Part shown: positions 1-64,000 of the stretch, in pieces
How the letters are laid out: each line of letters starts with the position of its first letter
Position numbering within the stretch: position 1 is the first letter of the stretch
Source: Paragordius varius
Lineage: Eukaryota > Animalia > Nematomorpha
NCBI GenBank assembly: GCA_964247055.1
Contig: OZ176056.1
Location: 1,426,001 to 1,490,000 of the forward strand
Direction of reading: 5' to 3'
Length of the DNA stretch: 64,000 nucleotides
Made by a program: the position numbers and the translations under genes
The notes under the pieces: model-generated
What the model was told of the DNA's origin: nothing
The model's input: only the letters and a program-made list of their open reading frames with translations
The model's database searches: none

Positions 1-1556
1 ACCTTACTAGCGTGGCTAATAAGAGATATGTTCCGATAATTCTCGCATTGGAGTACATCTCCTTTTTTATATATTGGGAGATATACAGATGATGCCCAAT
101 CGTTTGGCCACTCACATGTTTCCCACACCTTTTGACATAACTGGTGTAACTTTTCAACGGGAATAGCTTTTATGAACTCTATTGGGATATTGTCTAATCC
201 CATCGCTTTGTTGTTAGGAATTTGTTTTAAGGCTAATTCAACCTCCTCTCTTAATATATCTGGATCACGTTCTTCTTCTTCTTTTGATTGCAACACTTTT
301 GCTTGAGGAGCCTGATAGAGTTTTTGGGTGTTTTCCTTCCATCTTTCTCGTACTTCTGTTTGTTTGCACAATATGGTGCCATTCTCTTTTTTAATCTTTT
401 GTGATGATATAAAAGGTTTATGAGTCATTTGCTTCAGTTTCTGGAACATTGGTTGCATTAATCCTTTTTTGTTATTAAATTCCACTTCCAGACATTGTTT
501 ATTAAGAAAATCTTCGTAATCCTTCCTTGTTTGTCGTTGAAATTCTATGTTATATAGTTTTACCATTTTATTATCACCTCTTGATTTAGCTTTTCTCCTC
601 TTTTCTGCTATCTCTATACTCTTTTCTGATATCCATTTGTTATCTTTCCTCTTTACTCTCTGCACTTTTTCTTTTGCCACTTCATTAACAACATTTTTTA
701 TCGTTCCCCATAATTGTTCTGAGCTACATCCATTGTCCAATCTTCCTAATCTATCTTTGGTTTCTGTTCTAAAACTATTTGGAATGTTCCGAGTGTCATA
801 TCTGTATATCTGTTTAACCTTATTTTTAGTTATTTTAAGTTTGATTTTGGTTATTAAAAGCTCATGATTGCTAGAGCAATCGCTGCTTTTGCTTGTTTTG
901 GTATCGATTATAGAGCTTTTCCATTTTTGAGGACACATTATGTAATCAATTTGATTCTTATAATTACCACATGGAGAGGTCCATGTGTATAACCTCCTAT
1001 TGTGTTGTGGAAACCATGTGTTGGAATTGATCAGTGCTTCCCCGGCCTCGTTTCGTTCTACCGATCCATATGGCCCGACTATTTGATCTACTCTACCTCT
1101 ACCAACTTTGCTGTTCCAATCCCCTCCTATGATAATCATATCTCCTTTGTTCGTTTCATCCAAAACTATTTGCAACGTTGCATAAAAGTCCTCTATGTCT
1201 TCTTTGGGAGCGTTTGACGTAGGAGCATAGACTACTATGTATGTAAATTTAAGTGGCTTGGCATTCAGCCTAATACTCATGATTCTGGGTGTATATGGTG
1301 TATAACTAATGAGACTTCTATTTAATTTGTTTTTTATTAATACTGCAACGCCTTCAGATTTCTGGTCATCTCTCCCCGATCTCAACAATGTATAATTTTC
1401 GTTTTGTACTTTCGCGCTACCTTTTTGCTTGGTTTCCGTTAGACCCAGTATATCTATGTTCAATCTTTCCATTTCCTTTTCAATTATCACCTGTTTAGTT
1501 GATGTTAAGGAACGTACGTTCCAGCATCCAACTTTGAAAAGTCTTGTTAAGTTCAT
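1..1556 (-). CDS. RTE LINE ORF: APE-type endonuclease plus start of reverse transcriptase (partial, 518 codons, no stop in window)
   Basis: Manual translation from ATG 1556 gives GCWNVRSL, IDILGLTETK, GVAVLI, VYAPT, IIGGDWNSKVG, NTWFPQHNRRLYTWTSP, NQIDYI, DCSSNHELL, then KAMGLDNIPIE, WPNDW, PIYKKGD and NYRNISLISHASK. It is absent from the ORF track because the frame has no stop before position 1. Confidence 0.92.
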   Translation of the reverse strand, partial: MNLTRLFKVGCWNVRSLTSTKQVIIEKEMERLNIDILGLTETKQKGSAKVQNENYTLLRSGRDDQKSEGVAVLIKNKLNRSLISYTPYTPRIMSIRLNAKPLKFTYIVVYAPTSNAPKEDIEDFYATLQIVLDETNKGDMIIIGGDWNSKVGRGRVDQIVGPYGSVERNEAGEALINSNTWFPQHNRRLYTWTSPCGNYKNQIDYIMCPQKWKSSIIDTKTSKSSDCSSNHELLITKIKLKITKNKVKQIYRYDTRNIPNSFRTETKDRLGRLDNGCSSEQLWGTIKNVVNEVAKEKVQRVKRKDNKWISEKSIEIAEKRRKAKSRGDNKMVKLYNIEFQRQTRKDYEDFLNKQCLEVEFNNKKGLMQPMFQKLKQMTHKPFISSQKIKKENGTILCKQTEVRERWKENTQKLYQAPQAKVLQSKEEEERDPDILREEVELALKQIPNNKAMGLDNIPIEFIKAIPVEKLHQLCQKVWETCEWPNDWASSVYLPIYKKGDVLQCENYRNISLISHASK

Positions 1557-1628
1557 TTAGTAAAACTATTTTTTGGCAGTAATAAAGGAGGGTGGTTTGC
1601 CATTGCCTTCCCTCTCACTTACCCTCTT
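1..1628 (-). mobile_element. RTE-clade non-LTR retrotransposon (LINE), 5' portion; 3' part runs off the window start
   Basis: A short 5' leader contains GGAAGGCAATGGCAAACCAC (minus strand, within 1575-1614), resembling the RTE/Bov-A-type 5' segment, and is followed by an endonuclease-RT ORF. Sequence becomes AT-rich flank beyond about 1630. Confidence 0.9.
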
Positions 1629-2173
1629 TACAAAAAATAAATATCTAGAATAATTAAAATAATTAAAATTAAAGAGTAATCTTTATAAATGTTGTTAATT
1701 TGGATAAATTATAAATATTAATATTTTACTCTGTCTGGCAATTATAAAGAAAAAATATAAAGAAATAATGGCTAGGCTAGTAAAAATAAAATAATTAGGC
1801 ACCAAGGAGTAGAGAAAATAAAAAGAAAAGAGAGATCTGTATAACAATGATTTTTGATGACTTAAGAATTATGTTACTCTTTAAATTACATACTTAGCAT
1901 ACAAATAAAATAAAAACTCTACAAAACAAAGAAAAAGATTAATAATTACTAAAACAAAACCTATTTTTTAAATAATTTATAGTATATAATAAAATAATAC
2001 TATCCTTGAATATCCTCCCGCTTTCAATCACATGGTTTCATATATATAAACGTATGACTTATAATAATTTAAAGGACTCCGATAAAGTTTTTAAAATTAC
2101 TTTATGGCAGCTGATATATTTTGATTTTTTTAAAATCTAATTTGAATTTTCAAAAAGTCCGTCTAATTATAAT

Positions 2174-2307
2174 TATACCATTTTTAGTCAAAAGCGACAT
2201 TTATTCTTCGCATTTTTCAACTAAAAGAAACATTTTAAATTTCATTTGGATAGAAAATGTTGCGTTTGGTTAAAAAATGTTATTTTTTGACTGAAAAATG
2301 GTGTATA
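2174..2307. mobile_element. Small palindromic MITE-like element (TATACCATTTTTAGTCAAAA...TTTGACTGAAAAATGGTGTATA)
   Basis: The ends are inverted copies, and a related longer copy lies at about 15530-15750. Confidence 0.55.
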
Positions 2308-4039
2308 GAATCATGTACTTTAAGATAATTTTTATTGTATTTTCCCCAAGAGCTACTGAAGACTCTAATAAAGTTTTTAATACCATCAAATTTTAATTTT
2401 TTGGCATATATACCGATTTTTATAACTCAATGACCTTTTATTTTTTAAAATAGCTTTGTATTACAATATACTCTTCAATACATTATAGGGTTAAATCTTA
2501 ATTCTATGATTTTTATGTTTATTTTTTAGCAATTTTATTTTTTATCTTTAATTAATATTATCCATATATATATATATATATAATTAGAATCAAAAAACTT
2601 TTTGGAGGAAACTCGAAATATTAGTAATATATTTTTATTATATAGTTTTCATTATAAAAACTATATTTTAAAATATTTTGATTCGTGATTAGGTCCAGAA
2701 AATATAAGTAATTTTTATGGCAATATAATTTATAAAATTTTAATTAAATCATTAAATTTTATATAGATCGGGCCAAAATTGGTAATTATTCTATATAATT
2801 AATAAAACTTGGTTTAATGAAAAAAAAATTGTATGTAAAGATTACTATAGGAGCCCACATTGGTATAAATTTTTTGATAAGTTAAGAAATTTATATAATG
2901 CTCAAAATAATTATTGTGTATTAATTGACGACATTAGTTATAAATAACCTAAAATACTATCAATTACAATAAAATATTTGAGCTACATTAAAACTGCCGG
3001 TTTTTAAAAGCCATTAAGGTTTCAAACACACTTTCAAATAGTGATTTTCCAATCTTTTCTAAATTTAAATCTCATGGAAATATATTAAAAAATGACATTC
3101 TTTAACTTTACTTTTTGATGGAAATCAGCTTTAAAGTTAATCTTTTGTGTTTTGTTAATTCAATATTTATATGAATGATTTTATAGATGGCATGAAAATA
3201 TCCATAAAATGTATGCTTTATAATAATAAAAATTGGAAAAAAATTCAACAAATTAATAAATTATATATTTCAAATTTAGCTTTGAAAGAGCGCATTAGCA
3301 GTATATTTTTTGCATGGCTAATTTTATAGCAGACTTTAATATATAAAAATAATATTTCTCTTTAAACAATGTAAATAGATATGATGGACACTATTCAAGG
3401 TGACATAAAGATTATCTTTTTAACAAACGCAAAAATTTCCCAAAAAATTTTATTTAGGCTTAAAATATATTTATAATATTTTAAAAATTAATTTTTAATA
3501 GCGTTTCTGGAAAATTATTTAATGGTTGTATTTTGATATTAGTTTGTATAATCCAATTTTTATTGTATATTTAAAAGTTAATCACAATATAGGGATATTT
3601 ATAGTTTTAATTTGAAAGAACTCTAAAATGAGTGTTTTAAATAAAAATACTTTAAAAATTTGGTTTTAATATATAAAAACCAAACAAAAAAATATATATG
3701 AACATTTTCTTTTTATCCATTTAACAAGAGATCCTTATATAGCGGGCCTAATTTTTTCATGATTATGTCACCTTAATTTAGATTTAATCGACAAAGCAAA
3801 TGAAAGTAATTTATTAATTATTAATTGTTAAATAAAATCTAAAAAAAAATTTAAGATAATACTTGACAAGTTACTTAATTAATTATATAATTTTTTAAAT
3901 ATCTGGTTATATGGCATTATATCTTTATTTTTATATTAATTAAGGTGCCATGTTTCCAGATGCAGAAGTTGAAAGTAATATATTTCATATAAAATTTTTA
4001 ATATAATTTTATTTTTTTAAAAATTATTTTTATTAATTT

Positions 4040-5160
4040 TACTAGCGTAAATCTCGTGCTGCTACGCAGCCCGAGGAAGTCCTTCGGACTTCTGGGGGGA
4101 GGGGGTTATTTGAAAAAAGGGACAATAAAATGATCTACATATGTGGATTATTTCGAAAAATTATTTAATAGCTATGATTTCATAGGAATCTTAAAACGGT
4201 GCATTCATACTAATTTATTGTTTACTTGGGGGAGAAATAGATTTAAAAAATTATTTTTGTGGACTTTGTTTTTTTTGATAAAAATGGCATTTTACGGGGG
4301 TAGCGGGTAAAAAGAGGGCCTAAATCAAAAAAGTGACTCGACTATGTTCGGCGCAATCGAAAATAAGTAAACAAAAATCATATTTGAAATTGAATGGTCC
4401 AACACGTTCTCCAAAAAATTGACTTAACCCATTTTTCACACGGGGTGGGCCCAAACTGGGGACCTAATTCCAAAAAAGGGCGAAGCTATTGTCGGGGCAT
4501 TCATTAATGATTAAATTTTTTCGATGTTTGGATTTGATTGGGTTCACCGGTTTTCCGGAAACAGATCACAAAGTTATATGAAAAATCAGTTTTTAGCGGG
4601 TAGCTCCTTACCCAGCAGCTATCATCAAATAAACGGTAGACTAAAATTTTTGCCTTTTAACAGGGAATACGTGGAATCCATATAGAATTTTTACGGTCTC
4701 ATACCTAGGGCGAAAAATCGATTTAAAAAATTATTTTTGTGGACTTTGTTTTTTGAAAAAGGTGGCATTTTACGGGGGGAGCGGGTAAAAAGAGGGCCTA
4801 AATCAAAAAAGTGGCTCGGCTATGTTCGGCGCAATCGAAAATAAGTAAACAATAATCATATTTGAAATTGAATGGTCCAACACGTTCTCCGGAAAATTGT
4901 CTCAAAGACACGATTTTTGTGGACTTCTGTTTTCAAAAAAAAAACCGTTTTTCATACGGGGTGGGCCCGAACTGGGGGCCTATTTCAAAAAAAGGCGAAG
5001 CTATTGTCGGGGCATTCATTAATGATTATATTTTTTCGATATTTGGATTTGATTGGGTCTACCGGTTTTCCTGTACCAGATCACAAAGCCAGCATTTTCC
5101 ATTTTTATAAATATATAGATTATATCAGTTATAATATAAAATCGATACTCCTGTCATACG
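4040..5160. repeat. GC-richer interspersed element with terminal hairpins and an internal direct duplication (possible non-autonomous Helitron/Helentron-like element)
   Basis: It starts near ACTAGCG (about 4041) with two adjacent hairpins (GCTGC-TAC-GCAGC and GAAGTCC-TTC-GGACTTC). Direct repeats 4240-4573 and 4720-5088 start 480 bp apart. The family assignment is inference only. Confidence 0.5.
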
Positions 5161-6699
5161 TAATGTAAAAATCAAAAAGAAATTTGAAACCCCATGTATA
5201 AATTGACAGTGCAATAATATATACAATATATTTCCTATTAAATAAAAAAATCTTTATATATACTCAATACATTATCTTATTTGTTATTCACTACATTCGA
5301 TAGTTAATATAAATTCTACTTTGGAAAAACAAACTATTTTTTCTGATAATAAGATGCATTAGGCTTAGAAAATCCTGATATATCAAAAGGTATATATATA
5401 TATATATATATATAGATAACAAATATATTTAAACTATAACATACAGCAAAACTATCAATATAAATTTGCTCATGTTATATATAATTCATAATTTTAGAAG
5501 TTTTGGAAGAAGCCATTCTAAAGCCGGCACCTGAATAATCTATTTGTCTTATATAATATTTTTGGAAGATTTTCCATAAAAATATTATGGATTATATATT
5601 GTAGAAAAACTATTCACTAAGTTCATTCAATAAATATATTTGATATGTGTTTATATTTCTAAAATTGAAGGAAAAAATAAAACAAAGACTAATTGTTTAG
5701 AAGTAACTTTAAGTAAATATTAGATATAACCTGTAAAATACAGAAACTGCATTGGTCTTAAAAAATAAATGGTTATAAATACTTTTCGAGATGGCACATA
5801 ACATGCATCGCTAATAATTGATTTAAGCTAAGGTTGTCCAACGAACAACCCTCCAAGACCTCACGTGTGCCCCGCGAAATATTCGGAAAATCATGATTGG
5901 CAAACATTTGCTTACAAAACCTTATGAAAATTTATGTTTAAAAAAACATTTCTACATATACATCTACCCGATTGGCAAAAACTGGAAAAGATTGTTTTTA
6001 CGTTTGAAATAAATTATTTATAAATGCCTATATGACATAATTTTAGTTTAGCTATTTAAATCCCCTTTTATCTTTTTTATTTGTTGAAACAATATTCCCT
6101 GATATAAAATACCGCTGTTCTTTGAATGTTAATTCAGTAAATAAACATTTCTTACATTATTTTATGCATGTAGATGAAAACATTTTTGTAAGCCATAATC
6201 ATATACTATAAAAAATAATTTAGAATTTTAGAAAAGTGTTAAATTTTAAAAATTAGTTTCTAAATATAGAAAACACTTATTTCATACTTAAAACCAACAA
6301 GTCACTCCATTAATGGTTAACATTTTATTACTTTTTCTGTACGAGATGGCAGGTTTAGGGTGGTTTTCTAGCCCAGAGTTTTTAGAAAACATACTGTTCT
6401 GAGATCTGTTACGCTGAAAATTATTTAATATTTCTTCTAGATAAAAAACTTATAATTTTTATAGTTAACTTTTATAATCCAAACGGATAACTCCAATTGA
6501 AGCGCTGATATTTGATATCATAAATATCTTTGTAATCCGATTTTAATTATAATACACATTTATTTGCCTTTCTATTCACAGTGTTAAAAATTAATGGAAA
6601 AAAAGTCACCGAAAAGTATATGGGGATTTTTTACCTATTTGCTTTATCATGTGCCTAAGAGGCTTAAACTGCACATCATTAAATTTAGCCTGACGCTAA

Positions 6700-7776
6700 A
6701 AATATTTTTGAGATATTTTAAGGGGCATTTGGTTGTAAGTAACACTACTTCAAAAGGTCATAAAGTGTTGAAATGGAAAAAATCAAAACAAGATATTATT
6801 GTTGTGACCTGCGCCGGAATAATTTAAAATATCTATCTTTTTTACGTTCAACTATTAGATGGGACCTATTAAAAAAGAAAGTAAAAAAATTGTTAAGCGT
6901 GAGTCTGAAACCAGATGGAGTGTCAGAATTCAAGCAAGTGGCATTGTTGAGGGAATAAAGGATTTGATAGAGCTATTAGAAGATTTAAGTAATAATACTT
7001 CAAATACTAGTGAAACAAGAAGTGAGGCATCCGTTTTAATCCAGAGTGTTTTTAATTTCTAACATTAATTTTTTTCAAGCATCAAATACGAAAAAGAATC
7101 GATAGGGTTCAACATAGATTGCAAGATCCTAAAATTAATTTTAAAGCATTTAAGGACCTTGAATCCTTAACTAATGATATTCGGATTCAACTTTTCGAGG
7201 AAGCCATAAAAAAGCTAAAATTATATGTGAAAACTAGGATCTATCAACCCGTGCTAGAGAACCGAAAAATTCTCAAGAGAATCAGATGGAGTGATTTTTT
7301 CTGCAAAATGTGAAATTTATCGGGTTATGAAACACGTATTGGATAAATTGCAACATGAAAGGAAAAGCGTTCTTGGCTAAGTGATGTAAATTCGAAATTT
7401 ATATTTTAGTTAGATGTTAAAAATATTGACACGTAATAACAATAACAATATTAAAAATTATAGTGAATATATAGGCGAATTTTGCAATAGAGATTTTAAT
7501 GGAACAGATCTTTTTAATTAAGTTTGTGATTGTAGGATAGTACTCCTAAGTCGAAAAGGTGTCAAACCTGAAACTCCGTTAGAACTCTTAACCTTTATAA
7601 TTTTATGCGGCGGTGTTTCCCAATACAAGGATTGCACTTCAAATACTTTTAACTATTTCAACGTCAGTCGCTAGTTTTAAAACCTCCAGCAAACTAAAAT
7701 TTATTTTAACATATATGCGATCGACGATGGGTCAAGATCGTTTTTATGCCCCGGGCGCCTACTCGGTAAGCCACTG
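6700..7776 (+). pseudogene. Decayed hAT-superfamily transposase, C-terminal half, with probable right end
   Basis: Fragments in shifting frames include KRESETRWSVRIQA and the hATC dimerisation-like FPNTRIALQILLTISTSVASFKTSSKLKFILTYMRSTMGQDR, broken by stops and frameshifts. The stretch ends in GCCACTG (7770-7776), like a CAGTGGC terminal repeat. Confidence 0.8.
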
Positions 7777-8323
7777 CAGTGTTCGCCCATTTTCATTGAG
7801 CATGTGGGGTCATTTGATAAGGTGGATATCTTATGAAAAAATCCTTGTTTTTATTTTTAATATTTTGAACATTTTCGGTAGTTTAAAATGATTATTTTAC
7901 ATTTTCACATTTTTAAAATGTGTATAATCAAACTTACAGTAATTTGAATTACACAGAAAATAAGTAAAAATTAAAAATAACCATATCTTTTTTTTGTTTT
8001 TTTTAATTTAACTCTTTGGGTTGTGAAATGGGGATTAGCGATGTAAATTGGTATTAACTAATTTTTATAATTATGGGAATTATAATTTATGAATAAGTAG
8101 TGTAGTCTTTTTAAAAAATATTTTTCAATTTTTCCATGTTGTGTTAGTAATATTAATATTTGTGAAATAGCTTTTTCTCGTTATTGTACAAAATGCTTAA
8201 AACATGAGCATATATAATTTAAGCAACAATCATTTTATTAAAGTTAATGTTTTTTAAATAATAACATATAAATAGAATTCATAAACCCTACAACTTTCTC
8301 TTGTTTTGAAAATCGGTGGGTTC

Positions 8324-11300
8324 GGTGATGAGTGGTGGTAAAAAACAATAAAACGGTAACCTATTTAGTATTTTACAGTAAACTCAAGTTAGCCAAGTCT
8401 TACAATAAACCGTACGGCAAAATCTTTTTTCAAACTCTGTTACCAACTAAAACACCATCTATCTTGTTACTGAATTGGGGCTTCGGTGATGAGTGGATGT
8501 ATACAATAATACTTTAATCTGTTTAGTCCTTTACAGTAAACTTAAGTTAGCCAAATCTTACAATAAACCGTCCGGCAAAATCTGTTTTCAATCAATTCTC
8601 AACTCGTTAACAACCAAAACATCATCTATCTTGTTACTGAATGGCGGCTTCGGTGATAAGTGGATGTGCACAATAATACTTTAATCTGTTTAGTCCTTTA
8701 CAGTAAACTCAAGTTAGCCAAATCTTACAATAAACCGTCCGGCAAAATCTGTTTTCAATCAATTCTCAACTCGTTAACAACCAAAACATCATCTATCTTG
8801 TTACTGAATGGCGGCTTCGGTGATGAGTGGATGTGCACAATAATACTTTAATCTGTTTAGTCCTTTACAGTAAAATCAAGTTAGCCAAATCTTACAATAA
8901 ACCGTCCGGCGAAATCTGTTTTCAATCAATTCTCAACACGTTAACAACCAAAACACCATCTATCTTGTTACTGAATTGGGGGTTCGGTGATGAGTGGATG
9001 TACACAATAATACGTTAATCTGTTCTTTACAGTAAACTCAAGTTAGCCAAATCTTACAATAAACCGTCCGGCGAAATCTGTTTTCAATTCTCAACTTGTT
9101 AACAACTAAAACACCATCTATCTTGTTACTGAATTGGGGGTTCGGTGATGAGTGGATGTGCACAATAATACTTTAATCTGTTTAATTCTTTACGGTAAAC
9201 TCAAGTTAGCTAATTCTTACAATAAACTGTCCGGCGAAATCTGTTTTCAATTAATTCTCAACTCTTTAACAACTAAAACACAATCTATCTTTTTACTGAA
9301 TTGGGGCTTCGGTGATGAGTGGATGCAAAAATAACTAATCTATTTAGTCCTTTACGGTAAACACAAGTTAGCTAATTCTTACAATAAACTGTCCGGCGAA
9401 ATCTGTTTTCAATCGATTCTCAACTCAACAACTAAAGCACCATCTATCTTGTTACTGAATTGGGGCTTCGGTGATGAGTGGATGCAAAAATAACTAATCT
9501 ATTTAGTCCTTTACAGTAAACTCAAGTTAGCCAAATCTTACAATAAACCGTCCGGCGAAATCTGTTTTCAATCAATTCTCAACTCGTTAACAACTAAAAC
9601 ACCATCTATCTTGTTACTGAATTGGGGGTTCGGTGATGAGTGGATGTACACAATAATACTTTAATCTGTTTAGTCCTTTACAGTAAACTCAAGTTAGCCA
9701 AATCTTACAATAAACTGTCCGGCGAAATCTGTTTTCAATAAATTCTCAACTCGTTAACAACTAAAACACAATCTATCTTGTTACTGAATTGGGGCTTCGG
9801 TGATGAGTGGATGCAAAAATAACTAATCTATTTAGTCCTTTACGGTAAACTCAAGTTAGCCAAATCTTACAATAAACCGTCCGGCAAAATCTGTTTTCAA
9901 TCAATTCTCAACTCGTTAACAACCAAAACATCATCTATCTTGTTACTGAATGGCGGCTTCGGTGATGAGTGGATGTGCACAATAATACTTTAATCTGTTT
10001 AGTCCTTTACAGTAAAATCAAGTTAGCCAAATCTTACAATAAACCGTCTGGCAAAATCTATTTTCAATTAATTCTCAACTCGTTAACAACTAAAACACCA
10101 TCTATCTTGTTACTGAATTGGGGCTTCGGTGATGAGTGGATGTACACAATAATACGTTAATCTGTTCTTTACAGTAAACTCAAGTTAGCCAAATCTTACA
10201 ATAAACCGTCCGGCGAAATCTGTTTTCAATTCTCAACTTGTTAACAACTAAAACACCATCTATCTTGTTACTGAATTGGGGGTTCGGTGATGAGTGGATG
10301 TACACAATAATACTTTAATCTGTTTAGTCCTTTACAGTAAACTCAAGTTAGCCAAATCTTACAATAAACTGTCCGGCGAAATCTGTTTTCAATAAATTCT
10401 CAACTCGTTAACAACTAAAACACAATCTATCTTGTTACTGAATTGGGGCTTCGGTGATGAGTGGATGCAAAAATAACTAATCTATTTAGTCCTTTACGGT
10501 AAACTCAAGTTAGCCAAATCTTACAATAAACCGTCCGGCAAAATCTGTTTTCAATCAATTCTCAACTCGTTAACAACCAAAACATCATCTATCTTGTTAC
10601 TGAATGGCGGCTTCGGTGATGAGTGGATGTGCACAATAATACTTTAATCTGTTTAGTCCTTTACAGTAAAATCAAGTTAGCCAAATCTTACAATAAACCG
10701 TCTGGCAAAATCTATTTTCAATTAATTCTCAACTCGTTAACAACTAAAACACCATCTATCTTGTTACTGAATTGGGGCTTCGGTGATGAGTGGATGTACA
10801 CAATAATACTTTAATCTGTTTAATTCTTTACGGTAAACTCAAGTTAGCTAATTCTTACAATAAACTGTCCGGCGAAATCTGTTTTCAATAAATTCTCAAC
10901 TCTTTAACAACTAAAACACAATCTATCTTGTTACTGAATTGGGGCTTCGGTGATGAGTGGATGCAAAAATAACTAATCTATTTAGTCCTTTACGGTAAAC
11001 TCAAGTTAGCCAAATCTTACAATAAACCGTCCGGCAAAATCTGTTTTCAATCAATTCTCAACTCGTTAACAACCAAAACATCATCTATCTTGTTACTGAA
11101 TGGCGGCTTCGGTGATGAGTGGATGTGCACAATAATACTTTAATCTGTTTAGTCCTTTACAGTAAACTCAAGTTAGCCAAATCTTACAATAAACCGTCTG
11201 GCAAAATCTATTTTCAATTAATTCTCAACTCGTTAACAACTAAAACACCATCTATCTTTTTACTGAATTGGGGCTTCGGTGATGAGTGGATGTACACAAT

Positions 11301-12421
11301 AATACTTTAATCTATTTAATTCTTTACGGTAAACTCAAGTTAGCTAATTCTTACAATAAACTGTCCGGCGAAATCTGTTTTCAATAAATTCTCAACTCTT
11401 TAACAACTAAAACACAATCTATCTTGTTACTGAATTGGGGCTTCGGTGATAAGTGGATGCAAAAATAACTAATCTATTTAGTCCTTTACGGTAAACTCAA
11501 GTTAGCTAATTCTTACAATAAACTGTCCGGCGAAATCTGTTTTCAATCGATTCTCAACTCAACAACTAAAGCACCATCTATCTTGTTACTGAATTGGGGC
11601 TTCGAGTGGATGCAAAAATAACTAATCTATTTAGTCCTTTACAGTAAACTCAAGTTAGCCAAATCTTACAATAAACCGTCCGGCGAAATCTGTTTTCAAT
11701 CAATTCTCAACACGTTAACAACTAAAACACCATCTATCTTGTTACTGAATTGGGGGTTCGGTGATGAGTGGATGTGCACAATAATACTTTAATCTGTTTA
11801 ATTCTTTACGGTAAACTCAAGTTAGCTAATTCTTACAATAAACTGTCCGGCGAAATCTGTTTTCAATAAATTCTCAACTCTTTAACAACTAAAACACAAT
11901 CTATCTTGTTACTGAATTGGGGCTTCGTTGATGAGTGGATGCAAAAATAACTAATCTATTTAGTCCTTTACGGTAAACTCAAGTTAGCTAATTCTTACAA
12001 TAAACCGTCCGGCGAAATCTGTTTTCAATCAATTCTCGTTAACAACCAAAACACCATCTATCTTGTTACTAAATTGGGGCTTCGGTGATGAGTGGATGTA
12101 CAAATACGTTAATCTGTTTAGTCCTTTACAGTAAACTCAAGTTAGCCATACAATAAACCGTCCGGCAAAATCTGTTTTCAATCAATTCTCAACTCGTTAA
12201 CAACCAAAACTCCATCTATCTTGTTACTGAATGGCGGCTTCGGTGATGAGTGGATGTACACAATAATACTTTAATCTGTTAAGTCATTTACAGTAAACTC
12301 AAGTTAGCCAAGTCTTACAATAAACCGTCCGGCAAAATCTGTTTTCAATCAATGCTCAACTCGTTAACAACCAAAACACCATCTATCTTGTTACTGAATT
12401 GCGGGCTTAGGTGATGAGTGG
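8324..12421. repeat. Satellite/minisatellite array, 25 units of 156-168 bp (modal 167) plus a partial unit
   Basis: The anchor GGTGATGAGTGGATG, or a degenerate form of it, recurs at 8324, 8485, 8652, 8819, 8986, 9144, 9311, 9470, 9632, 9799, 9961, 10128, 10286, 10453, 10615, 10782, 10949, 11111, 11278, 11445, ~11604, 11760, 11927, 12084, 12242 and 12410. Confidence 0.97.
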
Positions 12422-14898
12422 ATATAAAAGACTAGTTTTTTATCGATACAACAAAAACTTACAGTACCGTATTTTGTTTTTCATATACTCCCAATTTGCC
12501 TTTCTCACTCTTATTTTTGTCATATATCTTATTCTCCACGTCTCGATTCCAATTATAAAAGAATTGCAACCATTACCATTATTTTGCAATATTTATTAAT
12601 GTTTTATTAAATAATACATATATAACCCATAAAAATGGGGGTCATAACACCTTACAAAATAAAAAATAAATAATTTTAATCGTATACAATATTCAAATAT
12701 TGTATATTTTATTTATTAATAATGTTATATATTTTGATATAAATCAATTAAGGCAGACACATCGATTCCGTATACTACCTTCAATTTTTTAACCAAATTA
12801 AAAGTTATTGGCAGTTATTTCAAAAATACGAAAATCTAAAAATTAAAATTACAGTGGACAAAACGTAAAAACTAAAAACATATAAGTTTTATAAAAAATT
12901 ACCATATTTCTTAACCTTATTTTATAGAATCACCGTTTTTAAGTGCTGACACTATCATATTATATACTTAAAAATATTTATTTTTGTAGTCGGTTGTCTT
13001 TTTAGATTGTTATTTAATTTTTGTTTTATCTGTAAATAATTTTTATTGTAAAATCGTAAATAAAAATTTAAATGTGCACCAAATCGGGCAAGGTGTTATG
13101 AAAAATACCCAATTATATATATTCTAAAAAAATGATAAGACTTCTATGCTGCTTTCGTTTTGGATCTTACTAAAAGATTGCTAAAAACTGACGGTCCTAA
13201 AATAAATGATTCCCCTAAAATAACGGAACTGAGATCGCACACAAAAATGAACACCTATGACATTAAAAAAAATGTTTTAAAACTAAGATTTTGGCAAAAT
13301 TTTATGGAAAACGTATCGCAAGCCATTTCAAACATACATGACGAACGCTGTTTAATACGCTTTAAAAAATTATGAAAAGACTTTTTTTATATTATTTTAT
13401 AATGCTTAACATATCATCCCAGAATTTCGATTAAAAAATAGTTTGTTCAAGTTTAAGCGTTCGTCATGTATGTCCAACTTTTCAATAGTAATGTGAGGAA
13501 AACTGGATCTGCTATTGGTTTTAAATTTGAAATCATGCGACGACCAAATCATTTTGTATTTTTAAGGGTTAAAAATTTCCCACAAAGAATGCGTTTTTTT
13601 GGTCAACTGGTTCTGGCAATTCCATAAGTTTTTTAATTTCTAATGCGAACAAGTATAAATTATATGATTTGAATTCCAAAGTTAAAATTTATTAGTTTAA
13701 ATATTTTTGGTAATTTTTATTTCTTTCAATTCCTTTAATTTATCAAAAACGTAGTTTTTCGCTAATATCTTATAAATTAATATATTTATTGATATTATAA
13801 TTTATATTAAAATACGTGTGGATCGTGCTTACTAAGAGTTTTATTGTATAAGCTTTCTCGTAACTATTAGGATATATAAATATATATAATAAAAAAGAAT
13901 TCCATCTAAAATTTAATCAAAAAACGAACAAATTTTCAAATATTATATTAATTTCTTTAAAAACTAAAAAAAAATAAAAAAATTGGAGTTGAATCACGCA
14001 GTGCACGGTTTCGTTCCATGCCTTCTTAAATTAAGATTTTTTTGTATTAAAAAATTAGTTTAATAAGCTTAAGAACACGTTTTTTTTGGCCGCTTAATTT
14101 TTATATTATGTGTATAAATATATTTTTATTTCATGATAAATTAGGAATTTTAAAAATTAAATATATAATATATTTTATATTATTAATATTTTTTATCATT
14201 ATTATCATCTTTGATTATTTTCGTTAGTTTGATGTTAAATATAAAATTCTGAGACCTAATGCCAAGGTAAATATTAATTTAATACATTTTACCCAAATTT
14301 CGAGAATCCCAAAAATTATAATAATAAATATATATATTTGAGATATGTAATTTCGTATTTTTCATAATATTAAAGCCAATTTTTATATTTAATTCAATTT
14401 TTGACCAATATTTCGATAATTTTTATAAATAAATAACCTAACAAAAAAGCATTAAAAAATATCCATTGTCATTTGCTATTTTTTAAAAGCCATAAATTTT
14501 TATTTTCTTCAGTAAGCCTATTTATAATTTCACAAATACGAGAAAAAAATGTTTATTTTTAGGATGATTTCGTACAACTCTGTTTATAATTTTATTTCGG
14601 TTTAAAAATTATTTATTGGTGCTTATTGGAGTAATTATTTTTATTTTTATAGTTTAAGTCGATAGATTTAAGGCCATTTAATACAATATAATTAAATTTA
14701 TTATTCTAATAACATTTAGCTTTTACGTAATTTAAATTATATTTTGTATATCATATCAATTTTTTCTAATATTAAATCTTTTAAATGCCATATTGAGTAA
14801 TTTTTGAATGTATTTAAAAAAACTAACCAAACTGAATGATTTATATCTATTTTTCTCGAAATATTTTAATTTCTCAACATAAATTAAAATATTATATA

Positions 14899-15173
14899 CA
14901 GTAAAAATTGAAATTATACTATGGACAAAACGTAAAAATATAAAAACAAATATTTTTTCTAAAAAAGCGACCATATTTTTTAAATCTTAATTATTTTAAA
15001 TGTTCTTAAAAAAGTATAAAATAGAGATGAAAATTGGTAACACAATCCATTTTGTTTTAGACGATTGTAATTATAAGATTTTTAAGGGATAAATTGAGGT
15101 TTAAAAAGTACGGTTGTCTTTTGAAAAAGTCTTTAAATTTTGTGTTTTGTCCGTATAATTTCATTTTTTACTG
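14899..15173. mobile_element. Palindromic MITE family A (Tc1/mariner-like ends), type copy
   Basis: TA|CAGTAAAAATTGAAATTATAC...GGACAAAACGTAAAAA on the left, the inverse on the right ending TTTTTACTG|TA, with TA flanks on both sides. Confidence 0.8.
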
Positions 15174-15871
15174 TAACTTTCATAATATTAATTAAATTTC
15201 TGTAAATATAAGGTTATTTGTATAATGGTTAAATACAATGCTCGTAGGATCCTTAGAGATACAAAATCGTCAAAAAAATATCTAAAACTTTTTTAGCCCG
15301 TATTCATTTAAGTTATTAGGAAAAATACAATCTTAAAGAAATAACTAATACGCTAATTAGCTATATTATTGTATATATAGAGAAAATTCTTTCTCTTTAA
15401 GTTTTTTCCTAAAAAAATTATTTAACAAGATAATTATATATATTTCTTGCACAGTTTTTAGAATATTCTGTTAACAACTTAAAAAACTTATATAACCAAT
15501 AAAATCTTAAATACAATTTTAGCGATTGCTATACCATTTTCAGTCTAAAGTACATTCTTTCACCCAAACGCAACATTTTTTAACCCAATTACCTTTTTTC
15601 ATACACACGAAACACTTTTTCAAGCAAAAGCAACATTTTCCGGACACAATCGAAAAAATATTGCATTTGCTTGGATGAAAAAAGCTTCCATTTGTTTGAA
15701 AAAATGTTGCATTTGGATAAAAAAATGTTTTTTGACTGAAAAAATATATATAAACGCAAATAATTCACTATTTAAAAATTTATTTAAATTAATAATAAAA
15801 GAGAATATAAAAATTGGAAAAAGAATATGAGATGAGTTGCAATTATTAAAGAATATATATAATATAAATTA

Positions 15872-16126
15872 CAGAAGATGAAATTACACAGACAAAACTT
15901 GAAAATATAAAAACAGTTACTTTTCAAAAAGGTCACTGTACTTTGAAACTAGATTTTTTGAAATATAACTAACTCATTGTGTTAAAATGCAATGAGTAGT
16001 AAATGGTAATACTTATACATCTTATGTATTATAATCAAATAATTTTTATACAGAAAAATGTTAAAAAATTATATACTATGAGTTTTTATATTTTTACGTT
16101 TTGTCTGCCTCTAATTCAATTTACTG
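15872..16126. mobile_element. MITE family A copy, 25 nt downstream of the SIM stop codon
   Basis: TA|CAGAAGATGAAATTACACAGACAAAAC on the left and TTTTTACGTTTTGTCTGCC...TTTACTG|TA on the right. Confidence 0.7.
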
Positions 16127-16151
16127 TATCATTGCCCAAAAATATACATTG

Positions 16152-19100
16152 TTAATTATAGACGGGTGTGGTAAAAGTTGTATTTAGTTTAAAGCTTTCA
16201 TTGAAATCAACAACAATAGAAGAAGGATTAAAATATTGTTCATATTCAAAATTATTTGTAACTTTTTCGTTTGACAATTCAAAAATTGGATTGATATTAT
16301 CTATTTTTTGACGCTTGCAATCAGGAAAATCTTGAGAATTTTCGGGTAAGCTGTTTTTGGGAACTTTAAGTTTATTTTGGGAACTATCAAATCGACGTTT
16401 CGTTTCCCATGTATTTGTGTAATTTTCGGTAAAATCCCCAACATTTTTAGAAGTTAAAAGTTGTAATAATTTGCTGTTGTTTTCATTCGTATTTTTATTG
16501 ATATTGGTATCTATTTTATTAATTAAGGATTGGTTTGAAATTGGTGGCGATATTTTCTTTTGATTTGCTACTTTAATGGGATTTGAATTATTCATTCTGT
16601 GGGTATATCCTTGATTTTTGCATTGAACTGAGGATTGAGAGATAGGCTCTTGTAAATCGCTAAAATATATATAAAATATATTTAATATGTTTAGTTTTAA
16701 ACGCTCATTTAATATAATTTATTAAACAATAATTAAGCAAGAACTTTAGATATTCAGCAACCATAATAATTAAAAGAATACATTTTTTGTAATTACAAGA
16801 GAATGATAGAATCACATGTAGATATTATAAAAATTGCATAATATAGCACAATTTTTGGCGTAAAAATTCCTAAAGGTGACATTTTAGATGTAGCTTCTTA
16901 TAAATTGGGCCAAACTTAATATGTACTAATAAAATTATATAAAATAAAATTACTTTAAGACATAGTTGACAGAAACGATACAATGAGGGCGGGAAGATCT
17001 ATTATTATGAACTAGAGTACAATGACTATACATCCACACCCATGGGCTCTTAGAAAACTGTTTAGTATCATTGTTGGAAGAAACATTATTGAAATTTAAG
17101 GCATTTTTCATATTATCCTGTTTAGTTTGAATATCTTTTGGGGAATTTTCTACGCCTTCAAATTTGTTCTTTATATCGGATTCAGAAGAATTTGGGCAAA
17201 ATAGAGATTTGGCCAAAAATCTGTAGTATGGTGTACGGGCTTGGCCTTTTTTCAACACTAAATTATTTAAAAAAATATTTATCAAAAAAAATTATTAATA
17301 TTAAAATATTTTCAATAAAATATAATGTCCGAAATCTGATATATGACTGTATTAATATTTTGTATAAAAATAAATTTATAATTGAATTGATTGTAAAGCG
17401 TGTAGGCAAACTAAATCAATTAAAAAAATTAGCCTAAAATAAACCCTAAACAAAAAATTAAAAATTATTTTTTTTTGTAAACTAAAATTTACATGATTGG
17501 TGAGTTTTCTGAAGGCCAGGCAGATCATGTGGATGAACGAAGGAATATAAACTTTTTTCTACCAAGTCTTGCGGTTCATACCCAATCAAATTAGTAACTC
17601 TAATTATATGAAATTTAGTAAAAACTATCGAAAAATCAATTTACTATATAGAACAGGGGTTTCCAACACACCGCCCGCGGAAAACTCAAAATCCATAGCA
17701 AAAATATGCTCACAAAATCCTATAAAATCCATATTTCTCAAACAATTTTTTAAATAAAAGTTTATGCTATTGTACAAAAACTAGAAAAGAATTTTATATG
17801 GTGTTTGCGTTTTATAGTTTCACGTAAAATTGGGTATGAATTAATTAATGCCCATATAAAATCCGAATGCGGCCCACGAAACCATTTGTTGGACCCGTGA
17901 AAGCTTTAAGATTTGCCTGACCAAAGCTGACAGTTTTGTTAAAGAATTACGCAGTTTAGGGTTTAGAACCCTAAATATTAATATATTTCTGTATGAACCA
18001 ACAAATTGTAAAAAAATTTATGCGATATTTGCCAAAATATATTAGATTTACTATTTACCGTTCACACAAATCAATAAATCACACCAAAATCATCTTAAAA
18101 GAAAATTTAATATATATCTGCGAAAACAACCAAACCACTATATACCTAGCTTCTAGAAATATGAGTTTAAGGTCTAAGCTCATTCGCCACATAAACATAT
18201 CGGTGTGTAATTTAATTTCAGTTACTGCACTAGCTGGAAAAGAGTAGGCTAAAGCCAATAGACCATCACATTTCAAACTTAAATTTTGCTCGGGGTTTCT
18301 TAAAGAATTATCAAAATTTTTATAAGATGATGAATTATTTTCGGATTCGTGGTTAAAATCGTGGTTTGGAGAATTGCTGCTTGAGTTTTCTGTAACTGTC
18401 AGCATTGTAGAAGGGCCCGTGGAATAGGGTAGAGCTTTTTTGGGGGGACGAACCAAAGACCATTTCATGTAACCGTTACAATGGATTGCCTAATTTTTAA
18501 AAAAGAATTTATAATATATATATATATATAGTAAAGTTTCTCCTTAAAGAGGCTTATTTTACCCTTTTACACCTCATATTCACCCTTAAATATTTCATAT
18601 TTATTACGCTAAAAATAAATTATGTGGTTTAGGCTTATATAAATTATTAATAACATTGTTTTTTCTTTGTATAATTTATTATCTATCCTGTATATTTTAT
18701 GTTAATTATAAACGAAGTTTCATCTTTTAAACATATCAAATAGGTAATTTTGTATATTCAAAAACACATAATTTATGTTAGTGGAATATGAAATGATAGA
18801 GGGTGAATTTGAAATGTTTTAGAGTATGGATATTTTAAGATTTTTAGGTATGTTCCCATTTGGAAAACTTCGTCCCACTTTTAAAATTTAGAGTTTGTTG
18901 AAATCTTTATTTAAATTTTTATTTAAAGTACAGGGAATTTCATTATGAAAAAATATAAAATTTCTGTAACCAGTTTAGTAAGTAACCTTAATATAAGTTC
19001 TTACTTTATAGCCATTAGAGGTCAGGCCTGCATTACGTTTGGCAAGAACACATTTAATCCTCACACAAAAACTGTATGGCACAGAAATTTCTAAAAAAAT

Positions 19101-22100
19101 TAAATATGTTATTATTATAAATAATTGGTATTTTAAAAAAATTCAAAAGATAAATTTAAAATTTGCGATGACATAAAAGACTTTTTTTACAAAAGACCTA
19201 ACCATACTTTTTTACACCTTGATATTTTTTACATAGACTATTCAGGGATGTCCAACATGCTTTTTTGGTAAACAAAAGTACTCTAAAAAAATATCACATC
19301 CAAAACTGGGCTTAAAATGATTAAAAAACCTAAAATTATCAAAGCAACCACAAAGGGATTTGTGTTGGACACCCCTGGGGACTACATAGACACAGATGTA
19401 AAATATAATTCTATTTATATATTAAGCAATTCAAAATAATAGGCTATAATGACAAAAAATAAGTTTAAAAAATTACAGCGGTCTTTTGCATAAAATATGT
19501 CTTTATAATTTGACGTTTTTAATAGTATACTTATAATTTTAACTCCATAATAAATAATTTATTATTATTAAAGCATAAAATTTATTTAAACTTCAATCTT
19601 AAATCAATTACTTACCCGATATTTTGCCTTGCAACAAATTCTTGTACTCTGTATGATTTTGTAAAACATAGGAAGGATTTAAAGCGTTCATGTTTAACAT
19701 TTCACTCAGTTCGTCTTGGTCATCGGGGTGAATGTATTCATAAATACTATTTCCAGTTAATTCCACCTATATAATTTTTAAGTAAAGTAAAAATTGAAAT
19801 TACACGACGGACAAAACGTAAAATGTTAATACATATGTTATTTCTTAAAAGACCCAAAATGGAAAATAAATGAATTTGTTATTGGGCAATCAATTATGCA
19901 AATTACTTTTTTTAGATAATTTATTAAAAATTAAAAAAAAGTATGGCTATTGTCTCTAAAAAAATATTTGTCTTTTTTTACGTTTTGTCCATATAGTTAT
20001 TTTAAATTCTACTGTATAATTATTTATTGTTTTGTTTTAGCGATTCCGCCGGACAAAAGTAATTAATTCCATAAAAAATGTGACAATGTAACCGATTGTC
20101 GGCATTATAAATTTTTTTCATTTTACTATGTAAAAAATCGAAAAAGACTGTTTTAAGAACAAATTTTTCTATAGAGCATAAAAACTTTCACAATGTGCGT
20201 ATTAAATCATTTAATTTTACAACATTGCGGATGTTTCATTGTGATACTATTTTTAAATTTAGTAAAATAAAACACTTATAAAAATTTATTTTTTTGGATC
20301 ATAGTTTAATAAAATGATTGCAACATTGAACTAAAATTTTATTTTTACAAAAAAAATTAACAGATGATTAACAAATACTTGAGATAAGCCTAAATGGACT
20401 GAGGCAGTTTCTGAAATGTAAACAATTTTTCCATCGGGCGAAAGAATGAATAGAAAACCTTCTAAAGTCTAATTATATAAAAAAATTACATAAAAATTGA
20501 TTATTTTTTCATCATGTATATTTATAAATTTTAAAATTTTTTGGGTTACCTGTAAAAGATGAGAGCCTATATCTTTAGCCAATAATTCTGCCGGAGTGTG
20601 CTTGATTAATGGCATACGACCCCAGTCATCTCCATTGACTAATTATTAAAATTAAAAAAATATTATTTTTAATTAAAATTTAAATGTTTACTTAAAATTA
20701 TTTATAATACAGATAAAAATTGAAAATTTACCTAAAAGACAAATATTATCTAAAACACCACCATACTTTTATAAACCTTGATTTTCCATATTTAAAAGTT
20801 ATTTACAATTATTAGGTTGATAATTTAAATCTCAATTATTTTTCCCAAGGGTTGTATTAAAAAAATCAGGGATTAAAGTTTACTATAATTTTTGTCTGCA
20901 TTTTTTATAAAAAATTTGGAATTTTATAATTTTTATAAAAATTTCACCAAAAGGTACCCTTGAATTATATATTTTATCTGCCTTTTTAATATAATATTTA
21001 TATTATTCTCCAAAATAAATATATAATTATATAAAGATAATTGGTATTGATTTTCAATTTATTTTTATTTAAGCAAGTAAGTAGCCTTTTAATATATATT
21101 AAATGATAATTTGTAAAGTAATAATTTTTTCTCATAATGATAAATAATTATATTAACTATTTTTATTATATATAAATATGTTCTCATCTACTAATAAAAA
21201 TATATATATAAGCAAGCCACAAAAATGTTTTTTGGCGTTGCTTGGGAATTTTTTGGTAACCAAAAATTCTAATTTGAATTAAAATATATTTATTGTTCGA
21301 AATTTTTGAAATACTAACTCTATTCCGATTTTAGGATTAAAAAATTTTTTCATGGCAAATTTTTAATTAAATTTTTTTTCAAAAAATTATTTATAAATTT
21401 TATAAACGTTTCATTTATTTTATTTAATTGTGTTGTTATTAATAAAATTAAACATCTAATATGTTATTATGTTTTGTAGCATCAAACATATTTCCCGATT
21501 TTAACTTAATAATGATTTGTTTTAAGCCAACAAATTATATTAAGAAGTCTACGCTGCTGTAAAATATAGCCTGGTCTGGTATACAATTTAAACGTTTTTT
21601 TATCAAAAATGTGTCCATAAACTAAATTTTGGATAAAATTATTTAAATATATAAATTTTAAAATAACGACAAACATTTTTCTAAAATACCGCTGTTTTCT
21701 TTTAAACAAGATTTTTTTGATTCCAACATTGTTTTAAATCGTTGCAAAGTATGAAATCGAGATGTAGTATATTCGCAATACTCTCAATTACATATTTTAC
21801 AATTGGAATTCAAGAATTTTTAATATAAATCAAAATATTAAGATTTAACAAAGTATGGGTTTTCTTTTACTATAAAATACTTAAAATTTTCACTTTTACC
21901 ATAAATACTATGAAATTTTGTACGTTTTAACGCAAAAAAACCCCCACATAATAATTGCATACTTTTAGGGACGATTTGACGGATCTTAAGGTAACTTGTC
22001 GTTAGTCGAATAACTGAAGCCTTATCTAATTGACTCGTTATAGCGGTTGGGATTGGTAAAAGTTTTGAAAGTTCTATAAATTCGGCATTTTCTTTCTCAC

Positions 22101-23978
22101 GGCGGGAACGGGCTGCAGTTTTAGATTTTTCTTTACCCAATACGCTTTCACAAATATTGCTATCTCCATCAGTTGAGTTTGCTGAGTTTTGTGGGAAAAC
22201 GTATTTTTTTGCCTCAATCGTCGTCGACGATGAATATAAATTATGACTTTGTGTTAAGTTAACTGGTGGCGTGGTGTCAATCATTATTTTGTTGTAATTC
22301 AAAAAATGTTTTTTTGGAATTTTTTCATTAAAATCGTTTTTATGGCTAGAATTATTGTAAGGATAATTAAAAGTAGTTTGATTGGAACCGTCATCAAATA
22401 TCATTTTTAAACAATCTTCTTTGCGATTTAGGGGTGACTTGGGTCGAGTGTAATTTTGATTTTGCCTATTTTACATATATTTATATAGATATATATAAAA
22501 TATGGAATTATTCAAAAAGACAAAACACCTATCTAAAATAATTGGTTCTACAATAACTATATATATTTCTTATTGAGGGATTTCTAGAAATTTATTAAGA
22601 TTTTCTATAATTTTTTTAACTTTCAAACTTTCTAACTTTGGCATTTAGCCAAAAAATGTAAAAGTTTTATAGAATGATAGTTTAAAGCAAGAGATCTATT
22701 TGTCATAAAACCACAAATTAATAAGAGAAAATAATGGTTATAGAAAAGTTTTACAATGTGGAAAAACGAAACGTTAAGTTAATTTAATTTAATTTGTCCA
22801 GAGTTTTTAATTTGGAGGCAAAAAAAAGTTTTTTTTGGTGATTTATGAGTATTTTATTTTATTAATGCTTTTATTACTATAAAATACTAATCTAAGGCTC
22901 ACTAACTATTGAAAAAATATTAAAATTTAATAAATATTAGAAGTTGGAAATTTTTTATAAAAAAATTAAATTTCAAGTGATTTTAATGGTTTTTTATGCT
23001 ATAATTATATCGTAAAGAGATCGGGAATTTTTTTGAAACTTTTAACTGTAAAAATAAAATATTTCATACCTAATCTTAGATTTATTGAAAAGGTCCCTCA
23101 TAATATATAAAACATCTTGAAAAAACTTGTAAAATATCTTTTAAATTTTTTATATAATTTTGCACAAATTTATAAATTAAATCAATTAAGATGGCTTACA
23201 AATTATTTTTGTCGATGGGATTCATCATTGGAGGTATTAATGTATCCGAATTAGGTATGAGAAAATTAAAATTATTATTTTGGCCCTTTAATATTTTTGT
23301 TGTAACACCGCCGTTTTGAATGATAATATTGTCGCAACAATTTGGTGACAAAGATGGTTTTAAATCATTAGAATCGCGACAAATTTTATAATTGTAGTTT
23401 TTATTTTTGGACAAAACATTATTGTATTTGGGGGTTGTTTTTTCAATTGGATCTAATTCTGATTGAATAGGAAACGAGGGATTGTTCAGTAAAAATTTAT
23501 CCATCAAATAAGTTTGAAAGAAAGAGGGCTGATTTTGCCCCAAAAATATATCATTATTAGAAGTTGCGGAATTTTTTATAGAGTCAAAATTGTCTTTATA
23601 TTCTGAATACGACAGGGTTTTACGTTTCAAACAATTTTCGCCTATTTGTTCCTTTGTCTTTAAATGAGTTTTACCGCTGTAATATATTGTAGGATTTATG
23701 TCTGATTTTATTAACGACGTTGTTGAGAATGAGTAACCATAGCAACTGTGGTTTTTTAAGTTATTAATATTGTTATTAATCACATAATCAAAAGCGTTTG
23801 AATGCGTATTATATAGATAAGGAATATTGTTTAAATTAAAATTGCAATTATAATTTTGATTTGGTGACATAACTTTTTTTGGCGAATTCAACATTTCTGG
23901 CTCATAAAAGGCATTATTATTATTGCTGTTGTATTGAAACGGTATATAATAATGATTATTTATATTGGTTTCCATCAT
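16152..23978 (-). CDS. sim: Single-minded-type bHLH-PAS transcription factor, 10 exons, about 986 aa
   Basis: Exons (minus): 23978-23200, 22465-21963, 20638-20550, 20468-20379, 19766-19616, 19090-19005, 18489-18146, 17599-17493, 17257-16954, 16659-16152. All introns are GT-AG, phases join, and the total is 2961 nt. Diagnostic motifs: [27 protein letters not shown]...[89 protein letters not shown]. Exon 1 assignment rests on phase match and is less certain. Confidence 0.93.
17654..17899. mobile_element. hAT-like MITE family B in a SIM intron
   Basis: Ends CAGGGGTTTCCAAC and GTTGGACCCGTG, with subterminal ATGCGGCCC. No clear 8-bp target-site duplication was seen. Confidence 0.6.
18560..18820. 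repeat. Palindromic element family C (GGGTGAATTTGAA subrepeats), degenerate copy in a SIM intron
   Basis: ATTCACCCTT on the left and GAGGGTGAATTTGAAAT on the right, the same motif as at 43130-43480 and 60685-60955. Confidence 0.4.
19243..19377. mobile_element. hAT-like MITE family B in a SIM intron
   Basis: Inverted ends CAGGGATGTCCAACA and TGTTGGACACCCCTG. Confidence 0.65.
19785..20014. mobile_element. MITE family A copy in a SIM intron
   Basis: AGTAAAAATTGAAATTACAC...GGACAAAACGTAAAA, with the inverse end TTTACGTTTTGTCC...ACTG|TA. Confidence 0.7.
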
Positions 23979-24303
23979 TTAAAACGCAAGGAATTTAAAA
24001 CGAAATTACAGTTGAAAGATAGATTAGGCGTTGATTATATGGTTGAATTTCAAATTTTGGATGTTTGATGTGTTGAATAATTTTAATATATGTAAAGATG
24101 ATTGGCACACAATACAATTTTGAAAATTATAAATTGATATATATAATTTAAAATTTTAGGAGAATGGATAACTATATTTAAGTTAATAAAATAATAAGCA
24201 TACTAGAAATGATATTTAAAATATTTTTACAAATTTTAGCAATATTGTTTTATTTTCGTTTTCATATTGTAAGAAAATACATATTTTTGTATATAAACTA
24301 AAA

Positions 24304-24319
24304 GGCGACTTAAGGTCTG
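24304..24319 (+). promoter_or_regulatory. Smad composite element GGCGAC-TTAAG-GTCTG (matches the Mad/Medea/Schnurri silencer consensus GRCGNC-N5-GTCTG)
   Basis: Perfect consensus match 326 nt upstream of the predicted SIM ATG, with a paralogous site at 32425. Confidence 0.65.
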
Positions 24320-24577
24320 ATAAGGCATATATATATTTATATATACCTTTTCTACCTGTAAATATACATATATAATTTGCTAAAATAAAATAAAGAAAAT
24401 ATAATATTTTATTTTGAAAATTTTTTAATTTATTTTCAAAAAAAAGCAAATTGACCCTAAGAATTGGTTTAAAATTATATTTTGTTGCTTTTTTTGCTTC
24501 CGTTAATATTTTATTTCTTATTTAAAATTATTTATTTTATTTTCTAAATAGAAATGTGTTGAAATCTTAAAAAATAG

Positions 24578-24593
24578 GGGAAGTTCCACTTAA
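24578..24593 (+). promoter_or_regulatory. Conserved island: kappaB-like GGGAAGTTCC overlapping NK2-like CACTTAA
   Basis: Matches GGGRNNYYCC. The paralogous island GGGAAATTCCACTTAT is at 32661-32676. Identity of the binding factor is inference. Confidence 0.4.
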
Positions 24594-25873
24594 CACTAAA
24601 ACAATAGAATATTTTTTCAAGTATTTTTTTCTTTTGATTTATTATTTTTATAAAAATTTTATTTAAGTCTTTATAATAAAATATTTATTCAAATAAAAAT
24701 CATTTTTTATGAAAATTAAAAAATATTTAAAAAATTTTAAAACGTCAATCATATTTTAGTGTTTTGGCAGTTACTCATATAATGATATATTTTTACCTGT
24801 GCTTTAACTATTTTTTTTTATAAAATTTCAAGGATTTTTCAAATATATATTATATATATATATATTATTAATTTTAAATAAAACCTAAAATTAAAACTAT
24901 TTTTTGATCAGATAAAAAAGATATATATATGTATGGTTTAAACAAATAAAGTATGTGAAGAATTTATTTTAATAAAATTATTATAAATTTTGATTACATA
25001 ATAATATTTATTACAATAGAAACTTTGAATAATAGAAATATTGGTGATGATCTATATTTTAAAAGATATACATCTTGAAATTTTAAAGCAAACAAAAAAA
25101 TTTTTTTTACCTGCAAAATTATTTTTAAATATTAAATATATTTTAGAAAAAAAATTAATTCTGCTTTTTAGAGGATTAGATATATATAAAAAAAATTTTC
25201 CCCATTTTAATTTAATATTGTTATTAATCCTAAATAATTTTGTGGGGTTTTTTTATAATAAATTTTATTTTAAATACACAATATCTTTAAACTAAAGTCA
25301 CGTATTTTGATTTATAATTAAAAAAAATTTAAACAAAAAAACTTAAAAAGACAAAACCGACGACAATGTAAAAATAAATATTTTAAGTCGAACAAAAATA
25401 TATAAATATATTAGGTGATAGGATTAATTACAAAATAAAAATCGAAAATATTTTAAAAAAAAGTTTAAAAAGTTTTAAAATAAAAAAAATAAAAATCTAG
25501 AAATAGTTCGTTAACACTTTACAATTTTTTCTGTCTTAGAATTTTTTACCATAAAATTATATTATAATATTAAATTATTATAATTACTGTATAATTTTGT
25601 TTTTTTTTCTTTAATTTTATAAAAAAATAAAAAAATTTTTTTCAGTTAAATATATATATATTAGTTAGCGCGTGAGATGGCATAAATTAAATCTGTGGTA
25701 TAATATAACTTGTTGTTTTACATTAAATAAAAATTTAATTTTTTAGCTTAATTTTTAGTTTTTAAAATATATTAATATTATTAAATATATATATAAATTA
25801 TTTATAAATTTTTATTTATCAAATAAAAGTTTTAATTTTAATTTTCGGGGAAAAAATCCAAAATGAAAATTTT

Positions 25874-25889
25874 GGCGACAAAAAGTCTG
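25874..25889 (+). promoter_or_regulatory. Smad composite element GGCGAC-AAAAA-GTCTG
   Basis: Perfect GRCGNC-N5-GTCTG match, with a paralogous site at 34399. Confidence 0.65.
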
Positions 25890-25985
25890 ACAATACATAT
25901 AAAATAAAATTTTTTTTTTCCATTCACATCAACAATGGTAAAAATATATGCCCTTAAAACAAAAATTTTAATATAAATTATTTAA

Positions 25986-25990
<5 letters not shown>

Positions 25991-26032
<42 letters not shown>
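25991..26032. repeat. (AT)n microsatellite
   Basis: About 21 uninterrupted AT units. Shorter (AT)n runs occur elsewhere, for example near 5390, 30480, 30660, 30910 and 35480. Confidence 0.9.
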
Positions 26033-26040
<8 letters not shown>

Positions 26041-26098
26041 TATTCGCAAGGCAGGGGGTATCTAATTATTATGCCCCCCAAAAAATTTTATGTATATT

Positions 26099-26113
26099 AG
26101 ACACTTAGGCGAC
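26099..26113 (+). promoter_or_regulatory. Variant Smad composite AGAC-ACTTA-GGCGAC
   Basis: An SBE (AGAC) and a GC element are separated by exactly 5 nt, with a paralogous site at 34590. Confidence 0.5.
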
Positions 26114-28197
26114 AAAAATGTATTAAAAAAAATGTAAATTATGGTATATATCAGGGAAATTGATAACATTTTAAGTTAATTATTATTTTAAATTTGTTAT
26201 AATTGAATTAATTTGTTTCTAATCTAAAAATTAAATTAAATAAAATTAAATATATATAATATATTTTACCGACAAAATAAGTCAGTGGATTACAAATTGC
26301 TTTTAACTTACTTTTAATAATTAATCTGTGTCGCATTAAAAAATCTTTTTTTAATATGTCTTATAATATTTCAATTATTTATAGGATAATAATAATATGT
26401 TGATTAAAATACAATTATAATTTTTTTAAAAATTTACCGCATACTTTGCGTTTTATAAAGGATTTTTTCGGTGTTTTTTTCCCCCAAACAGGAAACCTAG
26501 ATATATTTTTATTTATAAGAAATTAAAATTTTTTACTTTTTTGTTTTTTATAGCACACTGTAAATTTTACCAAAATTAAAAAATTAATTAAAAAACAATT
26601 AAAAAGTAGTGAAAATAAAATTACTAAGTTTGCATTTTAATGGTTACTTATTTCACACAATAGTAGGGGGCAATTTGCAACATAACAGTAGTGTATGGAA
26701 AAAAACAACAAAATGGTTGAATAAACAATTATTCCTTTCTTTTTTCCATACACTATGGTAAAAAACTCGTAAAATTTATATATTTTTTTGTTTTAAACCA
26801 AATTTGTAATATCAGAATATACATAATACAATGTTTCAAAGAACAAACAAATTGTATAAATCTTTCGTTTTACAGTCAAGTATACAATAATTGGCATCAA
26901 AGGAGGAAATCAGTGTACATCATCCGTTCGACAAAGGGAAAAATCATAAGGTGGTTTATAAACAGCGATGTGGTGCGTTTAAAGTTATACACGACCGTAC
27001 ATATTTTATAAAAAAAGCAAAAATTGCAAATTGCAAATTTAAAAAGTAAATATAAAGGTTTAAATTTTATTGCTTTTTTCTATTTATGTAATTAGAAAAC
27101 TCGTATCATCTAATCTAAACCATTCAAATCTCTTTTTTATAAATTGCACTTTAAAATTAGCAAAACAAAATTTTAAGCACAACATAGAATTAATTCTAAT
27201 GATACATTTCTAGTTGAAAAAAAAATAGTTTATTTCAGTAGTTTCAATAGTTATTGAGAAACCATGTGTGTCACACATTCAAATATTAATTTAGCTTAGC
27301 CTTAAAAGAATCACCCTAGTTTGTTAATAGAAAAAAAACAGGTAAAAAAAATTTTTTCATCATTATTTTATTGTACGTTTGAAACCTGTTGTTTCTTATT
27401 GGCTTTTAAGAAATATTCTATATATATAGATATATAATTATTGCATTTTACTTATGCATATTTTATAATATTTCCAATGATATTATATCTAAATCTGGCG
27501 ATGTTAAATTTTCTAAAAATAGTAAATAAATGTTATAATCATATTATTTATGTAAAACCCTAAAAAGGATGATTCAAATTATTTACCAGTTTTTAAATCA
27601 TCAAAAATTATTTTTGATACTTTTATTTATTCGATTTTTCGATGTTTCAATGTTTAAAAATAATTCATTATTATTTTTCTATATTTTTTGTAATTTCAAA
27701 ATTACAATATCAGTTTTTTTTAAAGAAGTAAATGTTCATGTGGAGAGATACATTTTAATTAGTGTCAAAAATAAAATAATTTTCGCTTTAAAGCGTTAAA
27801 AATTGTGTTGGTTAGTTTAAGTTATGTCCTTTTTACATCGTATTTAAAACACTCATCTATTTCCTATAATTTTATTTTTAAACGAAATTTCATTTTTTTT
27901 AAGAAAATATAAAAAAATATAGAGGTAATTTTTAATCTTAAAAAACACAAAACTCATTTTAGGGTTTGAAATGTAAATGGTAAAACTTTAAAATTTGAAA
28001 CGCTTTCTTTGATTTAAAACACTAACCAAATTTTATAGATGCCAAATACATTATATGGCTTTGTAAAATAATCCCAACTAGTGTTTACGACAATCTAAAA
28101 ATTGTTAAATGCCCCGACTAAAATAGAGATAGGAATAGGATTTATCATTCATATTGTATTTTCAAACGGATGATAGATATAACTCAAAGTGGTTTTA

Positions 28198-28442
28198 CAG
28201 TAAAAATTGAAATTATACGAAATCCTAAAAATAAAGACAAATTAATTTGTTCTATTTAAATAGTTTAAATACAATCGTATCATATATAAAATGCTTGTAT
28301 TATCAATTTACATCTTATATTATATTTTATAATTTATAACAATGAGTTATCCTCATAAAAATTAAGATTTAAATATGTCTTTTAGAAAATATATTTGCCT
28401 TTATATTTTTACGTTTTGTCCGTATAATTTCAATTTTTACTG
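28198..28442. mobile_element. MITE family A copy
   Basis: TA|CAGTAAAAATTGAAATTATACG on the left and CGTATAATTTCAATTTTTACTG|TA on the right. Confidence 0.8.
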
Positions 28443-29764
28443 TAAAATACGGATGACATCAACATAACTGTATATTAATATTAATGAAATGTTAAACAGT
28501 GGTGATATCCGATATTCGGCCCTCCAAATATTTTATGAGTCCGCTAAAGATTTGAATTACCAAATAAATACGAATACAAATGATTGATTTTGCTAAAATT
28601 AAATTGATAATATCAATCCGATTTGTGGGTTAAAATAAAAGTATTTTGTATTGTGTTGTTTGATAATTTTTTTACAGTTTTATTAGAGAACTAATAAAAA
28701 TATTTATACCTATATTTATATCTTTGAATAAATATTTTATAGAGATACTTGGAGGCCTCTTCGAAATTAACGGCCAATTAAATTAGATATACCTATAAAT
28801 TCCCTGAGCCAGAGTGCCACCTACTTTAAAAATAAGTACCTTTTTAAAAATTTCTTTGAAATACTTAAATATTTTAAAGAAAACGTGTGTAAATATTCAA
28901 TCAGGGCATTATAAACTGCTTTTTTGAATTCCTTAAGTATAAACTTCCTTACAAGTGTGCGGACCGGCTTAATGCGACCATGAATTCATGAAAGAGTATT
29001 AATAATTGAGAGCAATCAATAGTAAAATATAAAGGAATTAAAAATCTTGGGGGAGTGTTTAATTATTTTTAAATATTCAAATATATCAAAGAAAATATTT
29101 TTAAATGCCTAAATTTTGTTAGTATTTATATATCTTCCATTTACTATAATAGTTAAAAAGTGTAAAGTATTGTTAATTAATTAATAGGTCAATAATCTAA
29201 CCCTTTTTCAATTTTTTAAATTCAAATCAAAATTCCAACAATTTGTTTTAGAAACTTGAACATATAATCGAAATTTATTTTTTGGAAATTTTAATCCGCC
29301 ATTTGCGCCTCCATATCACACGATTTTTCCAAAATTTAATCAATTATCTTTATGCTATCGATATTCAAGTATTTTTAACTTTTCAAAATAAACATTATCA
29401 AAGATTAAAGATTTAACGGCGGTTAGGGTATATTTAAAAATAGAAAAAAGGCATAGTTTTAAACTATGGATTAAATATTATCATTTATAAGAAATTTTCT
29501 TTACGATATGTGCCCGGTGAAAAGATAAGAACAAACAAAAAAAAAGTTTTTCTTGGGGGGGGAGGGAACTTTACAATTTATATTTCAGCTGGTTTAAAAA
29601 AGTTTTATTAAAAAATGATAGAGGGAATATTCTAGAGCAACGGTTCTTATATTATGGTTTATTATATAGATATAGAGTGAGAATTTATTAGGCATGGTAT
29701 AAAAAAATGCAGATTGAACAATAATACATATTTTAATACTGTTGGTGTCACATATTTATATATA

Positions 29765-30052
29765 CGGTAAAAATTGAAAATTATATAAAGACAAAGCGTA
29801 ACATAAAAACAAAAAAGTTTCTCCCAAAGACAACCATACTTTTTTAACCTTAAATTTTTCTATATAAATTATTTAATTACAATGATAAATTAAATAACCA
29901 ATATACACCATCTCTATCTCATACTTTGCAAAATTCAAAACATTGAGTTTCAAAAAAAGTTAAAAAAAGTACAGCAGTCATTTGATAGCAAAAAGCATTT
30001 GTTTTTATGTTTTATAGCGTTCATTTTCCGTATATGATTTCAATTTTTACTG
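29765..30052. mobile_element. MITE family A copy
   Basis: TA|CGGTAAAAATTGAAAATTATA on the left and GATTTCAATTTTTACTG|TA on the right. Confidence 0.75.
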
Positions 30053-30652
30053 TAAAGTATTATTATGTGTGCATATTTGTTTGCCCCTATTTCAACTCCT
30101 GCAAAGTTTGTCTGGCTTATTCATTCCTGAATTCGTTGGTTTAGTTTTCATCCCTGTGAATGGACTTTAAATATTTCGTTTCGTTTTACTAAAACCGTAC
30201 TTTATAAAACTGTGATGGATTTGATTGATACGATCTTCGTTTCGGGTGTCAGCTAGAAATCGGATAGTGTTGAAATAATGATTTTTTAATGTATAATTAT
30301 CTTTCCATTTTTCGCATGGGTTTGATGTTTAAAAAACCATGAAATTCTTTCAAACACACTCTTGATTTGTTACAATGCCACCATCATTTTATTTGGGTTG
30401 GGGAGGTACAACCTATGAACAAAAACATTTTCTAGAAACTTCTGAGTAGAATATTACCGGTATTAACCATTCGTAATATATATATATATATATATATATC
30501 AACTCACCGGGTTTAAATGCAAAAAGTTATCATTTAGAATTTTTCCGTCAAAATTTGTCTGTCATTCATTTTTTTCTGAATATCAACGCTGTTTTGGGCT
30601 CCTTTGAGGTTTTAATCTTTGAAATATCCAACTTTTTTGCTAAATAAAAATT

Positions 30653-30691
<39 letters not shown>

Positions 30692-31329
30692 CAATTCAAA
30701 ACTATTGAATTCCAAGATTATTGAAATTTATATATAAATTGATCGTTTTAAGATACTCTATAATTTTAATTAAAAGATTTTAATGATTTGTGATTTATGA
30801 ATGTGATTTATATTTTCATATTTTCCAAATTATGGTACATAGTTATAAACATGGCTAAATCCAATATCTATGGAATAGTTATAAAACAAAAATGTTATAA
30901 AACCACAAATATATATATATATATATATATATATCTATATTATTATGACAAAGTTTTAATACTTTATAAAAGTTAGTTAATTTGGACTCGAGAAAAAAGT
31001 ATTGTTGGATGATTTATGCCTTTTTTTATTGTAAAATCCTTATTTTTTTCTATAGATAAAATCATTATGTAATTGTATAATTATTAAAAAACTATGAAAT
31101 GTGTAATTATTTACTAGGAAATTAATTATAAATAACGGTGAGATAATTTTAAAAAAATTATAGAAAAACCCAATTAGCTATTTTGGCGAATTTTTTTATT
31201 AAATATTCGTTAATAAATAGTAGAAAAATTTATTAATTTTGAAACTATACTTTCTCCGAAAAAACGATAATATTTTTTGTAAAAATATCATTTTAAAATA
31301 AATTTTATAAATAAGATATTTATATTTCA

Positions 31330-32144
31330 GATTAAAAATTGAAAAAAATTCCATTGGATATTTCATGTGAAAACTCAAAATAAAACTGAAACAAAAAATA
31401 ATTATCGATAAATAATCACAGGTGAATAATTTTTTTTGCCGCCCTTTGGCATGAGGTAAAAATTTTTTTAGTTTTTGTGATTGAATAATTTCAATATTAA
31501 AATTTTTATGGTTATTATTATTGCAAAGAATTATAATTTTACTCTCTGATTTTCAAATCAATTATTGTGTCTGATTGTTTTGAACTAAAAAAAATTATTG
31601 TTTTTTAATTTTTTTTGCTAAAGATTTGTTTAAATTTGCTGTATATTTTTATAATATGTTTTTTTAAAGGCAGGTTTTGTTGCTTTTAAAAAGGGTAACT
31701 GTATTAAACCTATTCGAATATATTTTTTATGTTAAAATTAGTTGTTTTTGATTCAGGAATAAACGAGTTAATATTTAATTTCGGGGATTGACAAAAATAA
31801 TTTTCAATCATATTTTCCCTATTTTTTATTGCTGCCTGTAGTAAAAGAATAATGAATTAGTTCCTAGAATTTTTTACTGTAACACATGGGGGGATAATCT
31901 GTATAGCTAATAGTGTGATGAACAAAAGAAAGAGCTGTTTTGGGGGTGAAATTCCAAGCGTTTTTAACGCAGTTATAACGGCTGAAAGAATCAATATTAA
32001 AATTGTTAAAATTTTTGTTTTTATTGTGCTTGATTGGTGATAAAAATGTTGGAAAAAACTAAAGATTTTTCTGGTTGCAAAAAAGCGTCAATGATTTGAG
32101 TGTATTGAATCGATTGTAATGATTTAAATTAATTTTTCCATCAT
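31330..32144 (-). pseudogene. Decayed duplicate of SIM exon 1
   Basis: It starts ATGATGGAA at 32144, 8166 nt from the real ATGATGGAA at 23978. Homologous peptide patches appear in shifting frames (IQYTQIIDAFLQPE vs [15 protein letters not shown]; LSP..NFNNFNI..YN..NAW vs MSP..NFNLNNI..YN..NAF; PKGG vs QNGG), with several frameshifts and stops. Confidence 0.7.
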
Positions 32145-32424
32145 TTATAATATGATCAATTTTTTTCAAAATAATATTAAAATTAATTTCTATATAAAAC
32201 CGACCATATTTAAATATTGAAATTTTCAATTTACTTAGTTGTAATTATAAGGTATATATATAATCATTGACATATTTCAATTTTAAAGATATGTATAAAA
32301 ATCAAAAAATATAAATATTAAGACATCAAATATTAGATACTTTGATTTTACAACTTTTTTTTAAATGTTTCTTCAAAAAAATGTTTTTTTTTATATTAAA
32401 AAATATTTTTTTGTCACACTAAAA

Positions 32425-32440
32425 CGCGACATAATGTCTG
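32425..32440 (+). promoter_or_regulatory. Smad composite element CGCGAC-ATAAT-GTCTG (one mismatch)
   Basis: Paralog of the 24304 site; spacer length is kept while spacer sequence differs. Confidence 0.5.
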
Positions 32441-33742
32441 AAATATACATCCTATTATGTATACCCGTAAAATATTTTATTTTATAATAAATAATTAGAA
32501 ATATTTTTTTGTTTTTTTACAATTAAAAGTCAATTTTCAGCATATTGACCTTAAAAATAATTTTGTAAGATGCAGATATTTTTAAATTAATTATTTTATA
32601 AAATATAGTTATAAATTATTTATGGAAAACAGGATGTCAGAAACTTAATAAAAAAAATAAGGGAAATTCCACTTATCATTTATATAAACAAAAGGATTTT
32701 TCAAGTATTTTGAAAATAGAGATCTTTAAAAAGTCTGTTTTTTTCAATACATTAGACATATTTAAAATCATAAAAAAGCATTTTTTTAATACGTTTAATT
32801 TTTTATAATAAAATTATGTCAATCATTTTGATTTATATTTAGGCGTGAAAATAAAATTTTATTTTTTTACCTGTGTAAATATACTTTATTTAACTTTAAA
32901 TTTCATAGTTTTTATAAGATATATATATATAAATATATATTATATTGCAAAAAAATTTTCTACTAGTAATTGAAATGATATATGGATTGTTAAAAACTCT
33001 TATTTTTACCTGTTTTAAAATAACATCATATCTTTTATTTAATTAAAAATTTAAGGTTTTTATTAAATTTATTTATATATCATGCAAAAAAATAAAAAAA
33101 TTTAAGATTATTTTTTTATTATAATTTATTTTTAAAATTACTGTTGTTGTTTAATCAGATAAAAAAGATGAAACCTATTATTTTTATCTGGTTTAAACAA
33201 ATAAAGTGTGTGAAGAATATAATTTTTTTATTTTATTAAATTTTTTATAAAAAATTTTTATAATTTTTTTATAAAATAATTTTTTTATTATATAATTTGC
33301 ATTGAAATTACACAAAAGAAAACATAATGATCTAAATTTTTATAAAAGATCTTATATCTTTCTAAACAAACAAACAAAAAAACAAAGTAACTTAAAAAAA
33401 ATTTTACCTGTAAAATTATAAATTTAGATAAAAAACTTTTTCATAAATATAAAAAAGTAAAAAGTTTTAAATTTTAGCTATTAGAAATATTCCGATTAAA
33501 ATAAATAATTTATTCAACAGGTTTAAAAATAATAAGACTTATATTTACAACTACATTCTACCTGCTTAAAAATAACGTGTAATATAATCTTAAAATTTTA
33601 TATTCTCATATTAAAATGGAAAATAAAAATTAAATTTACAAAGCCGAATTAAATGATTGAAAATAAAAAAAGCTGCCAATTAAATATTTTATAAATCTAA
33701 TTTTTTCCGAGGGCTAAAAACTAGAAAATTTCTTATATTATA

Positions 33743-33972
33743 CAATAAAAAATTGAAACATCAAAAAAAATGTAAAAATATTAAGACAAATTTTTTTTCA
33801 AAGGAAAAACCCTACTTTTTTAAATTTAATTTATCCCTAAAAAAATCATTTAATTACAAAATACATAATTAATTGTGCTACCAATTTACATTTCTATATA
33901 CTTTGTAGTTTAAAACAATGAGTTATATTTAAATACACCGAAAATTATGACCGTAAAATTCCAATTTTACTG
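33743..33972. mobile_element. MITE family A copy (degenerate)
   Basis: TA|CAATAAAAAATTGAAAC on the left and CCAATTTTACTG|TA on the right, with the internal family motif TAAGACAAA. Confidence 0.6.
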
Positions 33973-34398
33973 TAATTTTGCTTAAATTTAAATTGTTTAT
34001 AAAGTTTAAAAAAGTTTAAAAAGTTTATAAAAAAGTAATAAAAAATAAGTTCGTTAACACTTTACAATAATATATTTAAATGTCCTTAAAAATGCCCTAT
34101 TTGCTTAAAATTTATATTCATATATATTTTTTTATTATATATTAACATAATTACTGTATAATTTTATTTTACAATATATAAATTTTTTTATACGTGTGAA
34201 AGCATAAATTATATGTTTTGTGGTACCTTGTTTTTATATTTTTTTTAGTTTAGATATTTTAAAATTTTTATTTATATTTAATTTTTTAGACAAAATACCC
34301 AATTACAAAATATTTATTTTCATTTTTGTTAAAAAAAATCAGAGTATATATTTTTCAAATTAAAAAAATAGAAATTATTTTAAAACAACACTAGATAT

Positions 34399-34414
34399 GG
34401 CGACAATAAGTCTG
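34399..34414 (+). promoter_or_regulatory. Smad composite element GGCGAC-AATAA-GTCTG
   Basis: Perfect GRCGNC-N5-GTCTG match and paralog of the 25874 site. Confidence 0.65.
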
Positions 34415-34589
34415 ACAATATATATATTCATAAAAATATTTTTTTCACAAAAGAAAGTAAAAAAATGTATTTTGCCCTTAAAACAAAATATATATAGAAA
34501 AATATAATTTTTTTATACATTTCGCGTGGCAGGGGGTATATTTATTTAAGTCCAAAAAATATTTAATTTTTGCAGTTTTTTTATATATT

Positions 34590-34604
34590 AGACACTATGG
34601 CGAC
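34590..34604 (+). promoter_or_regulatory. Variant Smad composite AGAC-ACTAT-GGCGAC
   Basis: Paralog of the 26099 site with the 5-nt spacer retained. Confidence 0.5.
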
Positions 34605-35474
34605 TTAATACTGAGAAAATATTTTTTTATAAAAATACAGGTAAAATTAATATGTTAATCTTAATAACGTATTATAAAAATATTTCAAACGTATTTTGTA
34701 ATTTTCTTTCTTAATTAAATTAAAATGCATTTTGCCGACACGAAACAAAGAATGACAAATTGTTTAATATAAAACTTAGTTAATCTTTTTATTGTCGCAT
34801 TATTTTTAAATCAAAAATATTTTTGCCTTAGTAATTATTATATTTTAAATATGGTATATAATTAATTACTTTTAATACTAATTAATTTTTTATGGATTAA
34901 GATTATTACTATGTTAATTTTCGGCGGTTTATAAATTTTTTATAAACAGGATATCTGGATATATATAAATATAAATTTTATTATATTTTTATTAATATTA
35001 TTCTAGATTATTGTAAAATTCATAGGGATAAAAACAATTAAAATTTTTTTTATTAAATTATTAAAAAAACAAATTATTTTATAGATGTGTTGAAAACAAA
35101 AGTCATAAAATTTATATTATTTTATTTTTTTTATAAACAATGTTATAATAAACGCGAAAATATAACAAATTGTTCATATACTTTACAGTTTAGTATCCCT
35201 TATTTTGGCGTTCAGGCAGAAATAGAACCCATTCCGTTTAAAAATACGCAAAAAAGACGTTTATAAAACGCCTTGGCTTTCATTATTTTTATACGGTACA
35301 GTATTTTGAATATTTTAAGATTTTATTACTTTTTATTACTTTTTTTCACTTTATAGTATGTCTAAGGGAGGTATTTTAACTAGACCTACTGGATATATTT
35401 CTGTATAAAAAGTTCATATATTATAATAAAATCTTCCCAAAAAATTAAATACCAACCGAAAATACTGAATATAC

Positions 35475-35511
<37 letters not shown>

Positions 35512-35624
35512 TTCAATTGATTCTGGAAGAAATATTTTTAAAAAATTTGCGTTTCTAATAACCATGTGTATCACATATGAATCTTACAGGATAAAATAAA
35601 AATAAAAGTAAAAGAAATATTGTT

Positions 35625-35656
<32 letters not shown>

Positions 35657-38600
35657 TGACTTGAACGCCTCAAACCTGTCGTTTTTAAATCATCAACTAT
35701 TAAATAATTTTTATTGCATAATAGTGTGAAAAAATTTATATTTAAATATTTAGGTCCGCGGTTTATAACTAATTTTTTTTATTCAAATCAACATTTTTAT
35801 GTAGTGCTCTTTGAAAAAAGCAAACTAATCTGTAGCATATTATTTTGTCAGATTATAAATCGAACTAGCTAACCTACAATAAATTATCGTACTTATTATT
35901 AAATAAATATATATTTTCATATTTTCCTCAATAAAATTTTTAACTGAAAAAACTTTCAATATCTAAAAAAATAATCTACTTTCTGCATTATTAATAAGTA
36001 GTAATGATTCTTAGTATAGAAAGTTTTTGCCTTTGCTAATTTGTTTGAGGGCGTTTTTTGCGGGTTTTTTCAATTAAGCTTCAATATAATTTTCTCAAAC
36101 GATTTGATAATAAAATACCACCTAGATATTTTAAATTATTTTCAGTTTTTAAATCTATAAGTATAAATTGGGCTTGTAATGTTTAAAAAGAAGCCGAAAT
36201 ATGCAATAAAGCAATAAATATTACTTATTTACTACAGAATCCTAACCCCTAAAAATAAATTTATCAAAGCGCACAATCGAATTACAAATTAATTATGTTG
36301 AAATTAATGGTTTATATATGTATATCCTAAGATAGGTCATTTATAAGGTATAGAATTTTAATGTCTAAATTAAAATTTATAACTTATAACTGGGAGATAT
36401 TAAAAAAAATTAAGGAAAAATGCTGAAAAACCCAATATGTTAAAAAGATTCAATACAGTTCACATCAGTGAAATCCAATGATTTCGCCTTAGTTTTAAGA
36501 AGACTACCAAGCAAATATAATTTTTACATTGATATTAACGGATAGAAAAAAGTTATATTAGTAAACTACGATTGACATTTTTAAGGAATTAGCCCAATGA
36601 GAACAGACGTGCATTGTGACAGAAATTTAAATTAATTTTTCTATCAGGTGTATGATTTTATCATTTATATCTAAATTTCCGTATTTTAACTTAGAAAGAA
36701 AATATAATAAGTTATTATTAACTGTAATTAAAGCTTTTTTGCAATGAAAATTTAAAATTCGCCAAGACTAAAAATGAAAATGTAAGCTTTAGTATTAATA
36801 ATATGTAAAAAACCGCATAAATAACAAAATCAATCATTTAATTATTTATTACAACACTTTTTCTAATAAAATACAAGTTTCTGTCAGTTAAGGTTATATA
36901 TAGTTATTTTTTCTTAGTTAGTTCAGGACAGCGAATTTTTTTCAAAGACCCTAAGTTTCATTCTATGAAAACCCAAAATAGCGAGTTTAAAGCGATTTTC
37001 TCAAACGATATAGCCAATTTTTAGATCTCGAATTCAATTCATTAACATTAATATTGATGGCGACTTTTAAACAAAATTTTAGTAGAGAGCCTTATTTAAA
37101 TTAGTTGTTCTCAACTATTTCACCGTTAACTAATAGTAAATTATATCCAGTAAAATTTTTTATGATAAAAATTCATCTTGTAAAAATTTTAAAATTGTAT
37201 AGAATCAAAAACAAAAGACCATAACCGAAATATCTAGAGTCCCACATAAAATACGTATTTATATTTGGCTCAATTGCAACCGAAACAGCTAAATTTAAAA
37301 ATCACACCCGTAAATATTATCAATCAGTTTTAAAAAAACCGCGGTCTCTGGCATAAATCAAACAAAAATTCAAGCATCTTTCTGAACACAAATGGAAAAT
37401 TTTGCATATTTATAATATAGTAAACGACAATTATACTGAAAATTTCATGTGATAGAAATACAGTAAAAAATTAAAATTTTGCATTTATTTATCAATAAAT
37501 ATTCCATAATCACTCAATTTTTGTGAAGGCTTATTTTGCAGTAAGCACCCAGCGTCTTATTGAAAAGGTAAAGTAAAATAAACTGCTTTTATACGGGGGG
37601 AAAAACCTAAAATCTATAAAACCTATAAGAACGTTTCCGAAAATTGCTTCAAAGTTATTTCTGTCGTTTGAATTTATGCATGAGAAATGCTATACTCAGC
37701 GGTTAAGTATAAAAAACACTAGGCAAAGACATAGCTAAAGGGGCGTCGAATTTTTCTGTTTTTTTAAATTTTATTTCAAAAAATAGGTATTTAAAAGTCA
37801 TCTATTTAAATAATATAAAAAAAAACATCATTTATGAGTGGTCATGTCCACGGTTAGAATTCGATTATTTGTTAAAATCCATGAAGAAGGGGGGGGGGGG
37901 GCTTCAGAAAAACCAGCTATGCCACACTGGCATTAAGCCAAAAAAATTTGCTTTTACGGATAGATAAGCATTTTTGAGTTATCTATAGTTTTTTATGCAT
38001 TATTAAATTAAAATTATGTTGTTTTTATATGCTTTGAGGCATTTATAGAGGATGGACCCTTATGCAATGATATTTTAAAATATTTTAAAATATTTTAAAA
38101 TAGTTTTTTCCTGCAAGAAAAAACCACACCGAGTCAGTTTTATTCTTGTAGAATTAGCTTGAGATTTATAATATTTCATAGTGGCATATTATACATCGAA
38201 CGGACCTCTGCCCATACCATAGTTTATGTCAAATGAGCTTAAAACATCGGTGTGAAATTAGCTTCAAAGTCACCTTGTTTTCATATGAAGGTGCATTTTA
38301 CAAAGGGTCGATACCTACCCAGAAATAGCTAAATTAGAGGCCTTATAATTGAAGGAGATAAAACCATTATTGATTCTATACAAGTTTCATAGATTGGGCG
38401 AAATTTGGATTTTGACAAAAATGATTTTGTAGAGGGTTGAGATTTCAACTTCAAGAAGTAAGCCGCCTTCATCTGAAAAAATAAAAGCTATAAAATTTTA
38501 AAGGTTAAACACCTTTTCCACAAACCTGTCTCGAAGATTCAATTTTAGTAGGCTCGGTACTCAAATTGAGGAAAATGGCTAGACTTTAGACAGTGATTAA

Positions 38601-40114
38601 TTAATAGAAATTATCAATTTATTTTCCAGAATTTGTCTGCATAAAATTTACATTTTATTTATACGGCATAACCAAAAAAATACTTTTATAAGAATTGAGT
38701 TATTATATTAATATTATCTACTCGATATTATTTTCTGTTATTATAATCAATTATTTTTGATTAAAGAATACCTACATTTTTTATTTAAAAGCGATCACAT
38801 ATGTGAACGCTTTTAAATGGAATATTATGAAAAAATTAAAAATAAAACTGGTTTACGTCATGAAAAGCCGACCTAATTCAAATTACAATAAACATTAAAA
38901 TTATGAAATAAATAAAAAATTATTGAATTTAATGTCTATTTCCACATTTTTGTTAAATTTTAGAAATGATGTGTTTGAGAGTGTGAGTACCGTTGCACTA
39001 AATTAATTTAAATTAAATATTCACAAGCAAGCTAATTTCGTTACAACAGAATCCAATTCTAAAAATTTATAAATATCAGGAAAACCACATTGTTAGGAAA
39101 TTTTAACCTATTAACCAGAGGCATCATTGAATTAGAATATTAGAAACGCCCAATCAATGTTAACAATTATGATATGTTGCCAGATATAGAAAAATATTTG
39201 CATGACCCAATATTTAGATTTACATGTATGTTGCCAGGGATGTGATCAATTAATTTGTTAACCACATATTTAAGTTTACTCCTGTCAGTAATTTTATATT
39301 CCAATAATCAAAAAATTAGATAAATTTGAATCAAAGATGATTTAACCGATTTAGTGTGAGGTGTAAAAAAGTCGCACTTGTAAAAGTCAAGCGTGGCAAG
39401 TTGAGCATTACTTAAGCCAGCAAGTTTACACTTGAAGATCTGTTTTAAAAAAACAAGCCAAATCTTCTGCTTATGAATGTAACATTTTTTTGCCACCCAA
39501 TTCGAATTTTACGGAAATTATTTTGATCATCATCCAAAATTTATGAAGTAAGGCACAAAAAAATAAACAATCAATACTATATCCATTATTCAATACTATA
39601 GATTTCTCTAAGAGCCCGGTAAATAAAATTTTTAATTGATGAAACCATTCGCTCTCACACTTTTAATTATTCCATACTTTTCATTTTGTTAGGAGTCCAT
39701 TTGCAAATATAATAAGATGTTTATGCAATATAACACATTATTATCTTCAATAGATTATTCAACATTATATTCGAAATTTTATGATGAAATAAATTCTTTA
39801 CATTAGTTAAAAGTGAATTAACCTGCATTTACAAACAAAAATTTAATATTTTTAAATTAATTTTAAGAAATTTTTGATAATCAAATTATTTGCGGGTTTA
39901 CGGAATTGATATATTTAGCATATTTTTTTATACGAATTGTTTTTAAAAATTAGCGAATTTTTCTAAAAATATACCTCTTTTGTATTCATCTGATGTTTAT
40001 TAGCGAAAATTTATCAAATAAACAATTTTATCATTAATAAAACGTTTTAATTACATATAAAGCCTAAATTACATACAAAATTACTTTCCAAAATAAATTT
40101 ATCCATATTTTTAA

Positions 40115-40631
40115 CACTTCGATTTAAATTGGGGGTATCTAAATACCCCAGAACATATTTAAATTTTATTTTTAGAAAACTACTAAAAGAAAAAACGGTT
40201 CCAATTTATATTTATGCTTCTATCCCAATAAAATTATATAAATAGCTAAAATATCCAGAATTAACTAAGTTTTGAAAAAAGTTCCGTATCAAACTATTTG
40301 GGCGCCATTTTTATTTTACAATATTTTTGCAAAAGATCGTGTTTATTTGATTTTAACCCTAAAAAAAGTTTACTTATTTATCAATCACAGTTAACATTGA
40401 TATCAGAAAAAGCGGTATATTTTGCATTATTTTTGTATTTTGCTCATGCGCACATGTCGCCTTGGCTAAATTTTTACCTTTCGGTTTTACCCCTGAATAA
40501 GTAATATCAAGTACTTTTGAATGAATATTTAATTATGTTTCGGCCATGGTTTTAATTTATTCAATATTTTTTAAAATATTTATATTTAAACAAGCCTGGG
40601 GTATCTAACTACCCCAATATCAATCGAAGGA
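40115..40631. mobile_element. Inverted-repeat element with TTAA-like flanks (piggyBac-like MITE)
   Basis: Left end TTAA|CACTTCGATTTAAATTGGGGGTATCTAAATACCCCAG; right end CTGGGGTATCTAACTACCCCAATATCAATCGAAGGA|CTAA. Confidence 0.55.
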
Positions 40632-41928
40632 CTAAAATGAATGCGTTGTGTCCAAGTGTTAAATATTTTAAGAGTACCCTACCCACACTTGCCAAATATT
40701 TAAATTTTACTAAAACATTTTTTCTACATTTTTTGATTTAGAGTTAAATTTAAAAATTTATTGTTTAAACAATATGATAAATACACATAAAAATAAAATA
40801 TATATTTAAAATAAATTCACGAATGATAAAAATGTTCAGCATCATAGATATATATAGAAAAAGTGTTTATAATATCTTAAATTAACCCGTTTCCATCACG
40901 GCTTAAGATAGTATGTAGTATGAACAAAATTTTGTTAAAAATAAATTTTTGAAAAATGTTTGCATCCTTTTAAAAAAATTTTAAGTCAATATCTAATTTA
41001 ACATATTTAATTTTTAACGTTCGATCCCGGCATTTTGCGTTTATTTAAGCGGACTTACTTATTTTAGAGGAGCAATCAAAATTTTTTAAAATGTTGTTTT
41101 GTTTTTTATTTGTAGTTTATAATATATTTTAATGATATTTTTGAACGAAGCCTAGCTTTTACCGAATGTTATTATAAATGTGGGCGAATTATGTCAATTT
41201 CGGCACCTACCAGAAAAGTGTAAATAAAATAATTTAAATCACTAGTACGGGCCAAAACCAAAAGGTATTTGATGATCCTGAATTTACCTATCAGAATATA
41301 ATATTTAGGTATTTCTTGTGAACACCGTCTAGTATATTTTAGTGATTTTAAAATTTTTTTATTTATGTGGCAAGATTTTGCTATTTTACGATATGGAGCT
41401 TTTATCCTAAAAAAGTCCTTAATAAATCACTCGTAAGGGCTAATATCAAAATAATCCCGATACGTTTTACTCATATTTGTTTATCAAGATATTATTATAT
41501 CTAATGCGTGAATAACTTGTTATTTATAAAACAAGCCAAAAATTGAGTTTTACATATAAATAGAAACAAGAGGTTTACGCTATAAATTTTTAAAATAAAA
41601 AAAATAAAATACAAATTATATAATTTATTATTTTATAGGGGTATAGTTTTAACAAGTATTTTATCACCATTCCAGATATATATTACGATGGTGCATTTTT
41701 TGCTCGTACAGTGCTATAATTACTATATGTTTGAATAGTTCTAAAAAGGGGCAACGAATAATTAATATGTATGAAAAACACAATTTATTTTTTTAGTTTA
41801 TAAAAGAATGCCGGAAAATACAATTTTAAGGTACCCTAAATTTTAATAATAAGGATATTTTTAATCTACAAATAAAAACCAGTATATTATTACATACCTA
41901 GTGAACATTTTCATACGGCATAAGCAGC

Positions 41929-44900
41929 ATGGTTTTTGTTTCCTTCTAATTTTTTTTAGCAACAAGCCCCAATTCTTTGGTTGAAAGAAGGTTCTGATAC
42001 GGCAGATGGAAAAACTCAATTAATATCTAATATAAATGCTTGCGAGGTATATATAGTTAAACCTTTTTAGTTTTTAATAGCTTAACTTTTTTAACAATGT
42101 TTTTCATTAAACTTTTGTAAAATCTTCTAGGCCATATCATCGACTATTGCAACTACCCTGGGTCCGCGCGGAATGGATAAACTTATTGTAAATGATTCAG
42201 GTATATTTTATAACAACTTTATATTTTGAGACCTTTACTAAAATTTTGTTTTTTTAGGAAATGCAACGATATCTAATGATGGAGCGACCATTTTAAAACT
42301 TTTAGACGTGGTCCATCCTGCTGCCAAAATTTTAGTTGATATTGCTAAGAGTCAGGATGCCGAGGTTCGTTTTATTTTTCGAATTTAAACTTTTATCTTT
42401 TTTTTTCAAAAATAACTTATTTGTTAAAACTTCTTTAAAAATTTTAAATATTAAATAATTTGTGATTATTATCATTTTTTGGGATTTTATGAAAGCTTGG
42501 AAATATTCATAAAACTTAACATTAAACAATTAGACATACATAAAATTTAGCTATATTTTATATTAATTTGTCGTTAAAATTTTGAAAATGGACTGATTAA
42601 CTAAATTTTTCATATCCTTTAAAAATATATATTTTTTTTATTCATTCACAATTAGTCACTTGATATTGCTTTTGCAATGCGATATTATATTAGGGTTACA
42701 ATTGTGATACATCATATGTACAGATTTAATAACTCTAAACATACATTTTATGCTATATAAATGATATGTGTATGAGCAAAAATTACACTTTATTTGATTA
42801 TAATATTTTTAACTATAAAAACTAGGAGATTTGCATATTTTATTCGACATACCGTAAAAATTTAAATTATAAAACAAAAGTATTTTTTTATTAAGAAAAT
42901 TATATTTTCTAACCTTTTGGGTAAATTAAAATAGTTTTGGGTAGCAAAATATGGAAATAAATTTTATTTTTCAGAAATTCGTAGCTACATATAGGTTATA
43001 TTAGCAAGAACACACCAATAAATAGTGTTTTATTTAAATAAAACTTTTTGCATAGCGGGTTTATTATAATTTAATTTATTTAATACTTTCATTTACATTT
43101 TAAATATATTCTTAAAAAAAATAATTTACCCAATATAAATTCACCTTTGAACAAAAATCACCCTAAAAATAAATTTTATGTTATTTTAAGATTAAAAACT
43201 ACTTATATTTTTAAAAAATCAAATTTGGCTTAAAATTACATAATACTGGAAAATTAAAAAATATACCATAAAATATTACATATAAAGGATGAGTTATATT
43301 AGCCTGAAAACACAAATTATTTTTAAAAGGGTCAATTTGAATTGTTCAAGGGTTAATTTAAATTGTTGAAGGGTGAATACGCAAGGGTTATTTGAACTGT
43401 TCAAGAGTGAATTTAAATTTGTTTGAGGATTTCAAGAGTGAATTTGAATTGGTCGAGGGTGAATTTGAATTGTAAATAGTATATAATTATTTTATACCTT
43501 TTGACATAAAAAATATTTTTTAATCTAAAATATATTTTATTTTTTTACACTTCAAGGTTGGAGATGGAACCACATCGGTAGTTTTACTTGCCAGTGAATA
43601 TTTGAATCAAGCCAAAGCTTTGATTGAAGATGGCGTCCATCCACAAATTATTATAAAGAGTTATAAAAAGGCTACGCAATTGGTATATTTTTAACATTTA
43701 CACGAAATGAAATTAACTTTTTACCTAGAATAAAAAACTAACCATACTTTTAAACTTTTAATTTTAAAAACACATTTTTTTGCATTAAAAAACGAATGAA
43801 TATGGAATTTTAGCTTATAAGGATTTTTGAACTAAATGTTTGGTAGGAATATTAACAATTTACATTTTCAGACAGCCTTAAAGTTAAATTTGTTCAATAG
43901 AACCTTATTTAGTATTACCTTTTGTTAAAACATAACTAAAAAAGAAATTTTTTTATATTTTCTCTATTAATCATTAAAGGATTCGTTCCAAAAAGTTTAA
44001 AGATTAGTTCTCCAAAAAATATTTGGACATCGAGGACCCCTTTATAAGCAAATGTTATGAAAAAAATATTAAGAAATTTTTTAAGTAAAATCAGTTTTTA
44101 CTTATTATTTCTTTATTTAAAATTTTAGGCCCTACAAAGATTGAAAGAACTGGCTATTGAAATCAAAAAGGATGATCCCAAGTAATAATTTTTTTTTGAT
44201 TATCAATATTTTGATTTATATAATCAATCAATCATTGCTTTCTCACTAGAGAATTCTCAGAAATCCTGACAATATTTTGATTAACACTAATCAATATTTT
44301 AAGATCATATATCTCTTATTATAATAAATATTAAAAGTTTTTGATTTTTAATAATTTTTCTCACTAGAGAATTTTCAGAAATTAACAAAATTTTGATTAA
44401 TACTAAATATCTTATTATAATAAATATTAAAAGTGTTTGATTTTCAATCATTGCTTTCTCACTAGAGAATTCTCAGAAATCCTGACAATATTTTGAATAA
44501 CACTAATAAATATTTTTGATCATATATATATATCTTATCGTGAATAATAAAAGTTTTTGATTAATATAATCATTCATTGCTTTCTCACTAGAGAATTTCC
44601 AGAAATTCTAACAATATATTGAATAACACTAATTAATATTTTGATCATATATCTTATTATACTAAATACTAAAGGTAATAATCATTGCTTTCTCACTAGA
44701 GAATTCTCAGAAATTAACAAAATTTTGATTTAAATTTATTGCAATTATAATAAAAGTTTTTGATTTTTAATAATTTTTTTAGAGAATTCTCAGAAATCTT
44801 GACAATATTTTGATTAACACTTAATTCATTGCATCAATATATCTTATTATAATAAATAATAAAAGTTTTTGATTTATGCTTTCTCACTAGAGAGTTTCCA

Positions 44901-47900
44901 GTAATTCTAACAATATTTTGATTAATACTAAATATCTTATTATAGTAAATATTAAAAGTTTTTGATTTTTAATAATTTTTCTCACTAGAGAATTCTCAGA
45001 AATCCTGACAAATTTGGCGGCAACTTCACTCAGTTCCAAGATTTTGGCACAATCCCGCCATTTTTTTGCCGGGCTTGTGGTTAAAGCCGTTATGACGCTG
45101 GAGGAACCTTTATTACCGCTCGATATGATTGGAATCAAAAAAGTCCAAGGCGGTTCTATTGAGGTTTTTGGTTAACATAAAATTTATATTAGGATAGTTC
45201 TTTTTTTCCATTATTTTAAGAATGAATAAAACAATATATATTTTTTGTGACTTTTTTATCTTGTCGAGTCGATTGAAGTTTTTTTGCTATATTATTTATA
45301 AAAAAAAGTTTAAAATGTGTTTTGTAGTATTTTTTAAAAAAATAAATATTTGTGTTATAAAGTTCTAAAATTAGGATTGACATTAAAAAAGTCTTATACT
45401 GATGGTTTTTTGAGAGTTTTTTTTTCGGACATATTTAATATATATTTTGTTTGAAAAAACCTTTATACTATCACTTGATATACTTGGGAACAACAAGTTC
45501 AGGGCATTCAGTTTTTTTATAAATCTTTAACATAAAATTTTAACTAAAACAGTTTTATATTTGTTAATTTATTTTATGTATTTTCCCCACAATTGAATAA
45601 AATTTTAATTACACAGACAAATCGCAATAAGATAAGGACTATACTTGTTTAAACTTCTTAATAAAATTGTTTTACCAATACATCTCTATTTAATTTTCTG
45701 TTATTTAAAACAAAATAAATTTTTTCAAAAAATTTCGTATAAAACAATGAATGGTTTTATTCTTATATTTTAACATTTTGTCCTTATTATTTCAATTGCA
45801 ACTTACACTTTAATATAAAAATGGTTAAATGTTTAATATATTTCCATTTTTTATGATATCTTTAGGATAGCAAATACATTGCAGGTGTAGCGTTTAAAAA
45901 AACTTTTTCATACGCCGGTTTTGAAATGCAACCCAAAAAGTATACGGGGAACGTATCTATTGCCGCACTTAACATTGAACTCGAACTGAAGTCTGAGAAG
46001 GAAAATGCTGAAATACGAGTTGATAATGCCCAAGTTTTTAGTATTTTTAGAAAAAAACGTAAAAAAATAATTTCTTAAAGCTATATCTGTAAAACTAAAT
46101 ATTAATTGATCATATTATAAAGAAAAATATGTTTTTTAAACCCATTTTATATATATCTTCGAAAGACAAAATATGTTAAGTAAAAATTTGTTATAGGAAA
46201 AACCCATATTTTTTATATATTGTTTGGTAAATTTTTTGATTGCCTATGTTTTTATGCGTTTATATCAAAGAAATAGTATTTATTTTTTATTTATCAAGAA
46301 AACCATTTTTTTTGTTTTTTTTAATTATTTTGATAATATATAATCCACTGAGAGATGTAAGTTGGTTACAGATACTTTATATTTTATAATTCAATCTATT
46401 GAAATATAAAATCTGTTTTTTAAGCAAATGAAATTTAAATTGTTTTTTTAATTTTTAATTATAATGATGAAATTATAGAACAATCCAACTCTGATGCAAA
46501 GAGTATATGATGAAAACTCTAAAATATTCTGATTTAAATATTTAAAGTCGATTTTTTACTCCTTAGATTTAATGATTTTGTGTATTGAAAAATTTGAAAA
46601 AAAAGAATAGGGTGTGGATTATTAAAATATTAAAAATATTTATTTAAAAAATTTATTTTTTTGATATTTTTTCCTAAAATTTAGGAATATCAAGCATTCA
46701 TCGATGCCGAATGGTCTGAATGATTAATGCGCTATAAATTCTGTTTTATCAATTTAAGTCGATTTTTTACTTAGATTTAATGATATTTATATATTAAAAA
46801 ATTTGAAAAAAAAGAATTTATTAAAATATTAAATATAATTATCCAAAAGTTAAAAAATATTTTTTTATATTTTTTTTAAACATAGGAATATCAAGCAATC
46901 ATTGATGCGGAATGGCAAATTCTGTATGATAAATGCGCAAAAATTCATGAAAGTGGTGCCAAGGTTGTTTTATCGAAACTTCCCATCGGTGATGTTGCTA
47001 CCCAATATTTTGCTGATAGGTTTTTTTTCAGATTTTATATTTAGGAATTTTTGATTTTTGAGAATTATTTTAAATTGGATATTTTATAATAAATTAAGCT
47101 TTCTAATAAATTTTGCTTCATTTTTTTGAGTTATGTTTAACATTTTAGTTCAAAGTTTGCTACATAATAGTTTAGAGTTTTTATTTTGAGGTTTACTTTA
47201 ATTTTTTCAAAATTCATTTTAAGGTCATTATTTTATAACTAATAAAAACATTGAATTTATTAATTTTTTGTATTAGTCCTAACCTTAATTTTTAGTTCAA
47301 AAAGTTATCCTTATTAAGTCAATCATTTTTCTTTTTTTTCGATTTCACTAAATACAATATTAGTTCTTAGCCTTTTTATGTTTTGTCCATATATAATTTT
47401 ATTTATATATTATTTCCATTTTTGACTTTATTTTTTAAATTTCCAACAAACTTTTTTTCGCAATTAGTCACCTGTTATCACGATATATAAATGTGGTGAC
47501 AGGGTTACAATTGCGATACACGAAATTTATTTAAAGTGTTACTGAAATAACTTTGATAAACTTATATACCACAATCAAAGTTATTCAATCAACTTTAATA
47601 CATCATATAAAAGAAATCATATTTTTTAAAATTTCCATGCATTATTAATTTTTAATAGAAATTTAAGGGGTATTATAGAGTGTTTTTAGTCATTAAATAA
47701 ATTATAAAATCATATATGTTCAGTCTTTATATTTATATTTAGTGTAACTTCAAATCTGTATAAAATTTTATAATCATATGTAAATACAAACAAGCACGTA
47801 ATTACTTTGAGAATTTATACACAATAAATGTATGTATTTTTTTATTTATCAAGTTTTTTGCGTCTACTTTGTCGTATTAAAAAAATATTATCAAAAAAGC

Positions 47901-50900
47901 TTTTAAAGCGTATAAAGTTTCTATTAATTTATTTTTGATTTCAATTTTATGTAAACATAAATTTTTCTGCATTAATTTCGAGATTGGGTTTTTGTGATTT
48001 TATAATTTTTATATTTTTATTAAATAATTAACATTTTATGTTTATCTATTTAGAGATATGTTTTGTGCCGGCCGTGTTCCTGAGGATGATTTAAAAAGAA
48101 CTATAAAAGCTTGTGGAGGTTCCATCCTAACAACCCTGAATGGCGACGAATTGAAAAAGCCCGGGAATTTGGGCTCCTGTGAAACTTTTGAAGAAATGCA
48201 AATTGGAAACGAAAGGTTTTTTTTGTTTTTTTTATTGAAAAGTTTTTTTCAATTTTAAACTTTTTTTTTATTTTATTGAAATTTTTTTATAATTTAAAGA
48301 TTTTTGATTATTTTTTTGGAAAAATATTTATATGATGAAAAAGAGATCCAACTCAGACTTGTATATGTTGAGTATTTGTAATATTCTGACAAAAATAAAT
48401 TTATCTAATCATTATATATATATAAATGTATATAATTTTGGCTTTTTGAAAAGATTCAACATATTATTCCTTTACTAACATTGAAATTTTATTTAAAAAA
48501 AATAATAAATAACTACTTTTAGTATTAAAATATTTGTGTAAATTTTTATCTCAACATATTTTTAAGTATTTTATTCATTCAAAATTAATTTATTTAATTT
48601 AAGATTTAACCTATTCACCGGGTGTCCCAAAAGCAAAACTTGCACAATAATTTTACGCGGAGCGGCTGAACAGTTATTGGAGGAATCGGAACGTTCAATT
48701 CACGATGCCATTATGGTGGTCAGGAGGGCTCGTACATTCAATTCTATAGTTGCAGGTTTTTATTTAAAAATAATTATAAATTTTGGAATTTTTACGGATT
48801 TTGTTTTATATAACAATATTTTCGTTAATTTTGGAATAAAGAACAAACCTAAAAAGTTAAGAAATTACATATTTTTGAAAAAATAACACTTTTATAAAAT
48901 TGAATGCATATATATATATATTTTTTGGTTTTTCTTGTATTTATTATTTTTACTGTTTTATTTTTAAAGTCCACTATCGGTGGTCAAAATTAGGACTAAA
49001 TTTGGCCAAGATTTAGAATTTTTTTTTTAAAAATTTAAAAATGTAGTTTTTAACGTAATCGAATAATTTTACTATAACCATGTTAATTCGAAATTAAATT
49101 AATTGAAATTTATATTTTAGCATTTAGTTACTTAATTTTCGCTTTTTTGATATTAGTTTTTTATTTTAAACTTTTTTTAACAAATTTTTATGACAAAAAG
49201 CATTCAGGTAATTACTTGTAGAAAGGCTTTAAAACCTTTACAAGTTCAGACAAATGCGACAATGAAACATTATAATCTATTTTTAACACTTGATTAATTG
49301 CATATAAATTTAAATAGCATATATGCATGTTAAAAATGGATTACACACTTAAAATTTAGTAAAAATATATATATAAAACATTTCCTGGCTTATTTTTAAG
49401 GATTTTAAGGTGAGTTTTTTCTCTTATAATGTTTTTATCTTTTTTCCATATTAAATTACTGATGATTTTTTGTAATTACATTTTTCACTCTCTTTATGTT
49501 TTGCCATGATTACATATTTATTATTTTTCATTCGCTTAATAATTTCTATTTATATCGGATTTTTTACGCTTAAATTATAGGTTGTTAAAATATTTTAATG
49601 TGTTTCCCTTTTTCCATTGATTTAAATTTATTTTTTCAAAATTTTGTATTTGTTTTATAATTACCATTTTTACTGTAATCTTTACGTTTTACCATAATTT
49701 TAAAGTTTGTTAAAATATTTCAATTTTACCCTAATGTTTTATAATTTCATATTTCCATTGATTTGACTTTATTTTTTTCAAAATTTTGGATTTTTTTATA
49801 TATGAATTAGGTGGAGGGGCGGTTGAAATGGAACTTTCAGCGTTCCTTCGAGAATATTCGCGCAACATTGGAGGCAAAGAACAAATTATTATTGAGGCCA
49901 TTGCTAAGGCTTTGGAATGTATACCTCGCCAGCTCTGTGCAAATGCTGGACTTGATCCTACGAATTTTATGAATGCTCTGAGACAAAGACATGCTCAAGG
50001 TATATTAGTTAGTTTTTTAGATTTTAAAAAACTATTTTTTTAAAATGGTTTTTATAATTTTTTGTTTGGAAGGGGGGGGGGGGAGTGTTTGAATAGGAGG
50101 TTTAAGTTTTTTATGATGGTAGTTTTGGATATTTGAAAATTATTTAAAGGATTTAGATAGGCTTGGATCTATAAAAAGTTCATATTCCATATTTTTGCTA
50201 TTTTATAAATTGATTAATATTGCTCAAACAATTTTTTAAGTTAGGTCAAAAGTTGTGGGTTCATATTAATACACGCATTATTAATTGATCATTAATTTTT
50301 AAGCGACGACATGATTAAGGTGTGTACTTTTATTGTTTTCTATTTATTGATAAAAAATGAGTTGACATTTTAATGGCTATATCTATGTTTTCGTTGAATT
50401 GGTTTCATTTTTAACACCCATAAAAATATTCTCCATTTTGTTCAAATCTGTCGGTATAATAATTTTTATGTCTTCTCGAATGCACGCATTTTAGGTGAAA
50501 AATGGTCGGGAATTAATGTTGTACACAGCACTGTGGATCCAACCCTGTTGGATAAAATGTCGAAAGAAACACCATCAGAACAAGCACAGGTAAATTATTA
50601 TTATAAAATCTAAAAATTAAATTTAACTACCGATGCTTTTATGGATAAAAAATCATAATTTAGTTTATTTTAATTTATCACAATTACATTTGTGAAATTA
50701 TTAATTAACATTCCTTTATTTTGTAACCCTAAACGAAATAGCTTAGAGTGGGAAAAAATAGTTAAACAAAATATGGTTTCTTTTCCTATTAAACATGCAT
50801 CTATTTAATTTTCACATCATCCTTATTTAACTGTATACTAACTAAATATTGTTACTCATTTATTTTGTTTTTAAAACATTATATGGTTGGGATGGCAAAA

Positions 50901-51474
50901 AATAAATATATAATTTATTGATATTTGTCTTAATCTTTTATATATTATCTTTAAAACAAATTTTTACTCAAACTTTGACATGAAATAAGTATTATTGCAA
51001 AATAATGGGTAAAAAATCCTCTCCTCATACATGCTAATTTAAATTGTTTTTTGTCAAAATTTTAGTTTTATTTAAATTCCAATACAATTTTACTTTTTAT
51101 TTAGAAAAAAAGAGCATCATAGCTAACACTCAGTTTAAAATTAAAGATTTTTTTTATCAAACACACCTTTTCCATTGTTATGCCAAATTAACAAAATAAG
51201 ACCTATAGTTTGCTATTAAAATTTTATTTATATATTACCCTTAATTCTACAATAGAAAAAACCAATTGATACTCCCACTATCCATGATGCCGGAGGGAGT
51301 ATTTGTGATAATTTAGCAGCTTGGGTCTGGGAACCGGCCTTAGTTAAACAAAATGCCCTTTGTGCAGCCTGTGAAGCGGCTTGTCTTATTTTATCCATTG
51401 ATCAAACCCTGAGAATGCCAAAGGGCGGTGGTCCAAACCCCAATGATAGTAACATGGCTAATATGATGATGTAA
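41929..51474 (+). CDS. CCT7: T-complex protein 1 subunit eta (CCT/TRiC chaperonin), 14 exons, 579 aa
   Basis: Exons: 41929-41931, 41960-42046, 42131-42200, 42258-42364, 43557-43682, 44129-44181, 44989-45163, 45866-46033, 46886-47019, 48054-48215, 48604-48755, 49811-49999, 50495-50589, 51256-51474 (1740 nt, all GT-AG). Motifs: [93 protein letters not shown]. The start exon is less certain. Confidence 0.95.
43130..43480. repeat. Palindromic element family C with ~21-bp internal subrepeats, CCT7 intron
   Basis: Tandem AAGGGTGAATTTGAATTGTTC-like units at about 43325-43475, with inverse units at about 43135-43165. Confidence 0.6.
44231..45010 (+). repeat. Intronic tandem repeat of the exon 7 splice acceptor plus exon start (8 copies, last one functional)
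   Basis: (CTCAC)TAG|AGAATT(C/T)TCAGAAAT-like units have their AG ending at 44249, 44367, 44465, 44591, 44699, 44782, 44890 and 44988; spacing is 83-126 nt. Confidence 0.9.
46545..46723 (+). pseudogene. Partial duplicate (pseudo-exon) of the CCT7 exon 9 start with its upstream intron
   Basis: TTTAG|GAATATCAAGCATTCATCGATGCCGAATGGTCTGAATGA reads [12 protein letters not shown] against the real [13 protein letters not shown] at 46886. The upstream intron 46545-46684 parallels 46756-46885. Confidence 0.85.
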
Positions 51475-53134
51475 AGTTGTTTGGGGTTATAAAAGAATGT
51501 AAAAAAAAATGTTTTTTTCCGCTTTTACGTGATTTTATATGTTGTCTATTTTTTGTCATTTTTTCTATTATTATATTCAGTCACATAAGTTTATGTTAAT
51601 AAATCTCGTTAGTTTGGATTATTTAAAACAGATGAATTTTATAATTATGTATATCTGTTATATTGTTTTTTTGATTAGGTGTCATAATCTTTTTCAATAT
51701 TATTACAAAGTTCATTTATATGCAAATTTTTCAGTTTTCATTGGTTGATATCGAATGTGTATGGGCCTCTTTATTTAATAACCTATTGAAATGATTATTT
51801 TAAGCCGTATAAACACAGTGTCCACAAAAAATATTCCGGTGTATTATTTATATTATGATAGAAAAATGTATTAGGATTATCTGGTATTTTGGCTTTATCT
51901 GAGCAAATCGCTCCCATTAGAGGATAGCAAGTTTGCGGATCGTTTGTTAAATAATATTTTGTCATGAACTGCAAAATGCGCAAGTGTACTAGAAATAAAG
52001 GCGATAATACTGAGTTAGCGCGATAAATATTTTACTTATATGCTAAATATTAACATTGAAAAAAAGGTTTTTTTCAGTTGGTTTGTTTTGTTAAAATTTT
52101 TATTTATAGCAAAATTTTGGAATATGGTATTTTGAAGCATCGTCAAAACGGTAGAAAAACACCTTTATATGTTATACAAACATTTTACTATATAATTCTA
52201 TGTTTCATAACTTTCCATCACCTCAGAATATAAATTTAAAAGTTTGTTTGCTTTTAAATTTGGATAAATCTTTGTTTCATTTTATATTTATCGCAAATTC
52301 GAAGATGAACGAATATTTTGATCAAAATTCTGAGATAAACGAAAATCATTATCGAATATTATAGATAACTGTTTTTATAATATCTTTAAGAGTTTTAATA
52401 TCGGTTCCAGTATTCTTTAACTTTCTATGAAGTAGGCTTTAACAAAATTTCGCTAAAATTTAAATTTTTGACAAAATATGTTTTTTGATGCCATAATTTA
52501 GCATATAAATTCATATTTATTGCAAAACTTGGGAAAAAATGCTTTTTAAGAAAACCACCACATTTTAGTGCAAAAATATTCGGGACTTTCGGAAAACTCA
52601 CTACTATTTTGTTTTGTTTTTAAAAATTAGTATACCATATATTTTAATGATATTTTTGGAATATAGCATTTATTTACCGAAATATCAATTTAATGTGCGC
52701 TAATTTTGCGATTTTTCGATATCAAAAATGCAAATAACTTTCTTATCTTACTTGTAAGCTACACTAAAAGTATCATGAGAGTCCTGATACATTTATCAAA
52801 ATATATATTTTATCAGGCAGGGTATTTTTATGGCCCCTTTTTTTGAAAGCAGTAAAAAATATCAAACAAAATTATTTAATTTATTATGAAAACAATTTGT
52901 AATATTAATATAATGTGCATAGATGAAAAAAACATTGAATGCAAATCTAAATATATATATAAATCACATTTTTTGGTGGTTTTATGTTTTTTTACAATAA
53001 GCAAAGCTACAATGTAAATATATGTAATCTATTCTTCAATATTATCTTGGTCTATATATAAATATATAAATGCGCAAATATTTTTGGGTTTTTTCTTGTA
53101 ATAATAACTCTAAAAAAAATTTAAAAAATATTAA

Positions 53135-63571
<10,437 letters not shown>

Positions 63572-64000
63572 CTTAAGAAAAAAAATTTTTAAAATTAAGG
63601 CTAAAAAATTAAATTTTTATAAGAATAATAATAATAAATAATTTATAAAATTTCTTAAGTTAAATTGCTTTAAAACACTCTGCGCGTTCTTCAAAAACGC
63701 TTATATATATACCTATTTAGTAAATCATTTATTTTTATTTTTTTCTTTACGAATAATAAAATAAATAATTGATAACTTTATTATGTAAAAAATTATGATT
63801 AAAAATTACTATAATCTAAATAAATAAATAAATAAGGTAAAATTTTAAATATAATAAATATATATAAAATAAAGCCAGTGTTTTTCATAAAAAAACGCAA
63901 GTAAAAAGCAGAAAATCTTTAATTTTGAAAAAATCCAATTATTTTCTGTGGAAACAAAACAATATCTCTTTACAAGTTCAATAATCCATACTATTGTAAT

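Follow-up and report, generated by a model that had tools for sequence, protein, structure and literature searches.

Candidate Smad composite elements in a duplicated putative regulatory module upstream of sim in the horsehair worm Paragordius varius

Results

We analysed a 64,000-nucleotide stretch of contig OZ176056.1 of the Paragordius varius assembly GCA_964247055.1, here called the window. Its minus strand carries an orthologue of Sim, and the sites described below lie upstream of it, as had been proposed from the sequence. The sim bHLH exon (positions 21964 to 22134, minus strand) is 86% identical to Sim of Gordionus, the closest orthologue found and the only other nematomorph Sim in the protein collection, and further Sim exons continue to about position 16956. 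An N-rich open reading frame of 260 amino acids (23196 to 23978, minus strand) probably holds the first coding exon; its similarity to the 179-amino-acid N-terminal exon of Gordionus Sim is weak and collinear, and a protein search with it returned no match. In a representative search, the top match (P0001) proved to be a duplicated Trachealess artefact with no bearing on the locus.

Upstream of sim lies an old tandem duplication of approximately 5 kb. The gene-proximal copy A (22595 to 27610) contains approximately 24 islands, the putative exon 1, and one member of each of the three site pairs described below; the distal copy B (30748 to 35702) carries the islands in identical order, at offsets of 8.07 to 8.57 kb. 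The copies were compared by information-weighted diagonal scoring, since plain blastn drowned in AT-rich noise. At offsets of 8,000 to 8,999 there were 12 strong nonrepetitive diagonal matches, compared with 0 to 4 in 33 other offset bands. The collinear islands are 90% identical between copies, whereas the DNA between them gave 2,664 matches versus 2,634 for shuffled DNA and is thus randomized. In copy B the equivalent of exon 1 is dead (MMEKLI followed by a stop), and we looked there for a remnant of the bHLH exon and found none. The module also includes a conserved kappaB-like decamer, GGGAAGTTCC (24578 to 24587, plus strand), with its paralogue GGGAAATTCC at 32661 to 32670. Rfam and tRNA scans of positions 24745 to 37000 returned no matches.

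The region is rich in AT microsatellites, which give rise to spurious similarity. The duplication seemed to continue into 19.8 to 20.1 kb and 28.2 to 28.5 kb, a reading that we rejected because the similarity there belongs to a small dispersed repeat with copies at 19975 and 28401 and a third at 45763.

All six Smad-like sites of the original prediction are present, and its three paralogous pairs are real: each pair consists of islands within the diverged duplication. Statistically, there are therefore three independent sites that were later copied, rather than six. Site 1A (GGCGAC-TTAAG-GTCTG; 24304 to 24319, plus strand, antisense to sim) is a strict match to the Smad composite consensus (SE/ID type). 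Its paralogue, site 1B (CGCGAC-ATAAT-GTCTG; 32425 to 32440, plus strand), differs in the core only by a G-to-C change at position 1, where substitution is best tolerated in assays of the fly and human elements (PMC3738585, PMC11907993). Sites 2A (GGCGAC-AAAAA-GTCTG; 25874 to 25889) and 2B (GGCGAC-AATAA-GTCTG; 34399 to 34414) are strict matches on the plus strand, the former within a 29-nt conserved island. Sites 3A (26099 to 26113) and 3B (34590 to 34604) lie on the minus strand, in the sense of sim, and read AGAC-ACTTA-GGCGAC and AGAC-ACTAT-GGCGAC, respectively, on the plus strand. They are not reverse complements of the strict element: their minus-strand reading is GTCGCC-N5-GTCTA, and of the two consensus forms it conforms to the relaxed one alone, GNCGNC-N5-GNCTN (PMC3738585). 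The initial inventory had overlooked a seventh site (CGCGAC-ATCTG-GTCTA; 61299 to 61314, plus strand), which lies between exons, in intron-like sequence, of a minus-strand gene resembling an eIF2-alpha kinase and is the only such site in the window beyond the sim upstream region.

The strict consensus GRCGNC-N5-GTCTG occurs three times in the window, compared with expectations of 0.00 in 100 shuffles and 0.003 in 300 dinucleotide shuffles. The earlier chance estimate of about 0.001 was of the right order of magnitude. Two copies of AGAC-N5-GGCGAC (26099 and 34590) were observed versus 0.007 expected. The window has 24 GCGAC pentamers; GTCT follows 5 of them at exactly N5 and follows none of them at the remaining spacings between 0 and 15. 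The inverted arrangement GGCGAC-N5-AGAC does not occur in the window.

The reading as Smad composite elements is supported: the sites conform to a grammar defined by experiment, in which a GC-rich half-site for Mad/Smad1 is followed, after a spacer of strictly 5 nt, by GTCT for Medea/Smad4, and they recur at sim in Gordionus, Daphnia, and Ceratitis. The label of silencer is not supported. The GC-rich half-site is GGCGAC in sites 1A, 2A, and 2B, the relaxed form CGCGAC in 1B, and GTCGCC on the minus strand in 3A and 3B. Four sites have GTCTG as their co-Smad half-site and pair 3 has GTCTA, always back to back with the first half-site and in fixed orientation, and the spacer is exactly 5 nt of free sequence. 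Pair 3 also obeys the back-to-back rule: on either side of the spacer, position +1 is G and position +3 is C (PMC11907993). Human reporters respond best to the palindrome GGCGCC, and most changes to it reduced or eliminated their response (PMC11907993); this canonical form never occurs as the GC half-site in the nematomorph loci.

The two paralogous copies differ at 1 of 32 positions in the core half-sites and at 5 of 15 in the spacers (Fisher p = 0.009), and 60 of 120 positions differ in the 20-nt flanks. Spacer length is constant at 5 nt across the pairs while the letters vary. The sites are nonrandom, and purifying selection acts on them in each of the two copies, leaving the sequence of the spacer free and its length fixed. 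This pattern of change is the one predicted for a spaced bipartite protein-binding site. NFI, RFX, YY1/Pho, and nuclear-receptor half-sites, assessed by eye against the alignment, were rejected because the extra bases that they require are not conserved between paralogues.

A footprint of this kind reveals constraint and spacing, not the identity of the protein. The sites might therefore be selected for another dimeric or bipartite factor of this lineage, whose preference for GCGAC-N5-GTCT matches the Smad grammar by coincidence, with BMP uninvolved. The lack of the canonical GGCGCC in the nematomorph loci fits such a factor, as does another conserved island, TGTCGCATTA (26329 and 34793), in which GCGAC has no GTCT partner. 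However, two independent islands match a predefined 16-nt consensus and a third matches its relaxed form, a chance coincidence on the order of 10^-3 for the approximately 520 nt of conserved sequence, and the sim loci of Daphnia and medfly carry the canonical GGCGCC or GGCGTC. To our knowledge, no other animal factor has a GCGAC-N5-GTCT bipartite specificity. We consider this alternative doubtful, and we favor Smad binding in what follows.

Other species also show the grammar at sim. In Gordionus, GGCGAC-N5-GTCT occurs twice at the sim locus, near the first exon, versus 0.03 expected (positions 24705 to 24744 were masked in the cross-locus comparison scripts). One lies approximately 590 nt upstream of the exon 1 ATG and is antisense to the gene, a position and orientation like those of site 1A. 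Both Gordionus sites, like the site at 61299, read GTCTA rather than GTCTG. Their flanks are mutually unrelated, and we therefore rejected the possibility that they are transposon ends. Site 2B and the upstream Gordionus site have TGGCGACAAT in common, and a comparison of 10-mers between the window and Gordionus gave only noise except for ATTGTCGCCA at site 2B. The other conserved islands of the module were not found in Gordionus, which leaves orthology of individual sites across the genera unproven.

In Daphnia pulex and Daphnia magna, strict sites oriented antisense to sim are found 2 to 4 kb upstream of its bHLH exon, within an orthologous 40-nt conserved block with one spacer substitution between the two species. 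The medfly Ceratitis capitata has a strict site about 2 kb upstream of this exon. These arthropod loci use canonical GGCGCC or GGCGTC forms, the Daphnia site being GGCGCC. A strict site was absent from four of six other lineages checked across the sim gene and 10 kb on each side. Cross-phylum enrichment is modest, with a P of about 0.01 from shuffle expectations, and would shrink if shuffles underestimate the number of sites in real genomes by a factor of about two.

It could be argued that the islands have no function and are leftovers of the duplication, patches of gene conversion, or fragments of dispersed repeats. A dispersed repeat is present in the window (19975, 28401, and 45763), and the many AT microsatellites of the region do create spurious similarity. 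However, substitutions follow the half-site and spacer structure, the motif stands outside any longer repeated sequence in both nematomorph genera, and it recurs at sim in other phyla. Furthermore, because the DNA between islands is saturated with change, it is not credible that more than 20 short blocks stayed collinear and recognizable under neutrality. We regard a lack of function as very improbable.

A different reading takes the islands to be alternative promoters or short 5' noncoding exons of sim, in which case the GCGAC-N5-GTCT blocks would act near promoters or at the transcript level, for example just inside the first intron, rather than as a signal-responsive enhancer or silencer. 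Just 326 nt separate site 1A from the ATG, downstream in gene sense, of the putative coding exon 1. TTACCTG (CAGGTAA in gene sense) occurs seven times on the plus strand, all in gene sense and five of the seven in islands of copies A and B, and the sim exon at 20546 has CAGGTAA as its real donor heptamer. An ACAGGTA is found 34 nt away from site 1A, and the Daphnia site has CACAGGTAA at a distance of 29 to 38 nt, in the same order. Sites 2 and 3, however, have no donor-like sequence nearby, and CAGGTA doubles as a Snail/ZEB-type box. The proposal is also compatible with Smad binding; a promoter-proximal position in fact strengthens the responses of Smad composite elements. As a replacement for a signal-responsive element, we find it quite unlikely.

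Discussion

The explanation that we favor, with somewhat better than even confidence, is that the locus holds three Smad composite BMP-response elements, each doubled by the old duplication of an approximately 5-kb 5' regulatory module of sim. A BMP-activated trimer is predicted to assemble back to back over the fixed 5-bp spacer, with a receptor-Smad (Mad/Smad1/5) on GGCGAC and a co-Smad (Medea/Smad4) on GTCT. Transcription of sim would thereby be tied directly to the level of BMP, and a Schnurri-type co-repressor, if recruited, would switch sim off where BMP is high. We infer the identity of the binding protein, the sign of regulation, and the involvement of Schnurri.

The original prediction named the elements a Schnurri silencer and held that sim is probably repressed through them. 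Regulation may have either sign, with or without Schnurri, because in vertebrates this grammar serves activation: GGCGCC-N5-GTCTG is the BMP-activating element of the vertebrate ID genes (PMC11907993), and the element can also activate in Drosophila neurons (PMC9508838). Vertebrate Schnurri lacks zinc fingers 6 to 8, through which Schnurri docks on the fly element (PMC10853822). Schnurri docking in the fly depends on a T at position 15 and on strict positions 12 and 14 (PMC9508838, PMC3738585), and G12, C14, and T15 are kept in all six sites and in both Gordionus sites. The ecdysozoan host, the thymine of GTCT in every site, and the repression of fly ind, vnd, and brk by Dpp through such sites suggest recruitment of a Schnurri-type co-repressor. 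If the elements are indeed Smad sites, repression thus appears slightly more plausible than activation. BMP function is unstudied in Nematomorpha (PMC11226491), and schnurri is not mentioned for the phylum in the literature that we searched.

BMP gradients pattern the dorsoventral axis in most bilaterians, and sim marks the ventral midline of the central nervous system. As the original prediction anticipated, we found in the literature searched no paper that links sim to such an element and no description of direct Smad input to sim. We postulate that BMP signaling may control this nervous-system gene directly. A Smad composite element beside sim could be an ancestral feature of ecdysozoans, possibly older still, although we consider this unlikely. 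In that case, the master gene of the CNS midline would receive BMP input directly, and the 16-nt site that conveys it would have persisted in horsehair worms (triplicated and then duplicated), water fleas, and flies. Such a direct molecular link from the dorsoventral BMP gradient to the specification of the midline would have escaped notice even in Drosophila. The footprint and the recurrence turn a curiosity of sequence into a cheaply testable hypothesis, involving mutation of one 16-nt site in Drosophila, medfly, or Daphnia. Should the BMP hypothesis fail, the locus remains a clean natural case of element retention after duplication of a regulatory module.

The locus resembles known duplicated or "shadow" cis-regulatory modules in having two collinear copies with approximately 24 short blocks set in randomized DNA, and here the distal copy has lost the coding exon and kept the blocks. 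It differs in that redundant or additive activity of copies A and B would be an extrapolation from this arrangement.

The elements share with the vertebrate ID-type SMAD1/5-SMAD4 element GGCGCC-N5-GTCTG (ID1/2/3 and MSX2; PMC11907993) the half-sites, the strict 5-bp spacing, the back-to-back rule, a tolerant position 1, an invariant C at position 6, a free spacer, and rarity in genomes. In contrast, the vertebrate element activates, and its best half-site is the palindrome GGCGCC, compared with GGCGAC in the nematomorph sites.

The Drosophila SE, GRCGNC-N5-GTCTG, binds pMad-Medea-Schnurri at brk, bam, and gsb and in the neuroectoderm enhancers of ind and vnd. Here both gene (sim) and phylum are different, and Schnurri zinc fingers 6 to 8 and repression are established for the fly element rather than for this one. 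Sites 1A, 2A, and 2B nevertheless match the fly consensus exactly, and site 1B and pair 3 fit its relaxed forms (NRCGNC and GNCGNC-N5-GNCTN), which retain weak complex formation (PMC3738585). The nematomorph elements further share with the fly element the invariant 5-nt spacer, the T at position 15, clustering at one locus, as at brk, and an ecdysozoan host.

Results

sim and its duplicated upstream region

The window encodes a Sim ortholog on the minus strand, with a bHLH exon at 21964-22134 (Pfam bHLH_HIF1A, E value of 7e-17) and PAS exons carrying the Sim signature down to ~16956, which places the sites described below upstream of sim, as had been claimed. An N-rich open reading frame of 260 aa (23196-23978) lies just upstream of the bHLH exon. 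Among 1.8 billion representative proteins, the nearest relative of this Sim is P0020, a protein of the nematomorph Gordionus sp. m RMFG-2023 (NCBI; assembly GCA_954871325; genome G+C 26.9%), described as G. montsenyensis; both have an N-terminal exon rich in N, as well as residues specific to the lineage, and the window would accordingly come from a horsehair worm of a different genus. Between YYRF and WVW, the PAS-B exon (16956-17258, minus strand) contains an N-rich insertion of ~52 aa, which Gordionus Sim and the other Sims compared lack. A satellite at 8321-12423, ~4 kb past the last recognized sim exon, consists of ~24 copies of a 167-bp unit (89% identical) and yields a ladder of ~63-aa open reading frames.

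Information-weighted diagonal scoring revealed ~24 collinear islands of 10 to 37 nt each, shared between a gene-proximal copy A (22595-27610) and a distal copy B (30748-35702) at offsets of 8.07 to 8.57 kb. Twelve strong nonrepetitive diagonal matches had offsets of 8000-8999, compared with 0 to 4 in each of 33 other bands. The islands are 90% identical, while the DNA between them is saturated (2664 aligned matches versus 2634 for shuffled sequence), making it very improbable that the conserved elements are neutral leftovers or repeats. The coding exon was lost from copy B, in which no exon remnant was detectable; the counterpart of its start reads MMEKLI, followed by a stop. A match between 19975 and 28401 that mimics a longer duplication was rejected as a small dispersed repeat, TTTTTACGTTTTGTCC.TAT.ATTTCAATT, with copies in a sim intron (19975-19995), between the duplication copies (28401-28435), and at 45763-45797.

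Smad-type composite sites

The strict consensus of the Drosophila BMP silencer element (SE), GRCGNC-N5-GTCTG, has three matches in the window (G+C 24.7%), as GGCGAC-N5-GTCTG at 24304, 25874, and 34399; the expected count for the whole window was 0 in 100 shuffles and 0.003 in 300 dinucleotide shuffles. CGCGAC-N5-GTCTG is found at 32425, and AGAC-N5-GGCGAC is found at 26099 and 34590 (0.007 expected in dinucleotide shuffles). All six sites of the original prediction are thus present where it had placed them, and they are not random. They match as collinear islands of the duplication, forming the three proposed paralogous pairs (24304/32425, sites 1A and 1B; 25874/34399; 26099/34590). Because the pairs arose through this old duplication, they count statistically as three independent sites, each kept twice, rather than six. 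Of 24 GCGAC pentamers in the window, 5 have GTCT after them at exactly N5; at the remaining spacings between 0 and 15, GTCT never follows. The original prediction did not list a seventh site, CGCGAC-ATCTG-GTCTA, which is located at 61299 between exons of an eIF2-alpha-kinase-like gene (54530-62750, minus strand; HRDLK among its motifs). The kinase exons of this gene are interspersed with very long N/S-rich open reading frames (296 and 322 aa).

The half-sites are constrained: paralogs differ at 1 of 32 half-site positions but at 5 of 15 spacer positions (Fisher p=0.009) and at 60 of 120 positions in the 20-nt flanks. Spacer length is 5 nt in all pairs, in line with the prediction that spacers vary in sequence but never in length. 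Only site 1B shows a core change, a G-to-C substitution at position 1, the most tolerant position both in fly work, where NRCGNC still forms the complex (PMC3738585), and in human reporter work (PMC11907993). All sites keep C at position 6, which is indispensable in the human reporter assay (PMC11907993). This pattern is the one expected of a protein complex reading two half-sites at a fixed distance. That the reader is some other factor, with a bipartite preference identical to Smad grammar by coincidence, seems unlikely to us, if conceivable.

Other conserved islands

TTACCTG (CAGGTAA in the gene sense) occurs at 24793, 25107, 32867, 33006, and 33404, in five conserved islands and always in gene orientation, and also at 24353. 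The same heptamer forms an actual splice donor of sim at 20546. In addition, ACAGGTA is found 34 nt away from site 1A, and CACAGGTAA occurs in the same order at a distance of 29-38 nt from the Daphnia site described below. Such boxes, which may be donors of alternative first or 5' exons or Snail/ZEB-type boxes, favor a reading of the islands as promoter, 5'-exon, or intron-proximal elements; both possibilities are nevertheless compatible with Smad binding, and we regard this explanation as improbable. A 27-nt island common to both copies, ~260 nt from site 1, contains a kappaB-like decamer (GGGAAGTTCC, 24578-24587; GGGAAATTCC, 32661-32670). Another island keeps an RCGTG core (GCGTG at 25670-25674 in copy A; ACGTG at 34192-34196 in copy B). 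Because the CNS-midline element that Sim:Arnt binds in flies has this core, the island hints at the possibility of sim autoregulation.

sim loci in other lineages

At the Gordionus sim locus (exon-1 ATG at 10001, bHLH exon at 21423), GGCGAC-N5-GTCT has two matches versus 0.03 expected. One (9399-9413, minus strand) is antisense to sim and precedes the ATG by ~590 nt, a placement resembling that of site 1A, which is antisense and 326 nt upstream of the ATG; the other (17559-17573) falls within intron 1 and precedes the bHLH exon by 3.85 kb. These two sites have only ~22 nt in common, and transposon ends were ruled out as their source because the flanks are unrelated. None of the window's other islands was recognizable in this locus. 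Beyond the 5' regions of sim, a single site of this kind occurs in the ~97 kb of the window and the Gordionus locus combined; small as this sample is, it speaks against a motif that is uniformly common.

The motif recurs at sim in three further species. Strict sites in Daphnia pulex (GGCGCCAAGCAGTCTG) and D. magna (GGCGCCACGCAGTCTG) occupy an orthologous ~40-nt block, in a stretch of 2.2 kb where only five blocks are conserved; they are antisense to sim and precede its bHLH exon by ~4.0 kb. A strict site in Ceratitis capitata (GGCGTCTTGTTGTCTG), likewise antisense, precedes the bHLH exon by 2.0 kb. No strict site was found at the sim loci of another compact genome (L003), thrips, mayfly, or Saccoglossus. 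Given that shuffles predict 0.005-0.145 sites per locus, at least two hits in these six further lineages have a P of ~0.01, a figure that is weaker if real genomes hold ~2x the shuffled rate, as suggested by D. melanogaster (mononucleotide estimate of ~217 sites versus a published count of 385 [PMC9508838]). We consider this recurrence suggestive, not decisive. In both Daphnia loci (L004, 2633-3257; L006, 4194-5019) and the mayfly locus (L008, 2982-3614), sim has a small, divergently oriented Fer2 (ferredoxin-like) gene upstream of it, a conserved microsynteny; the Daphnia sites are inside the shared Fer2-sim intergenic region.

Discussion

These sites are best read as Smad composite BMP-response elements belonging to a duplicated regulatory module of sim, with Smads as the probable binding proteins. 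The original prediction of a BMP-Schnurri silencer is thus supported in its first part, Smad composite grammar being likely from the fit to the strict and relaxed consensus; for its second part, we lean only modestly toward repression through a Schnurri-type partner. This leaning reflects the ecdysozoan host, the thymine at position 15 of the 16-nt site (T15, in the GTCT half), which is retained in every site, and the precedent of fly neuroectoderm genes, in which such sites serve Dpp repression (ind: PMC3245246). Against a firm sign, the same grammar is activating in vertebrates (PMC11907993) and can activate in fly neurons (PMC9508838), and vertebrate Schnurri lacks the docking fingers (PMC10853822). 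An incomplete search of the literature found no link between sim and a Smad silencer or response element. The sites add a further case to a familiar class of regulatory element, and they would gain in significance should the association with sim be upheld across phyla.

The Drosophila SE and its vertebrate counterpart, the ID-type element, share the grammar of the window's sites. In the SE, Mad recognizes the GC half-site and Medea the GTCT, while the 5-nt spacer and T15 enable Schnurri docking (PMC9508838, PMC3738585). The ID-type element, GGCGCC-N5-GTCTG, requires a spacing of strictly 5 bp and is bound back-to-back; inverting the GTCT half-site inactivates it, whereas CAGAC-N5-GGCGCC is active (PMC11907993). 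Of the window's three pairs, the first two conform to the strict consensus. Pair 3 reads GTCGCC-N5-GTCTA on the minus strand and is not the reverse complement of that form; it fits the relaxed Drosophila consensus GNCGNC-N5-GNCTN (PMC3738585) and obeys the back-to-back rule of the ID-type element, which places G at +1 and C at +3 to either side of the spacer.
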